64,000 nucleotides of DNA, taken from the IMG/VR virus record IMGVR_UViG_3300025645_000060, positions 4,947-68,946 of that record. One strand, written 5' to 3'. This stretch comes from a virus. The position numbers and the translations under genes were made by a program. This document shows positions 1 through 64,000 of the stretch, one piece after another. The notes beneath the pieces are model-generated. The model searched no databases. It was not told the origin of the DNA and saw only the letters and a list, made by a program, of their open reading frames with translations. The first letter of the stretch is position 1. Every line of letters begins with the position of its first letter.

Positions 1-45
1 ATGTCTCCATACCCTCTTAACAGAACATTGTCGCCTTCTTTCATT

Positions 46-360
46 TTACATCATTTTTAAGATAAGGAATACCATCTCTTCTGTATTCTTATTTATAGAG
101 TACGTAACATTCTTACCATCTCGCTTAAACTTAACTAATCCCAACTCTTTCATTAATCCCAATTTACGAGAACACATCGATTGCTCAATACGAAGATTGC
201 AATACAACTCGGTTACTGTCTGTGGAGTTTGGGATAGCCTTAAATATATTGACCTTACCGTAGAGTTTGATAGGGACTTCCCTATTATCTCCATTCGTTT
301 AATTTTCCTTCTGTTAAAGAATATATCGTCTACCGTATCAAATTCTATTACTCTATTCAT
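46..360 (-). CDS. ArsR-like winged-HTH transcriptional regulator
   Basis: TVTELYCNLRIEQSMCSRKLGLMKELGLVKFKRDGKNVTYSIN fits the ArsR HTH-wing pattern. Confidence 0.75.
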   Translation of the reverse strand: MNRVIEFDTVDDIFFNRRKIKRMEIIGKSLSNSTVRSIYLRLSQTPQTVTELYCNLRIEQSMCSRKLGLMKELGLVKFKRDGKNVTYSINKNTEEMVFLILKMM

Positions 361-361
361 T

Positions 362-1351
362 TTATTTGCTTAATTCAGTTAAATAATCGCCAGTAGCTAC
401 CATACTTTCCTTTCTACTAATCTTTACGTCCAATACGGTATCTTTGTATGCTTCTAGCCTTCTTGTGTACTCTATGATCCACTCTGGATCTTTCAGTACC
501 TTCTTTATAATCAGTCTGTCTAATGCTCCAAACTCATCATACTCATCCCCTGCCATGTAGTCGTTCTCATTTAAAGTGAACACCAAGTAAGCAACAGGTT
601 TGTCAAACAGAACCATATATGCCTGCATTTGATGATAATACTCTTTTTGCGCTGCATCCAGGTTCGGATCGCCAGTAGTCCTATCTGTCAACTCGAACGC
701 TCTTTGCTTGTTGAACGTAAATGCATCATACGGATTCTTAATGTCAATAATACAATCAGTTTCATCACACACTATATCTGGCGTTCCTCTAAGAAGTAAG
801 TCACAATCAGTCTTAGTCTCTTCGCACTTCTTAAAGTTTCTTCCTGTAACTGCATTCAACTGAGTAATACTAAATGGCTCATTCGCTATACCATGATTAG
901 TGTACTTTGAATTAGTGTTCTTCTCTACTTTGTACGACTGAGCAGTAAGAGATTCCTCAATAGCAGTTCTTACAGTCTTGCCTAACTTCGGATTGTCTCT
1001 GCGATCTATAAGGTCTTGTAGTTCAGCCTCCATGTTATCTGTCAATGGCTTATATGGCTTTCCTTTGTCATCTGAAGCAGCAATCATCGCTCCGTTCTTA
1101 CGCTCAAGCAAAGTACTCAGTTTGCTAGACTGAACATCACTCAGCCCAAACTTACCACTCATAAATTTACTAGACGATGAAGCATGGACGAATACCTCCA
1201 TGTCAGCAATATCCTCTGTGTGGCTACCACTTTTCATCTCTGATGACTTCGGCTTCTGAACCTCCATCTCTAGCAGCACATCATACATATCATCGTCTGA
1301 GTCAGAAAGCCCTTGAATGCTATCCATCCATTTATTATCCGTAGATTTCAT
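362..1351 (-). CDS. YqaJ/lambda-exonuclease-like recombination nuclease
   Basis: HGIANEP, GTPDIV, IIDIKNP and YYHQMQAYM motifs; adjacent to an annealing protein. Confidence 0.7.
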   Translation of the reverse strand: MKSTDNKWMDSIQGLSDSDDDMYDVLLEMEVQKPKSSEMKSGSHTEDIADMEVFVHASSSSKFMSGKFGLSDVQSSKLSTLLERKNGAMIAASDDKGKPYKPLTDNMEAELQDLIDRRDNPKLGKTVRTAIEESLTAQSYKVEKNTNSKYTNHGIANEPFSITQLNAVTGRNFKKCEETKTDCDLLLRGTPDIVCDETDCIIDIKNPYDAFTFNKQRAFELTDRTTGDPNLDAAQKEYYHQMQAYMVLFDKPVAYLVFTLNENDYMAGDEYDEFGALDRLIIKKVLKDPEWIIEYTRRLEAYKDTVLDVKISRKESMVATGDYLTELSK

Positions 1352-1907
1352 CAGCCTTGTTGTTTAGTTCTGATCCAAATATCTTACCGATCTTCTTCAC
1401 AGCGTTAGAAAATGCAAAACCCATAGCCGCAGGGACTACTTTGTGCAACCCTGTTGCATTTATACGTTCAAAATCAATAGCATTCCTAGCACCACTAATT
1501 TGCTCTTTTGTCTCTTTGTCGTACTTTGCCGCCTCAAGTTGTATTGGAGCAGCACCAACTCCGCAGTAAGACATCCACCCAAAGAAAGGGTGAAGTACCT
1601 TAACCTCAACGCTCACTACAATACTGTTTCCTAATATCTTAGGCTCTCCTTGCTGAATCACTTGGTGTGCAGGGAACAACTCTCTCAGTAATGACTCTCC
1701 TATTCTAATTGGTACATACTTAATCTTCTGACCAAAAGACTTTTCTTTAATCCACTCCGATTTTGGTGAGTGAGCAATAAGAGCCTTCAGTTCTTCATTT
1801 GTATTGTACTTAGCAACCATGTCGAAACCGCCTTCATCGTTAGATACTTTCCTTTGTGGGAATAATTCATAAGGAACTACTTGCCCTTTGTGTTCTATTA
1901 GTTCCAT
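1335..1907 (-). CDS. Rad52/Sak-like single-strand annealing protein
   Basis: IKYVPIRIGESLLRELF, GVGAAPIQ and AFSNAVKKIGKIFGSELN; overlaps the exonuclease gene. Confidence 0.6.
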   Translation of the reverse strand: MELIEHKGQVVPYELFPQRKVSNDEGGFDMVAKYNTNEELKALIAHSPKSEWIKEKSFGQKIKYVPIRIGESLLRELFPAHQVIQQGEPKILGNSIVVSVEVKVLHPFFGWMSYCGVGAAPIQLEAAKYDKETKEQISGARNAIDFERINATGLHKVVPAAMGFAFSNAVKKIGKIFGSELNNKADEIYG

Positions 1908-1908
1908 A

Positions 1909-2160
1909 TTACTTAGCGTTTTTTAATAGTTCAGAATTAGCCTTTACTACACCCTCTAGTTCGATAACCTTATCGCAAAAACTGGCAACACCAAGGTCGA
2001 TCATAAGGAGGTACACCTGGTTCTTGTGTATCAACCCATCAGATACTCTATCGTATGCTGCTTTATACCGATCACAGAACTCCAAAAGTCCTATTGGCAT
2101 CAAAACAGTCATCCTCTTAGACTCATTATCTTTAAAATTACTCATTCTTAATTCACTCAT
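1909..2160 (-). CDS. hypothetical protein (probable start ATG 2160)
   Basis: ORF; a promoter box at 2197-2204 argues against the longer 2199 start. Confidence 0.55.
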   Translation of the reverse strand: MSELRMSNFKDNESKRMTVLMPIGLLEFCDRYKAAYDRVSDGLIHKNQVYLLMIDLGVASFCDKVIELEGVVKANSELLKNAK

Positions 2161-2196
2161 GATATTCAATTGTTTAGTTAATAATTTATTAGAACT

Positions 2197-2204
2197 CAAA
2201 TATA
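2197..2204 (-). promoter_or_regulatory. Bacteroidota sigma-A -7 box (TATATTTG)
   Basis: Matches TAnnTTTG upstream of the recombination operon; the same box occurs at 2674-2681, 30713-30720, 42157-42164 and 50229-50236. Confidence 0.6.
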
Positions 2205-2256
2205 CAAATAAATTATTCTTTATTGCAACTATTTAATAAATACTTGTGAAATAAAA

Positions 2257-2290
2257 TAAAAAAACACCTACTGAATTAACAATAGGTGTT
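2257..2290 (-). terminator. intrinsic terminator
   Basis: AACACCTA/TAGGTGTT stem followed by a U-tract on the minus strand. Confidence 0.6.
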
Positions 2291-2323
2291 AGGTAATTAC
2301 AAACCAGAATAAAAAAAAGTATA

Positions 2324-2647
2324 TTATTGCGTAGGCTCGTAGTCTTTAGGTACGATTACCTCTAGTTGCTCTATGGCTGCTTTTAGATTGGGTATTGCTC
2401 TTTCTACAATGTCCTCTTGTGCATTTCGCATCTTTGGAATCCTTTCTTCTAAGTCATCCCAGCTTTCTTGCTGCTTGTCTAATGCGTTCTTGAAGTCGTT
2501 TAAGTGAGAATGTGCTATTCTCATAGCTTCTTCTTTGGTTTTTCCTTCCCATCTAGTTTCAGTGGTTGCTCCATCCTCTTTCCTATACGAACTAACTGTC
2601 AAGTTGCAAGTTTCGTCTTTGTTCTCTGTAAATGATACCTTTACCAT
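2324..2647 (-). CDS. hypothetical coiled-coil protein
   Basis: ORF with its own -7 box and terminator. Confidence 0.65.
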   Translation of the reverse strand: MVKVSFTENKDETCNLTVSSYRKEDGATTETRWEGKTKEEAMRIAHSHLNDFKNALDKQQESWDDLEERIPKMRNAQEDIVERAIPNLKAAIEQLEVIVPKDYEPTQ

Positions 2648-2737
2648 ACTTTTTGATTTTAATGATTAAAGGACAAATATACAATAAGTATTGCAATAAA
2701 GCGACATAACACCTTATCGCAATACTTATATGTAATC

Positions 2738-2947
2738 TTATTTAGCATCTTCGATAGCGTGTCTACCTCCGTTCTTTGTAAAACCGTAGATAGTGATAGC
2801 TGCTCCTGCAATAGTCTCGACTGCTGCCCAAATACCGTCTAGATTTTGATTGGCGAACTCAAAAATATCCACGAAGTTGTCTAATCCAAATAAAGTCAAC
2901 ACAGTACCTACCGCAGTAAGGATGTGTCTAATTGCTGATTTTGTCAT
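2738..2947 (-). CDS. small two-TM holin-like protein (phage A copy)
   Basis: Two hydrophobic segments; close paralog of 61031-61243; follows the tail fibre genes. Confidence 0.6.
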   Translation of the reverse strand: MTKSAIRHILTAVGTVLTLFGLDNFVDIFEFANQNLDGIWAAVETIAGAAITIYGFTKNGGRHAIEDAK

Positions 2948-2975
2948 AATAAATATATTTAATGATTAAAAAAAA

Positions 2976-3314
2976 TTATTGTTGATCTCTAATTATTATT
3001 CTGCGTTCTACCTTCCTTTTCATTTTTTTAAAACTTTTCAATTCTTCTTGTAACTGAATAATCATATCGTCAATGTGAATTAAGTTTTCATCTAAACTTG
3101 TGTTAATTCTGTCGTAGACAATTGTCAAGCTATCTTTCAAAAATACTGCGTCTGTTTCTGCCATCGGTTTATATAACGATGTGCGTGTTATGTCGTCGTC
3201 ATATTCAACTATTCTAACTTTACTTTCATCGCCAGACCCTACGATCGATATCGCATACTGAGCCGTAGATGTAAAACTAAACGCCGCTAAAAAAATTATT
3301 AAAATTACTTTCAT
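2976..3314 (-). CDS. signal-peptide coiled-coil protein
   Basis: MKVILIIFLAAFSFTSTA|Q; C-terminal heptads. Confidence 0.65.
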   Translation of the reverse strand: MKVILIIFLAAFSFTSTAQYAISIVGSGDESKVRIVEYDDDITRTSLYKPMAETDAVFLKDSLTIVYDRINTSLDENLIHIDDMIIQLQEELKSFKKMKRKVERRIIIRDQQ

Positions 3315-3333
3315 TTGTTAAAATATTTATTGA

Positions 3334-6300
3334 TTAATTGATTCTATTTAAAATGAGCCTTACATCATTGTATGTATAGTCAGCGTCAGTTGTACTGTCT
3401 AACTCTAAAGATATAGCATCGTTCGCCGATAGGTTCAAATGATACGTATAGGCAATGGCTGAATTTACGTCCGCCGCTTTTATTTTTACAGACCTATCTA
3501 GTGTCCCATTTATTAAAATATTAACAGACAATATTTCGTCGGCCGTATAGCTACCAATATTACCAGAAAAAGACACCTCCCAAATCCCAGCATTAGTAAC
3601 CTCGATATCTTCGCCAGTTGTTATATCTGTGTTAGTATTAATATCTGATCCGAATACCGCATTAAATAAAACTTGTGTCGCCGCCGTAGATGATATAGTA
3701 TTCAATCCAGTTTCAGCACCACCGTAACCAGTAGCGATTAAATCTGTTTCTACGATATGACCATCAGCATCGAACGCAGCATTTTTTGTAGCTGCGCCAA
3801 CAATCCGATCTGAGATTGCCAACGACCCAGTAATCTCCACTTCCTCAGTAACAAAATCACCAAAAATTAATGGTTGGTCTTGATACATCCCGATCGCTAA
3901 TTTATAATTTCCTGCGGCATCTGTTCCATCTGTATATCCTTGACGATAACCTAACAATATCGAATTGTGCAAATTGGCTAGTTCTCCATATCCATTTTCA
4001 TAGCCTATCATAATTGATCGTTTTAGTGACCCCGTGCAATTATATCCGTTCCTAAACCCATGAATGAACGCAGATTCCATATTCCCACCGACATAAGCGT
4101 TCTGGTAACCGCTTAAAAAAGTGTAATCTAAATCAGCAGTTGTGGAGTTAGCCGCATTAAAATAACCTACCGCAAAACTATAATCTGAATCTAATGCTTT
4201 TTCTGCGTTATTTCTTCCGACCATAAAGTTATGCGTCATGTCCGCAGTCGTTGTCGATAAATTTCTATCTCCAGCCAAAAATGAATATGTAATAGAACTG
4301 GCATCCGCTGCGTTCCTATAGCCACTCATAAAATTATACCCAACAGATGTGGCATCTTGTGCATTGTAAGCACCGTTATAAAACTCATAGTAGGAGTTAC
4401 CAGTGTTACTATATGCATTGTTTAGCCCAAACGCAGTACTGCCGTAAATACCTGAATTAGTGTTGTAATAGTTACTGTGACCGCTGATTGTAGCATAGTT
4501 GAGAGTAGCCGTCCCAACATAGCCGTTCCTAAACCCATTGATAAAAGAATAATCTGCATCCGTCGCAGATGGAAAGTTTTGGAGACCATTTACAAAAAGA
4601 TAAGACGATGGAGTAGTCATATTCTTAAAGTTATCTAAACCATTAGAAAACGTATAATTCAGACTTGTCGAACTTTTAAAATTACCTTGTCCTGCCGAAA
4701 AATTATAATTGCCGCTAGTTATTGCCGCCAAATTGTCTATCCCGAAATTAGTATTAGCTAACCCGCTATCTTTTGGAAATTCTTGTGTAAAAACGCCATT
4801 CATCGCTAATGAGTTCTCAACTTCTACCCCGCCTGCCCTATTAAATGCCATTAAGTCGAATAATGATGGCGAACCAGTTGTTGCGTTGTTAGATTCTAAG
4901 TATAACTTATTCCCAATGCCGTCCAACCTAAATCTAAAACCATAGGAAAAAGTGGCACTACTATTTTCGACAAAGTTAATTTCTGCCGCTTGAGATACGT
5001 TTCCACTCCTTCCTAAAAATAAACTTGCGCCGTCTGTTCCATTTGTGTTTGTTAATATCGTCTGACCATCTATGTGTAACTTTGCTTGCGGATTAGTATT
5101 CCCGATCCCAACATTCCCATCAGAATAAACTGCGTCTAATGGATCAGTACCATCTACAAACTTTCCATCAGCCGTAGTCAAATCTACTTCAACTAACTGA
5201 CCGTTAGCGTCAAACGCTGCTGACTTTGTAGCTGCACCGCCTATTCGGTCTGATACGTGCAATTCTCCGTTTACCGTCAATTCATCCGTTGCAAAATCGC
5301 CATAAATTAAAGGCGTCGTCGTATTACTATTATCTATGTATAATTTGTTAGAGCCTGTTTCTAACGAACCCGCATTAAAGCCAAGATATACCCCATAATC
5401 ACCAGCAGCAATCGCCCCTGAGTTATACCCAAAACAAGAGTTACCTATACCACTCGTTTTCCCCGCAAAAGAACCAACTACCGTACTAAAGTCACCGACC
5501 GAAACTGATCCCGCTTCATTCCCAATTACCACCGACCTATCTATGTCTGTGTCTCCATCACCCGCATCATATCCAATTATTACACTTTTCTCGCCAGTGG
5601 TATTAGATACCCCCGCCGATGAACCGATAAACACATTAAACCGTCCGCTTGTATTACCTAATCCAGCCAAATAACCAATAAATGTATTATTGATCCCTGT
5701 ATTAGACTGACCAGCTAAGTGACCAATTGCTAATAGACTACCACCTGTGTTGTTTTTACCCGCCCTATATCCTATCGCCGTAGACGTTCCAGCCGTACCG
5801 TTCATCAAAGCCTCAAAACCGACACCTATATTACTTGCTTGTATATTATTTGCTCCTGCATCCTCCCCGATAAATACACTCTTTGATGTATTTGCAAAAT
5901 CTATATATCCGTTCCCTATGATTAGATCAGCGTATGGACTTAATCCGCTTGTACCGATAGCTGCTTTCCCGTTAACTTCTAGATCACCTACTACATCTAA
6001 AGTTGCGCTAGGTGTGTTCGTTCCGATTCCAATATTTCCACTTGGAAACGAAATGTCTCCAATCGCACTTCGTTCAACCCTCATAAATGTATTTGGTACA
6101 TCGCTTAACACTCTATTAAATACTATATCGTTTTCTGTACTACCTTCAAACCCGATAGAAAAACCCCTTGTTTCATTACTAGCACCCGACATCTTAAATG
6201 GATTAGAATCTATAGTTTCTGCCCTTATCTCTAGTCGTTCATCGGGTGTATTCGTTCCGATACCTACATAACCATCCATATAAACGGCGTCTAATGGATC

Positions 6301-7557
6301 AGTACCATCTACGAATTTACCGCCAGACGAACCACCATTATTTTGAACAAATTCTAATAAACCGACTATGTTAGTAGTATCTTGAATTTCATTTGTCGGA
6401 TCGAAATCTGCGTCGTTTACATCATCGGTGAATGAACCGCCACTATTAGATAACGTGACCGTTTGCCCAACTTTCGATATAGTTTGAATCTCATTCGTAA
6501 TACTACCATCAACTTCCGTTTCCAAGTATCCATTGTTGTCAGCGAAAGCGTCTACTTGTGCCTCTGTCAATTGTGTGTCTGTATCAACAGTCTTAGTCAC
6601 CGAACCTCCACCGTTCGATAAAGTAAATGTCGCTCCGTTATCTGTTAATGTCTGTAATTCATTTGATATGCTACCATCGACTTCTGTTTCCAGGTATCCA
6701 TTATTGTCAGCATAAGCGTCTACTTGAGCCTCTGATAATTGTGTGTCTGTGTTATCCAAATAGGGTTCTAAATCTACTGAATTGCCATTTTCAATCATTA
6801 GCCAATCACTGACTATATCTATCATCTGATCATCTGTGCCGCTATCATCTAAACTCGATAGATCAATAAAATGCGTCGTAGTATTATCACTTAATGATAA
6901 TTTTAGGATGTTATCCAATCCAAAAGAATGGACATCGAATCCCTGTAACTCGTTAGTTGAATCTAGATCATTATCTATACTTATGTGATAATTCCCACTA
7001 GTGTCTGTTCCTATTCCATCCGCTATACTATTGTTTTGCACAAAATCTAATAACCCAACTATTTCGTTTGTGTCTTGGATTTCATTATTTGGGTCGAAAT
7101 CTGCATCATTTGGCGATGTAATATATCCAGCCCCATTAGTTAATTGATTGTTGTTCGTGGGTATAATAGGTAGGTTAGTCAAATCATTATAGTCTTTATC
7201 CCATGCCGAATATATAGGGTCGGTTTCAAAGGCATTAACTTCTGCTTGACTCAGTTGGCTATCATCATCGCCATCTGCTATATCTGTAGGTATACCAACT
7301 ATAGTAGCCCATAACGTAGAGCCTCCGATCTCTACCCATTTAACAGATCCTTTGTAGTAAACGGCATCCTCACTGACAATATATGCTATATGACCATCAT
7401 ACACAAATGGTATAGTAGCAGTATCCGCTAATGTATTTATTTTTGCCCTTAAATCAAGCGGAGAAGAAATATTAGCTTCAAAGCTAGTGTTTATTGTAAT
7501 TTGACTACTAGCAGAAATTGCAAGTAAAGTTAATGCTAAACATAATGTATATCTCAT
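3334..7557 (-). CDS. large tail fibre/adhesin-like protein with signal peptide
   Basis: VGIGTNTP repeats, NTFIGYLAG beta-helix repeats, DTQLTEAQVDA repeats and a C1q/TNF-like C-terminus. Confidence 0.75.
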   Translation of the reverse strand: MRYTLCLALTLLAISASSQITINTSFEANISSPLDLRAKINTLADTATIPFVYDGHIAYIVSEDAVYYKGSVKWVEIGGSTLWATIVGIPTDIADGDDDSQLSQAEVNAFETDPIYSAWDKDYNDLTNLPIIPTNNNQLTNGAGYITSPNDADFDPNNEIQDTNEIVGLLDFVQNNSIADGIGTDTSGNYHISIDNDLDSTNELQGFDVHSFGLDNILKLSLSDNTTTHFIDLSSLDDSGTDDQMIDIVSDWLMIENGNSVDLEPYLDNTDTQLSEAQVDAYADNNGYLETEVDGSISNELQTLTDNGATFTLSNGGGSVTKTVDTDTQLTEAQVDAFADNNGYLETEVDGSITNEIQTISKVGQTVTLSNSGGSFTDDVNDADFDPTNEIQDTTNIVGLLEFVQNNGGSSGGKFVDGTDPLDAVYMDGYVGIGTNTPDERLEIRAETIDSNPFKMSGASNETRGFSIGFEGSTENDIVFNRVLSDVPNTFMRVERSAIGDISFPSGNIGIGTNTPSATLDVVGDLEVNGKAAIGTSGLSPYADLIIGNGYIDFANTSKSVFIGEDAGANNIQASNIGVGFEALMNGTAGTSTAIGYRAGKNNTGGSLLAIGHLAGQSNTGINNTFIGYLAGLGNTSGRFNVFIGSSAGVSNTTGEKSVIIGYDAGDGDTDIDRSVVIGNEAGSVSVGDFSTVVGSFAGKTSGIGNSCFGYNSGAIAAGDYGVYLGFNAGSLETGSNKLYIDNSNTTTPLIYGDFATDELTVNGELHVSDRIGGAATKSAAFDANGQLVEVDLTTADGKFVDGTDPLDAVYSDGNVGIGNTNPQAKLHIDGQTILTNTNGTDGASLFLGRSGNVSQAAEINFVENSSATFSYGFRFRLDGIGNKLYLESNNATTGSPSLFDLMAFNRAGGVEVENSLAMNGVFTQEFPKDSGLANTNFGIDNLAAITSGNYNFSAGQGNFKSSTSLNYTFSNGLDNFKNMTTPSSYLFVNGLQNFPSATDADYSFINGFRNGYVGTATLNYATISGHSNYYNTNSGIYGSTAFGLNNAYSNTGNSYYEFYNGAYNAQDATSVGYNFMSGYRNAADASSITYSFLAGDRNLSTTTADMTHNFMVGRNNAEKALDSDYSFAVGYFNAANSTTADLDYTFLSGYQNAYVGGNMESAFIHGFRNGYNCTGSLKRSIMIGYENGYGELANLHNSILLGYRQGYTDGTDAAGNYKLAIGMYQDQPLIFGDFVTEEVEITGSLAISDRIVGAATKNAAFDADGHIVETDLIATGYGGAETGLNTISSTAATQVLFNAVFGSDINTNTDITTGEDIEVTNAGIWEVSFSGNIGSYTADEILSVNILINGTLDRSVKIKAADVNSAIAYTYHLNLSANDAISLELDSTTDADYTYNDVRLILNRIN
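7174..7311. repeat. 138-bp near-identical repeat, copy 1 (copy 2 at 9050-9187)
   Basis: One mismatch by eye between two adjacent fibre genes. Confidence 0.85.
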
Positions 7558-7558
7558 A

Positions 7559-9436
7559 TTATTCCTTAAATTGGTAACTACCGTTGGCAGTTGTTAAATT
7601 ATTAAGTTTGTATAAAGTGTAGTCGTGAGTCCAATTATTAACCAAACCACTACTACTCACACTTATAGTTGTCTTTGTGAAAGACGATCTAATCTCAAAG
7701 CCATTGGGGTCTAAAATACTACTAAGATCGTCATCAGACCAAGCGGTAGGAGTTAAATAGTATATATAAGCATTACTTCCACTTATTGTCACAGTTTTAT
7801 TACCCTCTGTAGCTACAAGTTTTGTCAAGTCTGCATACGGATCGCCACTACTATTATAGTCCGTTGAACTCATCCCATAAATCACTGGGTAAACCCCTCT
7901 CACCGTTCTTGAGCTACTTGTTGTATTGCCACTATCCCCATTTCTCGTCCAATCTTGGTTAGCTTGGAAAGTGTAAGTCGTTACCGCTGTAGGGGCAAAT
8001 GTCTCACTATGTGAAAAGGTAGTATTCGAGCCAAAAGTAGAAACTACTACTCCGCTTCGTTTTACCTCTCCATTTGACAATGTAGAACCGCCTAAGTTAG
8101 TTACCGTTCCACTATAAGAAATTGATTGGCTTGTTCCTATCTCATAGGTTGCGCTTGTTCCAGAAAATGAGATTGTTGTCTGAGGGTTCTCAACATACCA
8201 CCAATCTAACCACCCATCAACAGTACTAGTGCCTAACACTGCTCCAACCTCTGGCACTCTCAATATGGCTCTATCGCCATCAAAAGCCCCACCACTTCCA
8301 TATGTCTCAACGAACTCTTGTAGTCCATCTATATTAGATGTGTCTTGAATTTCATTTGTGGGATCAAAGTCAGCGTCATTTACTGCATCTGTATACGAAC
8401 CGCCTCCATCTGACAATGTAACTGTAGAGCCAACTTTACTGATCGTTTGTAACTCATTCGTAACACTCCCATCCACCTCAGATTCTAAGTAACCATTATT
8501 ATCTGCAAATGCATCTACTTGTGCCTCAGTTAGTTGCGTGTCGGTGTCTACGGTTTTTACTATAGTACCTCCCCCATCAGATAACGTAAATGTTGCACCG
8601 CCATCTGTTAAAGTTTGTAATTCGTTACTAATGCTTCCATCAACTTCTGTTTCCAGGTAACCATTGTTATCTGCGAAAGCATCTACTTGCGCTTCGGTCA
8701 ATTGAGTATTAGTGTCTACTGTTTTTGTAACTGTTCCACCACCATCAGATAATGTAAATGTTGCCCCGACATCTGTCAATGTTTGAATTTCATTGTCAAT
8801 GCTACCATCGACCTCCGTTAATAAATAGCCATTATTACCAGCATAAGCATCTACTTGTGCCTCTGACAATTGGGTATCTGTATCTACTGTTTTTGTAACT
8901 GAGCCACCGCCATCAGATAACGTAAATGTCGCACCAACATCTGTTAATGTTTGTAATTCATTTGTAGGATCAAAATCTGCATCATTCGGTGACGTAATAA
9001 ATCCACTATCATTAACTAATTCACTTGTATTAGATGGTATGATTGGTAAGTTAGTCAAATCATTATAGTCTTTATCCCATGCCGAATATATAGGGTCGGT
9101 TTCAAAGGCATTAACTTCTGCTTGGCTCAGTTGGCTATCATCATCGCCATCTGCTATATCTGTAGGTATACCAACTATAGTAGCCCACTCCGCTACACCT
9201 CCTACTTCAATCCATTTAACTGAATTTTTGAAATATAAAACATCTTCACTTACTACATAAGCTATACTACCATCATACACAAATGGTATAGTCGCAGTAT
9301 CTGCTAATGTGTTTATTTTAGACCTCAAATCTAAAGGCGCCGCAATGTTTGGTTTAAAATTAGTATTTACTGTAATTTGCGATGCAGCAAACTGCGCAAT
9401 AAATAATCCTAAAAAAATCAATATTGTATTCTTCAT
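7559..9436 (-). CDS. repeat-rich fibre/adhesin-like protein with signal peptide
   Basis: N-terminus paralogous to 3334-7557; ~56-aa tandem repeats; C-terminus paralogous to 9438-10622. Confidence 0.75.
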   Translation of the reverse strand: MKNTILIFLGLFIAQFAASQITVNTNFKPNIAAPLDLRSKINTLADTATIPFVYDGSIAYVVSEDVLYFKNSVKWIEVGGVAEWATIVGIPTDIADGDDDSQLSQAEVNAFETDPIYSAWDKDYNDLTNLPIIPSNTSELVNDSGFITSPNDADFDPTNELQTLTDVGATFTLSDGGGSVTKTVDTDTQLSEAQVDAYAGNNGYLLTEVDGSIDNEIQTLTDVGATFTLSDGGGTVTKTVDTNTQLTEAQVDAFADNNGYLETEVDGSISNELQTLTDGGATFTLSDGGGTIVKTVDTDTQLTEAQVDAFADNNGYLESEVDGSVTNELQTISKVGSTVTLSDGGGSYTDAVNDADFDPTNEIQDTSNIDGLQEFVETYGSGGAFDGDRAILRVPEVGAVLGTSTVDGWLDWWYVENPQTTISFSGTSATYEIGTSQSISYSGTVTNLGGSTLSNGEVKRSGVVVSTFGSNTTFSHSETFAPTAVTTYTFQANQDWTRNGDSGNTTSSSRTVRGVYPVIYGMSSTDYNSSGDPYADLTKLVATEGNKTVTISGSNAYIYYLTPTAWSDDDLSSILDPNGFEIRSSFTKTTISVSSSGLVNNWTHDYTLYKLNNLTTANGSYQFKE

Positions 9437-9437
9437 A

Positions 9438-10622
9438 TTATCTGTTATATATGTATGCTGCTCCAGATGCAGTAGTTAAATTATTTAATTTATATAGCTT
9501 ATAATCTTGCGTCCAGTTATTAACTAAGCCTGTACTTGTAACACTTACGTCATAAGCAGTGAATGATGGCGTAACATCAAATCCGTTAGCGTCTATAATG
9601 CTATTTACAGTGTAGTCACTCCAGCTTTTAGGTATTAAGATGTAAATATACTCATTTGTTCCTGTCATTGTTAATCCAGTTTGGTTTCCTTCTGAAATAA
9701 TCCTCTTAGACCAAATACTGTACGGAACTGAACCTCCATTGTAGACTGTAGCACTCATTCCCCATAACACAGGATGAACACTACTAACTGACCTTGAAGC
9801 CGTTGCCGTACCGCTACTAGACCCTCCAGCCGCACATATACTACCAGTGTTATTCCATGCAGCAGAGGCACTGTAGGTCTTATACTGTGCTGTTGTTGGA
9901 GCAAAAGTTATAGCTTTACTGTAAGATATACCACTCCATGGCGTAGCGTCAACCAACTGCGTTGTAATAGTGTAGTCGCACACATTTGTCAATGTTCCAG
10001 ATAGTGTATAATTATTTGACGTTCCCACCTCTACAACAGTAGGTGAAAAATAATTCATAGTCAATGTTGGGTTGGTTGCGTTGCCGATGTAGTGCCAATC
10101 CAACCATTCTCTAAATGTAGTAGCTTCAAAATTATCGCCTATGTCCATTACCCTTGAGATAACTCTATCTCCATTATATAGGCTATCCATACCGCCCCCT
10201 CCTCCTAAACTCCTATAGTAAGAATCTATACACTGACGGTCACTATCAGTAATACCACTAATTAGGTGAGAAACTAAACTTTCAGTTTCTTGAAGTATGG
10301 CACAAACTCCTGTATTCAACGTAGTGTTCCCTCCTTTGTGTAGTTTTAATGTAATCTCATTGGCGAACAATGATACAAGTTCGGTAACTTCATACCTCTG
10401 GCAATTTTTCCATACAACTATATTCATTGTCTCAGACAAGTCTGTCCCAATAAAGTTGTTACTGAAGTCGGTAATTAGAAAAGTTGCTGTTATTGTATCA
10501 TTGGATTCTGAAGGAGAGGTCGTGATCTGACCTTGAAATCCCGCTAATGGGATTACTGTTTGAGCATAACTGCAAACACTAGTTGTGAATACTGCTAGCA
10601 TCAATATCAATATCTTATTCAT
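9438..10622 (-). CDS. signal-peptide protein sharing a C-terminal domain with 7559-9436
   Basis: MNKILILMLAVFTTSVCSYA|Q; shared GLVNNWTxDYxLYKLNNLTTA ending. Confidence 0.7.
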   Translation of the reverse strand: MNKILILMLAVFTTSVCSYAQTVIPLAGFQGQITTSPSESNDTITATFLITDFSNNFIGTDLSETMNIVVWKNCQRYEVTELVSLFANEITLKLHKGGNTTLNTGVCAILQETESLVSHLISGITDSDRQCIDSYYRSLGGGGGMDSLYNGDRVISRVMDIGDNFEATTFREWLDWHYIGNATNPTLTMNYFSPTVVEVGTSNNYTLSGTLTNVCDYTITTQLVDATPWSGISYSKAITFAPTTAQYKTYSASAAWNNTGSICAAGGSSSGTATASRSVSSVHPVLWGMSATVYNGGSVPYSIWSKRIISEGNQTGLTMTGTNEYIYILIPKSWSDYTVNSIIDANGFDVTPSFTAYDVSVTSTGLVNNWTQDYKLYKLNNLTTASGAAYIYNR

Positions 10623-10641
10623 ACCTTATGTTTATTTTAAA

Positions 10642-11955
10642 TTACGACCTTCCCCCTATATTTATTTCAGTAGTGAGTTCTGCTGTTATGTCATTAGGAT
10701 TGCTCATGTTAGCCACTTGTATCTTAACGTAATCATTTAGATCTAATACTACCCTAGCAGGAAAAGAATAAAACGCTACATCTCTACCTCCAGATAGATT
10801 ATTGACAACCTTCTGCACAGATTTATAATCTACAAAAGTACTAGCAGAATCATCCCATACTACTATCTTCACTCGTATATCGTCATTCGCTACACTATCA
10901 AAAGTTCCAGTAATAAATACGTTATAATCTCTTGGAGTGTCACCTAAATGTCTCAATTGTCCATTAGCAGGACTGTCGAAATGGGACAATGACGATGTAT
11001 CAAAAGTTCCAGCTAAATCAACAAAAGTTCCTTGTGTGCTTATTTCTGTAGCGACTTCTGACGAAACGGTAAGTGTTCCTCCGACAAACGTATTGTGTAT
11101 ACCAATATTATCTTTCCATATACTCTTTGGGTCAGTAGCATCAATATTAGGAGTTATATTGGTGTCAGTGGAATCTAAAACTCCGTTTCTTGTAATAATG
11201 CAACCTGTCAATTGCAATGTAGAGGTATTTATAATATTCGCTGGTGAAAAGTCGAAAAAAGACACACTAGCATTCAGATCTACATTTTGATTAGTTCTAA
11301 ATCTAGAAGCCATTGTAAATGTACCTCCAGCTTTATAAAGCGAATAATTACCATCGGATAACCCTCTGACTATACAAGTGTCTATGAAGTAACCACCGAC
11401 CCACTCACCGTCTAACGTGAGTTCTGGTGTCCCTCCAAACCTTCCAGTACCAGATTCTAACCCTTGTCTATAATTGAAGATAGTACCTAATGATGTACAG
11501 TTGTTCCAGTTTATTCTAGAGACTTCGATAGCACCAAATCCAGTATTACTAGATAAGTCATACACTTGAGATGATGCTCCAGACACATCTACATAAAAGT
11601 CACTTAGGAGTACATTTCCAGATCCTCCTACTGGCGAAGTGAACAAAGTATAGTTGTCTTCCGTAGACACTAAACCAGAAACATCGAAATTGTATCCACT
11701 GATATACAATCCTCCTACTGGCACTTCAATGGAAGTAGATCCCATGTCAATAACGCCATCCAAGAAGTATTCCTTAGTGCTGTCTATAGTTCCAAAATCG
11801 GAGGCTTGTTTAACTATTACTCTATTGTCCAAAACAATAGTCTCTTCTGGATTAGATTCCTCTCCAACAATTACATTTACGCAGCTTGTTATTTCAGAAA
11901 CTACAACCTCCATGTTTTGGCTTGTCTCTTCTATTATTATTATTAACTCACTCAT
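10642..11955 (-). CDS. putative tail/receptor-binding structural protein
   Basis: Beta-rich ORF in the tail module with a jelly-roll-like C-terminus. Confidence 0.55.
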   Translation of the reverse strand: MSELIIIIEETSQNMEVVVSEITSCVNVIVGEESNPEETIVLDNRVIVKQASDFGTIDSTKEYFLDGVIDMGSTSIEVPVGGLYISGYNFDVSGLVSTEDNYTLFTSPVGGSGNVLLSDFYVDVSGASSQVYDLSSNTGFGAIEVSRINWNNCTSLGTIFNYRQGLESGTGRFGGTPELTLDGEWVGGYFIDTCIVRGLSDGNYSLYKAGGTFTMASRFRTNQNVDLNASVSFFDFSPANIINTSTLQLTGCIITRNGVLDSTDTNITPNIDATDPKSIWKDNIGIHNTFVGGTLTVSSEVATEISTQGTFVDLAGTFDTSSLSHFDSPANGQLRHLGDTPRDYNVFITGTFDSVANDDIRVKIVVWDDSASTFVDYKSVQKVVNNLSGGRDVAFYSFPARVVLDLNDYVKIQVANMSNPNDITAELTTEINIGGRS

Positions 11956-12287
11956 ATGCTTACATCTTTTAGTACATTAATTTCTCCGTTCACTATAGTT
12001 GAAATAACGCCATTGGAATAGGTTATTTCTATATCGTAATCATAACAGCCTGCTACACTAAACACAAATGGCTCTAACGTAAAAACTCCAGTAGTGGGAT
12101 CGGACACTGCAATCCCACTGCCTATTGTCTTTGCAATCAGCAATTTGCCCCTCTTGAACGCTACTTTTATTGCAGCCCCTGTTAAGTCCACAGGAGCGTC
12201 TGGAGTAACTGTTTTTACAGTAAAGTCTGTACTTGGCATTGTGTCTCCTCTTGGAATGTCCTTGAAGTTATATTTTCCTATGCTCAT
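11952..12287 (-). CDS. BppU-N-like baseplate adaptor
   Basis: RGDT...PVDLTGA...YDYDIEITY...TIVNGEINV pattern. Confidence 0.6.
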   Translation of the reverse strand: MSIGKYNFKDIPRGDTMPSTDFTVKTVTPDAPVDLTGAAIKVAFKRGKLLIAKTIGSGIAVSDPTTGVFTLEPFVFSVAGCYDYDIEITYSNGVISTIVNGEINVLKDVSI

Positions 12288-12309
12288 CTTTTTATATTGT
12301 TTTGGTTAT

Positions 12310-12984
12310 CTAAAACTTTAAGTGTACCTGCTGAGTACTTGCTATTAAGAAATCTTTTATTGCTATCTCTAAGTCACTGCCATCCCCACCACCAAATGCA
12401 CTGATCCCAACATCTACATTAGCATATCCGTCAGTACTGTATAAGACAGGGCTATTTCTACTCATCGCACCTGTAACTCCACTACCAACAGCCACATTAG
12501 GAAGCAGTAAGTTCTCTACCGCAGAATTAAATCCTCTATCTCCAGCATAATCTAGTAATATATAGTAGTCATTATTTACGTCTAGCGCAGTAGATGACAT
12601 TTTTATTTGGACATCTATTAAATCAACACCAGAAGGTACTGTTACGGTTAGTTCTCCTGCGGCTGCATTCTCTACTATTGTTACTCCTGCTCCTGTAGCC
12701 CACACTTCAACAAAGGTAACTCCGTCCGATAAGGAGTATTGGAAGTTACTATTAGAGCCTACCGCAGTCCAATTGCTATTAGTTCCTATGTCTGACTCTG
12801 GACAAGTGTAAAGTGCATCATTAGTGTAGTCATATATAACCTTCAGTCTAGGCTGAGATGTGATTACTCCGTTTGGATTGCCGTCGCTGTAGTAAATTGA
12901 AACGCTCTGTCCATTTAAAGTTCCTAATATAGTTGGAATAAGTGCCATAATCAGTATTATATTTTTAATTGTTAAGTTTTCCAA
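12310..12984 (-). CDS. signal-peptide protein in the tail module
   Basis: IKNIILIMALIPTILGTLNG|Q; start codon uncertain. Confidence 0.6.
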   Translation of the reverse strand: MENLTIKNIILIMALIPTILGTLNGQSVSIYYSDGNPNGVITSQPRLKVIYDYTNDALYTCPESDIGTNSNWTAVGSNSNFQYSLSDGVTFVEVWATGAGVTIVENAAAGELTVTVPSGVDLIDVQIKMSSTALDVNNDYYILLDYAGDRGFNSAVENLLLPNVAVGSGVTGAMSRNSPVLYSTDGYANVDVGISAFGGGDGSDLEIAIKDFLIASTQQVHLKF

Positions 12985-12992
12985 GAAGTATA

Positions 12993-13766
12993 TTACGCCA
13001 ATATACCTAAATTTGCCGTTATAATTGAGAAGTCTTGCGAATCGCTTAATTCTAATACCATATGGAAGGTTTCTTCTAGGTCTACTTTCTGAACATAACT
13101 AAAGTCTATCGTCATTGGGTTATTTAAGTCAAAAAGCTTAGTTAGTGAGTTGCCATTACTCCCAATGATACTCAGTGTAGCAGAAGTAGGAAACTCCAGT
13201 GCATTTATTGTCACAGAGCCACTAATAGTGACGTACCCTGCAATCAATACTCTTGGCATATTCTCTGCATCAGCATTAGTCTGTACATAATCTACATTTA
13301 AAGGACTCCCTTCTGTAATGTTTAGTGGTATAGTCAGTAGAGATGTGTCAGTGTAACTTATTGACGCTCCAACTTCACCTAGTACCGCTAAATTGCAAGC
13401 CCCTGCGACTTTAGTTGATGGAGATGAATCATTAGTAAGTAATACTACTTTTAGCCATGTTCCGCTGGGATTGTATAGAAACCCAACTTCATCAACTGCT
13501 GTCACAACTCCCCCAAAATTAACCCAAGTTCCTGCCGTATTAAACCAATACTTCTGCCTATCTAGCGCACTAGGTGAATCAGATGCAGGGGTAGTTAGTA
13601 CACCACCGAAATCGTAAGTTCCTACTTGGTCTATAATCTCCTTTCTAAGCAACTGATCCTGCTCGGCAGTTATCTCGTTGTTGTTATTCGTCTTTATGGT
13701 GTTACCAACCGTACTTTTTAATGTTTCCCACATAGTTCTATATATTGTAATCTGCTGAATAATCAT
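12993..13766 (-). CDS. putative minor tail protein
   Basis: TIKTNNNNEITA N-terminal motif typical of Bacteroidota phage tail proteins; position in the module. Confidence 0.55.
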   Translation of the reverse strand: MIIQQITIYRTMWETLKSTVGNTIKTNNNNEITAEQDQLLRKEIIDQVGTYDFGGVLTTPASDSPSALDRQKYWFNTAGTWVNFGGVVTAVDEVGFLYNPSGTWLKVVLLTNDSSPSTKVAGACNLAVLGEVGASISYTDTSLLTIPLNITEGSPLNVDYVQTNADAENMPRVLIAGYVTISGSVTINALEFPTSATLSIIGSNGNSLTKLFDLNNPMTIDFSYVQKVDLEETFHMVLELSDSQDFSIITANLGILA

Positions 13767-15060
13767 CGCTATACTCCCCTCTGAGTGACGATTCCATTGT
13801 TTTATTAGTAGTACTGAATACTGTATCAGAATAATACTCTATTTCTACTTCAGTGTAATTTCTGTCATTCCACTCATTATTCATAGTCATCTTATCTATG
13901 TATATCAGATCGCCATCTTGAGTAAGAACCTCTATGTTGTGGTGTATAGGTATCAGTCTGAATGCCTTAAATTCCTCCTTTCTAAGTACAGTAAAGTGTC
14001 TATGGAAGATTTCTGAGTCCACCCTCTGAACATACTTATACCCATCATTTCGTTTCTCTCTAAATACATACTCTACCTCTTCCCCTCCTACATCATTATT
14101 GATATACCACCAATACTTAAAGCCATCAGCGAAATCTATATGTCTAGGGTTTCTTCTGTCATTGTATGCTATCGGCTCATTGTGCCAATATGTTATCTTC
14201 ACGAAGTTATCTAGGTAGCCTTTTACGCTAAACCATTCACTGTTCCACGATTGGGAATCCCATACAATCTCTAATCTGTATGTTCCATCCGCAATACTTA
14301 ATACGTCCAATCCATCATATTTCAAACTATTGTATCGTCTCCCATCAAAAGCACCGTATAACTTAACTGCTCCATGAGATTGGTCTGTTGCAGCATCTTC
14401 CCAAGTATATACATCTGCGCCTTGGATAACTGTCTTTACATATCGTACTTCATCACCTATACCATTATCTTGTTCATAAAGAGCCTTACTGCTCCCTACT
14501 AAACTAAAAAAACCATTAATACTACTTATTCTTAGAAACTTATTTGTAGCAGAATTGTATGCAGTAGGAAGTTCAAATACCACTTTAGTTGGACTACTGC
14601 TTGATATTATAACTGACTTAGTGACAGTTCTTTGTACAGTACCTACTTTAGCATCCCATATCTCTAACGTAAATGTACTCGGAGTGTAACCAACCACACC
14701 TTGAATCAACAACTCTACATGACTGATTGTATTTGCTTCAGTTCCTATACTGAATCCGTACCCATAAGTATCTCCTAAAACTGAATGCGTGTAATCTGTA
14801 ACTTCTGACCCAGAATACTTGTCAAGAAATTCAACATCTCGCACAGACAGAATAGAAGAAACATCAGTACTAACATCTGCACTATCAATAAGTGTTGCTA
14901 TTGGCGATACTGCTCCGCTACCTACTGAATCTACATTGCAGTTCAATTGAAATGGAAATAGCTTATCACTAACTATCGGCAATAACTTTACTCCTGTCGG
15001 AATACAACCTATCCCATCTGTATTATCCTCTTGAAAAACTATTGGATTAATATTCGTCAT
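13738..15060 (-). CDS. putative tail tip protein
   Basis: Position; C-terminal EYSDDYSADY motif. Confidence 0.55.
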   Translation of the reverse strand: MTNINPIVFQEDNTDGIGCIPTGVKLLPIVSDKLFPFQLNCNVDSVGSGAVSPIATLIDSADVSTDVSSILSVRDVEFLDKYSGSEVTDYTHSVLGDTYGYGFSIGTEANTISHVELLIQGVVGYTPSTFTLEIWDAKVGTVQRTVTKSVIISSSSPTKVVFELPTAYNSATNKFLRISSINGFFSLVGSSKALYEQDNGIGDEVRYVKTVIQGADVYTWEDAATDQSHGAVKLYGAFDGRRYNSLKYDGLDVLSIADGTYRLEIVWDSQSWNSEWFSVKGYLDNFVKITYWHNEPIAYNDRRNPRHIDFADGFKYWWYINNDVGGEEVEYVFREKRNDGYKYVQRVDSEIFHRHFTVLRKEEFKAFRLIPIHHNIEVLTQDGDLIYIDKMTMNNEWNDRNYTEVEIEYYSDTVFSTTNKTMESSLRGEYSDDYSADYNI

Positions 15061-17116
15061 GTCTCAGTTTTATTACAACAACCCCATCATTGTCGATAGT
15101 TACAGAATCTATTTTACCGTTACCCTCTCTAGTACGTATCAGCCCTTGAACGTCACTTATTGGTACACTGTGCGTTATCGTCTCTTCTTTCAGTCTAGCC
15201 CTGCTCTTAGCAGCCCCATAGTTCGTCGTAGAGCCACCTTCTCCATATAAGTGGTACTTTCCTATAGCTTTCGTCATTGCAAGTCCACCATTGATCAATC
15301 TGTCATCAAAGATAATATTGTCGTTTTGATCTACCTCTATCACTAACACCCCATCATTCGACACATCTTGTAACAATATAGTGATTAAATCTATATTCAT
15401 CTTCCCTACTGCCTTATCGTCATTTCCATCTTCTATGTATGGACTATCAGTAATAACAGTAGCTTCGTACAATTCGTTATGTTTATTCTGGAATTTCCAT
15501 ATTTTATTCTTCTTGCTCTCTTCCTTGACAAATGTAAATTCGTCTCCATATATACTTCTGCCGTTCCAAGAGTTGGTTTCGCTTACAAGATCAGTTGTTA
15601 CCTTATCTCCCATATAGCTACCGCCATTGTCAAAAAATGAATAATGTTCAACCCTCAATTCTCCGCCATAAATATCCCAGTAGCAGTTATACACTCGCTC
15701 TAAAAATAGGAGCATATCAGCAATGGTTAATATCTGCTTGGTTGCTGGCTCATCGTAGTTCTTTACTTTTATATTTGATAATGGAGTTAAGTATAATTTT
15801 CTATTATCTTTAAGTGGAGTTAATCCGTTTAGAAAACTTGAATTTACTGTCAGCCCTGTCATATCTGATAATACATCCTCGAAGTCATAAAACAATGCTG
15901 TTTGCTCACCTTGTGCCAAAAGCAATATATCCTTTACTTCATCCTTTAAATTAAAGAAAAGACCTCCGTATTTCCAATAATTATCCATTATAGGTAGTAA
16001 CCCATTTACCCCTATTGGTCTATCAAAGTACTTACCTGCGTAGAGTGGGCTTTGGTCACTGCACAGTCCAAACTCCCCTCTATCATCATCAAAGTCATCT
16101 GAGAAAAACCATATATCGTTAGGAATACTAGAAATGTCAAACCCAAGATTCTGTTTTAATAAATCCCGCTGTTGGTCGTTACTATGTATTAAAGCGTGTG
16201 TGTATGCACTATTCGGCAATGTATCGTCACCATTTAACTCGATAGTACTCCATCCAGGAACTTGCTCTTTTGTTGTAATTATCCTAAACTTAGGATTTAC
16301 ATAAGAATAAATTAGTAACTTATCCGTACTATCGTCTACATTAGACATAACTACAGCATCCCCATATGCCGTACTTTGACTAAACAGTGGGTTATTGTCA
16401 AATGATAAGTCACTCTTATAAAGAGTGGTTACAGTTACAAACTGTATATAGTATTTTCCAGTTTCTTCTTCCCAAACAAGAGTATATGAGGATGGTAACC
16501 CTCCCTCATTTTGTAGTCTTGCCTTAGGATTAGTGCCACCGAAAGATTCTATTGGTATATATATGCCCCCAACAGGATGTAATGGTACAGGATCATCTAG
16601 CTGTTGAACAATGAAACATTTATTCCCAAACAATGAACCTTCTAAGAGTTCGTACCATCCATTTCCTTCCAATGCGCTACTTGAGTCAGACTGAAAAACC
16701 ACTTCATTAGTAATTGAAGATATTATACCGTTACCCCAATAAAACTGCACTATAGGTGCATATGGAATGTTTAGTTCTCTCTTTATATACTTGTTGTCGG
16801 CTATGTTAACCTCTGTATTCAGTTTCCCTTTTACATCAGCGTAGTCTCCAATAACAGTAACCTTTGCCGTTACTACTCTGTCACCTCTTCTTATTACGCA
16901 GTCATTCTTATAGAACTTGTATCTAGTTGTTCCATCCCACAGAATAAACTCAGTCTCATAATCTGCATTAATAATCAAGTCAGCATCACCATTAGAGAAC
17001 TCAACACTATCCAATGTAGTCTCATAGTTAAATGACACATCCTTCTTTATAGTCTTAGTGCCATAAAGAGGGTGCGTTTCATATGTAATGTCATTAAACT
17101 TTAACTGACTAGCCAT
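15047..17116 (-). CDS. putative distal tail/hub protein
   Basis: Directly downstream of the tape measure gene. Confidence 0.55.
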   Translation of the reverse strand: MASQLKFNDITYETHPLYGTKTIKKDVSFNYETTLDSVEFSNGDADLIINADYETEFILWDGTTRYKFYKNDCVIRRGDRVVTAKVTVIGDYADVKGKLNTEVNIADNKYIKRELNIPYAPIVQFYWGNGIISSITNEVVFQSDSSSALEGNGWYELLEGSLFGNKCFIVQQLDDPVPLHPVGGIYIPIESFGGTNPKARLQNEGGLPSSYTLVWEEETGKYYIQFVTVTTLYKSDLSFDNNPLFSQSTAYGDAVVMSNVDDSTDKLLIYSYVNPKFRIITTKEQVPGWSTIELNGDDTLPNSAYTHALIHSNDQQRDLLKQNLGFDISSIPNDIWFFSDDFDDDRGEFGLCSDQSPLYAGKYFDRPIGVNGLLPIMDNYWKYGGLFFNLKDEVKDILLLAQGEQTALFYDFEDVLSDMTGLTVNSSFLNGLTPLKDNRKLYLTPLSNIKVKNYDEPATKQILTIADMLLFLERVYNCYWDIYGGELRVEHYSFFDNGGSYMGDKVTTDLVSETNSWNGRSIYGDEFTFVKEESKKNKIWKFQNKHNELYEATVITDSPYIEDGNDDKAVGKMNIDLITILLQDVSNDGVLVIEVDQNDNIIFDDRLINGGLAMTKAIGKYHLYGEGGSTTNYGAAKSRARLKEETITHSVPISDVQGLIRTREGNGKIDSVTIDNDGVVVIKLRHDEY

Positions 17117-20100
17117 GTATGTATGTTTTAGTGTTTCCGTTTGTAACTATTTCTACTCCATTAGAGTATATAACATTCTTGCCTTTTCTACCTCTGCGAT
17201 CCCTAGACTTAAAGTAATCTAAAAGACCATCATTGTTTACCTCAGTAGTGTTAGTCCAATAGTTAACGTCATTCTCTCTGCTCATGTCCATGTCCATAGG
17301 ATCATAAGTTCCAGATTTCAGTTGCTTAAATAAACTAGGCATTACGTTCTTGTATTTCTTTGTAGCAGACTTAGGTAATATCATCATACTCTCACCTCTC
17401 TCTACTCTTCTCTGTCTACCATCTTTAGTCATTCCTAGAGACATATCATTGCCACTCTTGTGAGAACCACCATAATCAAACTCTTCATACGCACCACCAG
17501 CATACTCTTTAGTTAAGTTGTTCGCTCTGATCTTAGCCGCAGCATACGCACCAAACATCAACCCTACAAGTGGAATAGATATAAATGGATTACCTACTTG
17601 ACTGAATATCTTACTTGCTGCTGTAGCTAAATTGACTGTCTGCTCAATACTCTGAATAGTCTGTTGTTCTTTCTGTGCCGCTTTCTGTTCTTTAAGTGCT
17701 TGCGCTTGTATCTTCTTCTTTGCAGCAAGTTCAGCCTCCGCAGTAGTTACTGAATTGGCAAATCCTGCATTCCTAGCAGCTATCTCTCTATTCAATGCTT
17801 GCTCCGCACTAGCAACCTCTCTGTTGGCTGCCGACACATTCTGATCCGCAACTTGCTTTCTGAAATTGGCAAAGTCTGTCAACTGCTTCTTAGCATAAGC
17901 AAATGCATCACCTACAGCTTGCTTGCTCTTATCGTCTACATCGATTCCTAATAGGTCGTATAAGTCCTTATCTTCTTTCGCCTCTCCTTTTTTCAGTATA
18001 TTCTCTCTCTCCTTGTCTATTTTTGCCAAATTAGCTTTAAATAGTTCAGCATCTGAAGCAGTAAGGTCTTTACTAACGAATGTCCTTTGGAACAAATCAA
18101 ACTCCAGCCTTTTCTTTTCTAGGTCATTATCAGACAAAGCAGTTTCAAATGGCGTAGGGGTTTTTGCTGATTTAGCAAAATTATTCGCCCTTTCAGCTTG
18201 TTGTTTTTTGTCAAATTCAGCTAAATTACTCTCGTAAAGTTTCCTTCTATCTTGTTCCGCTTTCTTAATCCTAGCTAAATTCTCTTTCTCTAGCCTATCC
18301 TCTATTTTCTTTAACCCTCTTGCGTAGAAAGCTAAAATTAACAACTTGTTATCAATGTGCCTTCCAAATACTTCTGTATCTAAATCTAGTTGCTCTCGCT
18401 CTCTTTCTGTACGATCCTCTATAAAGTCAATATTTAGTTGTCTTTGTTTATCTAACTTACCTTGAGCCTTCTTGTCGTACTTCTCTTCGATCTTCTGTAT
18501 CTCACGTTGATACTTCTCTTCTATACCTACCGTACTAACTTTCAACTGCTCAAACTCTCTAATTAGCTTGTCGTTCTTTATTTCTAATAATGCCAACTCA
18601 CGAGTTTCATCATCCTCTATTAATTGCGCTCTCAGTGTTCTACGCTTAAATTCATCTGAAATGGCTTTATCGGCAGCAGCTTTTCTTGCTCTGTCAGCAG
18701 CAATTTCTTCTTTAGAAAGTACTTTTGGCTTATCTTTCCCTCTACCTCCAATGCCCAATCCTAATCTTGCAAGAATCTTATCCCTAGCACTATCGCCTCT
18801 GTCTCCAAAAACCCTGTCAACTTGCGGATCGTCTCTGTACAGTTCGTATAACTCCTTAGTTTTAGTTAGTAATTCATCTTCTTTAGCAAGTTGCTTATCC
18901 AATAATTCGTTATACCTTTTAGCGAAAAGTTCTCTAGTTGTTAAGCCTTCCTCATCTACTGTTCTTGGAGTTCTGCCATTTACTACTCCTGCTCTCTCTA
19001 AAGCACTCAGCCCTTCTGCACCCTCAACTTGAAATCTTACTTGCTTATCTATTATCTTATCCCTCCTTGCTTGAATCTTATCTACCTCTTCTTGCTGTAG
19101 CCTTGCAGCTATGTTTCTTCGAATTGCAGCATTGACATTTTCTTGAGCATTTTCTAAATCTTCTAATCCACTTTTCTCCAAGTCTATATTTTTCAATATA
19201 TCTGGATGCATACGGAGCAACTCTAAGTAAATCTCTTGCCTACGTTCGAGAGGTATATTAAAATCTTTCAGTGCATCAAATAACTGACCTGTCTTTTTCT
19301 TTTCCACTCCCAACTCTATATTCAAATCCTTAACAGATTCTGATAGTTTGTCGTGTACATTTATGGATTCAACCATTGACTCATTCAATGCGTAGACCCC
19401 AATAGCAACAGCGGTTATTACTGTAAGAGCCACACCGAATGGATTTAAAGACATTGCTATACGTAACTCAGTTAAAGACAAAGCCATCGCATTTTGCGCT
19501 CTAGTTGTCGCAATAACACCTAGCTTATATGCCAATAACGCTGGAAGTGCGATCGCAAGTCCTTTTCCTAGCAGCACCAGCGCACCAATATTATCTTTAA
19601 TGGCTTTTGCTCCTGCTGTAAGAGCATCGAAGAAATCCTTAAATACACCTGCTCCATCTAACTCTTTGACCAAGTTTACTATTGCAGTCTCAAACCTTCC
19701 TTGCGCTGCGACAAGATTGTCTACCTTATTTACATTCTCTATTCCATATGTTTTCTCTAACTCTCTAGCAAACTTAGGTAGTGCATCAGAAGCAAGAACC
19801 TCTCCCTTCTTTATCATATCTGCCAACTCCTTAGTTGTAACATTTAAAGCCCTCGCCATGATCTCTACTGAACCTGGTAAACTATCACCTAATTGCTGCC
19901 TAAGTTCCTCTGCTGATACTGTACCCTTTGACATAATCTGCTCGAGCGCATTGAATACCCTATCTGTCTTTGCTGCTTCTAATCCGAGTACAGCCGCAGA
20001 CTTAGCTACAGAGTCAAATATCTGCTGTTGATCTTCCATTGAAAGAGTACTAGATTTAGACGCTGCATTAAACCTCAAGTAAGCCTTACTAAGTACCAGT

Positions 20101-21080
20101 ATGTTTTGACCGTATTTCTCAGCTGTCTCTGCTAAAAACTGCTGCACTTGTGCATTCTCTTGTAGGTTTGGGATAGTCTTTTCAAATGCAAGATTCAGTG
20201 AATCTAACTTCTTAGTATCTGTAAATACCTTTCTGAACAATTCAGCAGCTTGAGTAACTGAAAAGTACACCGCAATTAAATTCCTTAAACTAGCCCCTAC
20301 ACTACGAAGTGACCCAGAATAATTACCTACGGATAAAGTATTTTTGCCAGTCGCCTCTTGCAATCTCTTCATTTGCTCTCTGATCCTAATTGCTTGAGCC
20401 TCCATGTCTCTGCCACTTGCCGTATTCTTGCGCCTAGCTGTACCCATTGCGTTCAGCTTAATTTTTAATAGGTCATACTGAGCCGCTAGTTGATTGTATG
20501 ACCCTACCTCCGCATTATTAATCGTTACTTGTAGTCTAGCTAGGTTAGCTGCCTTCTTCTTTTCTTTATTAGTTAGGTCTATCTCGGCTTTCAGTTTAGC
20601 CATTGTCTTAATCAGCTTCTTCCCAGCCTCACCTGTTGCGTTATTTGCTCGAACTAACTTATCGAAATCGTCCGAAGCTGTTTTAAGCGACTTCTTTAAT
20701 GCTGATATTGAACTTTCGTGAGCTTCGTTAGCCTTCGCTGCCTCTCTAGCTTCTTTTGCCGCTTTAGCAGTTGCCGCAGCAGCCGCCTTCTGTGCCTTAG
20801 TGTAATCGTCTATTGACTTGTCGATGCCCTTTATCTTAGACTCCATCAACTCGTACTGCTTCGTTAATTCAGCAACCTTTGTTAGTAGCTTACCGAACTC
20901 TTCCTTCTGAACACCTAGAACTACATTTGTTTTAGAGAAAGATGATTGGAGATCGCCTGCTTTAGCTACTATATCCTTTTTCACTTCTACATAGGTTTCT
21001 TTTAGGGCTTTCAATTGTTTTATAGCATCATCTATTTCTTGCCCACCTCCATATAAATCTTTTGCCGTTATCTTACTCAT
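17109..21080 (-). CDS. tail tape measure protein
   Basis: 1323 aa, helical; ALEQIMSKGTVSAEELRQQLGDSLPG tape-measure motif. Confidence 0.9.
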   Translation of the reverse strand: MSKITAKDLYGGGQEIDDAIKQLKALKETYVEVKKDIVAKAGDLQSSFSKTNVVLGVQKEEFGKLLTKVAELTKQYELMESKIKGIDKSIDDYTKAQKAAAAATAKAAKEAREAAKANEAHESSISALKKSLKTASDDFDKLVRANNATGEAGKKLIKTMAKLKAEIDLTNKEKKKAANLARLQVTINNAEVGSYNQLAAQYDLLKIKLNAMGTARRKNTASGRDMEAQAIRIREQMKRLQEATGKNTLSVGNYSGSLRSVGASLRNLIAVYFSVTQAAELFRKVFTDTKKLDSLNLAFEKTIPNLQENAQVQQFLAETAEKYGQNILVLSKAYLRFNAASKSSTLSMEDQQQIFDSVAKSAAVLGLEAAKTDRVFNALEQIMSKGTVSAEELRQQLGDSLPGSVEIMARALNVTTKELADMIKKGEVLASDALPKFARELEKTYGIENVNKVDNLVAAQGRFETAIVNLVKELDGAGVFKDFFDALTAGAKAIKDNIGALVLLGKGLAIALPALLAYKLGVIATTRAQNAMALSLTELRIAMSLNPFGVALTVITAVAIGVYALNESMVESINVHDKLSESVKDLNIELGVEKKKTGQLFDALKDFNIPLERRQEIYLELLRMHPDILKNIDLEKSGLEDLENAQENVNAAIRRNIAARLQQEEVDKIQARRDKIIDKQVRFQVEGAEGLSALERAGVVNGRTPRTVDEEGLTTRELFAKRYNELLDKQLAKEDELLTKTKELYELYRDDPQVDRVFGDRGDSARDKILARLGLGIGGRGKDKPKVLSKEEIAADRARKAAADKAISDEFKRRTLRAQLIEDDETRELALLEIKNDKLIREFEQLKVSTVGIEEKYQREIQKIEEKYDKKAQGKLDKQRQLNIDFIEDRTEREREQLDLDTEVFGRHIDNKLLILAFYARGLKKIEDRLEKENLARIKKAEQDRRKLYESNLAEFDKKQQAERANNFAKSAKTPTPFETALSDNDLEKKRLEFDLFQRTFVSKDLTASDAELFKANLAKIDKERENILKKGEAKEDKDLYDLLGIDVDDKSKQAVGDAFAYAKKQLTDFANFRKQVADQNVSAANREVASAEQALNREIAARNAGFANSVTTAEAELAAKKKIQAQALKEQKAAQKEQQTIQSIEQTVNLATAASKIFSQVGNPFISIPLVGLMFGAYAAAKIRANNLTKEYAGGAYEEFDYGGSHKSGNDMSLGMTKDGRQRRVERGESMMILPKSATKKYKNVMPSLFKQLKSGTYDPMDMDMSRENDVNYWTNTTEVNNDGLLDYFKSRDRRGRKGKNVIYSNGVEIVTNGNTKTYIHG

Positions 21081-21081
21081 A

Positions 21082-21366
21082 CTATTTCTTTTTTGGTGGA
21101 GCGTTCTGTTTCTTAATGTTCTCCAATGTTCTATAAAAAGTAAGTGTTGTTACGAGTCTTGGATCACGAGGCATCTCTTTACCTATAATGAAACACATAT
21201 CCTCGAACGCATTAACCGCCTTAACCTCTAGTCCATTAGATCCAGAGTATTTCTTAGGCTTAAAAAGCATAAATAAGTAATCCTCAACTCTCTCTATCTC
21301 TTCATCCACAGAACTACCCTGTATCTTATCCAACTGAAGCATAGCCCTTTTCTTCAAGTTACTCAA
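21082..21366 (-). CDS. tail assembly chaperone, frameshift extension (GT-like)
   Basis: The -1 frame is open from the A10 run at 21428-21437 into this ORF. Confidence 0.7.
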   Translation of the reverse strand: MSNLKKRAMLQLDKIQGSSVDEEIERVEDYLFMLFKPKKYSGSNGLEVKAVNAFEDMCFIIGKEMPRDPRLVTTLTFYRTLENIKKQNAPPKKK

Positions 21367-21392
21367 GTATTCTAAGTTCTTAGTACTAGACC

Positions 21393-21833
21393 CTAACTCT
21401 GGGAAGTAATGAGAGAACTCAAATTCGTTTTTTTTTTAACAGCAGCAAGTATTCTATCTATAAATCCAACCGTCACGTTATTAAGCACATTATCTATCAA
21501 GTCTTGAGCCTTATCATCAGTCATCAGCCCAACCTTCTTACCATTGATAGAGTGAATAATATAGCAAAATGCAATCATCTTTGGTGATATACTCTGCATT
21601 ATAAATGCTAGGTTCTGTCTCAGATTCTCCATCTCCTGCCTAGCCTCTACTTTATTCCCTTTCTCTATGTGAGCAATTATATTGCCCTGTTTGGCGTAGT
21701 AAGCATTCAAATCAGACCCTACACCAGCCTCAATCATTAGATTCTTATTGAAATTCATGTGTTTGTAAGCAGGACGTTCCTCTATGCTGTCATAGATCTC
21801 AATTATCAACCCATTATGTTTCTCTTTTCTCAT
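21393..21833 (-). CDS. tail assembly chaperone (G-like)
   Basis: Upstream of the tape measure gene; ends just after a slippery A10 run. Confidence 0.7.
   Translation of the reverse strand: MRKEKHNGLIIEIYDSIEERPAYKHMNFNKNLMIEAGVGSDLNAYYAKQGNIIAHIEKGNKVEARQEMENLRQNLAFIMQSISPKMIAFCYIIHSINGKKVGLMTDDKAQDLIDNVLNNVTVGFIDRILAAVKKKTNLSSLITSQS
21428..21437 (-). promoter_or_regulatory. programmed -1 ribosomal frameshift site (A AAA AAA / A AAA AAC)
   Basis: GTT AAA AAA AAA ACG; the -1 frame reads NEFEFSHYFPELGSSTKNLEYLSNLKKR with no stop. Confidence 0.75.
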
Positions 21834-21844
21834 TTTATGATATT

Positions 21845-22684
21845 TTATTCCGTAAAGTTAACAAAAAACGGATCATAAATACCTTTAATTTCAATTGTCG
21901 ACTCACTTAAACATAACATTAGGTGAGTTTTACCTCTTTTAAATGTATGTGCATCACCTTTTTTTAAGATAATGCCAGATATTAAGTCTTTAATTGCTCC
22001 ACTCTTAACTTTAAATGTCTCATTAAAGTCTGAGTGATGATGTTTAGCTAATTCTGACAAGGTTGACATCTTACAAACCCCATCCCAAGAACCATCGTTT
22101 TTACTTAATAGTTTAAGCGTAACTCCTTTTGAAAGTTCTACACACTTTCCTGTAGGAAGATTAAGTATATCCTTGTAAGAAACGTCTATATCTAATTCGT
22201 CTCCAAATTTATCTAGTGTAGATTGATACATCCCACTTAATGGCATATGAACCCCAATAACTACCAAAGGATCGTCTCCATCCCATTGAACAACCACACC
22301 ATAGCACAAAACATCTAATACGCCATCGTATTTCTTATGATACCTAACTCGTTGCAAATACTCGTATTCCCCCTTTGATTCAACATGCTTACTAAAATTA
22401 CTGTTAGCCAAAACAGCATCGCACGTAAACATTGTAGACTGCCAAGATAATGGGGTGCTTGGAAAATCGTGTTCTCCCTCGTACTGTAGCGACTCTCTAA
22501 ATTTAGGGGAATACATCTCTACATTACTTTCAATATCCCATACCCAAAACCCTAATGAATTATCATCTAGCCCAGACTTCATTAGTCTCGAAAAAGCTTG
22601 TTCGTAATTTGCTCCATTGATGCTTGATAGCATAAATTGAAGCTTGTGCATTGGAGTCATGTCGCATAATCTATCGTTAATCAT
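21845..22684 (-). CDS. PAS-like plus cupin domain protein
   Basis: GFWVWDIESNVEMYSPKFRESLQY (PAS_3-like); HHHSDFNETF...GKTH (cupin). Confidence 0.6.
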   Translation of the reverse strand: MINDRLCDMTPMHKLQFMLSSINGANYEQAFSRLMKSGLDDNSLGFWVWDIESNVEMYSPKFRESLQYEGEHDFPSTPLSWQSTMFTCDAVLANSNFSKHVESKGEYEYLQRVRYHKKYDGVLDVLCYGVVVQWDGDDPLVVIGVHMPLSGMYQSTLDKFGDELDIDVSYKDILNLPTGKCVELSKGVTLKLLSKNDGSWDGVCKMSTLSELAKHHHSDFNETFKVKSGAIKDLISGIILKKGDAHTFKRGKTHLMLCLSESTIEIKGIYDPFFVNFTE

Positions 22685-22979
22685 TGCTCTTTCTCTTTAT
22701 AAATTCACGAACCTTTAGTATCACATTAGTATATCGACTGTCATCACCAAATTCATCTTCAAACATAGTAAGCATCATGTCCACACCAGTCACTAACTGA
22801 GATGTACGGACTCGCTCGTTAGCAATCTCTACCTCAAGTTTTCGTATTTTTTCTTTACAGCTAACCTCAGATTCAATTTCCTTCTTTTTTATTAAGAAGT
22901 TCCAACCTTCCTTACCCCAAATTGTGGCTATAAAAGTACCTACAGATGCCAAACCCCCAACTATTACACTATTCTCCAT
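22677..22979 (-). CDS. single-TM coiled-coil membrane protein
   Basis: N-terminal hydrophobic helix followed by heptads. Confidence 0.6.
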   Translation of the reverse strand: MENSVIVGGLASVGTFIATIWGKEGWNFLIKKKEIESEVSCKEKIRKLEVEIANERVRTSQLVTGVDMMLTMFEDEFGDDSRYTNVILKVREFIKRKSND

Positions 22980-23005
22980 TACTTATATTTTACAAAAGGG
23001 TATTA

Positions 23006-23578
23006 TTAAATACAAAAAGACAATTTCTCTACTTCTAAATTAAGCCTAAATCCTCCGTATGGTCGCATATGTGATTGCTCCTCCAACTCTTCATAGAAAT
23101 AACCATTGTAAATATCCTCTACCTTATCTTGAAACCCCAAAACCTTTACCTTTGAGTTATTCCATGAATGATTCTTTAGCGCAGACAACACCTCGTACTT
23201 TACGTTCTCACTAGTCTTTATTTCAGAATCGTCTCCGTACACGTCTCTGAAATTAAACCAAAATACTATTCCTATCTCGTATGTAGACTTTACTATTTTA
23301 GCACCTACATCCTTAACGTACTGCCTCTTAAAGTCTATATACGAGAAATTCCCAAGTTCCTCATCTGGGAATAGTTCCAGATAGGTATCATTATCTAATG
23401 CAACGGCAGGATAGAACCTCCTTTTGGTTCTTTCTATGTATTTGTTAGAGCCGAATCCACGTTCCCTCTTCTCAACTTTGCCATATGAAGTCGTTAACCA
23501 AGGAAGTCCGCACTCAAACGCTTCTGCAATCTCGATACAAACAAGATCCGCTAATTTAGGTTCTACTATATTCATCAT
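23006..23578 (-). CDS. putative tail terminator/neck protein
   Basis: Position and size in the head-tail cluster. Confidence 0.5.
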   Translation of the reverse strand: MMNIVEPKLADLVCIEIAEAFECGLPWLTTSYGKVEKRERGFGSNKYIERTKRRFYPAVALDNDTYLELFPDEELGNFSYIDFKRQYVKDVGAKIVKSTYEIGIVFWFNFRDVYGDDSEIKTSENVKYEVLSALKNHSWNNSKVKVLGFQDKVEDIYNGYFYEELEEQSHMRPYGGFRLNLEVEKLSFCI

Positions 23579-24039
23579 CCTAGTATTGATTTTACAAAAT
23601 TATTAATTAATATAGGCTTTACCTTCTCTGCTAATATAGCCTTGTCCTCTTCACTAAGTCCAAATAATTCCCCATCTTCCTCGTACTTAGATAATAACCC
23701 TGCTTGATACTTACTATCAGTATTAATGACTTCAATTGAGCCTCCATCTAAAGAATCTTTGTCATCACGAATCAATTCAAACGATCTTGAAAACGCTCCT
23801 GTTTCATATAAATCTGGCGTATAAGTACCTTTTCTTCGAGCAGTGTATGGATGATAGTTTGGCGTAATAACCTTTCCAGAAACATACATACTTTTCTCGC
23901 TTATCCTATCAGAGTTCATTTTCTTTACCTCTTCATAGAAGCTCTCCATTACTATCGTAAGTGCAGCAGACTGTGGATTAAAATCTTCAAGAGATTCAAT
24001 CAAAGAGTCTATCTTCACTAATGGATCATCTGATTGCAC
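23575..24039 (-). CDS. putative virion morphogenesis/neck protein
   Basis: YHPYTARRKG...DLYETGAFSRSF motif. Confidence 0.55.
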   Translation of the reverse strand: MQSDDPLVKIDSLIESLEDFNPQSAALTIVMESFYEEVKKMNSDRISEKSMYVSGKVITPNYHPYTARRKGTYTPDLYETGAFSRSFELIRDDKDSLDGGSIEVINTDSKYQAGLLSKYEEDGELFGLSEEDKAILAEKVKPILINNFVKSILG

Positions 24040-25237
24040 TGTTTCTCACTTTTTGCTTAACGCAGCCTTGACAAACTCTATCCATGCCACTCAAGTCTAC
24101 GTTTAATGTATTCAGTCTACGATTATACTCATAGACAAGTCCGTTCTTATGTCCATCTGGATTACCTTCTATCGCAAACAGAATCTCATTCTTGTTCCAC
24201 TCCATATTCTTAGTGTGTCGATTAATCTTAACCCCTGCATTGTAAGCCATCTCCTTGAGCATATTTACACCCATTCGATAGTACAGACAATCAGCAAACA
24301 GAATCTTCTGCTCTATAAGGAAGTCAGTAGGGTCGCACGTTACGTTAAATTTGAAGTTAAGTCCAAAGTTACTCTCGTTAGTCCAATCGTTGAAGTCAGT
24401 ATCCCATGTCTCATTAAAACCTTGATCTGCCTTGAATCCAGAAACCTTTACGTAATTACCCATACTCCATGTTCCACCGTAGTAGCTAGTTATGGGTACT
24501 CCACTTATGGCAGATTCATCATATACCAAATAGTACTTAGAGTCTGACTCTAGATCTAAAGATACATCATGCCACTGCTCTTGATTAGGAGTTGTGTACA
24601 CTAGGCTGATTGTTTGAACAGGGAACAGATTGCCAAACTTGAATAGCTTCAAACTCAACGTTTGAGCCTCACTAAAGTGGGTGGCTATCTTGTGTACAGA
24701 AGTCTTTAATCCACTACTGTATGGCAAACTGAAATAATGACCCACAATCTTATCGCTAAGTATATAGTCATCCCCAATCATTATATTGGTAAATAACTTT
24801 CCGTTACCCAATAAATTTCTCGCCCCTAGTGTTTTTGCCCTAAGTGTTTTCCAGTCTGAGATAACATCTCCAATAGCACCCTCAGTTTTCTCTCTAAGCC
24901 ACTCTGTGGCATAATCGTATGCTTTCCAATACAATGTATCACTTGTCGGCTGTGCGCTTACAGAGACGGCTACACGCTTAAATAAAGATCCTCCGTCATC
25001 AACTAAGTCTCCTACCGCATAGTCTACTTTCAACACATCGAACGCTGGGTATACAAATTCACTATCATCTTCTATCAAGCACTCTATATTAGAGTAGGTC
25101 AACATTGGATGGATGTCGTTAAACCACAACCCACTATCGCTAGTGAGCATATCTGTAATCTGCATCCCACTAGGGTTCTTATTCTGCTTCCATCCATTTA
25201 CTGATAGGAAATCTGTCTTGAGTAGCGTTATATCCAT
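24026..25237 (-). CDS. putative head-tail adaptor/structural protein
   Basis: Follows the major capsid gene. Confidence 0.55.
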   Translation of the reverse strand: MDITLLKTDFLSVNGWKQNKNPSGMQITDMLTSDSGLWFNDIHPMLTYSNIECLIEDDSEFVYPAFDVLKVDYAVGDLVDDGGSLFKRVAVSVSAQPTSDTLYWKAYDYATEWLREKTEGAIGDVISDWKTLRAKTLGARNLLGNGKLFTNIMIGDDYILSDKIVGHYFSLPYSSGLKTSVHKIATHFSEAQTLSLKLFKFGNLFPVQTISLVYTTPNQEQWHDVSLDLESDSKYYLVYDESAISGVPITSYYGGTWSMGNYVKVSGFKADQGFNETWDTDFNDWTNESNFGLNFKFNVTCDPTDFLIEQKILFADCLYYRMGVNMLKEMAYNAGVKINRHTKNMEWNKNEILFAIEGNPDGHKNGLVYEYNRRLNTLNVDLSGMDRVCQGCVKQKVRNSAIR

Positions 25238-25251
25238 GATGTTGTTGTATT

Positions 25252-25287
25252 AAAAAAGGGGCTAACCTATAACTAGGCTTGCCCCTT
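25252..25287 (-). terminator. terminator after the major capsid gene
   Basis: AAGGGGC/GCCCCTT stem plus U-tract. Confidence 0.7.
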
Positions 25288-25323
25288 CACCTTAAATATC
25301 AAAATTGAAAAAGAATATCAGTA

Positions 25324-26418
25324 TTAAACTGCAATATCAAACTTAATAATTCCAGATGGTATAGTAGCTGGCGCACTATTGTACTTTGTGAATAACGCAA
25401 TATCAAATGCGAAATCAACTACTTCCATAGCAGTTCTAGTTAAGTACTCAGTTCCTGCTCCTAGATCGTTTGCTTCTCCATCTCCAAGAGAAACTACATC
25501 GTCATACTCGTAAGTACCTACGTTGAAGTTTATTCCAGGAAGATTTACTTGCCCCCATCTGTGACCATCACCAGTAGTAGTTCCATAAATTGAGTCTGGC
25601 TCAACTCTAGTAAGCATACCTAATGTTCCATCCTCGATAGCATAAGCTGTCGCAGATTTCCCTGTTGCGTTTGTGATCGCATTAGAGAAAGACCAATTAT
25701 AGCCATCAAGAAGATACGCTCTGTTCTCACTATTGTAAGCACCAAATCCTTCCATTCTACTAGCGATAGATCTTAAACCTTGATTACCAACAATGTCCAT
25801 GCGGTTAGGCTCGAAGTCATTAGAAATCATCATTGATCCCAAATCGTGAAGTATAACTGAGTCTTTCAGTTTCGCACCAACACCTACTTCAGATACAACA
25901 TCTTCTTCCCACTCGTGACCACCTACAGTAGTTACTCCAGAAGCTGCTGCACCTCCTTCTACTCCACCGATAATCTGAGTCTTTCCTGCATCTAACGCAG
26001 TAACAGCCATCCCATCAAGTGTAGACATCAACTTAGAGATGAATGCTCTCATCTTGTGGTTGAAATCCATCTGATAGTCAATATCGTTGTTGAAGTGTTG
26101 TCTAGGATACATTCTAAAGCCATAAGCTAAAGTTGTAAACACTACAGTATAGAATGCTGAAGTATTCTCGTCAGCAGCTATAGTAATTGGTCTAGTAGAC
26201 CTAATCGTCACATCCTTGTAATTAAGGACTGGCATCTTCAATGCTCTACCCATACTAACTCCTGCCTTTTGGCGTAAGTCCTCTGTGATAAATGACATTG
26301 CTCCTTGCGACTGTCTTGCAAATGTGTTGAAAGCCCCTGCTCTCGTAATTTTAATTTCGTTGCTATCAAATTCGGGGTTTGCTGATCGAAATTCTTGTGA
26401 TAATGTTGCTAATAACAT
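25324..26418 (-). CDS. major capsid protein
   Basis: 364 aa, after the scaffold and before a terminator; ENTSAFYTVVFTTLAYGF...NNDIDYQMDF recalls B40-8-type capsids (from memory). Confidence 0.8.
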   Translation of the reverse strand: MLLATLSQEFRSANPEFDSNEIKITRAGAFNTFARQSQGAMSFITEDLRQKAGVSMGRALKMPVLNYKDVTIRSTRPITIAADENTSAFYTVVFTTLAYGFRMYPRQHFNNDIDYQMDFNHKMRAFISKLMSTLDGMAVTALDAGKTQIIGGVEGGAAASGVTTVGGHEWEEDVVSEVGVGAKLKDSVILHDLGSMMISNDFEPNRMDIVGNQGLRSIASRMEGFGAYNSENRAYLLDGYNWSFSNAITNATGKSATAYAIEDGTLGMLTRVEPDSIYGTTTGDGHRWGQVNLPGINFNVGTYEYDDVVSLGDGEANDLGAGTEYLTRTAMEVVDFAFDIALFTKYNSAPATIPSGIIKFDIAV

Positions 26419-26491
26419 AGTATCAAGTATTTATTGATTAAAAAAAATATTTCGCAGTAATGACCCCTTTTACTTGTTGCGTGTTCATTGT

Positions 26492-27406
26492 TTATTGCAT
26501 TGGTAAGGCTTTCACCTCTGGCGTATTATACATCTCTGTGAAAGCTGCTTGGTATTTGTCTCCACCTTTGGCAATTCCTCTACTCGCCAAGTCAGCCTCA
26601 ATAGCTATTCTTGCCTCGTCTTTAGTACTTGCTGATCCAAGACTCTGAGTTTTTGACTCTGCTCCCTTCACTCCTGTACCGTTACTCTTTTTCCCTGCAT
26701 CAACATAGTTGCCAACCTCTCTCATAATCAACTCTTTAGTCGAGTATGGGTTATTGGCATTCTGTGGATTAACAAGTAACTTTCCTGCTTTATCTCTCCA
26801 TTGGTATATAGGCTCTGTTGCCGTACCAATATTCTCTACATCGTGCGTCTGTAGCAACCTGTCAGTTTTCATCTGCACTATATCAAGAAACTCGTCCTCT
26901 CCATAGCCAGACTTAGGCTTTAGCCCTGCCGTTGCTCCACTTATCTCACTGTTTAGACCTAGCATTAATGTCGCCTTGTCTCTATCGGCAAGTTGCGTTG
27001 CAAAATCAGCCTCAAGAGTAGAGATTTGAGAATTAAATGCCTCTATCTTTGTATTGGCATCAATCAACTCTTGTTTTGTCGCCTCAAACTGAGCAGCAGA
27101 AACCTTGTCCCCACTTCCATCAGCTAACTGTGCTGCTAGAGTTTCATTCTTACTAGAGAGAGTGTCTATCTGACCTTTGTATTCGGCATAAGCCCTTTTC
27201 ATATAGTCATAATATTTCTCTCCTTGATTCTTTGGGATGCCTGTAGCTTCAAGCACATCAGTTTCTATACCTTGTGCATCTCTTCCAGTTTTCTCTCCCA
27301 ATACGATATCTTCATCATTTTTAGATAATGTCTCAATCGCACTAATTTGTTCAGCAGTAAGGTCTTTCAATACTTCTTGCTGTAATATGATATCCTTCTT
27401 TAACAT
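26492..27406 (-). CDS. capsid scaffolding protein
   Basis: Acidic coiled-coil protein between portal and capsid. Confidence 0.7.
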   Translation of the reverse strand: MLKKDIILQQEVLKDLTAEQISAIETLSKNDEDIVLGEKTGRDAQGIETDVLEATGIPKNQGEKYYDYMKRAYAEYKGQIDTLSSKNETLAAQLADGSGDKVSAAQFEATKQELIDANTKIEAFNSQISTLEADFATQLADRDKATLMLGLNSEISGATAGLKPKSGYGEDEFLDIVQMKTDRLLQTHDVENIGTATEPIYQWRDKAGKLLVNPQNANNPYSTKELIMREVGNYVDAGKKSNGTGVKGAESKTQSLGSASTKDEARIAIEADLASRGIAKGGDKYQAAFTEMYNTPEVKALPMQ

Positions 27407-27432
27407 TGACTCTTTATGTTTGGTTAATAATA

Positions 27433-27747
27433 TTATCTACTCTTAGTTTTCTTCGGCTTCAATCCTTCTAAGTACTCTGCGTGATCAAACTTTATTCGAT
27501 CTGGCATAGAGGTAACCTTTACTATCGTAAGCCCTTGTGTACGGTGGTACTTTAAAAAGTTTGTCTCAAACGCCCTTGCGTCAGTAATAAACTCATACGG
27601 CTTAGACTTCTTCGTTGGTGGATCAATGCCATTAGATGGCTCATATTCAATCCTCTCTATCTGAAGGATAACCTTGTCAGAAGTATTCTTCTCAACTACT
27701 GGCGCAGCCTTTTTGACTACTTTCTTTACAACTTTTTCATCACTCAT
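27433..27747 (-). CDS. hypothetical head-associated protein
   Basis: ORF overlapping the end of the portal gene. Confidence 0.6.
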   Translation of the reverse strand: MSDEKVVKKVVKKAAPVVEKNTSDKVILQIERIEYEPSNGIDPPTKKSKPYEFITDARAFETNFLKYHRTQGLTIVKVTSMPDRIKFDHAEYLEGLKPKKTKSR

Positions 27748-29539
27748 TTACTGTGTTATTTAATGGTTCTTCAATAATGATTGGCTTCGGATCTCCAATG
27801 TATGTTTTAATCACATCTCGAATCTTAGCTATTTTTCTGTCAAAAGACAATTTAATTCCATCTTCGTCATATGCTTGACTCGCAAAGTGAGTAACATCAC
27901 CATTCTCTCTCTCGAATCTCTTTATATAACTTGTCAAGTTAACCTTTGTCATGTAATCCTTAAAGTCTATATATCCCATAGAATACATACTCGTAACAGC
28001 ATCTTCCCATAAGTGCCTAAAAGGATCAATATGACTAATGATCATCTCTCTTTGTATCTTCTCTGGAGCGTGCCTATGCTTTGTCTCGTAGTACTGATCT
28101 AACAACCCATCTAGTATAGTACCATCAAGTTTCTTAGCCCTAGCCTCTATATAAAGATTCAACATCATGTCTGCACTTACCATAAAGAACTCAGTTCCAT
28201 AATTCACACTGCAATTCGTAAAGAAACTTCCGTATCTAAGCTCGCATATAGTAGTATCAACCCATTGGTGGGCTTGCTCTAAAGAACGCTTAACTTTCAA
28301 TATGGCAGCTTTACCTTGCTCCATCAGACTCATTACTTGAGTAACATTCACCGCCTGGTCACTTGTAACCTCTATCGGATTTCCTGTAACCGCAGTAATG
28401 AACTGTCTCCTTCTCCTTGTTTCCTCTTCCACAAGATACTTTAGAGTAAGTACGTCAGTCTGAATAATGCCTGCTGGTGGCGTAATCATGGGATCATCCT
28501 TACTACTCGGTGGATCTACCTCAATTAAACTCCCTGCTCCTGTAAGGCTGCTTTCAGCACATACTGGGCATTTCTCTGGCGAATTACCTCGCATGACGTT
28601 GATGCCATCATTTGTCTTTAAGTACCCACCGCTACAACTAGCATTGTCATGATCCCTAGTAAAGTCGCACTCTTGCGTATACTGCCAATAGATAGGAAAA
28701 CTACCATGACTGTCAGCAATCTTCTTGCTAGTCATAATAAATTGCAAGTAGTCTAAATTACCAACCTCTCCACTAATGGGTGATCGCATCACGCCCTTTT
28801 CTCCGTCTTTCAAATGATCACTAAGGAAGAATCTAGCAGGACATCTGCCTAATCCATGCTCTGAACTTGACAACTCTTTAGCATACAAGTCTCCAACAAA
28901 CATATCAAACACTTGAAAGTGGGTTTCATCTACATGGACATACTTATTATCTCCAATGCTATACACCAACCAATCAAACTGCTCGTCTGCTCCACCGTAA
29001 TCTACAACACTCGTAACGTCAACGAAATAAACATATGGCTCTGGTCGTAGACCCTCTTGCTCCGCAGGCAAATCAACAACCATTACGCTATTGTGCCTAC
29101 TCTTCAGTTTACTCCATGCGTCTCTACGCCAGAATGTCTTACTATCTAAAGTATCTATACGATACCTCATCCAATCCTCTTCAACATCTTTGTCAGTAAA
29201 GTGACAATGGTAAACAGGATCACGCCCATCATAAACTTTCTCTAATAGATTAAATGATTCACCTGTAAGTGAAACTGTATCTATAGGGAAATCTAAATAA
29301 GCCCTAAAGTTCTGAGCCTTATCTTTCGGCAGCCTTCTATCGACACTTTTTAAGAATCGTTTTAAGGCATGACTCTGACTAGACTCTTGCTGTGCATCTA
29401 CATGAAATCTTACCCTTTCTTCATGTCTAGATGCTCTCTGTAGAGCCAACTTGTTCTTTGGACTCTCCAGTTTCGCCTTGAGTTGATTTACTGTTACCAT
29501 CTTTCTTAGCTTTTGGTTGAATCCACTCAAATCCTCCAT
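27740..29539 (-). CDS. portal protein (start may be ATG 29500)
   Basis: ~590 aa; HGLGRCPARFF motif; precedes scaffold and capsid. Confidence 0.8.
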   Translation of the reverse strand: MEDLSGFNQKLRKMVTVNQLKAKLESPKNKLALQRASRHEERVRFHVDAQQESSQSHALKRFLKSVDRRLPKDKAQNFRAYLDFPIDTVSLTGESFNLLEKVYDGRDPVYHCHFTDKDVEEDWMRYRIDTLDSKTFWRRDAWSKLKSRHNSVMVVDLPAEQEGLRPEPYVYFVDVTSVVDYGGADEQFDWLVYSIGDNKYVHVDETHFQVFDMFVGDLYAKELSSSEHGLGRCPARFFLSDHLKDGEKGVMRSPISGEVGNLDYLQFIMTSKKIADSHGSFPIYWQYTQECDFTRDHDNASCSGGYLKTNDGINVMRGNSPEKCPVCAESSLTGAGSLIEVDPPSSKDDPMITPPAGIIQTDVLTLKYLVEEETRRRRQFITAVTGNPIEVTSDQAVNVTQVMSLMEQGKAAILKVKRSLEQAHQWVDTTICELRYGSFFTNCSVNYGTEFFMVSADMMLNLYIEARAKKLDGTILDGLLDQYYETKHRHAPEKIQREMIISHIDPFRHLWEDAVTSMYSMGYIDFKDYMTKVNLTSYIKRFERENGDVTHFASQAYDEDGIKLSFDRKIAKIRDVIKTYIGDPKPIIIEEPLNNTVNE

Positions 29540-29636
29540 CAGTATTCTTCGCCATTATTCTTTCGGCATGAATCTTATTAGTAATACAATCCCCTTGTAT
29601 CGGATGAGTTAGTAAAAATTTTATTTTTTTAGTCAT
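29427..29636 (-). CDS. small hypothetical protein overlapping the portal start
   Basis: ORF between the major tail and portal genes. Confidence 0.5.
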   Translation of the reverse strand: MTKKIKFLLTHPIQGDCITNKIHAERIMAKNTDGGFEWIQPKAKKDGNSKSTQGETGESKEQVGSTESI

Positions 29637-29645
29637 GTTTAACTA

Positions 29646-30308
29646 TTATACGTAAGTAAGTAAGTCAAAATCAGTAAAGTCTGAGGCTGGTATTACCGCA
29701 ACTGTATTCGACCAATTATCTAGAAGCTGAAAAGAAATGGCATTGTAATCTACATCGTCATAACCTCCAGCTACCTTGTTACCTACGTTAAATTGCTGAA
29801 TTGGAATAGGTGCTATAGTTCCAACATTTGTAACATCATCTACTGCTGCCATCAGCTTCCCATCGGCAGATATCATATATACACCAAGATTAGTGAAATC
29901 CTCATTTCTTAAAGTCTTTAGTGCAGTAATTACATCTTGTCTTGCACTTAGCACTTGAGCCTCAAATTCTGTCGGCTCGTAACCTAGACTGATTGGTACA
30001 CCACCATAAGAATCATTACCGCCTCTAGCAGTCCTAACTGTACCATCTGTAAATGCTGGTGATTCTGTGAATGGGCTAAACTGAGCCTTAGTTCCATCAA
30101 CCGCTGCTGTCAATCCATCCCATGTGGCTACAACTCCGAAACCTCCTACCCCAATACCTGCTACAATAGTATTAGGAGTTCCATCAACTTGCAATCTTTG
30201 AAAGATCAATCGCTGAACTTTTCCGAAATGTTCACAAGATGAAGAAGGGATGTCTGGAATTACTGTATTTGTCGCTCCACAGAGTATTAATGTGCTGAAA
30301 TTAATCAT
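29646..30308 (-). CDS. major tail tube protein
   Basis: CEHFGKVQRLIFQR motif typical of Bacteroidota siphovirus tail tubes (from memory). Confidence 0.6.
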   Translation of the reverse strand: MINFSTLILCGATNTVIPDIPSSSCEHFGKVQRLIFQRLQVDGTPNTIVAGIGVGGFGVVATWDGLTAAVDGTKAQFSPFTESPAFTDGTVRTARGGNDSYGGVPISLGYEPTEFEAQVLSARQDVITALKTLRNEDFTNLGVYMISADGKLMAAVDDVTNVGTIAPIPIQQFNVGNKVAGGYDDVDYNAISFQLLDNWSNTVAVIPASDFTDFDLLTYV

Positions 30309-30368
30309 CGTAAGTAAAATTTAATTTTTTATAAATAACTATCTCCTACCCATCGAAGCTATGAAATA

Positions 30369-30376
30369 CAAAGATA
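30369..30376 (-). promoter_or_regulatory. -7 box (TATCTTTG) of the structural operon
   Basis: TAnnTTTG about 60 bp upstream of the first structural gene. Confidence 0.55.
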
Positions 30377-30560
30377 TAACAATATTTTACACTTAAAATG
30401 ATCTTAGTGACAGAATCTTATTTTGAATATAAAAATAGTTGCGTAATTGTAATGAGATAAAGATATTTTATATTACATTTGTTTTATATTAAAAAACCCC
30501 TACCAACTAGTGATAGGGGCTAGATAGACCTAATGCTCACCTCAGAAGCGGATGGTTAGT

Positions 30561-30707
30561 CTAATAGTTCTTGAAATCTCTCCTATAATACTCTTCTAGA
30601 GCATCTTCGTCGCATTCAATAGACGATTCAGCGTATGGTTTAGCTTTGAAAAAGACAGATACTAGTGTAGCGGAAGTGATAGCTAGAGATATAGTTAGTA
30701 AATACAT
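30561..30707 (-). CDS. 48-aa membrane peptide (not in ORF track)
   Basis: MYLLTISLAITSATLVSVFFKAKPY...; -7 box 5 nt upstream; hairpin at ~30491-30520 downstream. Confidence 0.5.
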   Translation of the reverse strand: MYLLTISLAITSATLVSVFFKAKPYAESSIECDEDALEEYYRRDFKNY

Positions 30708-30745
30708 AGTCACAAATATATTAAATTGAAACTAAATAAAAGAAT

Positions 30746-31126
30746 ATGAGAATAAACAATTCAAAAGCCACCGTAAGAGGTGAAGAGATCATCCTAGAAG
30801 GGATGCCAAATGTAAATATTGAGACTTTAGCCTACTTAAACAGAGCATTTAATCATGAGCATAGAAAGAAGATAATAAGTGTCATACTAGAGAATGATAA
30901 CAAATTGTCTGTTAAAGAGATATTCGTTCTGTCTGGATCATACTCTCAACCTGCCACATCTCAACACCTAGCAATACTGAGAGCGGCAAACTTGGTCACA
31001 TCTAAAAGAGGCGAGTACTCTATACTGAATGGTTCTTTTAACTACTACTCCGTAAATGTTGATTATCTAAATCGTGTGGCTAATGCACTAGAAAGTATTT
31101 CTGAACCATTTAAAACTGAATCATGA
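30746..31126 (+). CDS. ArsR-family HTH regulator
   Basis: RAFNHEHRKKII...SQPATSQHLAILRAANLV. Confidence 0.85.
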   Translation: MRINNSKATVRGEEIILEGMPNVNIETLAYLNRAFNHEHRKKIISVILENDNKLSVKEIFVLSGSYSQPATSQHLAILRAANLVTSKRGEYSILNGSFNYYSVNVDYLNRVANALESISEPFKTES

Positions 31127-31335
31127 AAATAAAAACTGAAAATTACTGGGCGTGTATACGCTGTAAAGCAAACTCACTAGAACCAACGCAGAAAATGATC
31201 CCATGCCCCAGAGGTGGCTGCGAAGCTAGGATTAATGGCAAAATAACCACAGAACTTAGGCTATTTGACAAAAATGAGTTCGAGGTAGCGAATAATGAAG
31301 AAATAACACCTTATACCTTTAAAACTAAAAACTGA
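31123..31335 (+). CDS. small Cys-motif protein
   Basis: CIRC...CPRGGC. Confidence 0.55.
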   Translation: MKIKTENYWACIRCKANSLEPTQKMIPCPRGGCEARINGKITTELRLFDKNEFEVANNEEITPYTFKTKN

Positions 31336-31340
31336 AAATC

Positions 31341-31607
31341 ATGACAGAAAAACAACTAGACAAAGGAAATGAAACATTCCAAGCAATAATGGATTGCGAA
31401 TATGATATAGCGGAACTGAATAACCTCTATGAACACGTGAGCAATAAAGGAAGTGTAGTGCTAGATGTAAAAGGAAATACAGCAGAATATGGTAAGCCTA
31501 TGGCAATAACCCTAGATACCAAAGGATTTCTAGATTTCTACAAGACACATCTAAGACGCCTAAGAGATAAACAGGAGACACTGAATCAAGAATTTAAAAA
31601 CATATAA
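31341..31607 (+). CDS. hypothetical protein
   Basis: ORF in a compact operon. Confidence 0.6.
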   Translation: MTEKQLDKGNETFQAIMDCEYDIAELNNLYEHVSNKGSVVLDVKGNTAEYGKPMAITLDTKGFLDFYKTHLRRLRDKQETLNQEFKNI

Positions 31608-31622
31608 CAAAAATACAATATC

Positions 31623-31943
31623 ATGAACACAGAAAGAGAAACAAGAACAAAAGACGTAAGCCTATACTTTGATTGGGATGGTGGAGTGGAAATATCTCAA
31701 ATGAAGAAAGATCTAGATGACGCACTGAAGCTAGGAGCAACCCATATGTATATAGGAATAGAAGAAGGATGGGATGAGGATACCAGTATGCTAGAAGTGT
31801 CAGCAACATACGAAGAATTAGAGACAGATGAGCAGTACGAACAAAGAATAGCCCTACTGAAACAGGGAGAAGAAAAGGCAAAAGCCTACGACCTCAGAAT
31901 TCTAGCTGAACTGAAAGCTAAATACGAAACTGAAATTCAATAA
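31623..31943 (+). CDS. hypothetical protein
   Basis: ETDEQYEQRI...LAELKAKYE, a common phage protein ending. Confidence 0.65.
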   Translation: MNTERETRTKDVSLYFDWDGGVEISQMKKDLDDALKLGATHMYIGIEEGWDEDTSMLEVSATYEELETDEQYEQRIALLKQGEEKAKAYDLRILAELKAKYETEIQ

Positions 31944-31965
31944 TCAAACCCAAAAAATCTCAGAC

Positions 31966-31998
31966 GCCCTACCGAATTATATTTGGTGGGGCATTTTT
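31966..31998 (+). terminator. intrinsic terminator
   Basis: GCCCTACCGAA/TTTGGTGGGGC stem plus T-tract. Confidence 0.7.
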
Positions 31999-32321
31999 AT
32001 ACATCCCTCGCAATAATTAGCCCAAATTCCCATATAACGGAATACCTGGCAAATACACCCCAAAATATATAATTCCAACTAATTAAGCGAACGCAGTATT
32101 ATATTCTGAATACACTGAATATAGCAGTACAACCTCAACACACACCCCTTTTTTACCCCTACCCTTTTTGGAAATGAATCAGAAAAAATTTTAGGATGGG
32201 GTAAAGGGCGATAGATCTTTTCTTGAGGTATCAACACCCCAAAACAAGAGTAATAAGGTCTTTATATAGGGTTATATGGCGACCACACCGTATTATTATG
32301 ATGTGATCGCCAGGTATTGCC

Positions 32322-32705
32322 CTATTTTGTTCTGTTTGAACATTCTCGGTATGCATTTAATACCTTGTTTTGACTACTTATTAATCTATCTTGAGCACTT
32401 CGGTCGTTTGATAGTTCTAGTATTCGCCATGCATACCTTTCATTTTCTTGCTTCAGTCTGCTAATTGTGGCGTCTCTTTTGCTTATCTTATCGCTTAATA
32501 TATCTATGTCATCTTCTAGCACTTCTATATTATCATTTCTTTCTTGTATCAATGCATTAAGACTACTTACCTCTGCATTTCTATATCTTAGCGTCTTAGT
32601 CAGCTGCGCCTCTGACTTAGATAGTAGAGTGTTTTCTCTCTGAAGTTCTTGTATCTTACTACTTATGTTTGTTAGTTCCTCAATTACTTGCTTGATTATA
32701 TTCAT
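32322..32705 (-). CDS. coiled-coil hypothetical protein
   Basis: Heptad-rich ORF. Confidence 0.6.
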   Translation of the reverse strand: MNIIKQVIEELTNISSKIQELQRENTLLSKSEAQLTKTLRYRNAEVSSLNALIQERNDNIEVLEDDIDILSDKISKRDATISRLKQENERYAWRILELSNDRSAQDRLISSQNKVLNAYRECSNRTK

Positions 32706-32761
32706 TGTATTGTTTATTTAGTTGTTAATTAATTGATTGTTAGGTTATTGTATGCGGTCAG

Positions 32762-32959
32762 TTAATCAACTGCTATATGTGTAACTTGGCTTCCTGCTAG
32801 TTCACATAATACCACCGTTACATCATACGCTTTTCTTGCCTTAAAGAGTCTTGCAGCCTTATCTCTAGCTTGTATGCTAGTACTAGCATATACGTCAAGC
32901 GTTTTGCCCTTATAGAATGCCTTGTATCCGTTTAAGTTGTTATTGTCTGTATTAGTCAT
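32762..32959 (-). CDS. small phage early protein
   Basis: NGYKAFYKGK...VYA...KAARLFK...VTVVL. Confidence 0.6.
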   Translation of the reverse strand: MTNTDNNNLNGYKAFYKGKTLDVYASTSIQARDKAARLFKARKAYDVTVVLCELAGSQVTHIAVD

Positions 32960-33497
32960 ATTAGTAATTTTTTGAAAAATGAAAATTTGTTTTCTTGTGT
33001 AAATTCTTACATATACCCTTATTAATTAAATTGTATTGTGTGTTATATAGGTGGTGTGTATACTCTTTATGGTTGTGTATTGTCTTATAGTACTGTGGTA
33101 TTCATTTTGCGCTATATATGGACTCCGTTGTATTCTTATTATTGTACTTGTATTGTATACATTGTTATCTGTTACCGTTTCCCTTGTATTGTAGGAGTAT
33201 CTATCTTTTATATGTATTGTTTCTCCCTTAGGTAGTTTTGAACAGCATTCTTTTCAGTTTTTACCCTTTTTTTTCTCTAATTTGTCAAAGTTTACCTTTA
33301 TTTCATTCAACCATGCTAATTTCTCTATTTGTAACTCGAGTATAGCGCTATCTATTTGTTTTATACGCTCTTTTGATATGGTAATTTGTGCCCTAATTAA
33401 TATGTTATTTTCCATTTTTTCACTTATTTTTGATTATTAGATAAATTGGTACGAATATTAAAAATAGTATTATATCCATGTTTTTAAATTTAATAGG

Positions 33498-34148
33498 TTA
33501 ATTGATTAGATATTGGTTATTTTGTGCGGATAGCCATATGATTGCTTGGTACTCAAAACCATAAATCCCGATTTTTTCAGCCTTTTTAATGGTTAATTTC
33601 TTAATTTGGTCATATGCTAACTTCCCTATTGCTGCGGATTTTATACTTTTTAATTCTAATAAACAAGCTCTAATATGCCAAATATCCACAGTAACATTAG
33701 TACTATCTAAGTGTGCAATATTTCTAACAAAATTATAAGTCTTTCGGCTATCTTCAGTTATTGCAATTTCTCCACGTCCTAAAGCGAATGCCTTAAATTT
33801 ATTTTTATGGAAAGTGCATACTTTCACATCTTCAGCATTCTTTCCCTCTTTTATAGCCTCTAAGACTGTAATAGCATCTTTTAAGTTTTGTATCCATTTG
33901 TTACGTGGTGAAAGTGATGATACTATAGAGGCTACTATTAATGGTGTCGTATTGTATATTTTCGCATTCTCTACACAAAATTGATTCGCTTGCTCATACC
34001 ATTTCTTGCCATTCGCTTGATCTTCTAATGTAGATGCGTTAAATATTATATCTAAGTTTTTAGATATTTTTGATAATTCGTATTTTGTTAGTTTTTTCAT
34101 ATCCTTTCTTTTTATGTTCTTTTTTTTATGACTGGTAAAAACTCCCAA
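33498..34148 (-). CDS. DUF7178-like protein (possible HhH-glycosylase-like fold)
   Basis: GKKWY...SSLSPRNKW.QN...KTYNF...VTVDIWH...QAIIW. Confidence 0.55.
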   Translation of the reverse strand: MGVFTSHKKKNIKRKDMKKLTKYELSKISKNLDIIFNASTLEDQANGKKWYEQANQFCVENAKIYNTTPLIVASIVSSLSPRNKWIQNLKDAITVLEAIKEGKNAEDVKVCTFHKNKFKAFALGRGEIAITEDSRKTYNFVRNIAHLDSTNVTVDIWHIRACLLELKSIKSAAIGKLAYDQIKKLTIKKAEKIGIYGFEYQAIIWLSAQNNQYLIN

Positions 34149-34581
34149 TCTTTACATACATTTCTGCTTTCATTTTCCTATATTCTTTTTTCTGGTAATT
34201 TGTACCAATTTGGTTAGTTGGTATATATATTGTTTTTTTATTATCTATATTGTATATGGCTTCTTGGTTATTTTCCATACCTTGAATTATTGCCGTCTTA
34301 AGATCCTGTATATTTGTAGAAATATCAAAAATACATATTTCTTTATCTATCCAAAGACCAAAATATTTATCTTTTTTTAAGTTGTAAGCATACTTAAAAA
34401 TGTAACTCTTTAGTAAAGGTTTAACATCTTCAATAGATGTTATTAATTCGCTACCCTTATCGCTCACCATATACCCACTTTTAGGCACTAAATAGTTACC
34501 TTTTGCGTCGATTAAATTAGGATTAAATGATATACCCTTATTGTCAATGATGTACTTTGCTACTTGTTTTAAATTCCTCAT
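34126..34581 (-). CDS. hypothetical phage protein
   Basis: GYMVS...FGLW...FDIS...NQEAIY. Confidence 0.6.
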   Translation of the reverse strand: MRNLKQVAKYIIDNKGISFNPNLIDAKGNYLVPKSGYMVSDKGSELITSIEDVKPLLKSYIFKYAYNLKKDKYFGLWIDKEICIFDISTNIQDLKTAIIQGMENNQEAIYNIDNKKTIYIPTNQIGTNYQKKEYRKMKAEMYVKIGSFYQS

Positions 34582-34914
34582 TTTTAAAAGTTTTATAAAT
34601 TAGCTAACTACCAATTATAATTCAAATATCGTATTAATATCTGATATATTCTAGTTATTGCGAAAAAAAGATATATTTTTATTATTGTAATATGTTTTGA
34701 TCATATACACTATATAAAGGAACACACACGCACGTAACTAAAATTTTCACATATGCAAATATTTCTTTGCCTAAATTTTGCCGTTAACACATATGAATTT
34801 ATACAATATGATGAATCCAATCTACTTAGTGTACATTTGACACTATCCTTAGTGTAGATCTCACACGAACCTGGTTGTCCTAGTATCTCTATCGTCAGAA
34901 AATGCAGCCTCGTT

Positions 34915-35021
34915 TTCCCTAGAAAGCCCATTGGGCAAATTCCCTAGAAATCGCTCTGGGCAAATTTCCCTAGAAAGTCCGTTGGGCAAATTTTATTTCC
35001 CTAGAGATCGCATTGGGCAAA
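34915..35021. repeat. four 25-bp tandem repeats TTCCCTAGA(A/G)A-N6-TGGGCAAA
   Basis: Units start at 34915, 34940, 34966 and 34997. Confidence 0.9.
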
Positions 35022-35390
35022 AGTTTGTTTTTGTTATTTTATTACTATATTTACACAATAAACAACATAAAATTAATTGAGATGAAAAGAAATATAACGG
35101 TAGAACACTTCGATCACGTATACTTAGAGTTAGTTGGAAGTGCGTATTACGGTAACGATTGGGATAGTCTGTTCTACTTTAGAGTTCCTATAGATAAGAT
35201 TGAGTGTTGGTTAGTTGGTAAGGGTCTGGTAGGTTCTGTTTCAGTTGATGCTCTGAACGACGATGGTGATCACACTACTTACGAATCTGTTGTTACTATG
35301 GGTGACTATATGGATGAATACTTTGATGATTCTGTTCTCTCTGAGTACTTGAGTGAGCATAATATTCAGACTGTGATACCTAGCGAGTGA
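35013..35390 (+). CDS. acidic hypothetical protein (real start likely the downstream ATG, MKRNIT)
   Basis: ORF; weak similarity to 54954-55253. Confidence 0.55.
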   Translation: MGKSLFLLFYYYIYTINNIKLIEMKRNITVEHFDHVYLELVGSAYYGNDWDSLFYFRVPIDKIECWLVGKGLVGSVSVDALNDDGDHTTYESVVTMGDYMDEYFDDSVLSEYLSEHNIQTVIPSE

Positions 35391-35581
35391 TTCTAGCGAT
35401 GTTATGCCAAAACATATACTATCATGCCACAGAACACAAGAAAGCCCCTTAGATCGTGTCTGAGAGGCTCAATTGATGTTTGCTGTGAGTGAATGGTTGC
35501 TATCTTTGTCTTGTGTGTATGGTATTAGTGTTTGTTTGTTACTAACATATGGTTCAGTTTACCATACTCTCTAGAAAATCG

Positions 35582-35699
35582 AGTTTGCAAATATTTTCCA
35601 GTTTGCAATTTTTTTCTGGTTTGCAAAATAATTCCAGTTTGCAAATCTTTTTCAGTTTCCAATTTATTCTCAGTTTGAAAACCTAGTTTGAAAATTATT
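35582..35699. repeat. 18-bp-period tandem repeats AGTTTG(C/A)AA
   Basis: Units start at 35582, 35600, 35618, 35636, 35654, 35672 and 35685. Confidence 0.85.
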
Positions 35700-35703
35700 C
35701 CCG

Positions 35704-35970
35704 CTAGAACTTCCACTTTCCATTATGACCCTCTTCCTCTAGGTCGAATACCTCCGCAGGGTTGGTTAGGTCTACTTCCTTAATCTTATAGGCTATAGGC
35801 ATTTTTAAATGCGTATCAGATAGATCTTTTGGATCAAGTTCTGCCAACCATGTCTTGCAAAATCGTTTAGCTGGAGTACCTAGACATATCATTCCATCAT
35901 TATCCCTAGAATTTGAGATCACTTTGAATAGGTTCTCTAGTACTTCCTGGTTTACTGTTACTCTTTTCAT
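35704..35970 (-). CDS. hypothetical protein
   Basis: ORF. Confidence 0.55.
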   Translation of the reverse strand: MKRVTVNQEVLENLFKVISNSRDNDGMICLGTPAKRFCKTWLAELDPKDLSDTHLKMPIAYKIKEVDLTNPAEVFDLEEEGHNGKWKF

Positions 35971-36028
35971 TTCAGTTTATTGTTTAATTGATTATCGTGC
36001 CTAGAGGCGATAAAATTCAGTTTGAAAA

Positions 36029-36412
36029 TTATTTTATAAGTTTTAATTCCTCACCAGTTAGTGCGAAGTATAGGTTTTGTAGTTGGTGTATGTATTTGAG
36101 CCTCATCAAATAGTTCCCATCAAGGAAGTATTTTTCTCCATCTGGACTTACTGTTAGTTCTCTTGATGACTCCCCTAGTATGTACGATGGTTCTATTTCC
36201 ATTGTTATCTTGTAGCCCACCCCAAAAAACCGATTTTGTGTTACAAGCCCAAACTTCAATAGCCAATCTTTAGTAATGGGTATTGGTTCATAGAGTTGAG
36301 ATGGCTCACCTAAAGTGTAACATATATTACTTATTGTCTTAGGGGATACGGTTAAAGTACTCCCCATAAATTTAATTTTATTCCCTATCCTTAATTCTGT
36401 TGCTTTAATCAT
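36029..36412 (-). CDS. Bacteroidota phage YopX-like protein
   Basis: ATELRIGN...EPIPIT..WLLKFG...YIHQLQNLYFALTGEEL. Confidence 0.7.
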   Translation of the reverse strand: MIKATELRIGNKIKFMGSTLTVSPKTISNICYTLGEPSQLYEPIPITKDWLLKFGLVTQNRFFGVGYKITMEIEPSYILGESSRELTVSPDGEKYFLDGNYLMRLKYIHQLQNLYFALTGEELKLIK

Positions 36413-36451
36413 GAGTTCCTATATTCTATTTTGAGTTTGAAAATTATTTGT

Positions 36452-36486
36452 AAAAAACGGAGCGCAGGGCAAACCATACACGCTCC
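36452..36486 (-). terminator. intrinsic terminator
   Basis: GGAGCG/CGCTCC stem plus U-tract. Confidence 0.6.
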
Positions 36487-36534
36487 TAGAAAACTACATT
36501 AATCAATCTCAATGATTAATAAATCTTATATTTC

Positions 36535-36819
36535 TTACTGACCATCATGCCATCCCTTATCATACGCATCATCCATATCTTTCTCAGAGTATCGGATCTT
36601 ATATTTCTTAGCCCATTTTCTAACGACATCTTCTCTTAGTACTGACCTGTGAGGCGTGTACAATCCTCCAAAATCTGGCTCTAAAAACCTTTTCTTTACT
36701 TGTGGAATCCAAGAAAAACGAAGCTGATGGTAATGTTCTAACATCGTTATAGTCTCCAAGTCTCCTTCTTCCCTTGCTTTCCTTATTCTTGCGTTTACTT
36801 CCTTTGTGGTTGGGTACAT
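36535..36819 (-). CDS. hypothetical protein
   Basis: ORF. Confidence 0.55.
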   Translation of the reverse strand: MYPTTKEVNARIRKAREEGDLETITMLEHYHQLRFSWIPQVKKRFLEPDFGGLYTPHRSVLREDVVRKWAKKYKIRYSEKDMDDAYDKGWHDGQ

Positions 36820-36900
36820 AGTTCAGTTTTTAATACATATCATCGTCAAAAAACATGGCGAAGAATGCTATGATAAAAATCAATTGTATCAATTCAATCA

Positions 36901-37062
36901 TTAGTTCTGCAATTTAAGGTTCTCGGACTGAACCATACCCTTCTCGTCAATGAGATGTCCATACTTCTTGTATATAGCTTCATATGTTACGTCATATACT
37001 TGACATAACTTATGTACGTGTACTTCGTTTGTGTATACTCTTAATTTTGAATTAGATGCCAT
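36901..37062 (-). CDS. 53-aa protein (not in ORF track), paralog of 53436-53633
   Basis: Both contain YKKYGHLIDEKGMV. Confidence 0.75.
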   Translation of the reverse strand: MASNSKLRVYTNEVHVHKLCQVYDVTYEAIYKKYGHLIDEKGMVQSENLKLQN

Positions 37063-37067
37063 AATTT

Positions 37068-37553
37068 TCAGTTTTTAGGGTTTTTAATATTAGTTAAGTT
37101 TATGTACAAGTCAGAATCTATTGGCGACCAACTACCATCTAGCTTCTTGCACTCCATCCCAACAGAACCAACCAAGCTAAATGTCTCTCCTATATCAGAA
37201 AAGCCGCCTTGCACAATGTTGCCCCATGGGGAAACTACTCCACCTTCTCCACATTCAGAATTAATCGTGTTGATATTGTACTCGTGTATTCCTAATTCCA
37301 TAGATTCGTCTAAATCATCTGCAATTAACACGAAGCTAACTTTATTGCCATCTGGCATTATTCCTTCGACATTCACTTTGAATCGGTAACCACCATAACA
37401 AAACACTTTTTCCTCTGCGTATACAATTGGATCATAAATGGTGTCTCCAGCGACATAAATAAAGTTGTCTTCTAGGTGATCATTATTTACACATGACGAC
37501 ATATTGATAACAAACCATGAGGCTAGGAATATTGTAATAAATAATTTTCTCAT
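37068..37553 (-). CDS. lipoprotein
   Basis: MRKLFITIFLASWFVINMSS|C lipobox. Confidence 0.7.
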   Translation of the reverse strand: MRKLFITIFLASWFVINMSSCVNNDHLEDNFIYVAGDTIYDPIVYAEEKVFCYGGYRFKVNVEGIMPDGNKVSFVLIADDLDESMELGIHEYNINTINSECGEGGVVSPWGNIVQGGFSDIGETFSLVGSVGMECKKLDGSWSPIDSDLYINLTNIKNPKN

Positions 37554-37595
37554 TTCTTTAGTTTTTTAAGTAAATAATCATCTACACTTATTTTA

Positions 37596-38165
37596 TTATG
37601 ACCAAGGATCAATTGGAAATCCTTGATGCTGTAATTCTTCTCTTTGCTCGTCTGTCATTTCAACGCCATTGTATTCAGCATATGAGATGTAAGAATCCTC
37701 AACCTCTCCATCATTCGATATTTCGACATTCTGAACCAAAGACCAATCGTACTTGTTATTCTCACTTACATACTTGTCAATCCATGACTTCTCCGCATCG
37801 TTTACTTCATATACAGAAACTTCTACCTTCTCAGAACCTGCACCAATAGTATGACCCTTTAGAGTCTTTCTAGACCACTCCTTGCAGAAGTTCTCCGCTT
37901 GTTTTATAGTTTGAAAAATTAATTTGGCAGTTGAATGTGTTTCCTTTTTTACTTTCATCGCATCCCATCCGTTATTTACAGCAACGTCACTCCAGAACGC
38001 ATTCTTCTCTTCAGTTTCTGACCAATTAAATGCGCCAGACAAAACATCGCCTAAATTATCACGTAAACTTGGTGCATCTAATGTACCTTCTGCTCTTGAG
38101 TAATATATTGCTCTTCCACTTAACTCTTGTGGCAATTCTAGTAACCAATCTTTAACCGTTTTCAT
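37596..38165 (-). CDS. hypothetical protein, likely a fusion of small domains
   Basis: ORF with AFNWSET...FW and DSYISYAEYNG..MTDEQ motifs. Confidence 0.6.
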   Translation of the reverse strand: MKTVKDWLLELPQELSGRAIYYSRAEGTLDAPSLRDNLGDVLSGAFNWSETEEKNAFWSDVAVNNGWDAMKVKKETHSTAKLIFQTIKQAENFCKEWSRKTLKGHTIGAGSEKVEVSVYEVNDAEKSWIDKYVSENNKYDWSLVQNVEISNDGEVEDSYISYAEYNGVEMTDEQREELQHQGFPIDPWS

Positions 38166-38249
38166 AACTCTTAGTTGTTTAGTGAGTTGTAAATATAGTA
38201 TAAGTTTTCACTTTATCCTAACTTTTAAACAAAAAAGATGCAAAAAACA

Positions 38250-39593
38250 TTAATTTCTTCTTCTAAGACCTACTTTTCTTTTAACTAATCTTCTGAATCC
38301 GTATCGTGAGGCATCAAGCAAGTGATTCCATGTGTCAATTGGAATATCACTTTTCTTATCGTTCCACTCGTAGTTATTTAATTCAGATTTTAGATTATTG
38401 GAGTTGGGGTCTACAATTATCAAGTATTGCTTCATCTCTCTTATGTCCTCTACAATGATGTTTTTGACCGCTTTCTGTATGTTATACCCACTCTTTTGTA
38501 TTCTTTTTATAGTCCTCCCTTCATTCGTGTCACATACAATCAATGAAACCTTACTTATACCTACCTTGTGAAGTTGGTTCTCTACCTCGTCCAACTCAGT
38601 TTCGTAGATATATTCTTTAAGATAAATCTTCCTCTGCCTTCTATCTACAGCAACTCGGACTACTGCTAAAGGGTCTGCATAGCCAAAATCTAGTCCATAC
38701 ACAGATGGTATTCGTTCATTAAATTTTCCTTCTATCCAATTGTCAAATATCACCCCTTCAGCCCTTTCCCTCCATCCACCTATATAATTCTTGTAGTAGT
38801 GGCTATCGTGCCGTATGATATTCAGTTCATTGATTAGTTCAATTTCACTCCTTACCCATTCATCTTTGGACTTAGCTAACCTCTCGTTTAGTTCCTCTAA
38901 GTAGCTGTTCGCTTTACTTAACCAATCTTTAGGTAAGTAACCCAGTTCCTCTGCAATATGATAAGTAGTGTGTATGTGTTCAACGGATGGGTCATTTGAC
39001 ATTGTGACATTAAACCCATGCACAACCTTTTGTTTGCTCTTAGGTCTTATCCATTTCTGATATATGAAGTGTTCTTTGGTAGTAGGATTCATTATCCATA
39101 TAACTCTGTTCTGTTTTTCTGAAGAACGAACCGAATCATCAATAATGTTAAATTTAGCTTCATCCTTGAAATCCTCACCTTCCTCTACTACCCATGTTGT
39201 TATACCATGTATAGACTTTAGGTTTGCAGTCTGATCACCACTAGATGTATTAATACCCCTAAATAGGATAAATGATCCATTGGTCTTATTGGTCGCTCGG
39301 TCTGCTGTTATGTGGAAGTCTCCCTCTACCCCTAACCTTTGTACACAAGCCCTAAATTCTGGTATAATAGAATCATTCGCTGAACGGAGTATGTACCTGG
39401 TAAACAAGATACCATGCCCAGCCTCATATGATAGTCGGACGACAAAATCATGCGTTGTGGACGACTTCAAACTACCCCTACCACCAGTAAGTAATATATA
39501 CCTACGTTTTGTAGTATACATAGGCTTAAATGATATATGGATAGGTATTGTCTTTACATCATTCTCTTCTGTAAGCAGTGGATCATATCCCAT
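38250..39593 (-). CDS. terL: terminase large subunit, PBSX family (phage A)
   Basis: GGRGSLKS Walker A, WVVEEG Walker B, MNPT, GLDFGYADP and NHLLDASRY. Confidence 0.95.
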   Translation of the reverse strand: MGYDPLLTEENDVKTIPIHISFKPMYTTKRRYILLTGGRGSLKSSTTHDFVVRLSYEAGHGILFTRYILRSANDSIIPEFRACVQRLGVEGDFHITADRATNKTNGSFILFRGINTSSGDQTANLKSIHGITTWVVEEGEDFKDEAKFNIIDDSVRSSEKQNRVIWIMNPTTKEHFIYQKWIRPKSKQKVVHGFNVTMSNDPSVEHIHTTYHIAEELGYLPKDWLSKANSYLEELNERLAKSKDEWVRSEIELINELNIIRHDSHYYKNYIGGWRERAEGVIFDNWIEGKFNERIPSVYGLDFGYADPLAVVRVAVDRRQRKIYLKEYIYETELDEVENQLHKVGISKVSLIVCDTNEGRTIKRIQKSGYNIQKAVKNIIVEDIREMKQYLIIVDPNSNNLKSELNNYEWNDKKSDIPIDTWNHLLDASRYGFRRLVKRKVGLRRRN

Positions 39594-40201
39594 TATTCCT
39601 CTTCTTCTGTTTCACCGCCAATCCAAGAGATTAATGGTATGTTCTGTTTGCCTTTTGTGAGTTCTCCTGCATCCTTTCTCCAATGTTCGTCATCATTCTC
39701 TAGCCTGCGAGTAATAAGCCCCTCAGATGGCTTAATATACTGTTGAGCGATTTTCACTTCCTGGGCTACCCACTCTTCCTCTCCCTTCATGTTTAGGACT
39801 TTCACCATCTTCTTAGACTCCAAGTCAACAAAGTAACCTTCCATTAGTCTCTGGGCAGAGCTTCTTGCTGTATTGCGCTCAGTTTGCATCCTCAACTCTT
39901 TCTTCTGCGACTGAGCATCCTCAATCATCCTTGCAATCTCTTTATTGTCTCGCTTCCAATGATGCAATGTTGATCTTTGAAAATTCATTTTAGATGCGGC
40001 ACTATCCATACTTTCTCCATCAGATAAGTATATAGCCACAAATGCCTCTACAACCTCTTTCTTGTGATCATTAGACAGGGTTATACCTTTGCATGGCATT
40101 GGAATCCTAACACCCTCAGTTGTAGGCAATCCATCATTACTTATAGATGGTACTTGTACGGTATACCTTCTTACCGTTTTTCTCTTATATTTCTTAGCCA
40201 T
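39593..40201 (-). CDS. terS: terminase small subunit (phage A)
   Basis: HTH (FQRSTLHHWKRDN); coupled to terL. Confidence 0.75.
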   Translation of the reverse strand: MAKKYKRKTVRRYTVQVPSISNDGLPTTEGVRIPMPCKGITLSNDHKKEVVEAFVAIYLSDGESMDSAASKMNFQRSTLHHWKRDNKEIARMIEDAQSQKKELRMQTERNTARSSAQRLMEGYFVDLESKKMVKVLNMKGEEEWVAQEVKIAQQYIKPSEGLITRRLENDDEHWRKDAGELTKGKQNIPLISWIGGETEEEE

Positions 40202-40216
40202 ACACTTAAAGCTTTT

Positions 40217-40474
40217 TTAATTCATACTGTACGTTACACCACCATCGTAATATATCTTGTACAATGAAGATAATTGATCGTAATCTTCGTTAACTATTAG
40301 CACTGTATCATCTCTTAATACTAATTTACAGTACTCCAACTCATCAGATAGTGGCATATTTAAAGATGGCATATACTCTTGCACACTTAACACATCAGAC
40401 ATATGCATAACCAATCTGTTGGAATACACATTGTTTAAATCATCCCAACTCATATTAACAACTTCAATTACCAT
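40217..40474 (-). CDS. hypothetical protein
   Basis: ORF. Confidence 0.6.
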   Translation of the reverse strand: MVIEVVNMSWDDLNNVYSNRLVMHMSDVLSVQEYMPSLNMPLSDELEYCKLVLRDDTVLIVNEDYDQLSSLYKIYYDGGVTYSMN

Positions 40475-40479
40475 ATTAA

Positions 40480-40683
40480 TTATTTGTCTGAACGAAATAA
40501 ATTTATAATCCTCAACATAAGCTTACCTAACTTTATCCACTTAGATAAACTAAACCACCTCAATGGGCTATACTTCCCTCCAGGGAACACAATGACAACA
40601 CCTTCCATTACTATATTAAGTACCAACACGAATAAAGTATCCTTCTCTAAAGGTGACATTTCATCTACTTTCCTATATTTCAT
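40480..40683 (-). CDS. small amphipathic protein, paralog of 60009-60227
   Basis: FPGGKY...W..LGKL shared; overlaps the stop of the upstream gene. Confidence 0.7.
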   Translation of the reverse strand: MKYRKVDEMSPLEKDTLFVLVLNIVMEGVVIVFPGGKYSPLRWFSLSKWIKLGKLMLRIINLFRSDK

Positions 40684-41108
40684 ATTTCTATTATTGTTAT
40701 AGTTGTTTTATTTACGTTCATATCCTCCATTACCTTCTGCATCCTAACTTTAGTAGCCATCGAGTTCCTTACGTCTGGTTCATTATCATCATCTATCTTG
40801 ATATGCATATCTCCAACAAGTATACATCCTTCTATCTGTCTAAAGAAATTACCTTGATGTATCTTAACCTCAGACCTATTGGGTACTTGCTTCAGTTCCC
40901 AAGAATACCCAAATTTAGGGGAGTACTCCAATACAATTGGATAAGTTCCTTCTGGCACACAAGAAATGTCCTTCCTATTGTTTCTCCACGCTAATTCTAA
41001 TGTTTTGCACTTAAACAGTATCTTCGCTCCATGCATTATATATAGATTACCCAACTTTTGATGTGGATGATCCTCTGATCTAACTAATAAGAATTGTGTT
41101 ACCTCCAT
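40680..41108 (-). CDS. DUF5675-like putative peptidoglycan-acting enzyme
   Basis: CKTLELAW..N....SCVPEGTY...VPNRSEVKIHQGN...EGCILVG. Confidence 0.75.
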   Translation of the reverse strand: MEVTQFLLVRSEDHPHQKLGNLYIMHGAKILFKCKTLELAWRNNRKDISCVPEGTYPIVLEYSPKFGYSWELKQVPNRSEVKIHQGNFFRQIEGCILVGDMHIKIDDDNEPDVRNSMATKVRMQKVMEDMNVNKTTITIIEI

Positions 41109-41140
41109 TTTGTGATGATTTTATTCCGTAAAACTACAAA

Positions 41141-41365
41141 TTATAACTCACTTACACAAGATTGGCATAGATTCCTACCCTTACCAGATGTATCTATTGC
41201 ATAACTAACAGTTTTTGTCGCTGTATCATTCCACACCCTTTTGCATCCATCACACTTAGTCTTGCAAGGCAATCCTCTATAACACATCTTAAATTCTGAT
41301 ATGCCATACCTATCCACCCATACCTTACTAGAGTCTATTTGAAAATCTTCGTAACCCATTTCCAT
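41141..41365 (-). CDS. small Cys-rich protein
   Basis: CDGC...CQSC. Confidence 0.5.
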   Translation of the reverse strand: MEMGYEDFQIDSSKVWVDRYGISEFKMCYRGLPCKTKCDGCKRVWNDTATKTVSYAIDTSGKGRNLCQSCVSEL

Positions 41366-41673
41366 GTTTTTTTAACGATAGAACCTATAACACTATCGGT
41401 TTTTCGTATGTAATTATCATTACTTTCTTTTGCTAAAGCCAACCTCTCGGCTATAATCTTATTTATCTCAGCATTGTCAGCATTGATCTTATCGAGATTA
41501 TCCATAACGCTCTTACAGTAGTCCACTACAGCATCCTCTCCTTTAATTCTGTATATCTTCTTCATTTGACGATACCTACAGTTTGCATGGGGAAATCCAT
41601 TCTTGTCGATACTTATGTCTAATGGCATTGAGTTTGCCAAGTCTCTAAACTGCTTTAATTTTTGCTTCTTCAT
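41335..41673 (-). CDS. hypothetical protein
   Basis: ORF. Confidence 0.55.
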   Translation of the reverse strand: MKKQKLKQFRDLANSMPLDISIDKNGFPHANCRYRQMKKIYRIKGEDAVVDYCKSVMDNLDKINADNAEINKIIAERLALAKESNDNYIRKTDSVIGSIVKKTWKWVTKIFK

Positions 41674-41756
41674 ATTCGTTATACTGATCCGTTAAAGAAT
41701 TGTGGTCTATTTTTCCCATTATTCCATATAAAAACAACCATAATTAGTATTGTACC

Positions 41757-42137
41757 CTAACATCGCCTTACTTTAGAGCAGTTTTCACTAAAAGTTATCC
41801 ATTGTATATTCCCTATTAAATACCCTTTCTCTGGGTCTATCCTATCTATACTAGGGCATATTCTCCTTTCGTAGCTTACAGATTCCCACTTATCAAATAA
41901 CACATTAAATTCATTACTATTTAATGAAAATTCATAGAATAAATCTTTATCTAGTATTTCCAAGCCTAAATAAAGATGATTTTTATTCTTAGTCACACCC
42001 GTAACTCTGCTTTTCATATTCCTATAACACCTAACTAAAAACCCTTTCTTTGTTTTTTCGTATTTCTTAGTGTTTTTATTGTTGTCTTTAACTCTTCTTA
42101 ATCTTTGCTTTTTGTTTTCAATTTCTCGTTTTGTCAT
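41757..42137 (-). CDS. HNH-like (homing-type) endonuclease
   Basis: PSIDRIDPEKGYLIGNIQWITFSEN; has its own -7 box. Confidence 0.7.
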   Translation of the reverse strand: MTKREIENKKQRLRRVKDNNKNTKKYEKTKKGFLVRCYRNMKSRVTGVTKNKNHLYLGLEILDKDLFYEFSLNSNEFNVLFDKWESVSYERRICPSIDRIDPEKGYLIGNIQWITFSENCSKVRRC

Positions 42138-42188
42138 ATCTTATATGTTTAAGATACAAATATACAAAACAATCATGTTAATCACGAA

Positions 42189-43457
42189 TCATTTCCACTT
42201 AAAATAATAAGGGTGCGAATGGTAGCAATCTTCCTTAAAATTGAAATTATAAAAACCGCTTATACCTTTTTTGAAATTAGTTTGAACCCAATTAGATGAA
42301 GGACTAAAAGCAGGGAAATTCCAATATTTGAATTTTTGAGATGTGGAGTTATCAAATATATCTTGATGGCTATCTCCTTTAATAAAGTATATTTCTAAAT
42401 CTTTACTAACTAAATTGTTATCATATAGATAGTTCTCTATTTTTTCAATCTGAATAGCATCTAATTTAGGCTTAAACCCAAACTTTAAATTTTTGCCATC
42501 CTTACCATGAGTAGATACAAATACTTTATTACCGTACACGTAATGATTTATAAATTTACGTTGGTTAGTTATGTTTACATTATTATACTTATACTCTATA
42601 AACTTCTTAAATGATGAATTAACCACATAAGAAAAGCTTCCAGAATGGTTGTCATCACAAATATTTATAACATCAATCTGTGAGTAATGCTTTACTAATT
42701 CGTCAATTAATCGAACCTTAAAAGATAACCCAACATCGAAAGCTTTTTCGTTATCCATGTTTTGAGGTAACTCATGCCCTTTACGTACCGTTTCGCCATC
42801 CCATCCATCCATGAAATCACCTAAATCAAATAAAATTAATTTATTAGACTTCTTATTTTCTATTATTTTACTTGCGTAAATAGATAACCTTTCTTCAACT
42901 TCGTACTCATCCCATTTACCCCCATATAAACCGTACCCATTAGGATTTGGATTCATTGCAATATGGGTATCAGTAAAGACAGAAACATCAAAAAGATAAC
43001 TACTATCAATATCTTTGACAGTTGTTTTAATAGGTTTCGTTCCTTTATATAACTCCTCTATTGATTCGCTTAACAAATTAACTAAATCAGGTTCTTTGTT
43101 ATCTGTTGTGTTTTCTCTAAATAGTATATTGAAAAACGGTGTTCCAGTATGAGATACTAACTTATAACTCTTAACATCCTCTCTAGGTAAGCTGTAAAAC
43201 TCGCAATACTCATCTATATCAAGCATCTTACCTGTCACGAAATTCCAAGCACTTAATACAAATGGTTTCGGATCATCAACTACCTTAGTAGACTTTGCTT
43301 TTTTGACAGATTTCTTCTTTCGATCTGAAATACCAATAAAATCTCTTTGCTCTTGAGTAATATAATACCTAGCAGTATCCCTACCTTCATCGTTACTCTT
43401 TACTTCTAAACCCAAAGACTTCGCTTCCTCTGGCATTAACCTAGTTCTTACTTTCAT
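42189..43457 (-). CDS. calcineurin-like metallophosphoesterase (phage A)
   Basis: DTH, GDFMD, DNH, HG and GDSH motifs. Confidence 0.75.
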   Translation of the reverse strand: MKVRTRLMPEEAKSLGLEVKSNDEGRDTARYYITQEQRDFIGISDRKKKSVKKAKSTKVVDDPKPFVLSAWNFVTGKMLDIDEYCEFYSLPREDVKSYKLVSHTGTPFFNILFRENTTDNKEPDLVNLLSESIEELYKGTKPIKTTVKDIDSSYLFDVSVFTDTHIAMNPNPNGYGLYGGKWDEYEVEERLSIYASKIIENKKSNKLILFDLGDFMDGWDGETVRKGHELPQNMDNEKAFDVGLSFKVRLIDELVKHYSQIDVINICDDNHSGSFSYVVNSSFKKFIEYKYNNVNITNQRKFINHYVYGNKVFVSTHGKDGKNLKFGFKPKLDAIQIEKIENYLYDNNLVSKDLEIYFIKGDSHQDIFDNSTSQKFKYWNFPAFSPSSNWVQTNFKKGISGFYNFNFKEDCYHSHPYYFKWK

Positions 43458-43624
43458 TAACTTCAGTTTTTTTGTATGAAATAACAGACACTAACCCTAA
43501 TTTGAATGGCTTGGTGAGTTATATCTAATTCACTTTGTATACTTTTTTAGACTTATCTAGTACCCCAACTTCTTGCTCGTGGTCAATGATACGAACTAAT
43601 ACGTGAGGAATACCATTTAAGTAC

Positions 43625-44032
43625 TTAATTCTCTTCCTCTTTGCCATATATATCTTCTTTAAATTCTTCATAACGTATAAAATATCTTATATTCTGAAAA
43701 TCTGAGCCAAAACCTCCATTGTACATCATCACCAACTGACTCTCAGTCGGCTCAAATCCATACTCTCTAGTAAATCTAGTATGTAGTATCTTTAAATACC
43801 CCTCTGCAACCACATAAGCCTTCTTGTAGTCAAGCATTTCTTCGTGTTGATAACAGTAGCCGTAAGTGTCGTTAACGTCTTGTAGTGCCGCCCTATGTAT
43901 CTGAAATGCCCCAATAGCATCAAAGTCGCAACTGTACTTGTTCCAATCTCCCATTGCACATGGATCACTATTACTTTCAATTACAGAAATCACAGAAAGT
44001 ATTATTGGTATTAATTTAATCATTTCTCTCAA
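43625..44032 (-). CDS. lysozyme/SLT-like muralytic enzyme
   Basis: VIES...AIGAFQI...YNGG; hydrophobic N-terminus. Confidence 0.65.
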   Translation of the reverse strand: MREMIKLIPIILSVISVIESNSDPCAMGDWNKYSCDFDAIGAFQIHRAALQDVNDTYGYCYQHEEMLDYKKAYVVAEGYLKILHTRFTREYGFEPTESQLVMMYNGGFGSDFQNIRYFIRYEEFKEDIYGKEEEN

Positions 44033-44133
44033 ATCTATTTATTTAGAAAGCGCATATGCAATAAGCATCCATAACGCCAATTGACTTAACACTAAAAATT
44101 CCATCATATTGTTTTATATTTTAGTTAAAAAAA

Positions 44134-44191
44134 AGATAACAGCCGATAAGATTCAACGCTAAAAAGCGCAGAACTTATCTATTCGTTTTTT
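44134..44191 (+). mobile_element. attC-like site 1 (A-tract class)
   Basis: GATAAC...GATAAG(A)TTC-CGCT/AGCG-GAACTTATC...CGTT hairpin. Confidence 0.65.
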
Positions 44192-44279
44192 TGCCTTCAA
44201 CACGTGCTTATAGAATCGGCACAAAGCCTGTTCATATCTTTGCTTTGCTGAACTATTAGCATAAGTACCATAAAAGTTT

Positions 44280-44474
44280 TCATTTCTTAAAATTTTCAAT
44301 TAAGTAATCTCCTACTGATACTTCGTGCGGCTTTCCACTATTTCTTCCGTACCTTTCTTTATATTCTTTAATAATCTGATTCGCTTTTGCTTCGAGATTT
44401 TTATTGCCGATTATTTCCTCTAGTATATCTAATAATTTAATATACTTTTCTTTCAATCTGTTTTTTAGTTTCAT
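44280..44474 (-). CDS. hypothetical protein, possible cassette cargo (MKLKNRL...)
   Basis: Lies between attC-like sites 1 and 2; the longer ORF call runs through site 2 and another gene. Confidence 0.5.
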   Translation of the reverse strand: MKLKNRLKEKYIKLLDILEEIIGNKNLEAKANQIIKEYKERYGRNSGKPHEVSVGDYLIENFKK

Positions 44475-44499
44475 TGTATTTATAGTTGAGTTTGTGAAA

Positions 44500-44556
44500 A
44501 AATAACAGTCGAAGATCATGCCATCGGAAAGGACGGCAGATTTCTTAGCGTTGTGT
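44500..44556 (+). mobile_element. attC-like site 2 (A-tract class)
   Basis: AATAACAGTC-GAAGATC-TGCC...GGCA-GATTTC...CGTTGTGT. Confidence 0.7.
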
Positions 44557-44562
44557 GTAATA

Positions 44563-44772
44563 CTAGCAACTACCATATCTGAAACTACCAAATCCTTCAC
44601 CATCGCATTCCTCATCTACAAAGAATCCAAGTTTATCAAGTTCTTCAATATCTTCCTTACTTACTAATTCAGGGTTTATATCTACATAAAAGTAGTCGTG
44701 TTCACAATGGCTTGGGTTTCTTGGGTTGCCATATTTTAAAAGGATTTGTAATGCTTTAATTAAATCTTCCAT
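44563..44772 (-). CDS. cassette cargo, small acidic protein
   Basis: Fills cassette 44551-44898. Confidence 0.7.
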   Translation of the reverse strand: MEDLIKALQILLKYGNPRNPSHCEHDYFYVDINPELVSKEDIEELDKLGFFVDEECDGEGFGSFRYGSC

Positions 44773-44809
44773 CTTATTTATTTAGTTTGTGGCTTAAATT
44801 CCGTACTAC

Positions 44810-44904
44810 ACACAACAATGTATATAGTTTATAAGCCAATTAATATTTGTTTTCAATTGTAATTTTCTGCTATGGCTTACAAAACCATATACTCAACGTT
44901 AGTA
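44810..44904 (+). mobile_element. attC-like site 3
   Basis: ACACAAC-AAT-GTATATAGTTTATAAGCCA...TGGCTTACAAAACCATATAC-TCAAC-GTTAGTA. Confidence 0.85.
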
Positions 44905-44943
44905 ACAATTATTTTTTTTTGCCACCAAGCAGTACGCACTTAC

Positions 44944-45411
44944 TCAATCGTTATTATAATGCTTTAAATAAGGCTGTTCTTTTTTGGTACATTTCTTTTT
45001 CCATCGTTTGTCTAAAAAGATTATATATCTAAATTGTCTTAGTGTTTCTTTTGTGGCTTTCTCTTTAAAACCACGCCTTTCCAACTCAGCCTTTTTATTT
45101 CGGTTGTTATTCGTTATTAAACTATTATGGTATGTTTTCCCCTCAAAGTTCCAGAAAGTACTTGTATGCTCACCAAAATAACTAAAATTAGCCGCTTGGT
45201 AAACAATACCTAAACCTCCACACCGTTCATCTGCAAAACTTTGAATCCACTTAACAGTCTTGTATTTACCTTTAATGTATTTTATGCTATAACTTATGGC
45301 TTTACTTTCTGTATTTTTAACAGCCTTATCATCAAACCACATTCTATTAAGTTCCTTGTATTGGTTTAGTTTCGTTCCTGTAACTAAAGAGCCTCCGCTT
45401 TGTGGGTTCAT
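44944..45411 (-). pseudogene. Mom-like/GNAT DNA-modification protein, apparently 5'-truncated
   Basis: ELNRMWFDD...ESKAIS...IQSFADERCG..GIVYQAANF; the N-terminal part and a closing attC are missing. Confidence 0.55.
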
Positions 45412-45555
45412 AGCATTATGCCGTTTACCTCAGTCATGTATTCTTTAAAAGTCATATTCTCGTTATTTATACCGCCTCAGACGGTGTTTAGCTTTTTCGT
45501 TATCACATAAGTTAACAAACATAAATTAATGTAAACATATCTGACTACATTTTGA

Positions 45556-45655
45556 AATGGAGTAGCGATTAAAGTTTCACCTCAATAACCACCACTCCAA
45601 ATAACCTGCCTTGGTAGCGACTCCAGAACATCAAATGATGCAACGACAGCAGCGA
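45556..45655 (-). ncRNA. candidate structured RNA, copy 1
   Basis: Homologous to 59911-60012; G.U-containing stem around GAGGTGAAAC. Confidence 0.65.
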
Positions 45656-45660
45656 CTCAG

Positions 45661-46053
45661 CTAAGAGTCGATATCTTTAAATATATTTTCCAAGTCTTTC
45701 TTTAAATACTCGTAGTTCAGTGCAGTATATCTAAGAACCTTCCATCCTAGTATAGCTGCGTTATTGTACTTTTCGCAATCTTTACTGTAGCCTGTAATGG
45801 AAGTGTGTCGGCTCTTATGTCCTACAATTCCCTCATACTCTATAGCCACATTGATACTCAGTATAGCAACATCAAATCTCCATCGCCTAGTCTTGTGGAA
45901 TCTATGTTCTTCTACGTAGGCTATTTCCATCTCGTCAAGTATGTTCAGTATATTAACCAAACCAACAGGTCTATTGTCAACTAGATCTTCCGCTCCTTTT
46001 ACTCTGCGCCCTTTATTCTTTAACTTCTCTACATCCTTTTTAGTCCATTTCAT
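45661..46053 (-). CDS. PD-(D/E)XK nuclease (DUF559-like)
   Basis: EHRFHKTRRWRFDVA...AIEYEG...KYNNAAILGWKVLR. Confidence 0.8.
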   Translation of the reverse strand: MKWTKKDVEKLKNKGRRVKGAEDLVDNRPVGLVNILNILDEMEIAYVEEHRFHKTRRWRFDVAILSINVAIEYEGIVGHKSRHTSITGYSKDCEKYNNAAILGWKVLRYTALNYEYLKKDLENIFKDIDS

Positions 46054-46075
46054 GTAACAAAAATACTAAAAAAAA

Positions 46076-46134
46076 AAATAACAGTCGATGAAGATTCAAC
46101 GATAAGAATCGCAGAACTTATCTCTTCGTTGTGC
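46076..46134 (+). mobile_element. attC-like site 4 (A-tract class; head of the main array)
   Basis: Near copy of site 1; ends CGTTGTGC. Confidence 0.75.
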
Positions 46135-46139
46135 GCAAT

Positions 46140-46367
46140 TTAAGCAACATCTGCACTTTTATAGTCAGAAGGCTCAAATCCTGCGTTCCAAAAAAATAGT
46201 GTACCTCTTTTTAGTTTCTTTTTTGTGTCTTGATGCTCACATTCTACTTTCCTTTTTTCAATCGGTTTTTCGCACCTCTCACCATCTGAATTGATGAAGT
46301 AAACCAAGTCGCCTTCTTTTACTTCTTTACCATTTGATAATTTTGTCTTTTTAAATAATCCGAACAT
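46140..46367 (-). CDS. cassette cargo, paralog of 47324-47554
   Basis: Cassette 46129-46503; FINSDGERCE...GTLFFWN. Confidence 0.75.
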   Translation of the reverse strand: MFGLFKKTKLSNGKEVKEGDLVYFINSDGERCEKPIEKRKVECEHQDTKKKLKRGTLFFWNAGFEPSDYKSADVA

Positions 46368-46378
46368 AATAAAACTGC

Positions 46379-46509
46379 GCACAACATTGTATATAAATCA
46401 GTGGCGTTGTACGTCTTTTTAACCACTTTTAGCTGTTTTATTTAGTTTAAGCGTGTTGGCAATCTATCAGCTATTAATCGCCACCGCTTCATATACTTAG
46501 CCGTTATCT
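46379..46509 (+). mobile_element. attC-like site 5
   Basis: GCACAAC-ATT-GTATATAAATCAGTGGCG...CGCCACCGCTTCATATAC-TTAGCC-GTTATCT. Confidence 0.85.
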
Positions 46510-46516
46510 ACAATAT

Positions 46517-46705
46517 CTATTTTGCCGCCCTCTTATATGTATTCACCCACACAAACCTTCTGCATATATAACAAAATACCTGTGTATTGCCCGTTTTAAT
46601 TTGCTTGTCTGCCCAATCGAACCATTGGTTATAACCATCTGGTTCTTTCATCTGATGTTTTATATGTGGGTGTACACATATTGTGTCTTTCTTTTTAAAG
46701 CACAT
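46517..46705 (-). CDS. cassette cargo, small Cys/His protein
   Basis: Cassette 46504-47028; EPDGYNQWFDWA...CYIC. Confidence 0.65.
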   Translation of the reverse strand: MCFKKKDTICVHPHIKHQMKEPDGYNQWFDWADKQIKTGNTQVFCYICRRFVWVNTYKRAAK

Positions 46706-46925
46706 ATTTATATACTATATATTCATTTATAAACTTGTACATATGGTCTAATCTCCAACCACCTTTAGTTTTCCATAGCCATGTAGTATAATCTTTTAGT
46801 ATTTCAATTTCTTTTTTTTTGTATTTACCTTCTACTATATTGATAATCTCGTCAATATCGCCTTGTAATAAGGTGACATTATGATTGTCTGCCATATAGT
46901 CAAATAGGTCTTGATTTTCCTCCAT
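46695..46925 (-). CDS. cassette cargo, hypothetical protein
   Basis: Second gene of cassette 46504-47028. Confidence 0.65.
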   Translation of the reverse strand: MEENQDLFDYMADNHNVTLLQGDIDEIINIVEGKYKKKEIEILKDYTTWLWKTKGGWRLDHMYKFINEYIVYKYVL

Positions 46926-46978
46926 AATTTGATTTTTTTAATTTTAAAAAAGCTCCGCAGCTAAAAAATAGATACTGT

Positions 46979-47034
46979 AGATAACAGTAGATACGATGTC
47001 ATACGAGTACGACACATATCATCTGCCGTTACCA
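46979..47034 (+). mobile_element. attC-like site 6
   Basis: AGATAAC...GATA-TGTC-TAC/GTA-GACA-TATC...CGTTACCA. Confidence 0.8.
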
Positions 47035-47040
47035 ATAATA

Positions 47041-47223
47041 CTAAATTTTAGTACTATCAATTAACTCGTTGTATTCTTCAATCCACTCAATAGGTATTTT
47101 CATACTTGCATCGTAGTATCTTACAATTGCACCTCTTACTTCTTGTAGCCTTTCAAGTCTATTTACAAACTTAGGTTTCAATCCTATTGGTGGCATTTCT
47201 ACTTTTTCGTGTTCTTTTTTCAT
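47041..47223 (-). CDS. cassette cargo, small phage protein
   Basis: Cassette 47029-47313; PPIGLKP...IPIEWIEEYNEL. Confidence 0.7.
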   Translation of the reverse strand: MKKEHEKVEMPPIGLKPKFVNRLERLQEVRGAIVRYYDASMKIPIEWIEEYNELIDSTKI

Positions 47224-47264
47224 CTTTTCTATTTATTAAGTTATTTCTATTTAATCCGTACTAT

Positions 47265-47319
47265 TGGTAACAACACCTATACGCCATACAAATACAGGCG
47301 CATAGCCAAACCGTTATGC
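47265..47319 (+). mobile_element. attC-like site 7
   Basis: TGGTAAC...CTATACGCC...GGCGCATAG...CGTTATGC. Confidence 0.8.
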
Positions 47320-47323
47320 GCAA

Positions 47324-47554
47324 TTAAACAATAAACGCATTCTTGTAATCTGAAATATTAAATCCAATATTCCAGAAAAACAAAGTTCCTTTTTTCAGCC
47401 TTTCACCAGTATCATTGTGTGTTGTCTTAAATTTCCTACATTGTATTAAACCTTCGCATCTTTCACCATCTGAGTTTATAAAAGCAATCTTATCGCCTTC
47501 TTTTACCTCAGTACCATTAAATAGTTTTGTTTTTCTTTGCTTAAATAAGTTCAT
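47324..47554 (-). CDS. cassette cargo, paralog of 46140-46367
   Basis: Cassette 47314-47660. Confidence 0.75.
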   Translation of the reverse strand: MNLFKQRKTKLFNGTEVKEGDKIAFINSDGERCEGLIQCRKFKTTHNDTGERLKKGTLFFWNIGFNISDYKNAFIV

Positions 47555-47572
47555 AATCAACCAATTAACGGC

Positions 47573-47666
47573 ACACAACATTGTATATAGTTAATGCGCC
47601 AATGAAGTTGAGTGCTTAATTCAATCGTTTGTTGTAGGCGCACTAACCATATACCTACCGTTGTAC
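47573..47666 (+). mobile_element. attC-like site 8
   Basis: ACACAAC-ATT-GTATATAGTTAATGCGCC...GGCGCACTAACCATATAC-CTACC-GTTGTAC. Confidence 0.85.
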
Positions 47667-47670
47667 GCCA

Positions 47671-47934
47671 TTAAAGCCTACTCCCCCAATAATCATCCCA
47701 CAACTCTTGGTAATATTCATAGCTTTCTTGTTGGCAGTATTTGCAACCTATTGCATAATTGCTTTCTTCATCTACATAAGCAGTATTCATTCTGTACCTT
47801 TTGGGGTATAAAAACCATCCATGCAAGGGGCAGTATCCCAACGCCCACCACACAAAACGGCGTACAACAATAAATAAACGCAATTGTTTACGCTCTTTCT
47901 GTTGCTTATGTGTTATATTTTCAAAGTCTTTCAT
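47671..47934 (-). CDS. cassette cargo whose 5' part overlaps attC site 9
   Basis: Cassette 47661-47973; probable ATG in the attC loop. Confidence 0.6.
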   Translation of the reverse strand: MKDFENITHKQQKERKQLRLFIVVRRFVWWALGYCPLHGWFLYPKRYRMNTAYVDEESNYAIGCKYCQQESYEYYQELWDDYWGSRL

Positions 47935-47979
47935 TTTATCAAATTTAGTGTTCAACTGCGTTTATTATCAACGTTACCT
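47862..47979 (+). mobile_element. attC-like site 9 (abuts the terS stop codon)
   Basis: GTACAAC...AATAAACGCAATTG...CAACTGCGTTTATT-ATCAAC-GTTACCT. Confidence 0.85.
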
Positions 47980-48361
47980 ACAGATCGTCACCAGCTTCAT
48001 CTATTACATTATTCTTTGCTGCTGCCGCATCTAGTAACTTTCTATCTTTTGGACTCAACCCAAAAAGACTAGATAGTTTAATGATATTCGCTATTGCTTT
48101 ATTTCGGATCGCCACCTCTGGTCTAGCTTGTCTGTAATCATTACCAGCTATAAATGTCAGGCCATCTTCTAATGCTTCATTACATATGTTAACAGTGTTT
48201 ATCGCTTGCGCTAAAAGTGATAATGATATTTGATCTTTTTGCAGATCAATAGACCCTTCCAGGTTAATTAATATTTGATCATATATTCTTTGATCTTCTT
48301 GCGCTCTTTTTATTAATTCCGCTTCGGTTGGTTTGTTTGATTTCAATTTTTTTAATGCCAT
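47978..48361 (-). CDS. terS: terminase small subunit, P27 family (phage B)
   Basis: EDGLTF...RPEVAIRNKA...LSSLFGLSPKDRKLL. Confidence 0.85.
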   Translation of the reverse strand: MALKKLKSNKPTEAELIKRAQEDQRIYDQILINLEGSIDLQKDQISLSLLAQAINTVNICNEALEDGLTFIAGNDYRQARPEVAIRNKAIANIIKLSSLFGLSPKDRKLLDAAAAKNNVIDEAGDDL

Positions 48362-48372
48362 TTTTTAAATTT

Positions 48373-48609
48373 TTAAAAAGATAATATTACAAAATCTTTA
48401 TGTAAACCATATTTTTCACAATTTTTTAATATATATTTAATTTTTACTTTTATTTTTTTATTTGTGTAAAATTCGTTTTTAATTTCATGTAAAGTAATAT
48501 AATCTCCAATTTTATAATTTTTAGAATTTTTTCTTAATTCAAAATTTTTATTTCCGTTTTTTATTTCTTTAAAATATTTAGATAAAATATCAAGATCGTG
48601 GTTTTTCAT
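48373..48609 (-). CDS. DUF3850/ASCH(PUA)-domain protein
   Basis: HDLDILSKYFKEIKNGNKNFELRKN...YKIGD.ITLHE. Confidence 0.8.
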   Translation of the reverse strand: MKNHDLDILSKYFKEIKNGNKNFELRKNSKNYKIGDYITLHEIKNEFYTNKKIKVKIKYILKNCEKYGLHKDFVILSF

Positions 48610-48610
48610 T

Positions 48611-49780
48611 TTAAAAAATTGATAATTGATTTTGAGCAATTTCTTTATAAGCATCAGCATTAAAAGTAATTAAATTTGTATTTGTTTCATTTTTATCACC
48701 AATAAATTTGTAAGATTTAGATATTCTTGTTGAAGTTTTAAATGTACCTGTAGAAGCAATTTTTTTCGATTGCATCATTTCTGCTTTTTTTTCTCCGTTG
48801 GTTCCCGATGTGAATAACCAATTATTAGATCTTTCAAATGATTTCCACAAAGCTGGATTTGATGTTTTTATATAAATAGTTTTATTGTCGTTTTTATAAA
48901 CTTGACCAAACCAATTTACAAATTTAAAACCAATACCCATTCCCTGAAAATCTGGCAAAACTACCACTCTAGAAATCCTATATCCGTTTTTTATATTACC
49001 ATGAGGAAAAGGAAGAATAGCCATAAAAGCTATTGGTTTATCATTATACAAACTTACAAAATTTTTAGCTGCTTTATTTAAATTTTCAGTTAGATAGTGA
49101 TGTTGCTTGAATATATCCCAAGTTTCATATCTACATCGAAATATCTGTAATTCAATTTTTGGTTTTCCTTGCCGAAGATAGTCCGTCTTCTCTAGACGGC
49201 CTTTTAGTGGAGAATAAGTCCAATCAGGTTGCAACCATTCCATAATGTCAAAATGACAAGAAGCAAGAATTATTTTTTTGTTATTTCGCCGAATATATTT
49301 TTGTAAAGCGTTAGACATAGCTTTAGCGACATCTCTATCTACTACGGATGTAAATTCATCTATCAATATTATATCTCCATTTTTTGCTTTTCCTACTTTA
49401 TATGCTAATGAAGCTCTATATTGTTCTCCGTTTGATAATAAATTAAATGGTCTTAACCATGTTGGAACAGAAGCCAAACCCATAGCAGATAATAAAAAAG
49501 TAGCTTCTTTTGGTTCTAACCAATCAAAATTAGATATTAATGGTTTTTGTTCATCAAATTTATCAATATTCAAATTTCCAAATTCTTTCAATAAAGTTGT
49601 TTTCCCAGTACCAGACCCACCATATATAACTCCTATATTCCAATCAAAAGTTTTACATTCAGAAAAATTTATAGGAATTTTTACAATTGTTTCTTTTTTG
49701 TTTTGAATATCAAAAGCTTCATATATGTATTCAGTATACTTATCATTTATTATTTTATTTCTTTTTTCAATGTATTTCAT
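48611..49780 (-). CDS. ABC-type ATPase fused to a GNAT acetyltransferase
   Basis: GGSGTGKT, LSNGEQYR, IDEFTS, then SRVVVLPDFQGMGIG. Confidence 0.85.
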   Translation of the reverse strand: MKYIEKRNKIINDKYTEYIYEAFDIQNKKETIVKIPINFSECKTFDWNIGVIYGGSGTGKTTLLKEFGNLNIDKFDEQKPLISNFDWLEPKEATFLLSAMGLASVPTWLRPFNLLSNGEQYRASLAYKVGKAKNGDIILIDEFTSVVDRDVAKAMSNALQKYIRRNNKKIILASCHFDIMEWLQPDWTYSPLKGRLEKTDYLRQGKPKIELQIFRCRYETWDIFKQHHYLTENLNKAAKNFVSLYNDKPIAFMAILPFPHGNIKNGYRISRVVVLPDFQGMGIGFKFVNWFGQVYKNDNKTIYIKTSNPALWKSFERSNNWLFTSGTNGEKKAEMMQSKKIASTGTFKTSTRISKSYKFIGDKNETNTNLITFNADAYKEIAQNQLSIF

Positions 49781-49876
49781 AATTTTTATTTATTAAATTT
49801 TTGTTTTAAGCTCCCCTATAGTCAAAAAAGATAAAAAATGTGTGTGTGTTTATGCAGCCGTTTACACTGCCTCTCG

Positions 49877-50227
49877 CTAATTGCATTTCCAAGACGACCC
49901 CCTATGTGGAATTAATTCTTGGTCTATGTTCTTAACGCTTGTTATGTATATATCTCTTGATTCATCGCTGGATTTCTTCGCATGACAACCATTGCACAAT
50001 GCTTGATGGTTGCGGATGTCCCAGAATGATCCGCCAATTCTTACTGGGATAATATGATCTACACATCTTGACTGGCCACCACATCCAACACATTTAGGAT
50101 TGTCCAATCTATATTGTTTACTATGCTTTCTCCAATCCATCGAATGATATACGCTTGTATCATGGTTGGCTTTACGTTTTGTTTGCTTTGGTTTAGTCCT
50201 TCTTGACCGCTTGTTCATTGATGGCAT
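49877..50227 (-). CDS. HNH endonuclease (terminase-associated type)
   Basis: CVGC...VDHIIP...GG...NHQALCNGCHAKKS. Confidence 0.9.
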   Translation of the reverse strand: MPSMNKRSRRTKPKQTKRKANHDTSVYHSMDWRKHSKQYRLDNPKCVGCGGQSRCVDHIIPVRIGGSFWDIRNHQALCNGCHAKKSSDESRDIYITSVKNIDQELIPHRGSSWKCN

Positions 50228-50267
50228 ACAAATATAACTATTTATTATTTAATGTCTTTTTCGCTTA

Positions 50268-50486
50268 ATGTGTACATAGTGTACATGATGTACGTTGAAA
50301 TCTCTATTAGTATATAGAACTGTATATGTATATATATATATATATACATACGCTTTATTATATAAATATATATAGAAAAGGTATGTACACTATGTACACA
50401 TTAGCTTATAGCTATATATACAAGGCGTTTCAAGGTGTACATACCTTAGATTCAACTATGTACAAGGTATGTACACTATGTACACT
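50268..50486. repeat. putative replication origin: TGTACAC iterons around a (TA)n tract
   Basis: AAGGTATGTACACTATGTACAC at 50378-50399 and 50464-50485; inverted copies near 50270 and 50435. Confidence 0.7.
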
Positions 50487-50493
50487 TTTAGCC

Positions 50494-52869
50494 TTAAAAT
50501 GGCATATCTTCATCAATATCACTAATATCTGTCTGTTCTGCTTTAAAATCTGTCTGATAAGATGTAAGATTTGGATCAACTCTTTTAATTTTCCAGCAAC
50601 TTACCGGAACATTATTACCAGTTATAGATTTAAATCTCTTCCTTTTACCCTTCTCAAATCCTATTTCATTTAGTTTTATTCCTAATAATTGACCACTACA
50701 TTCATATTTGTGCAGACCTAATAACTCCTTTATCTCATAAGTTGCACTAACATGATCCTCACTAGACTCAAAATTCTCTATCAAAAACTCCTTAACCAAA
50801 TCAACTTCTTTTAATTCATCTCTTGTGGATAGGTATTCCATCTCTTCATTGGTCGTACTGGTCAACATCGTCTTATCTTTAGCGTTATCATATATATACT
50901 TTAATTCAGACCATAAATTATCTATACCGCTTTCTTGTATCTTATCAAATGCTTCCTGGTCTCTATCATCTACTTTAAGCGGAAATACTCGCCTATTATC
51001 ACGCTCATCGCTTCCTAACACGTTATTATCATTGGTTGTGGCACATAGTACCGCATATCGTCTGTGTGTGTCTGTACTGCGCTGATATGGCGCTCTAAAC
51101 GTTAATGTCTCAGAAGATAATACTGACTTAATCCAATCTTTGTCCTTGCTGCCAGTTCCAGTAATATCATCACGCAATACTAAAATATTCTCGCACATCA
51201 TCGCTTTTGCATCCTCATCCTTGCGAGGAAAATCTTTAATAGTTATAAAATATTTATCTAATGATTTAGGCAATAGGTTTTTAAAAAAGTAAGTCTTTCC
51301 GTTGTTCATCTTGCCGGTCAATACCAACATTAGTTCGGCCGCTGATACTTGATAACCAGATGTAAGAAATTGCAATAGCCATTTTGTAAATAGACCAAAA
51401 CAAAGTTTCTTTTCATCTTCATTATCAAACTCTACATTTAGCGAATCAAACAATTTGTAAATTGTTGACTGTTTGCCTACTGGCTCAATTGCAGTTAGTG
51501 AATCAAAATATTTTTCAAATGGATGATAGCTAGGCAAACGATCAGATTCTATATAATCATAAACTAACTGCTTACTGATTTTTGGATTGTCCTTAACTAT
51601 ATCTAAATAAATAGAAACATAATCTCTTTCTTTCAATTGTATCAATTCTTTAGTTTCAACCCTATTTGTCATTAAATTAGTAACCAATCCAATCTTCTCA
51701 ATATGTTGCTCAATAGTATCATATTGTTTATTATCTGCCTTTGTCTTTTCTTTTTTAAAAGCATCTTTGCCAGCATTAATGATCTGTCGCTGATCGGTTG
51801 AATCTGTTGAGTAAGCAGATAAATCAATTGCCATTAAGTCCATGATAGTATCATGTGATGCAGTTGGAATTTCAGCATATTTAGTTTTTATCCTTTCTAT
51901 TAAACTACTCGCTCCGGCATCCCATTGCTCGCCGTATCCATCATTATATAAATCTTTCGCATTACTAGTCATACTGTCTTTAGAAGTATCACCATAGCGC
52001 ACCAAACATCTTAAAGCTGATGGAGAATAAGGTTGTTCTGGCTCAAATACTGTCGATGATGAAAACACCTTAAAAAGCCGCTTTTCTTTGTGGAAATTTC
52101 CGCTATACTTTGCATCTGTTTCCCCAGGGCGCAACCAATACGATCTTTGGTTATCTTCATATACAAAGCTAAAACCAGCCGTATCCAATTCGTTCATCCA
52201 ATCATCTTTCGCATTGTAATCTGTCCACGATGTTAGACGATAATCTTTGTCTGTTCTTGGTATATATGTCGGCTCAGATTTCTTAACGCTTGGCGCTTGA
52301 TATTCGTTAAAATCTTTAGCAATATCAAATATGGCTTTTCTATCAAACCTTGACCAATTAGGAATATTATCTAAGCTTGCGTTATACATTACAGAATAGT
52401 TTGGCGATGGTGGAGCAATTACATAACCGCCTTGTCCTCTTGTTTCTATCCTAACCGGAATTACATTATTGGCTTTCTTCTTTTGCGCTAGCTTTAAATT
52501 TCCGCAACTAATATCATCTGGCGGATTATTCATATCAAAATCATTCCTAAAATAAATATGATATCCTTTTCTTGTTTTAATGGTTAAAATCATATGACCA
52601 TTGCCATCAAAGTAATTTAGTATGGCATCATAAAATTGCGGAAATACGCTGGCATCATCAATATCAATCACTTCTAAGTTATCGCTAATTGACCCGCAGA
52701 TAACACCAATCATTTCCGATTTACCAAAATATTGAACTACTTCCGTTTCGCTCATTTTAGCTTTTTGATATTTCTTCCAACTAGGCAAAGCTGGTTTTTT
52801 CTTTAAATCGCAAGGAATTACAGAAAGATTTTTATCAATAAATTGCTGCGCTTGTTTTTGTTGTATCAT
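50494..52869 (-). CDS. bifunctional primase-polymerase fused to a VirE/VapE-type helicase
   Basis: VIDID, GYHIYF, ETRGQGGYVIAPPS; GKMNNGKT; FRAPY; NRRVFP. Confidence 0.9.
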   Translation of the reverse strand: MIQQKQAQQFIDKNLSVIPCDLKKKPALPSWKKYQKAKMSETEVVQYFGKSEMIGVICGSISDNLEVIDIDDASVFPQFYDAILNYFDGNGHMILTIKTRKGYHIYFRNDFDMNNPPDDISCGNLKLAQKKKANNVIPVRIETRGQGGYVIAPPSPNYSVMYNASLDNIPNWSRFDRKAIFDIAKDFNEYQAPSVKKSEPTYIPRTDKDYRLTSWTDYNAKDDWMNELDTAGFSFVYEDNQRSYWLRPGETDAKYSGNFHKEKRLFKVFSSSTVFEPEQPYSPSALRCLVRYGDTSKDSMTSNAKDLYNDGYGEQWDAGASSLIERIKTKYAEIPTASHDTIMDLMAIDLSAYSTDSTDQRQIINAGKDAFKKEKTKADNKQYDTIEQHIEKIGLVTNLMTNRVETKELIQLKERDYVSIYLDIVKDNPKISKQLVYDYIESDRLPSYHPFEKYFDSLTAIEPVGKQSTIYKLFDSLNVEFDNEDEKKLCFGLFTKWLLQFLTSGYQVSAAELMLVLTGKMNNGKTYFFKNLLPKSLDKYFITIKDFPRKDEDAKAMMCENILVLRDDITGTGSKDKDWIKSVLSSETLTFRAPYQRSTDTHRRYAVLCATTNDNNVLGSDERDNRRVFPLKVDDRDQEAFDKIQESGIDNLWSELKYIYDNAKDKTMLTSTTNEEMEYLSTRDELKEVDLVKEFLIENFESSEDHVSATYEIKELLGLHKYECSGQLLGIKLNEIGFEKGKRKRFKSITGNNVPVSCWKIKRVDPNLTSYQTDFKAEQTDISDIDEDMPF

Positions 52870-52934
52870 AGTCTAATCCTCTTTAAAAAATAATGTAAAA
52901 AATAAAATCGCAAAAAGTATTTGAAGAAACAAAA

Positions 52935-53327
52935 TCATATTGCTACTTTTTTAATTTCTTGATGAATCTTTGCGGCCCATGATAATGGTTTAATGTTATC
53001 CGGCTTTGAGTATGTTGGCCTAATTATTTTTTTTAAATTCTTTTTAGCACAATAATTCCGAACATAATGAACTTTAACATTAAGATCAAATGATATTTCT
53101 TTATAAGTTTTTGACAAATAATTATCTTCGATATATTGTTTATCATCATCATGCAAGACAGTATATATCTCAAGATTATTTCTTTTGAAATAAGCTCTAA
53201 CAGTTGGTCCTGGTCTATTTATTTTTTTGGCAATTTGATTGACCGGCATTGTAGTTCGGTTTTCTAGCATAAAAGCTATATCGCTTTCTGATAGTTTTTT
53301 GTTCTTTCTTCCAGTTTTTGTTTTCAT
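52935..53327 (-). CDS. tandem-HTH DNA-binding protein
   Basis: Two repeats of the type IAKKINR.GPTV / ISFDLNVKVHYV. Confidence 0.6.
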   Translation of the reverse strand: MKTKTGRKNKKLSESDIAFMLENRTTMPVNQIAKKINRPGPTVRAYFKRNNLEIYTVLHDDDKQYIEDNYLSKTYKEISFDLNVKVHYVRNYCAKKNLKKIIRPTYSKPDNIKPLSWAAKIHQEIKKVAI

Positions 53328-53435
53328 AATTTAGTTTTAAACTTTTAAAAAAATGCGGTGTAATGTCTTAAATTCGGTTTCACTACACCGCTCCATATAT
53401 CAGCGCAAAGCATACATATAGGATTAAAAAGTATT

Positions 53436-53633
53436 TTACAATTTCAATTCATCTCTATCCACCATTCCTTTTTCATCTATCAGATGGCCATATTTTTTAT
53501 ATGCTTTTTGATAAGTTAGATTATACATTTGAATCAGCTTATGAATATGAATTGAACGATTAAGATATCTATTAGCATCTTTTGGTATTGGTTTTGCAGA
53601 TATTCTTCTTGAACTTATTTTACTTCTTGGCAT
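53436..53633 (-). CDS. small basic protein, paralog of 36901-37062
   Basis: YKKYGHLIDEKGMV. Confidence 0.7.
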   Translation of the reverse strand: MPRSKISSRRISAKPIPKDANRYLNRSIHIHKLIQMYNLTYQKAYKKYGHLIDEKGMVDRDELKL

Positions 53634-53844
53634 TACTTATTCTTTATTTTTTTAGAAAAGTTGAGAGCCGGAGTTTCGACCCTCCAGCCGCTCTCAACGA
53701 AACTACACTATCAAATTCGATACTTTTATCAAAATTGATAAACTTCTTTATGCTCCCATATTGATGAACCACCACAATGCCAGGATTACAAATATTTGTA
53801 ATTTTAGCAAGTCAATAAATTTAATTTTTGGATTTTGCATAGTT

Positions 53845-54105
53845 TTAGTTTTTATTATTTATTGATTCTAAAAAATGTTCTTCATCATCGAAACCTAATA
53901 ATTGACAAATATAATCTGAGTTAAACCAAAATAAATCATTTATTTCTGTTTCAGTTGGTATATAACCACCGCCGCCATCTTTATATTCTTCTTCTAAAAA
54001 AACATCTAATATTTCTAATTGATTATAAGTTAATTTATCAGCTAACGATTTAGCGCCGGCCCAAAATTTAAATTCTTTTAAAGAAGTATTTGTAGTGTAA
54101 ATCAT
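53845..54105 (-). CDS. small acidic phage protein
   Basis: FKFWAGA...TETEINDLFWF. Confidence 0.7.
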   Translation of the reverse strand: MIYTTNTSLKEFKFWAGAKSLADKLTYNQLEILDVFLEEEYKDGGGGYIPTETEINDLFWFNSDYICQLLGFDDEEHFLESINNKN

Positions 54106-54128
54106 AATTTTTAGTTTAAAATGTGAGA
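54103..54128 (-). promoter_or_regulatory. duplicated 26-bp leader TCTCACATTTTAAACTAAAAATTATG (second copy at 54435-54460)
   Basis: Identical sequence ending in the ATG of two consecutive genes. Confidence 0.75.
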
Positions 54129-54176
54129 TTAAAAAGAGGACTTATTTTTGTGCCTCTGTAGGTTTTTATTTGTTCC

Positions 54177-54437
54177 TCATGTCCATTCTAAACGCTTTTG
54201 GGTATTTTTTATACATGATGAACCAAGATAAAAAATACCTTGTGACGCTTCTCCTATCGCCGCCATATCTTCTTCTGTAATGTGTGCTTCAACTACTTTT
54301 GGTCCTTCTATTGTATTAACTGCACAATCTTTATTCTCTAATGGTTTTCCGCAGCAAGCACAAGTGTTGTCGTTGTAACCATATTTATAGATGTTTCTAT
54401 CAAAAGAAGCCGTTTGAATAAAATCTAATGTTTTCAT
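54177..54437 (-). CDS. small Cys-motif protein
   Basis: CACCGKP...GSSC. Confidence 0.6.
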   Translation of the reverse strand: MKTLDFIQTASFDRNIYKYGYNDNTCACCGKPLENKDCAVNTIEGPKVVEAHITEEDMAAIGEASQGIFYLGSSCIKNTQKRLEWT

Positions 54438-54916
54438 AATTTTTAGTTTAAAATGTGAGATATTTAATTAATTTAATGCAATATACAGCCAATAACTAAT
54501 TGCTTGTATATTTTTTTGGCGATTATTTGAAAAAATATTGTAATTATCATAAAAACCGATGTTCTTGACTGAAAACATTATGCTAAAATCAGCAAGATAC
54601 CAATACCATTTTTTCTTTTAATACCATGACCAATAGCATATATCAAAGCGCTGTCCTCATTTGATCTATGGGTAATTCACCTTGTGAAGTGATGAAAATC
54701 TGTAATAATTGCGGAAAAAGACATAATAATATAATGATACTCATATTAGTTTAATTGTAATGATAAGTAAATCCCATAATCGTTTCGGTTTGATCTTCAT
54801 TAAAACATACGAGCAACACAGTTTCGTATAGCTTATATTCGACATAATCAATAATAAATACATCCATAATAGTTTGTTACATTTTGTACTTTACAAATGT
54901 AATAATAATTATTTTA

Positions 54917-54924
54917 TATATTTG
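54917..54924 (+). promoter_or_regulatory. -7 box (TATATTTG) of the rightward operon
   Basis: TAnnTTTG 30 bp upstream of 54954. Confidence 0.6.
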
Positions 54925-54953
54925 CAACATACAATTAAACTAAAATCTCAACT

Positions 54954-55253
54954 ATGAACAAAATCAAGAACATCAATTTCCGACTTACACCTTACGAGCA
55001 TAAGATTATAATCTCTTATGAAAACCAATACAATAAGACTATTGTATTAACGCCTAATTACAATGATGTCTATGAATACGCCAAAATGAATAGCTGGCTT
55101 GAATGGATCGAAGATGATATCCGAGATGGCGATTTCATACAAAGCTATCGTTCAATCACATTCCAACAATTATTGCAAGATCAAGATTTAGCAGATCAGT
55201 TATTTCATGATTACATCAATAAAATCTGCAAAGAAAACACTTGTCTATCCTAA
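54954..55253 (+). CDS. hypothetical protein
   Basis: ORF with promoter and terminator. Confidence 0.6.
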   Translation: MNKIKNINFRLTPYEHKIIISYENQYNKTIVLTPNYNDVYEYAKMNSWLEWIEDDIRDGDFIQSYRSITFQQLLQDQDLADQLFHDYINKICKENTCLS

Positions 55254-55265
55254 AAGTAGGATAAC

Positions 55266-55298
55266 CGGCGCAGTTTGTTCTATGGCTGCGCCGTTTTT
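55266..55298 (+). terminator. intrinsic terminator
   Basis: CGGCGCAG/CTGCGCCG plus TTTTT. Confidence 0.75.
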
Positions 55299-55336
55299 AA
55301 ATCAATTAATTATTTAATTTAAAAAAACTTATTACT

Positions 55337-55762
55337 ATGAGTAAATTATTAGAAAATGAAGTTACTGGATTAGAAATCTTTAATCCATCAAATTTAAAAG
55401 GTGTAAATTTAGCCGATTTGGAAGTTAGCCAAGTCAGCGACAATTCCGCTTATTGGTCACCAGTTGAAAAAGGCGAAACAAAATTAGTATTCTTTGATTC
55501 AATGACAGTTGAAACTATATCAGATTTAGAATCTGGAGAGGAAAAACTTTTGCCAACTGTACATCTTTGGGAGCAATCAGATAAAGGCGAACTTTCAAGA
55601 GTTTCAAATAGTTCTGCCAGACTTGTTGGCTTATTTGAGCGAATGAACTACAGACAAGGAACGCCGTTAAAAATTACTTTTGCCGGAAAAGAAAAGAATA
55701 AGAACAATTCGTACCAATCCGATTCGTGGGATGTGCGCCAATTGTATCCAAAGAATTCATAG
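55337..55762 (+). CDS. putative OB-fold ssDNA-binding protein
   Basis: YWSP...KITFAGKEKNKNN; sits among recombination genes. Confidence 0.45.
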   Translation: MSKLLENEVTGLEIFNPSNLKGVNLADLEVSQVSDNSAYWSPVEKGETKLVFFDSMTVETISDLESGEEKLLPTVHLWEQSDKGELSRVSNSSARLVGLFERMNYRQGTPLKITFAGKEKNKNNSYQSDSWDVRQLYPKNS

Positions 55763-55778
55763 TTTTAGTTTTAGGTTA

Positions 55779-55816
55779 GCCGGTTGACTTGTGAGATTGT
55801 CAACCGGCATTTTTTT
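55779..55816 (+). terminator. intrinsic terminator
   Basis: GCCGGTTGAC/GTCAACCGGC plus T7. Confidence 0.8.
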
Positions 55817-56030
55817 AATTAATTTATAAAATTTAAACATGAAGTTTCTAAAATATATAGTTGTTAAATTCGATGGCGAACTTGAAATGCGCTTAATGAG
55901 ATTAACTGAACCTATCAATATAGATAATAGCTACAACTATAGATTTGTAAGGGTAAAAAAAGAAAAATATCCTCATGAACTTATAGTTAAAGTAGACTGC
56001 ATTCAATACGGCGAATAATAATAATAAACT

Positions 56031-56828
56031 ATGAACACAAGTATAAACCTATCAGAAATGATAACAGACGAACCGATCCTCACCGCTGATAGAGTAATAG
56101 ATAATACTGTTACTTATCATTTTAGTATTGCTCAGAATACCCCAGAATGGGATGAAATAAGGAAAGGAAAAATTACGGCCTCACCGGCGAAATGCTTGTT
56201 AGTACATTCGGTTTTAAAAAGCGGAAAATCAGCAGTTGGATCAGTAGGAACTTTGGCAAAGGGCGCTATTACTTACGCCGAAAAAATAGCAAAACAAAGA
56301 TACGCGCCGCGTTCAGGCGATGGTGATTTTAAGTTCTATTCGCAAGACATGGAGCGAGGACATGAGACTGAAGCGGCAGCCAATGAACTATTTCAAGAAC
56401 GCACCGGGATCAAAACACAAGAGGTCGGATTCCTTAGTCGGAAATTAAAAGAGGTTGATCGGTTAATTGGATGCAGTCCAGATAGAATCATAATGGACGA
56501 GGAAACGTCCCTCATTAAAAGCGGATTAGAAATGAAGTCAGCTAACTCTGATATTCATTGGGCGAGATTACGCAATCCTCAACTGTTAGTTGATGAACAT
56601 ATGGCGCAAGTGCAGTTTCAGATGTTTATATCAGGTGCAGGTAGCTGGTACTTGACAAGCTATAACGCTAGTTATGACAGGCCAGAGGATAGACTTATAA
56701 TATGTAAGATACTAAGAGATGATTTTATTATTGATAGATTCCATAATCAAGTGATTGAGATGGAGAGTTACATTAATGATGTTTTATTCGATATAAATCA
56801 TTTAGCAGAAATCGAAAAAGTATGGTAG
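56031..56828 (+). CDS. YqaJ viral recombinase/exonuclease (phage B)
   Basis: QNTPEW...RKGKITAS...MERGHETE...GCSPD...LEMK...QVQFQM. Confidence 0.9.
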   Translation: MNTSINLSEMITDEPILTADRVIDNTVTYHFSIAQNTPEWDEIRKGKITASPAKCLLVHSVLKSGKSAVGSVGTLAKGAITYAEKIAKQRYAPRSGDGDFKFYSQDMERGHETEAAANELFQERTGIKTQEVGFLSRKLKEVDRLIGCSPDRIIMDEETSLIKSGLEMKSANSDIHWARLRNPQLLVDEHMAQVQFQMFISGAGSWYLTSYNASYDRPEDRLIICKILRDDFIIDRFHNQVIEMESYINDVLFDINHLAEIEKVW

Positions 56829-58093
56829 AATTAAGATCGTATCAAAGCCAAGCGGTATCGGATGGGCTGGAATTATTGCGAACAAATAAAATTGTTTGTT
56901 TGTCAATGGAAGTTCGGACAGGCAAGACATTAACCGCGTTAGCGTTGGCCGAAAAATACGGCGCTAAAAAAGTTTTATTCGTATCAAAAAAGAAAGCGAT
57001 AGTAGAAGGGTCGATAAAAAAGGACTACGAACTATTAAAACCAGATTACGATATCGCTTTTTGGAATTATGCGTCTTTACATAAAGTAGTTGGAAAGTTT
57101 GACATTGTGATTGTTGACGAAAGTCATTCCATTGCCGCTTTCCCCAAGCCAAGCAAAAGAGCGAAAATGCTCAAAGTCATTTGCAAAAATACTCCTATTA
57201 TATATTTGTCCGGAACATTTACACCGGAATCATATAGTCAATTATACCATCAATTTTGGATATCTTCACACTCGCCTTTTATAGCTTACTCTAATTTCTA
57301 CAAATGGGCCAAAGATTATGTTTATGTCTACCAGAAAAGAATTGGCGCTTATAAAGTAAATAATTACGAGCGAGCAAACAAAACAAAAATAGATGCCAGA
57401 ACAAAGCATTTGTTTTTATCTGTTAGCCAAGAAACTGCTGGATTCATACAACCGATTAAAGAAATATTTTTGCAAGTTCCGATGAACTCAGTTCAGAAAG
57501 AAATGATTACTAATATTGATCAACGTGGATTCACTTCGTATGCCGGCGAGTTATGTATTCCAGCCAATGGCGCAATCAAGCTAAGTAAGAAAGCGCAGAT
57601 TAGCGGAGGAACTTGTATTATGGATGATGGTAGTGTGGCAGTTGTATCTAAGAATAAGGTTAATTATATATATGACAGATTCCAAAAACCTAATAAAAGC
57701 GATACATCAGATAGATACAATGAATATAAGATTGCAATATTATATGTATACCAAGCGGAAGGAGATTTGCTAAAAGAAAAATTTACTAATTGGACATCTA
57801 ACGAAGATATATTTAGAGAAAATGATGATGTTGTTTTTATTGCTCAGATTCGTTCTGCTCGTGAAGGAGTAGATTTATCTTCTGCGGATTGCTTAGTTAT
57901 GTATTCAATTGATTTTTCTGCCACATCATATTTTCAAGGTAAAGCAAGAATACAATCCAAGAACAGAACAAAGCCAGCCAGATTGTATTGGATATTCAGC
58001 GATGGAGGAATTGGTCCTTATGTATATTCAGCCGTAAGTAAGAAAAAGAACTTTACACAATCTTATTATAATCAAGCGAAATATAATAAATGA
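56822..58093 (+). CDS. SF2 (SNF2-like) helicase
   Basis: LRSYQ, VRTGKT, DESH, LSGT, EGVDL and ARI motifs. Confidence 0.85.
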   Translation: MVELRSYQSQAVSDGLELLRTNKIVCLSMEVRTGKTLTALALAEKYGAKKVLFVSKKKAIVEGSIKKDYELLKPDYDIAFWNYASLHKVVGKFDIVIVDESHSIAAFPKPSKRAKMLKVICKNTPIIYLSGTFTPESYSQLYHQFWISSHSPFIAYSNFYKWAKDYVYVYQKRIGAYKVNNYERANKTKIDARTKHLFLSVSQETAGFIQPIKEIFLQVPMNSVQKEMITNIDQRGFTSYAGELCIPANGAIKLSKKAQISGGTCIMDDGSVAVVSKNKVNYIYDRFQKPNKSDTSDRYNEYKIAILYVYQAEGDLLKEKFTNWTSNEDIFRENDDVVFIAQIRSAREGVDLSSADCLVMYSIDFSATSYFQGKARIQSKNRTKPARLYWIFSDGGIGPYVYSAVSKKKNFTQSYYNQAKYNK

Positions 58094-58416
58094 GCGAATC
58101 AGCTATTCAAAAAATCATAGCCAAAAAATTAAGGAAAGCTGGTTTCCTTGTGACGACAATGCCAGCACCATCTGGATGGCCAGACATAAGAGCATTCGGT
58201 GGTTTGAGAACTATATTAATCGAAGTAAAGCGAGAAAGCAAAAAGGCATCTCCGCTGCAAGAGGTAATGATGCAGAAATTTAAAGATGCTGGAGCAGAGG
58301 TGTACTTGATGGACAATATTTATATGGTTGATGATGTAATCTCTATGACATTATCAGATGTGGTAGAGATGAGAATGAATGAGATATCAGACAATAATAC
58401 CGATATGGACACTTAG
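58090..58416 (+). CDS. VRR-NUC domain nuclease
   Basis: ESAIQ...GWPDI...IEVK...SPLQ. Confidence 0.85.
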   Translation: MSESAIQKIIAKKLRKAGFLVTTMPAPSGWPDIRAFGGLRTILIEVKRESKKASPLQEVMMQKFKDAGAEVYLMDNIYMVDDVISMTLSDVVEMRMNEISDNNTDMDT

Positions 58417-58454
58417 TGCATCGTATAATGTACAATAAATACTAAAAATAACCA

Positions 58455-59645
58455 ATGGCTAAGAAAACCAGAACAAGACTCAAGTCTATACAAGCAGAGG
58501 TTCTAGGATTAAAAGTAAAAAAGAATGATAAAGGTAGAGACTCCGCTAGATACTATCTTAATGAATCGCAACGGATTGAGCTAGGTCTGCCAGCTATACC
58601 TAAAGAGCGTAGATTCGTAGAGATGATTAAAAAGTTCGATAAGAATGATAATATCATTTCAAGGACTGAGAAGCTACAGAGCGAGCCGATAGATGTGCCT
58701 GATAATTTTGAAGTGACTCAAATAAGTACCAATACTACAAGTGGTATACAATGGATAAGAACACGACCAAAAAAGGGCGTAGCAGGGGAGAATGATATAA
58801 AAGAGCTGCATGATAAATTCATAAAAGAAGTTAAAAAATACGCTTTTAAGTACCCTACTTTTAAAAGATCTAAATCAAAAGAAAGTCATTGCTTAGTTTT
58901 TGATCCTGCAGACATTCACATAGGTAAGATATGCAGCAGTTTTGAAACTGGAGAGACTTACAACAGCCAAATCGCAGTAAAAAGAGTAAAGGAAGGACTA
59001 CATGGTATCTTAGATAAATCTAAAGGGTATAAAATAGATAAAATTATCTTTATCGCTGGAAATGACATACTACACGTAGATAATGCACACAGCACGACTA
59101 CAAGTGGAACTGGTCAAGACACAGATCAGATGTGGTATGATAACTACAATATGGCTAAGAAGTTGCTTGTTCAAATAATAGAAACGCTTTTAATTGTAGC
59201 GGATGTAGAGGTAGTATACAACCCAAGTAACCATGACTTTACACATGGATTTATGTTATTGGATAGCATAAGCTCATGGTTCCACAATTGCAAGCAAGTA
59301 AAGTTTAATAACGACATGAGCCATAGAAAATACACCGTTTATGGAAAAAACTTAATAGGCAGTACACATATGGATGGTGCTAAAGTGGACAAGCTGCATG
59401 GGTTAATGGCTGAAGAAGCAAGTCAATTTTGGCATGGTTGTAAGCATAGGTATATTTATGGGCATCATGTTCATCATAAAACATCTAAAGACATATTCAG
59501 TGTTTGCATAGAGACTTTAAGGAGTCCAAGTGGCACGGATAGCTGGCATCATAGAAAAGGTTTTCAACATGCACCGCAAGCTATAGAAGGATTTATACAC
59601 CACAAAGAGCATGGGCAAATAGCACGATTGACACACATATTTTAA
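58455..59645 (+). CDS. calcineurin-like metallophosphoesterase (phage B)
   Basis: ADIH, GND.LH, NHD and GHHVHH motifs. Confidence 0.8.
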   Translation: MAKKTRTRLKSIQAEVLGLKVKKNDKGRDSARYYLNESQRIELGLPAIPKERRFVEMIKKFDKNDNIISRTEKLQSEPIDVPDNFEVTQISTNTTSGIQWIRTRPKKGVAGENDIKELHDKFIKEVKKYAFKYPTFKRSKSKESHCLVFDPADIHIGKICSSFETGETYNSQIAVKRVKEGLHGILDKSKGYKIDKIIFIAGNDILHVDNAHSTTTSGTGQDTDQMWYDNYNMAKKLLVQIIETLLIVADVEVVYNPSNHDFTHGFMLLDSISSWFHNCKQVKFNNDMSHRKYTVYGKNLIGSTHMDGAKVDKLHGLMAEEASQFWHGCKHRYIYGHHVHHKTSKDIFSVCIETLRSPSGTDSWHHRKGFQHAPQAIEGFIHHKEHGQIARLTHIF

Positions 59646-59649
59646 CTAG

Positions 59650-59910
59650 ATGCGGACAAAAAAAGAAATCCAAGAACTAGGAATGAATATAGTAGAATCT
59701 GCCAAGAATGTAAGTTGGAAAAATGCAGAGCAACTCCATCGAATAACTAAGAATATCTACTACCTCGAACGCTCTATTCAGTTACTAGACCAGTATCCAT
59801 CAAAAATAGATCTACTATTCTTAAAAGCTCAACTAGCAACATCAAAAGATAAAGCAGACAAAACAACTGTTGATTGTATTAATTACATTCTAAAGATATC
59901 GGCTCATTGA
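59650..59910 (+). CDS. hypothetical protein
   Basis: ORF. Confidence 0.55.
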   Translation: MRTKKEIQELGMNIVESAKNVSWKNAEQLHRITKNIYYLERSIQLLDQYPSKIDLLFLKAQLATSKDKADKTTVDCINYILKISAH

Positions 59911-60012
59911 GCTGGTGCTGTCGTTGCAGCATTTTGATGTTCTGGAACGCTACCAATTAGGCAGCTTTATGTGGGGAGATGATCACGAGGTGAAACGTGG
60001 TTGTTTCCCTAT
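59911..60012 (+). ncRNA. candidate structured RNA, copy 2
   Basis: Homologous to 45556-45655; 16-bp G.U-rich stem around AGGTGAAA. Confidence 0.65.
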
Positions 60013-60227
60013 TTTCTATCCATAATAACCTTAATTAAAGAATAGAATAACTTACCAAGCGCAATCCATCTATTGAATTGATACCATTTAATCTGTTTGT
60101 ATATCCCATTAGGAAACAAGATGAATGTAGCTTCTGTTAGTTTATTGAATAACATAATAATAATAGACTCCTTCTCTAGCTGATCTAGGTTGGTTGTAAT
60201 TTTCTTTTCGTAATTTCTTAGGATCAT
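60009..60227 (-). CDS. small amphipathic protein, paralog of 40480-40683
   Basis: FPNGIY...W..LGKL; overlaps the endolysin stop. Confidence 0.7.
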   Translation of the reverse strand: MILRNYEKKITTNLDQLEKESIIIMLFNKLTEATFILFPNGIYKQIKWYQFNRWIALGKLFYSLIKVIMDRK

Positions 60228-60751
60228 ATTAAATCTAAATTGAACGGAGTGTATCCGTTTCCGTTGGTAAATAAAGTTGTCTTTTGTTTGTTTTTAATTG
60301 GATCGGTACTATACGACACATGAACCCATCTAGGAGAGCTTAATCCTTTAACTGTCGGATGGTCATCATATTCCCATATCAACTTATAGTAATCCATATT
60401 CCGTAGTATATAAAGGAATATATCTCTATTATAAACTCCTAGTTTTTGTGAATATGAATCATCTATATCTATAGCGGCCACATCACTTGTCACCATATGG
60501 TCAGATGTCTTTGATCCTCCTATCATTTTATTTAATTGCTTCGATCTATAGAAGCTATTAATTTTTAATGGGACACCCATATTAAGTCTTAGCGGCTGAA
60601 AGAAATCTTTAGCTAGATGCTTGATCACTACCATCTGCCTGAAGTTTGGCTTGTTTTCTATACCTTGCCTCGTGGCTGTTTGTGACCTCACCACTTCATT
60701 CCATGATACATTATCGGAAATTCTACTGTCCATCTCTATTAGTATTTTCAT
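60224..60751 (-). CDS. peptidase M15 family endolysin
   Basis: INSFYRS..LN..IGGS..SDH...AIDI...WVHVS. Confidence 0.9.
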   Translation of the reverse strand: MKILIEMDSRISDNVSWNEVVRSQTATRQGIENKPNFRQMVVIKHLAKDFFQPLRLNMGVPLKINSFYRSKQLNKMIGGSKTSDHMVTSDVAAIDIDDSYSQKLGVYNRDIFLYILRNMDYYKLIWEYDDHPTVKGLSSPRWVHVSYSTDPIKNKQKTTLFTNGNGYTPFNLDLI

Positions 60752-60753
60752 AA

Positions 60754-60969
60754 TTAATGATCACAATTTATTTGCTCGATCTTGAATTCTAGCACTAAAA
60801 TCTGATGCTGTAGATCAGCTATTAACTCATTACATTCTACATATCTAGTTATATAGGAGTCCTGTCTTTCTATTGATAAGTTCCATACACCTAATATCTC
60901 TCCTACTAATCCAGTAGACACAATAGTAGCTAATATAGCCAACCAATTACTTTTTATTTTTTCCCTCAT
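60754..60969 (-). CDS. single-TM lysis-associated protein
   Basis: N-terminal TM plus coiled coil; next to the endolysin. Confidence 0.55.
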   Translation of the reverse strand: MREKIKSNWLAILATIVSTGLVGEILGVWNLSIERQDSYITRYVECNELIADLQHQILVLEFKIEQINCDH

Positions 60970-60989
60970 ATCTAAGTTTCTATGTACTT

Positions 60990-61024
60990 AAAAAAATTCA
61001 CCCAGCAGATATTCCGCTGGGTGA
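60990..61024 (-). terminator. intrinsic terminator
   Basis: TCACCCAGC/GCTGGGTGA plus U-tract. Confidence 0.7.
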
Positions 61025-61030
61025 TATTAC

Positions 61031-61243
61031 TTACTTAATTGGTTCGTCAATTACGTGCCTCTCTGGATTCTTAATGAACCCATAAATAGTTAAAGCAAAA
61101 CCTATTATAGTTTGTACTGCTCCCCATATAGAGTCTAGGTTCTGGTTCACGAAGCTAAAGATATCTACAAAATTATCCAATCCAAACAAAGTTAGTACTG
61201 TACCAACTGCTGTTAAGATATGTCTCAATGCACTTTTTTTCAT
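61031..61243 (-). CDS. small two-TM holin-like protein (phage B copy)
   Basis: Close paralog of 2738-2947. Confidence 0.65.
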   Translation of the reverse strand: MKKSALRHILTAVGTVLTLFGLDNFVDIFSFVNQNLDSIWGAVQTIIGFALTIYGFIKNPERHVIDEPIK

Positions 61244-61286
61244 GATCTTATTTATTTAATGATTAAAAAATTATTGTTATTTTTGA

Positions 61287-64000
61287 TTAATACGCTCGTT
61301 TTACTGTTAATTTTAAATCGTTATATTCATAATCTGTATCGGTAACACTATCGAGTTTTAGTTCTATGTATTCTCCAGCATTGATTTCTATGTCATCTGT
61401 AAAATTAATGGGAAAAACCGATTCAATCGCTTTAAATTTATGCTGCTCAACTTGTACACCATTTACCCATATCTCCAGTTGTAACATTTCATCTAATGTG
61501 TACCCTGTAATGTCTCCCCTAACTAGTACCGTATACATTGCCGTACTGTCAACGGTGATTCTCTCCGAAGTAGTTGATGCTGTTGTGTTTATCTCTTCGC
61601 CCCACTTATTACTGAAATTCACTGTGGTAGCAGATGTGGTAGATATCGTTTGAAAATTGGATTCCAGACCACCATAAGCAACATTCAGATTAATAGTATT
61701 GCCATCACTAATAGCCAAGGTCGAAGATGTTAATGTAAGTGTTTGATCGTCTAATGCTGCATCAACCCACCCCATACCTCCTGTCACCTTACTCCACACT
61801 TGACCATTAACTGGTGCTGCTCCTACGCCTAGAAATGTAGTGCCATCAAAATAGGCATTACCGCCTTCCATGTGCAGTTCAAAAATAGGATCACTAAGTC
61901 CTATTCCTACATATTTGTTATCTACGTAAACTACACCAAGTAAAGTACTCCATGATATACTGGGTATAAGTGGTTGATCTGTTAAATCATCATATGAGCC
62001 GCTAAAAGGTAATGACGTTGTTACTAATTGATCGTTAGCATCTACTCCTACACCGTTTACGGCTGTGCCGCCTGTAAGGTCTGTTACTTTTAAAGAGCCG
62101 TTTATTTCTATTATATCATTATCAAACTCACCGTATATCAATGGAGTGGCTGTCGTTGAATTATCTATATATAATCGGTTGTCCGATGTATTATTTCTTC
62201 CTGCGTTGTGACCTATTGAGACAGAACCTTCTGTGCCTACATACCCCGCAAATGCCCCAATTGAGACCGAACTACCACTAGAGCCATAGCCGCTATAGAA
62301 ACCTATGCCTGTATTATAATCTCCGCTTGCATTGCCTAATGCTAATGTACCCATAGATATATTATGGGTTGATGCTGGGTCTATACTGCCCGCTGATCTA
62401 TATCCTATTGCTACATTATTAGTGCCGATGGTTAATTCTTCCAATGATCTTGGCCCCATAGCAAAATTATCCGACCCAGATGTTAATGCCTGTAAGCTTT
62501 CGTAACCTAACCCCAAATTTTTAGACCCCGATGTTAATGCTTCAAAAGAGGCTGTACCTATTCCGATGTTGTTACTTCCAGTAAATGTTGTATTGCCAGC
62601 TCTATTGATAAATAGATTATCTAGCCCAGCGTCAAAATATACACTCCCTACTACGTGTAGGTTACTTCCGTATGCTGGCGAACTTATGCCTATACCCACA
62701 TCACCATCCATATAAACAGCATCTAATGGATCAGTACCATCCACAAACTTTCCATCAGCCGTAGTCAAATCTACTTCAACTAACTGACCGTTAGCATCAA
62801 ATGCCGCTGACTTTGTTGCTGCGCCTCCGATTCGGTCTGATATTCTTACATCACCAACTACATCTAGTTTGGCTGCTGGTGTGTTCGTTCCGATGCCAAC
62901 ACCAGACGACTTAATCACGAAGTCATTGGTTAGGTAATTATCGCCAGTAATGTCGACAAAAAATTTATCTGCTACTTGTCCATTACCAGTTGCTCCGTAA
63001 CTCACCTTATAGTCGGATAATCCTACTGCTCCAGTTGGTACAACACCACCAAGCACCCTAGCCCATCCACCAATATAAGATGATGGATACTCTAAGGAAT
63101 AGCCATAATAGGGAGCACCATTAGACATTACTAGATTAAATTGAGCAGAATTATCCCCTACTCTTATCTGTTCTGCGTTATCTAATTGCAATGTGCCTCC
63201 TATCCCTACATCGAACGCATAATCTATGCCGCCAACCACATAATCCCATTGCTCACCGTCAACTAGTTGTCCATTAGCATCAAATGCCGCTTGCTCAATT
63301 GGAGTGCTCCCAATTCTATCTGACACTCGCAAGTCTCCATTTATATCTACAGTTGCCGATGGATCAGTTTTCATAAATCCCACTTTACCATCACTTTTGA
63401 TCCTTACTTTTTCCGACAGAACCTCTTCATAACTTGTACCGAATGCTAAGTCTGAACTCCAATCCCCATCTGACTTCACCCCAAAAGCATTGACGTTGAT
63501 TGTTGAAATTCTTGGCGTTGTTTCATAAGTCCCATCTATTGCTAACCCACTTGAGAAAGTTGTGTTAAGACTTGGTGTTCGGAATAAATACCCAGCACCA
63601 GATAGTGAACCAAACTCCACACCAGCAGTAGATGTAATTTGGTAAGAAAAAGGGTCTGTGGCAGTAGTATACGATGGAATATCTTCCCCATGTTGTTGAA
63701 CAAATTCTAATAAACCGACTATGTTAGTAGTATCTTGGATTTCATTTGTGCTGCTTGTGTCATTGTCTATACTTATGTGATAAGTGCCACTCGTATCTGT
63801 ACCGATCCCATCTGCACCGTACTGCTGTACATAAGTGAGCAACCCATCAATATTACTAGTGTCTTGATTGTCTGTATTATCTAGATATGGCAATAGGTCA
63901 ACAAAGTTTCCATCTTCAATATATAATGTATTGCTAGATATATTAATAGTCTGGTCATCTGTGTTAGTATAGCCACTTAAATCTACACTATTACCCTCTG
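61287..64000 (-). CDS. tail fibre/adhesin-like protein, 5'-partial (frame open to the window edge)
   Basis: Shares modules with 3334-7557; no stop between 63893 and 64000. Confidence 0.8.
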   Translation of the reverse strand, partial: EGNSVDLSGYTNTDDQTINISSNTLYIEDGNFVDLLPYLDNTDNQDTSNIDGLLTYVQQYGADGIGTDTSGTYHISIDNDTSSTNEIQDTTNIVGLLEFVQQHGEDIPSYTTATDPFSYQITSTAGVEFGSLSGAGYLFRTPSLNTTFSSGLAIDGTYETTPRISTINVNAFGVKSDGDWSSDLAFGTSYEEVLSEKVRIKSDGKVGFMKTDPSATVDINGDLRVSDRIGSTPIEQAAFDANGQLVDGEQWDYVVGGIDYAFDVGIGGTLQLDNAEQIRVGDNSAQFNLVMSNGAPYYGYSLEYPSSYIGGWARVLGGVVPTGAVGLSDYKVSYGATGNGQVADKFFVDITGDNYLTNDFVIKSSGVGIGTNTPAAKLDVVGDVRISDRIGGAATKSAAFDANGQLVEVDLTTADGKFVDGTDPLDAVYMDGDVGIGISSPAYGSNLHVVGSVYFDAGLDNLFINRAGNTTFTGSNNIGIGTASFEALTSGSKNLGLGYESLQALTSGSDNFAMGPRSLEELTIGTNNVAIGYRSAGSIDPASTHNISMGTLALGNASGDYNTGIGFYSGYGSSGSSVSIGAFAGYVGTEGSVSIGHNAGRNNTSDNRLYIDNSTTATPLIYGEFDNDIIEINGSLKVTDLTGGTAVNGVGVDANDQLVTTSLPFSGSYDDLTDQPLIPSISWSTLLGVVYVDNKYVGIGLSDPIFELHMEGGNAYFDGTTFLGVGAAPVNGQVWSKVTGGMGWVDAALDDQTLTLTSSTLAISDGNTINLNVAYGGLESNFQTISTTSATTVNFSNKWGEEINTTASTTSERITVDSTAMYTVLVRGDITGYTLDEMLQLEIWVNGVQVEQHKFKAIESVFPINFTDDIEINAGEYIELKLDSVTDTDYEYNDLKLTVKRAY

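Follow-up and report, generated by a model that had tools for sequence, protein, structure and literature searches.

Layout of the record and its terminal repeat

The window analyzed here is a stretch of 64,000 nt (positions 4,947 to 68,946) of the IMG/VR viral record IMGVR_UViG_3300025645_000060, whose total length is 68,946 bp; coordinates are those of the window unless stated otherwise. Four blocks describe its layout:

1..46912, minus strand: main part of the loop, the rest being record positions 1-4946, left of the window
43460..47977, minus strand: whole cassette array, accessory genes with intervening sites built as YAACG(G) - imperfect hairpin - CTGTTAT - T-run
46913..47031, no strand given: repeat R, an exact duplicate of contig positions 1-119
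47032..64000, minus strand: the stick, a partial genome from a B-type phage, collinear with the related contig L003 over 47974-58712

Record positions 1-119 are 100% identical over 119 bp to window positions 46913-47031, and this repeat, R, is the sole long exact repeat within the contig. Closed at R, the contig gives a circle of 51,858 bp, and the record thus takes the shape of a lollipop with a 51,858-bp loop and a 16,969-bp stick. Read on the minus strand, R consists of a TAACGG core, an imperfect hairpin and the first 13 nt of the gene g76; an exact 30-nt piece of it had no match in viral_contigs. An assembler k of 119 or 120 might account for the length of the overlap. The initial annotation had missed this terminal duplication.

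The GC content is 36.8% in the loop versus 33.9% in the stick. We considered this contrast as evidence for two phages and rejected it, since the gap is too small and the loop's own array is already at 32.9%. CheckV estimates the completeness of the record as 72%, implying an expected length near 96 kb, a figure for which we have no explanation.

Two phage lineages in one contig

The genes of the loop that bear on its assignment to a phage lineage, here called A, are:

38250-39593: terL
39593-40201: putative terS, by position only
27740-29539: portal
24026-27406 and 29646-30308: head proteins
17109-21080: tape measure
3334-10622: tail fibres
362-1351: YqaJ nuclease (24.8 bits, cut-off 22)
left of the window: DnaB, SSB and HNH

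The loop is a complete genome of an A-type siphovirus. An independent genome, G001 (48,765 bp, CheckV completeness 98%), is circularly permuted relative to it and matches 50 of its 76 ORFs in the same order; the HNH gene of G001 is split over the contig ends, thus G001 closes into a circle and runs from HNH directly to the array and terL. G001 has no stick module: it matches five of the 25 stick ORFs, each at a locus that also matches a loop gene, except for g97, whose match is the counterpart of an intergenic gap of the loop. Among the 12 matches listed (of 81) for isolates with an A-type portal, 11 are named phages with genomes of 43.2-49.0 kb, sizes which fit 52 kb and not 69 kb. The portal search in viral_contigs gave G001 as the only relative, so that the genome size of the A type is taken from one close genome and distant isolates; the loop DnaB had no confirmed relatives in viral_contigs, the DnaB of G001 being reached via the terL locus instead. 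Moreover, a megablast of 36000-52000 against isolate phages returned only two short gene-sized matches (Nonlabens and Cellulophaga phages).

The stick, in turn, carries these genes of the second lineage, B:

61287-63998: tail fibre, truncated by the contig end
without assigned coordinates: small membrane proteins
60224-60751: M15 endolysin (Peptidase_M15_3)
58455-59645, plus strand: SbcD-like protein, recombination block
58090-58416, plus strand: nuclease, recombination block
56822-58093, plus strand: helicase, recombination block
56031-56828, plus strand: YqaJ nuclease (61.9 bits), recombination block
50494-52869: primase-helicase
49877-50227: HNH
48611-49780: ATPase-acetyltransferase
48373-48660: ASCH-like protein
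47978..48361, minus strand: g80, B-type small terminase (P27 / Terminase_4; Pfam Terminase_4 and phrog_83)

The product of g80 matches Pfam Terminase_4 with 37.2 bits (cut-off 24.7, E = 4e-9) as well as phrog_83, and shares 76-82% amino acid identity with its counterparts in L002-L004, the B-type contigs that the stick matches and that have their own terL. All three follow the order primase-helicase, HNH, terS, 4-9 accessory genes and phrog_9 terL; in L002, the sole contig reaching further, terL is followed by portal, protease and capsid. Three cassettes lie beyond terS in the stick; no B-type terL, portal or capsid was found there or anywhere else in the contig, and the tail fibre 61287-63998 had no relatives in viral_contigs.

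The HK97-like packaging module consists of HNH, P27-type terS and terL. The stick and its relatives resemble it in having HNH just upstream of the Terminase_4 terS, and the relatives also in having phrog_9 terL, portal, protease and capsid downstream; they differ from it in that a variable array of 1.5-5.4 kb parts terS from terL in the relatives, whereas terL is missing from this contig.

The claim of the initial annotation that the contig joins two phage lineages is thus borne out, the loop matching A-type G001 and the stick B-type L002-L004. It had drawn this from functions duplicated to the left and right of the array, a list that holds in part. YqaJ is present twice (362-1351 and 56031-56828), as are the tail fibres (3334-7557 and 61287-63998, 64% identity over 99 aa), and terS as well if the left-hand copy is accepted by position: 39593-40201 has no family match, and it adjoins terL in all three relatives reaching that far. 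The pair described as metallophosphoesterases (42189-43457 and 58455-59645) is duplicated only as the SbcD-like "DNA repair exonuclease" phrog_704, neither member matching the Pfam metallophosphoesterase family. A second lytic enzyme was not identified on the left, the Peptidase_M15_3 protein at 60224-60751 being the only one found. The gene pair called holin-like exists as two copies of a ~70-aa protein (2738-2947 and 61031-61243, 75% identical), for which the label is tentative, as the proteins had no family match and are only weakly hydrophobic. We also found two HNH genes (record positions 117-467 and window positions 49877-50227).

The cassette array and its TAACG(G) core

At the side of the stick, the array is divided as follows:

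47972..47977, minus strand: core GTAACG, adjoining the terS stop and opening the B-type array as its first cassette boundary
47659..47971, minus strand: g79 cassette (gene 47671-47955)
47311..47658, minus strand: g78 cassette (gene 47324-47581, paralogous to g74 at 46140-46382)
47026..47310, minus strand: g77 cassette (gene 47041-47223)
46496..47031, minus strand: cassette unit of R, g76 (46695-46925) and g75 (46517-46705), with TAACGG cores at both ends

Two of these cassettes are missing from some public contigs. The g79 cassette is bypassed by a joint from 47658 to 47972 at AACG, and the g77 cassette by one from 47025 to 47311 at the common letters TAACGG, both in the runs X1, X3 and X4 and also in the contig L029; the deletions are precise, 285 nt (g77) and 313 nt (g79) with TAACGG and AACG at their ends, respectively, and come from runs of two studies besides L029. 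In L029 a B-type terS is followed by g78 (positions 469-820, 99.7% identical to the g78 cassette) and then by the R-g76-g75 unit (815-1344, 94.9% identical); positions 1-199 of L016, a contig from another metagenome, are 99% identical to part of this unit, the identity stopping at TAACGG, and g75 is followed there by 2-3 cassettes and a B-type terL. These two layouts indicate that R-g76-g75 is native to B arrays. The g76 protein had no relatives in viral_contigs or metagenome_contigs. As the initial annotation had supposed, the cassette system is shared: cassettes are common to both lineages at 95-99.7% nucleotide identity, and in every case seen the identity between contexts starts or stops at TAACG(G). 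Methyltransferases are among the accessory genes of the relatives' arrays.

These near-identical cassettes in two lineages, the break at a 5-6-nt core and the cassette-precise presence/absence variants are direct evidence for a pool of cassettes that is exchanged among unrelated phages and sited between HNH/terS and terL. This pool may also help to explain why the B-type loci (n = 14) all lie on short contigs, of 4.3-18.6 kb.

The initial annotation had noted that the B-type terS is followed not by its terL but by an attC site with a crossover 2-4 nt from the terS stop. A cassette boundary does lie there, AACG coming 2 nt after the stop and the joints described above falling exactly on it, but it bears no sign of a join: the passage from terS into a cassette is not anomalous, since terS, array and terL follow each other in all three B-type relatives and terS leads into the array in L029 as well. 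Because R-g76-g75 sits elsewhere behind a B-type terS and upstream of a B-type terL, the switch must lie inside the shared cassettes, left of R, between about 47031 and 44100 (~47.03-44.1 kb), rather than at the terS stop; the likeliest place for the assembly to have crossed from B to A is the R-g76-g75 unit.

In the passages that Qi et al. 2023 (PMC9892861) devote to them, CALINs are clusters of attC sites lacking an integrase, found in virulent phages, the published cases including Flavobacteriia phages such as Polaribacter phage P12002L. The array described here resembles them, as characterized in those passages, in its small accessory genes, the short structured sites between them and the lack of a phage integrase. 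It departs from them in its exchange point, which is the TAACG(G) core on the gene-proximal 5' side of the site and not the canonical point between the G and TTRRRY of R'; read in gene orientation, the core is not GTTRRRY. Those passages do not describe arrays sited, as here, between HNH/terS and terL. The hairpins are also weak: imperfect ones are visible at most sites, none is predicted at 47972..47977, and the DNA folds of these candidate attC-like sites have z values of -0.1 to -2.5, with one of eight below -2. A search of the contig in six frames for the integron integrase / tyrosine recombinase family PF00589 gave no match (control genomes, 14/14), and neither did the contig match the serine recombinase family PF00239 (control genomes, 13/14); the absence of an integrase is compatible only with the integrase-less CALIN class.

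Sequencing depth and the origin of the contig

Depth was taken at the level of Logan contigs, each of which has a single value, in two samples, S1 (runs X1 and X2) and S2. In X1 it was 18.8 for 40000-44215 and 17.7 for 51191-56507; in X2 it was ~32-37 on the A side and 24.5-41 on the side of the stick. At g75/g76 the depth was 44.1 in X1 and 44.8 in X2, that is, ~2.4x and ~1.3x over the flanks, and we regard the figures as noisy because this ratio differs between the two runs. Together with the single figure per contig, this disagreement led us to reject depth as an arbiter. The cassette regions are repeats in the assembly graph of the sample, with raised depth (44 at g75/g76, 72-142 near 44.85 kb) and many loose ends. 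None of the pieces listed for X1 spans 46529-47972, and no spanning evidence for or against the join was seen among the Logan contigs. In S2 the stick was present at ~4-6x with 0-2 differences per 1.3-1.7 kb, while the depth of 40000-44001 was 0 in most bins (one partial bin, 42668-43334), a hint that phage B exists without this part of A.

The initial annotation had offered two readings, attC-mediated fusion of co-infecting phages or mis-assembly through a shared cassette, and the evidence favours the latter. We consider it likely that the contig is an assembly chimera of two unrelated, co-existing phages and not a fused virus. The terminal repeat and the presence of two lineages are shown, and so are a loop that is complete as a genome, the occurrence of the shared cassette in B-type arrays of independent contigs and a polymorphism precise to the cassette. 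Phage A would be a siphovirus of ~52 kb with HNH, cassette array, terS, terL, portal, head, tail, tail fibre, lysis and replication genes; phage B would be HK97-like, with tail fibre, lysis, recombination and replication genes, HNH, P27-type terS, cassette array and its own terL, portal and capsid. In both, terL would be preceded by an array of small mobile cassettes with TAACG(G) at their borders, and at least one cassette (R + g76 + g75, ~530 bp) would be identical in the two. Being longer than a short read, this cassette would be reduced to a single graph edge, which the assembler would have entered from the B branch and left on the A side; it would then have gone once round the A circle and halted on meeting the shared edge again, the 119-bp terminal duplication being left over. 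If the assembler behaved in this way, no molecule would carry the B-to-A join.

Such a chimera presupposes that the junction occurs in both lineages. It is seen on the B side in L029 and L016, whereas on the A side the passage from HNH to R occurs only in this contig, G001 having no R. The main evidence against it is the near-equal depth of both sides, which one molecule predicts directly and which would be a coincidence for two independent phages, although equal coverage is where assemblers chimerise most readily. The chimeric contigs treated by Roux et al. 2017 (PMC5610896) are alike in that a region of high similarity lets co-existing viruses, two in number, be assembled as a single contig; the shared region here, in contrast to those described there, is neither a conserved core gene nor a strain variant but a ~530-bp mobile cassette, present in two phages whose packaging and head genes are unrelated. 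A terminal duplication, and a complete genome with a further piece attached, are what an assembly path through a repeat typically leaves. The record should not serve as a genome as it stands, its size being inflated, its functions duplicated and its P27 terS paired with a foreign terL; in curation, the ~52-kb circular genome should be separated from the 17-kb fragment. More interesting than the artefact is its cause, namely the same small cassettes in two lineages with different packaging and head genes.

A genuine cointegrate or recombination intermediate, formed between A and B within the shared cassette in co-infected cells, seems unlikely to us. Either homologous exchange along the ~530 identical bp or site-specific exchange between TAACGG cores would give rise to it, and it would have the order B-left, R, whole A, R, B-right, the contig being its assemblable part. 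The topology is exactly the one expected (B upstream arm, R, all of A, R again), the A and B arms are equal in depth in S1, and the cores are recombinogenic in the population, as is attested by the exact loss of single cassettes in two studies as well as in L029; the length of ~96 kb implied by CheckV also fits A plus a B genome of ~44 kb, which may be coincidence. However, a molecule of ~100 kb would be unpackageable by relatives of 43-49 kb and should be rare, not dominant; the contig encodes no tyrosine or serine recombinase (no match for either family); and, with B-upstream/R/A-downstream and A-upstream/R present, the reciprocal junction is unseen, the contig ending inside R, 119 bp in. 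A simple mixture of both phages yields the same graph. It is correspondingly doubtful that phages with unrelated terminases, portals and capsids, sharing a freshwater Bacteroidota host, recombine in vivo at identical cassettes; if they did, the array upstream of terL would be a hot spot for fusing or swapping whole genome arms between lineages without a phage-encoded integrase.

Still less probable is a hybrid phage that coexists with A and has the early arm of B (tail fibre to terS) grafted on the late arm of A, the common late genes producing a graph bubble through which the contig threads both arms. The stick does share the gene order of the loop segment whose place it would take (tail fibre, 70-aa protein, lysis, nuclease and replication genes, HNH, array) and the two tail fibres have domains in common, but the late genes should then have the summed depth of A and the hybrid, whereas in X1 40000-44215 (18.8) is close to the stick (17.7), leaving ~1x for A, a depth insufficient for the assembly of the 12 kb found in A alone. 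Moreover, the B-type terS, which travels with phrog_9 terL in all three relatives, would be left with a foreign terL, and the N-termini of the tail fibres are ~59% identical at the contig end with no reconvergence visible there. Equal depth can also be taken as a sign of a single mosaic genome of at least 69 kb that holds both arms and has R as a real direct repeat, a reading to which we give very little credence. Such a genome would exceed G001 and the loop in size by 33-40%, with two syntenic early/lysis/tail-fibre arms in tandem and an orphan P27 terS; the stick is wholly absent from G001, and S2 has the stick without 40000-44001. Uniform depth and the lack of a second terL/capsid set, which the initial annotation had proposed as the mark of one mosaic phage, are formally what the contig displays; they are outweighed, since the contig stops short of where the head genes of B would lie, and the loop by itself amounts to a complete genome.

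Shape and gene content of the contig

The record is 68,946 bp long, the window being its bases 4947-68946; it is classed as linear in IMG/VR and was given a completeness of 72% by CheckV, which on 68.9 kb would put the full length at about 96 kb; its close relative G001, an independent A-type genome of 48.8 kb, scored 98%. Comparison of the record with itself revealed that genome positions 1-119 recur with 100% identity at genome 51859-51977, and no other long exact repeat was found in this comparison. As this repeat, R, lies both at the start of the record and inside it, the contig has the shape of a lollipop, composed of a loop (the A-type part) and a stick (the B-type part). A total of 101 ORFs were called, nearly all on the minus strand, and the larger ones were scanned against PHROGs and Pfam.

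Features of the loop and the stick (window coordinates unless marked genome; minus strand for nearly all genes)
46913-47031 (genome 51859-51977): R, inside the interval flagged by the initial annotation, 100% identical to genome 1-119
genome 1-51858: loop, 51,858 bp
genome 117-467: loop HNH, its stop codon TAA overlapping the TAACGG at the start of R; the cassette array follows in gene order
39593-40201: 202-aa gene, putative terS by position, matching no family; terL follows
38250-39593: terL (phrog_2)
29646-30308: small head protein
27740-29539: portal; structural proteins follow in gene order
17109-21080: tape measure; tail proteins follow in gene order
3334-10622: tail fibres
362-1351: YqaJ exonuclease, with small proteins before it and a second HNH, DnaB and SSB after it
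47032-64000: stick, 16,969 bp
61287-63998: tail fibre, truncated by the contig end
60224-60751: M15 peptidase endolysin, with two small membrane-type proteins
56031-59645, plus strand: block of YqaJ, helicase, nuclease and SbcD-like protein
50494-52869: primase-helicase
49877-50227: stick HNH
48373-49780: ATPase-acetyltransferase (phrog_11143) and ASCH-like gene, between HNH and terS
47978-48361: terS (Terminase_4); three cassettes follow

The loop holds one full phage gene set; terL, portal and capsid genes were absent from the stick in the scans of the larger ORFs. The duplication of functions on both sides of the array, described in the initial annotation, is mostly real, except that no lytic enzyme was identified on the left and that the terS on that side is assigned by position only; the "holin-like" label derives solely from size and modest hydrophobicity.

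Several internal repeats were also observed. Three consecutive tail-fibre genes in 3334-10622 share long repeats (~75% nucleotide identity), the products of 3334-7557 and 7559-9436 sharing 61% identity over 444 aa. Two iteron-like arrays (34914-35023 and 35576-35681) lie in the early, low-GC part of the loop, with four 28-nt repeats at 25-31 nt spacing and one 18-nt tandem repeat, and the stick has an exact 28-nt repeat (54102-54129 and 54434-54461) upstream of two adjacent 86-aa genes. Between the primase-helicase and HNH of the stick (50263-50492), many direct and inverted copies of ATGTACACTATGTACAC flank an AT-rich palindrome, a candidate origin or packaging signal.

Relatives of the loop and the stick

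A terL search of IMG/VR returned five loci, one of them in G001 (48,765 bp, 98% complete). Fifty of the 76 loop ORFs match this genome in conserved order; only five of the 25 stick ORFs have a match there, and these hits fall where a loop gene matches as well or, in the case of g97, at the position corresponding to a gap between loop genes. G001 is a closed circle, because its HNH gene is divided between its two ends (residues 1-21 at 48698-48760, residues 24-116 at 2-280), and in it SSB and HNH run straight into accessory genes, the putative terS and terL, exactly the order predicted by closing the present contig at R. Of the 81 isolate records matched by the A-type portal, 12 were listed, 11 of them named phages with genomes of 43.2-49.0 kb. 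By these comparisons, the loop is a complete A-type genome.

For the stick, a primase-helicase search of IMG/VR gave three contigs (L002-L004), all of which carry primase-helicase, HNH, terS (76-82% aa identity), four to nine accessory genes, methyltransferases included, and a phrog_9 terL. L003 is collinear with window 47974-58712 (68-90% nucleotide identity), the accessory region of L004 has a 242-bp stretch 99% identical to window 44549-44790, and L002 continues beyond terL with portal (phrog_12), protease and major head protein; neither these three genes nor a phrog_9 terL were found in the present contig. The stick is therefore a piece of another phage, of the B type. The terS does end at a cassette boundary, as initially noted; however, with terS, variable array and terL in this order in L002-L004, the native B-type layout, its position is no anomaly.

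The slot between HNH and terS is also variable, being occupied by a methyltransferase in L002 (6685-7473) and empty in L003 and L004; in the stick, the HNH stop is followed by GTAAACGG. All 14 loci bearing a B-type or related terL (L014-L027) lie on short contigs of 4.3-18.6 kb, and assemblies of this phage group may regularly be broken up by arrays of shared cassettes.

Passage between the two parts and origin of the contig

Two further B-type contigs bear on the junction. L029 (an independent JGI contig, 2,488 bp) has a B-type terS (94% nucleotide identity) directly followed by the g78 unit (99.7%) and then directly by R, g76 and g75 (94.9% over 530 bp), past which lie an L003-like methyltransferase cassette and then the site and the beginning of the 44280-44615 gene (92%). 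L016 (5,364 bp) begins inside g75 (99% over 199 bp, identity stopping at TAACGG) and continues with two or three other small genes and a B-type terL. These arrangements show that R-g76-g75 belongs natively in B-type arrays and that R, in the present contig, has a genuine B junction at its right edge; since the contexts of R (after the A HNH and after the B g77) diverge exactly at TAACGG, the B-to-A passage has to lie left of R.

Public Logan contigs from two studies (five runs found, of which four, X1-X4, were aligned) narrow this down. The best candidate is the common unit 47031-46496, with contig depths of 44.1 in X1 and 44.8 in X2, where a long X1 piece (45411-46529) ends; at the latest, the passage occurs in the highly repeated region at ~44.8 kb (depth 72-142, several loose ends). 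Separately, contigs in X2 and X3 run from 49709 back to 47927 across 17 unmatched letters, which suggests that other genomes have a further arrangement near terS.

The initial annotation proposed either a fusion of two phage genomes at the array or a mis-assembly through a common cassette. This pair of alternatives is supported, and mis-assembly is the better reading: the contig is likely an assembly chimera of two phages, and the fusion probably not real. Phage A would carry HNH-R-g76-g75-g74 and onwards, and phage B g77-R-g76-g75-X-terL. A mixture of both and a cointegrate (B-R-A-R-B) yield identical assembly graphs, the data here being contigs and not reads. A chimera is favoured because the loop by itself makes up a complete genome of the expected size, each parental layout is known from independent contigs (A in G001, B in L029 and L016) and the stick lacks genes that always accompany its B-type counterparts. 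Moreover, public sample S2 contains the stick at ~4-6x (0-2 differences per 1.3-1.7 kb) and next to nothing of window 40000-44001.

A real cointegrate or recombination intermediate is unlikely, as a molecule of ~100 kb exceeds what phages of this size class package and the contig encodes no recombinase (no matches to PF00589 or PF00239, with positive controls matched). It would nevertheless agree with the near-equal depth of A-specific and B-specific contigs in sample S1 (18.8 versus 17.7 in X1; ~32-37 versus 24.5-41 in X2), which speaks against a chimera, as do the CheckV completeness of 72% and an A-side HNH-to-R junction known from the present contig alone. We regard a hybrid phage coexisting with A as quite improbable, and one mosaic genome of at least 69 kb as slightly more so.

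The shared cassette pool

The feature that is real, and that deserves attention, is a pool of small cassettes that two lineages with no packaging or head genes in common exchange at a TAACG(G) core, in agreement with the initial proposal that both phages share the cassette system. In X1, X3 and X4, one joint (47025 to 47311, TAACGG in common) skips the 285 nt of the g77 cassette and another (47658 to 47972, AACG in common) the 313 nt of the g79 cassette, and L029 combines both absences on one contig; contigs spanning the two studies also show a cassette-sized deletion of 1575 nt at 44495-46071. These deletions reflect individual cassettes being gained and lost across the population.

The elements between genes, read on the minus strand, consist of a stop codon followed by YAACG(G), an imperfect inverted repeat, then CTGTTAT and often a T-run. 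DNA folds are weak at eight sites (z from -0.1 to -2.5, one below -2), and the site past the terS stop has the core and no hairpin. Among published systems, the closest to this array are the integrase-less attC clusters (CALIN) that PMC9892861 reports from virulent phages, a Polaribacter phage among them. The array is at most a candidate member of this class; its exchange point, in gene orientation, differs from the canonical attC G|TTRRRY.

A 23-nt motif (plus-strand consensus AACNGCRCACAACATTGTATATA) is present a short distance upstream of three cassette genes, at 44804-44826, 46373-46395 and 47567-47589, and may be a promoter carried by the cassettes or else belong to the site; two of these genes (46140-46382 and 47324-47581) are paralogues with 59% aa identity.

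Follow-up and report, generated by a model that had tools for sequence, protein, structure and literature searches.

Genes in integron cassettes are generally held to lack a promoter of their own, to finish at the attC site and to be read from a promoter at the integrase (PMC8876359), and the IntI-specific domain is thought to be essential for integron function (PMC8138268). Several further features characterize the classical system. Its cassettes carry imperfect AAC...GTT hairpins with a G|TT crossover in the right-hand core, and each begins with a stretch complementary to its own left core; its arrays have one polarity, the sites pointing outward from the recombinase gene at its 5' end, and one strand of attC is the better folded, with G.T pairs. 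The 7-nt attC core follows the consensus RYYYAAC/GTTRRRY.

Two kinds of phage element are also relevant here. Qi et al. 2023 (PMC9892861) describe integrase-less attC clusters in virulent phages, including the Flavobacteriia phage P12002L, with methyltransferase genes among the cargo; the two sites predicted in P12002L have "divergent directions", and IntI1 recombined one of them. T4-type phages, on the other hand, carry PeSL modules—a promoter plus a terminator, exchanged by homologous recombination, with mini-circles also described (PMC2839356)—in which a conserved stem-loop precedes a small accessory gene; they lie in variable genome regions and are linked to gene shuffling.

Here we analyse 64,000 nt of a viral record (IMG/VR IMGVR_UViG_3300025645_000060, positions 4,947 to 68,946), hereafter the window, which holds an array whose family shares with classical integrons the hairpin, complementarity, polarity and folding features listed above. 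In contrast to the classical arrangement, its cargo genes lie on the opposite strand, so that the attC comes before the gene and the stop codon adjoins the crossover, and its paired cores measure 10-14 nt. The window resembles PeSL regions in its conserved stem-loops ahead of small accessory genes; in its family of elements, however, the crossover is specific to the core, the cassettes show closure and a tyrosine recombinase is linked to the arrays, and most of the sites are without a promoter consensus. Systematic inverted polarity, conserved site families and a linked recombinase are likewise not described in the available part of Qi et al. 2023. We consider it about 75% probable that this stretch is part of an integrase-less integron-type cassette array, in a phage related to Flavobacteriia phages, with cassettes moved in trans by a recombinase and expressed by read-through.

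Sites and cassettes of the array

Nine attC-like imperfect hairpins lie between 44138 and 47975, all of them inverted repeats ended by AAC and GTT that read AAC-A...C-GTT on the plus strand (each site is measured from the initial A of its AAC to the final T of its GTT). Beyond these triplets they follow the core consensus just loosely, and some of the cores may resemble chromosomal dimer-resolution (dif-type) sites. A classical attC is marked by extra bases in its left inner arm, which just about four of the nine sites show: in a hand alignment sites a, b and e have them and g probably does, whereas c, f, h, i and j are without. The asymmetry of the window sites is instead an unpaired spacer, the left one being shorter in eight to nine of the nine by hand. 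The minus strand gives the stabler fold in 8/9 sites, and the i-type consensus has 23 pairs, three of them invariant G.U pairs that become A.C mismatches if the plus strand is folded; the gene-sense strand is thus also the better folder here. Given the reversed gene polarity, this strand is the counterpart of the recombining 'bottom' strand of a classical attC. General searches were less informative: when AAC..GTT hairpins were ranked by energy, the sites did not stand out from background, an Rfam search gave no relevant family, and a covariance model built from five short sites recovered its own seeds only, missing the long sites and adding no short ones in the window.

The short-type sites a (44138-44187, followed by a T-run in the sense direction) and b (44504-44552, crossover G|TT at 44550|44551) lie at the low-coordinate end. 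The cassette at 44551-44898 consists of core, gene 44563-44772 (69 aa, with a third-codon-position bias), leader and attC c (44814-44900), and has flanking repeats of 14 nt. The stretch 44899-46128 is a mosaic, in which 44944-45411 is a Mom-like gene and 45661-46053 an endonuclease-like gene (phrog_503), with attC e (46080-46130) at the end; its extended cores do not close, and it has loose ends at 45411 and 45622-45651. Five cassettes fill 46129-47973, where 46129 is the T next to the G of site e and 47973 is the G of site j. Cassette 46129-46503 holds a core, gene 46140-46367/46382, a leader and attC f (46383-46505), a site type found with 77-96% identity at 11 places. Cassette 46504-47028 holds two genes that overlap, 46517-46705 and 46695-46925, together with attC g (46983-47030); cassette 47029-47313, missing in some population variants, holds gene 47041-47223 and attC h (47269-47315). 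Gene 47324-47555/47581, a paralogue of the one at 46140, and attC i (47577-47662) make up cassette 47314-47660. The last, 47661-47973, has a gene from 47671 and attC j (47866-47975), and adjoins the stop codon of the gene for the small subunit of terminase (47978-48361).

The inverted repeats flanking the genes are exact over at least 10 nt in five of the six cassettes of 44551-47973; three pairs reach 14 nt at 93%, and the h/i pair matches at about 7/10 positions by hand. A complement of 10-12 nt at fixed positions is no chance event, and equivalent closure, between a core and the attC of the same cassette, was found at 26 of 36 homologous sites elsewhere. An earlier note had placed all cargo genes on the minus strand, with stops about 11-16 nt from the crossover, and both statements were borne out. 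All supported ORFs of the array are on the minus strand, and mismatches to orthologues concentrate at third codon positions in the minus-strand frames (counts by codon position 1, 1, 10; 4, 3, 12; 4, 3, 12; and 15, 14, 30). Measured from the G|TT crossover, the stops at 44563, 46140, 46517, 47041, 47324 and 47671 are 12, 11, 13, 12, 10 and 10 nt away; when the whole stop codon is included, the distance becomes 13-16 nt. The strands of the cassette genes are not mutually independent, because the listed ORFs of at least 90 aa run almost all leftwards across about 36-53 kb.

Position of the crossover and gene polarity

The same note had assigned each attC to the cassette on its left by core pairing. 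This reasoning is insufficient—repeats that flank a gene are mutual reverse complements, so core pairing cannot fix polarity—but the assignment itself stands on three other kinds of evidence: homology break points, cassette loss and the recombinase-linked layout. Copies of sites c, f and i in other viral contigs (n=36; elements of 100-140 nt, 77-97% identical) lose similarity sharply at the right-hand GTT, while on the left similarity continues to the start codon; ORFs flanking the copies are antisense in 33/34 cases on the left and 31/33 on the right. The whole unit 44549-44901, including the attC on the start-codon side, is 92% identical in three contigs (L020, L007 and L102). Between the paralogues at 46140 and 47324, similarity is lost exactly at the left CG|TT and kept into the right attC. 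In an orthologue in contigs L105 and L106, similarity takes in some 100 nt of the upstream attC and breaks off directly after the downstream ACAAC; these two contigs differ from each other by an exchange within another repeat.

Cassette loss was read from joints in metagenome contigs, which covered parts of the stretch. The joint 47025->47311 skips 285 nt (47029-47313), with CCGTTA common to both sides, and was found in contigs of all four runs (two samples, two studies); its shorter side measures 103 letters in X3 and X5, 23 in X1 and 30 in X4. It connects two right-hand cores. A second joint, 47658->47972, skips 313 nt (47661-47973) with CGTT in common; this loss is the weaker case, with sides of just 25-30 letters at 90% likeness. 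The shared CCGTTA and CGTT locate the crossover to within 4-6 nt. A third joint, 44495->46071, seen in one contig of one run, connects the left ends of the similar short sites b and e and looks like homologous exchange rather than core recombination.

A closure census of viral and MAG loci, made with 10-mers as exact 11-mers were too strict, gave 89 antisense against 15 sense closures among 104 that could be classified, counts that include near-duplicate contigs and take the strand from the longest ORF only. When hairpins were demanded on both sides the figures were 49 and 3, and the class 1 control gave 2/2 sense. Read by hand, the class 1 control array MH445380 has the order gene, stop, AAC-A..(C/T)-GTT in 6/6 cassettes, and its left arm carries a short spacer and an extra base. 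The classical arrangement, a gene on the top strand that ends at its attC, was found nowhere in the window array; the gene is on the opposite strand throughout.

From the homology ends, the cassette loss and the recombinase-linked layout it follows that each cassette is ordered core, stop, gene, start, leader, attC. The attC belongs to the left cassette, upstream of its gene, and the crossover is the right-hand G|TT, which confirms the earlier assignment. On the plus strand the mobile unit begins with the TT of a right-hand core and ends with the G of the following one, comprising a core of 10-14 nt, a stop, a minus-strand gene, a start, a short leader and an attC-like hairpin; cassettes are lost, and occur in other contexts, exactly at G|TT. 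Reversed polarity is a property of the whole family, not a local fit to the leftward operon of this phage. With the attC ahead of the gene, recombination would use the mRNA-sense strand.

The linked recombinase and the attI-like junction

In related viral contigs, arrays with the same attC types adjoin the 5' end of a gene for an Xer/IntI-like tyrosine recombinase of about 270 aa, and a conserved junction, TAAC|TAnnATATAT, lies 23-64 nt upstream of that gene. This attI-like motif is present in 65 of 75 recombinase loci. The first cassette closes on the junction, with the distal attC as partner, in 42/47 distinct loci, and a T precedes the partner GTT in 41 of those 42. At least one classifiable closure was found upstream of the recombinase in 52/53 loci and downstream in 1/77; 130 of the 152 classifiable closures upstream are antisense, and one locus read base by base (L062) agrees with this layout. 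The recombination sites are thus placed relative to the recombinase gene as in a classical integron, but the cargo genes point towards the recombinase, and no promoter directed outward from it was found. The related contigs hold an integron-type platform of recombinase, adjacent primary site and array, of which the window has the array only.

The recombinase, with 211 relatives in viral contigs, belongs to the same superfamily as IntI (TIGR02249), has the same fold order and also sits beside an attI-like site and an array. It matches the XerA-type model NF040815 best (175-188 bits), followed by TIGR02249 (131-161 bits, against a cut-off of 265). Identity to IntI1 is 26%, with the catalytic motifs aligned; however, IntI1 has 337 aa, and the phage protein is without some 50 residues at the IntI-specific insertion, with gaps opposite IntI1 residues ~197-270. 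Below the cut-off and lacking the insertion, it does not qualify as an IntI. Among the cultured phages in the collection there is no close relative, the best being 40% identical. The integrase of Polaribacter Freya phages, 38.5% identical and with small genes upstream, was considered and rejected; these phages have neither the junction motif nor AAC..GTT sites, and so do not carry this system.

The window's own 68.9-kb record, estimated to be 72% complete, contains no detectable tyrosine recombinase, IntI or Y1 transposase, and profile searches with PF00589 and TIGR02249 gave no match. The array is therefore integrase-less and CALIN-like, with nine sites where a CALIN has at least two attC sites and no integrase nearby. 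Among seven cassette-bearing records of 95-100% estimated completeness, three carry a PF00589 tyrosine recombinase and four have none; none was found in the complete genome of Polaribacter phage P12002L, which carries the same kind of sites. For such integrase-less records, action in trans is consequently an assumption. The minus strand has a possible remnant of the attI-like motif (AAC-TA..ATATA) at 44113-44126, on the recombinase-proximal side of the array and separated from site a by 12 nt. It is its position that hints at this origin, loose matches to the motif numbering 6 in the window against 4.9 +/- 2.3 in shuffles.

Comparison with chromosomes suggests that the cassette system is phage-borne. 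Among the species genomes (genome_contigs) the site pattern occurs in five MAG contigs only; among 401 Bacteroidia genomes searched there is no recombinase relative above 50% identity, and one has an IntI above the cut-off. A Bacteroidia chromosomal IntI locus (G285) has a single attC-like site, directed away from intI. The tabulation of phage against chromosomal polarity proposed in the earlier note is thereby filled on the phage side and consists, on the chromosomal side, of this one locus with its one site. The Vibrio phage record MK672805 held no usable integron annotation.

Alternative explanations and the proposed system

Could the crossover lie at the left (AAC) end after all, giving each gene its own attC in canonical polarity? 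The flanking inverted repeats, taken alone, fit this equally, and a hairpin is physically downstream of every gene. Yet the 36 copies end at the right-hand GTT and not at AAC, the conserved unit 44549-44901 takes in the attC on the start-codon side, the 285-nt deletion connects two right-hand cores, and at the attI-like junction it is the distal attC with which the first cassette closes (42/47 loci); we find canonical polarity scarcely credible. Very unlikely, too, is the absence of any site-specific recombination, with the hairpins as conserved regulatory modules shuffled by homologous recombination or replication slippage in the manner of T4-type PeSL. The 4-6 nt junction overlaps are too short for this, closure over a cassette-specific 10-14 nt requires a circular intermediate cut at G|TT, and the arrays stand strictly beside a tyrosine recombinase and a conserved junction. 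Sigma-70-type promoter-like sites are not above shuffles, terminator-like sites are barely so (5 against 2.7 +/- 1.8), the Bacteroidota-type -7 motif TAnnTTTG occurs in or beside 2/9 sites with a full -33/-7 match at site j only, and the strong promoter plus terminator stem-loop that marks each PeSL module was not found. Homologous exchange does have some points in its favour, in that the 100-140 nt elements, at 77-97% identity across contigs, are suited to it, the window encodes a YqaJ-like exonuclease, the joint 44495->46071 falls where sites b and e are alike on their left, an exchange inside another repeat distinguishes L105 from L106, and mini-circles are on record for PeSL.

A further possibility is that ordinary bacterial integron cassettes were captured by the phage and are moved by a host IntI, the phage recombinase being unrelated. 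Here the reported recombination of a predicted P12002L attC by IntI1 (PMC9892861) counts in favour, as the P12002L sites are of the same kind. We nevertheless judge this improbable: an IntI above the cut-off occurs in just one of the 401 Bacteroidia genomes searched, the site pattern occurs in only five MAG contigs among the species genomes, the cargo includes phage-type genes (the Mom-like gene, the PHROG-family endonuclease), a uniform inverted polarity would be unexpected from a bacterial cassette pool, and the arrays are tightly linked to the phage recombinase.

Under the preferred reading, an integrase-less array served in trans, the recombinase would be supplied by a co-infecting or resident relative, and the window cassettes would be moved through recombination of one attC with another, or of an attC with an attI-like site, the sense strand being the one that folds. 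Cargo would be expressed through read-through of the leftward phage operon, from primase to terminase, with the hairpins located in mRNA leaders; the earlier proposals of read-through from phage promoters, of no need for a Pc and of hairpins in leaders are compatible with the geometry and with the scarcity of promoter-like motifs at the sites. Accessory or counter-defence functions are probably included in the cargo, examples being the Mom-like gene here and, in P12002L, the methyltransferase genes.

For the wider family, we lean somewhat towards an undescribed class of phage-borne integron, defined by a ~270-aa Xer/IntI-like recombinase without the IntI domain, a TAAC|TAnnATATAT primary site and attC-before-gene arrays. 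Such a class would occur widely among aquatic phages, relatives of Flavobacteriia phages among them, and would form an exchangeable store of accessory and counter-defence genes, its integrase-less arrays serviced in trans. Phage attC clusters as such are already published; reversed polarity and the recombinase platform are apparently new, as our literature search, in which subscription journals were thinly covered, found neither in print, and Qi et al. 2023 was all that it brought up. A large natural pool of cassettes is here of opposite build and tied to a recombinase without the IntI domain—a comparison system for what determines attC polarity and the choice of strand, and for the origin of integron integrases from Xer-like enzymes, and a phage cassette store that mirrors the defence-gene stores of bacteria. 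The system can be tested directly in P12002L, which was isolated on its host and has arrays of this type.

Array content and genome setting

Short stretches of the 68.9-kb IMG/VR record that holds the window match the DNA of Nonlabens and Cellulophaga phages. Between about 53 kb and 36 kb of the window the genes point leftward, in the order primase-polymerase/VapE helicase, HNH, an ATPase-GNAT protein, DUF3850, terminase small subunit and cassette array, with the terminase large subunit farther along. The array (44138-47975) holds nine imperfect hairpins, each starting ..AAC-A and ending C-GTT.. on the plus strand, with small ORFs between them, all on the minus strand; this observation of the earlier note is confirmed. 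The ORFs are genuine genes: a Mom-like one matches PF25680 (E 2.5e-46), another matches phrog_503, and orthologue mismatches are enriched at third positions in the minus-strand reading frames.

The stretch with the Mom-like gene (44944-45660) is a mosaic without a clear attC; the gene matches the 202-position Pfam profile over positions 51-200 only, and contigs from other runs diverge at 45411 and 45622-45651. Short sites a (44138-44187), b (44504-44552) and e (46080-46130) have a common left part, AAAAAATAACAG(T/C)CGA, and are terminator-like in look because a T-run comes next in the sense direction; in one contig a joint spans sites b and e, with 44495 running directly into 46071. Outside the array, a gene-poor stretch carries two direct-repeat sets (34870-35010 and 35560-35700), one with a ~25-nt unit, ..CCCTAGAAAGCCCATTGGGCAAATT.., repeated about four times and the other with about six CAGTTTGCAAA-like units; both sets resemble iterons or operator arrays.

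Cassette polarity

The earlier note placed each attC upstream of its gene, inverted relative to classical cassettes, and argued this from core pairing. Inverted repeats of 10-14 nt do surround each gene, with GTT at the start and AAC at the end, as a circular cassette opened at G|TT would be expected to leave. The repeats are silent on which adjoining hairpin travels with the gene—the pattern is identical when the other strand is read, so either hairpin would fit and polarity required other evidence. That evidence, which supports the inverted polarity, comes from a class 1 reference, the limits of paralogues and an orthologue, the folded strand, cassette-loss joints and site families.

As reference we read a class 1 array from real sequence (P1 record MH445380). 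In all six of its cassettes the gene and its stop codon are followed by AAC-A, a short spacer, a left arm carrying an extra base, the right arm, a longer spacer and (C/T)-GTT, and the beginning of each cassette is complementary to its own left core. If the plus strand is taken as the top strand, these asymmetries recur in the phage sites: AAC-A/C-GTT lies on that strand in 9/9, the left spacer is shorter in eight or nine of the nine, and about four have extra bases in the left arm (the last two counts by hand). Similarity between the paralogous cassettes 46140 and 47324 starts exactly at CG|TT on the left and, on the other side, continues into the right-hand hairpin. In two viral contigs an orthologue retains about 100 nt of the hairpin upstream and loses similarity right past the downstream ACAAC. 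The minus strand gives the more stable fold in eight of nine sites, and the i-type consensus fold of 23 pairs includes three invariant G.U pairs that become A.C mismatches if the plus strand is folded.

Excision junctions, which the earlier note had proposed as a test, agree with its polarity: both cassette-loss joints in metagenome contigs fall inside right-hand cores. The joint 47025 -> 47311, found in contigs from four public runs that represent two samples and two studies, has a shared CCGTTA and omits 285 nt, precisely cassette 47029-47313, with 103-letter sides and 0-1 mismatches in two runs. At the joint 47658 -> 47972 the shared letters are CGTT and 313 nt are missing, precisely cassette 47661-47973; with sides just 25-30 letters long, it may come from a relative.

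The long sites c (44814-44900), f (46383-46505) and i (47577-47662) represent families that recur at 36 places in other viral contigs with 77-97% identity. Similarity among the copies ends at the right-hand GTT, and on the left extends to the start codon of whichever gene comes next; in 26 of the 36, a variable ..C|GTT 183-339 nt off is immediately followed by the complement of the 12-nt left core. Three contigs, of which two look like copies, contain the whole of unit 44549-44901 at 92% identity. Neighbouring ORFs are antisense to the site at 33/34 left and 31/33 right sides, near-duplicate loci included. A wider closure census of viral and MAG loci used 10-mer cores, with polarity read from the bases adjoining the cores and strand from the longest ORF: 89 of 104 classifiable closures were antisense and 15 sense, with a further 133 ambiguous, many expected by chance. 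Demanding hairpins on both sides gave 49 antisense and 3 sense, and the class 1 control was sense in 2/2.

The Polaribacter phage P12002L, isolated on its host, carries the same sites between genes in at least five places, and every neighbouring gene, methyltransferase genes and a Mom-like gene among them, lies on the opposite strand. Phage attC clusters have been described before (PMC9892861), among them two predicted sites of P12002L, and IntI1 recombined one of the two. Full-text searches of the literature gave no account of a systematic inverted polarity, conserved site families, the junction motif or the short recombinase; strand assignments may be given in the supplements of that paper. 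The finding opens onto a new integron variant in phages. Separately, two related viral contigs (L105 3233-4744, L106 3233-3300) differ by ~1.4 kb of small genes bounded by two copies of another ~50-nt repeat (..GTTTACGAATGCTTCACAAAAGCATT..); the exchange point falls within the repeat, and the exchange looks like homologous recombination.

A short recombinase linked to the arrays

No IntI, tyrosine recombinase or Y1 transposase was found in the window's record, but three of the seven near-complete records bearing c, f or i sites encode a tyrosine recombinase of 267-274 aa. Its best family matches are the XerA-type 'tyrosine recombinase/integron integrase' model, at 175-188 bits where the cut-off is 220, and the integron integrase model, with 131-161 bits over two stretches against a cut-off of 265. 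It is 26% identical to IntI1 over its whole length, with the catalytic motifs aligned, and lacks about 50 residues at the site of the IntI-specific insertion. In IntI this insertion contacts extrahelical bases; its absence from the short recombinase goes with the absence of extra inner-arm bases in most sites, a suggestive candidate link.

In one locus read base by base (L062), ..TATATATAATA-G|TTAGGCAC precedes the recombinase gene; a cassette row that includes an f-type site starts at this junction, and all its genes lie on the recombinase strand. Relatives of the recombinase number 211 in viral contigs, and the following counts are from the best 80 of these. Of the 53 loci with enough room, 52 have classifiable closures upstream of the recombinase gene; on the downstream side 1 locus of 77 has them. 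Further, 130 of 152 classifiable upstream closures are antisense, near-duplicate loci included. The motif TAAC-TAnnATATAT occurs 23-64 nt before the gene at 65/75 loci. At 42 of 47 distinct loci, the seven variable bases before the junction AAC have their complement 102-913 nt upstream, with the partner GTT preceded by T in 41 of the 42, which makes the junction a crossover point. Sites are placed round the recombinase as in a classical integron; the cargo alone is reversed. Downstream of the recombinase gene in one record (L210 1-676, behind L072) lie at least ten clustered (T/G/C)TACAAC motifs with three inverted GTTGTA, which resemble left cores of attC sites and could be accessory binding sites.

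Occurrence and expression

As far as the searches reached, the system is phage-borne. Five contigs of the species-genome collection show the site pattern, all MAG (four labelled Bacteroidota, one archaeal). Among the 401 Bacteroidia genomes searched, the closest recombinase relatives (11 genomes) are 46-50% identical with longer frames, the junction motif is missing at those 11 loci save for one loose match, and IntI scores above cut-off in one genome. The closest integrases of cultured phages are 37-40% identical to the recombinase. A 3.4-kb contig binned in an archaeal MAG (L196 1628-2134) has a c/i-type site beside a phage recombinase fragment (62% identity over 74 residues) and is probably a mis-binned phage contig. 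The sole true-IntI genome of the 401 (L206 2160-2300, G285:C40; 422 bits) has an attC-like site upstream of intI, its top strand directed away from intI as in classical integrons. The genomes of ten Polaribacter Freya phage isolates (MT732463-MT732472) differ in length by as much as 4.9 kb and in integrase start by as much as 4.1 kb, which implies a variable small-gene block upstream of the integrase; these phages lack the junction motif seen in the recombinase-linked arrays.

Cassette limits, inverted cargo, population-level cassette loss at the cores and the link between site families and recombinase are established. The short recombinase would act in trans upon integrase-less arrays like that of the window. 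Read-through from the leftward operon would express the cargo, with the hairpins, in their better-folding version, placed in mRNA leaders; both expression claims are plausible. Sigma-70-type promoter-like sites in the array show no excess over shuffles, terminator-like sites are barely above them (5 vs 2.7 +/- 1.8), and just two of the nine sites have a Bacteroidota-type -7 motif within them or alongside. The sole full Bacteroidota-type -33/-7 match of the array (TTG, 21 nt, TAAATTTG) lies at 47940-47971 on the minus strand, in site j (47866-47975), the first site met by transcription.
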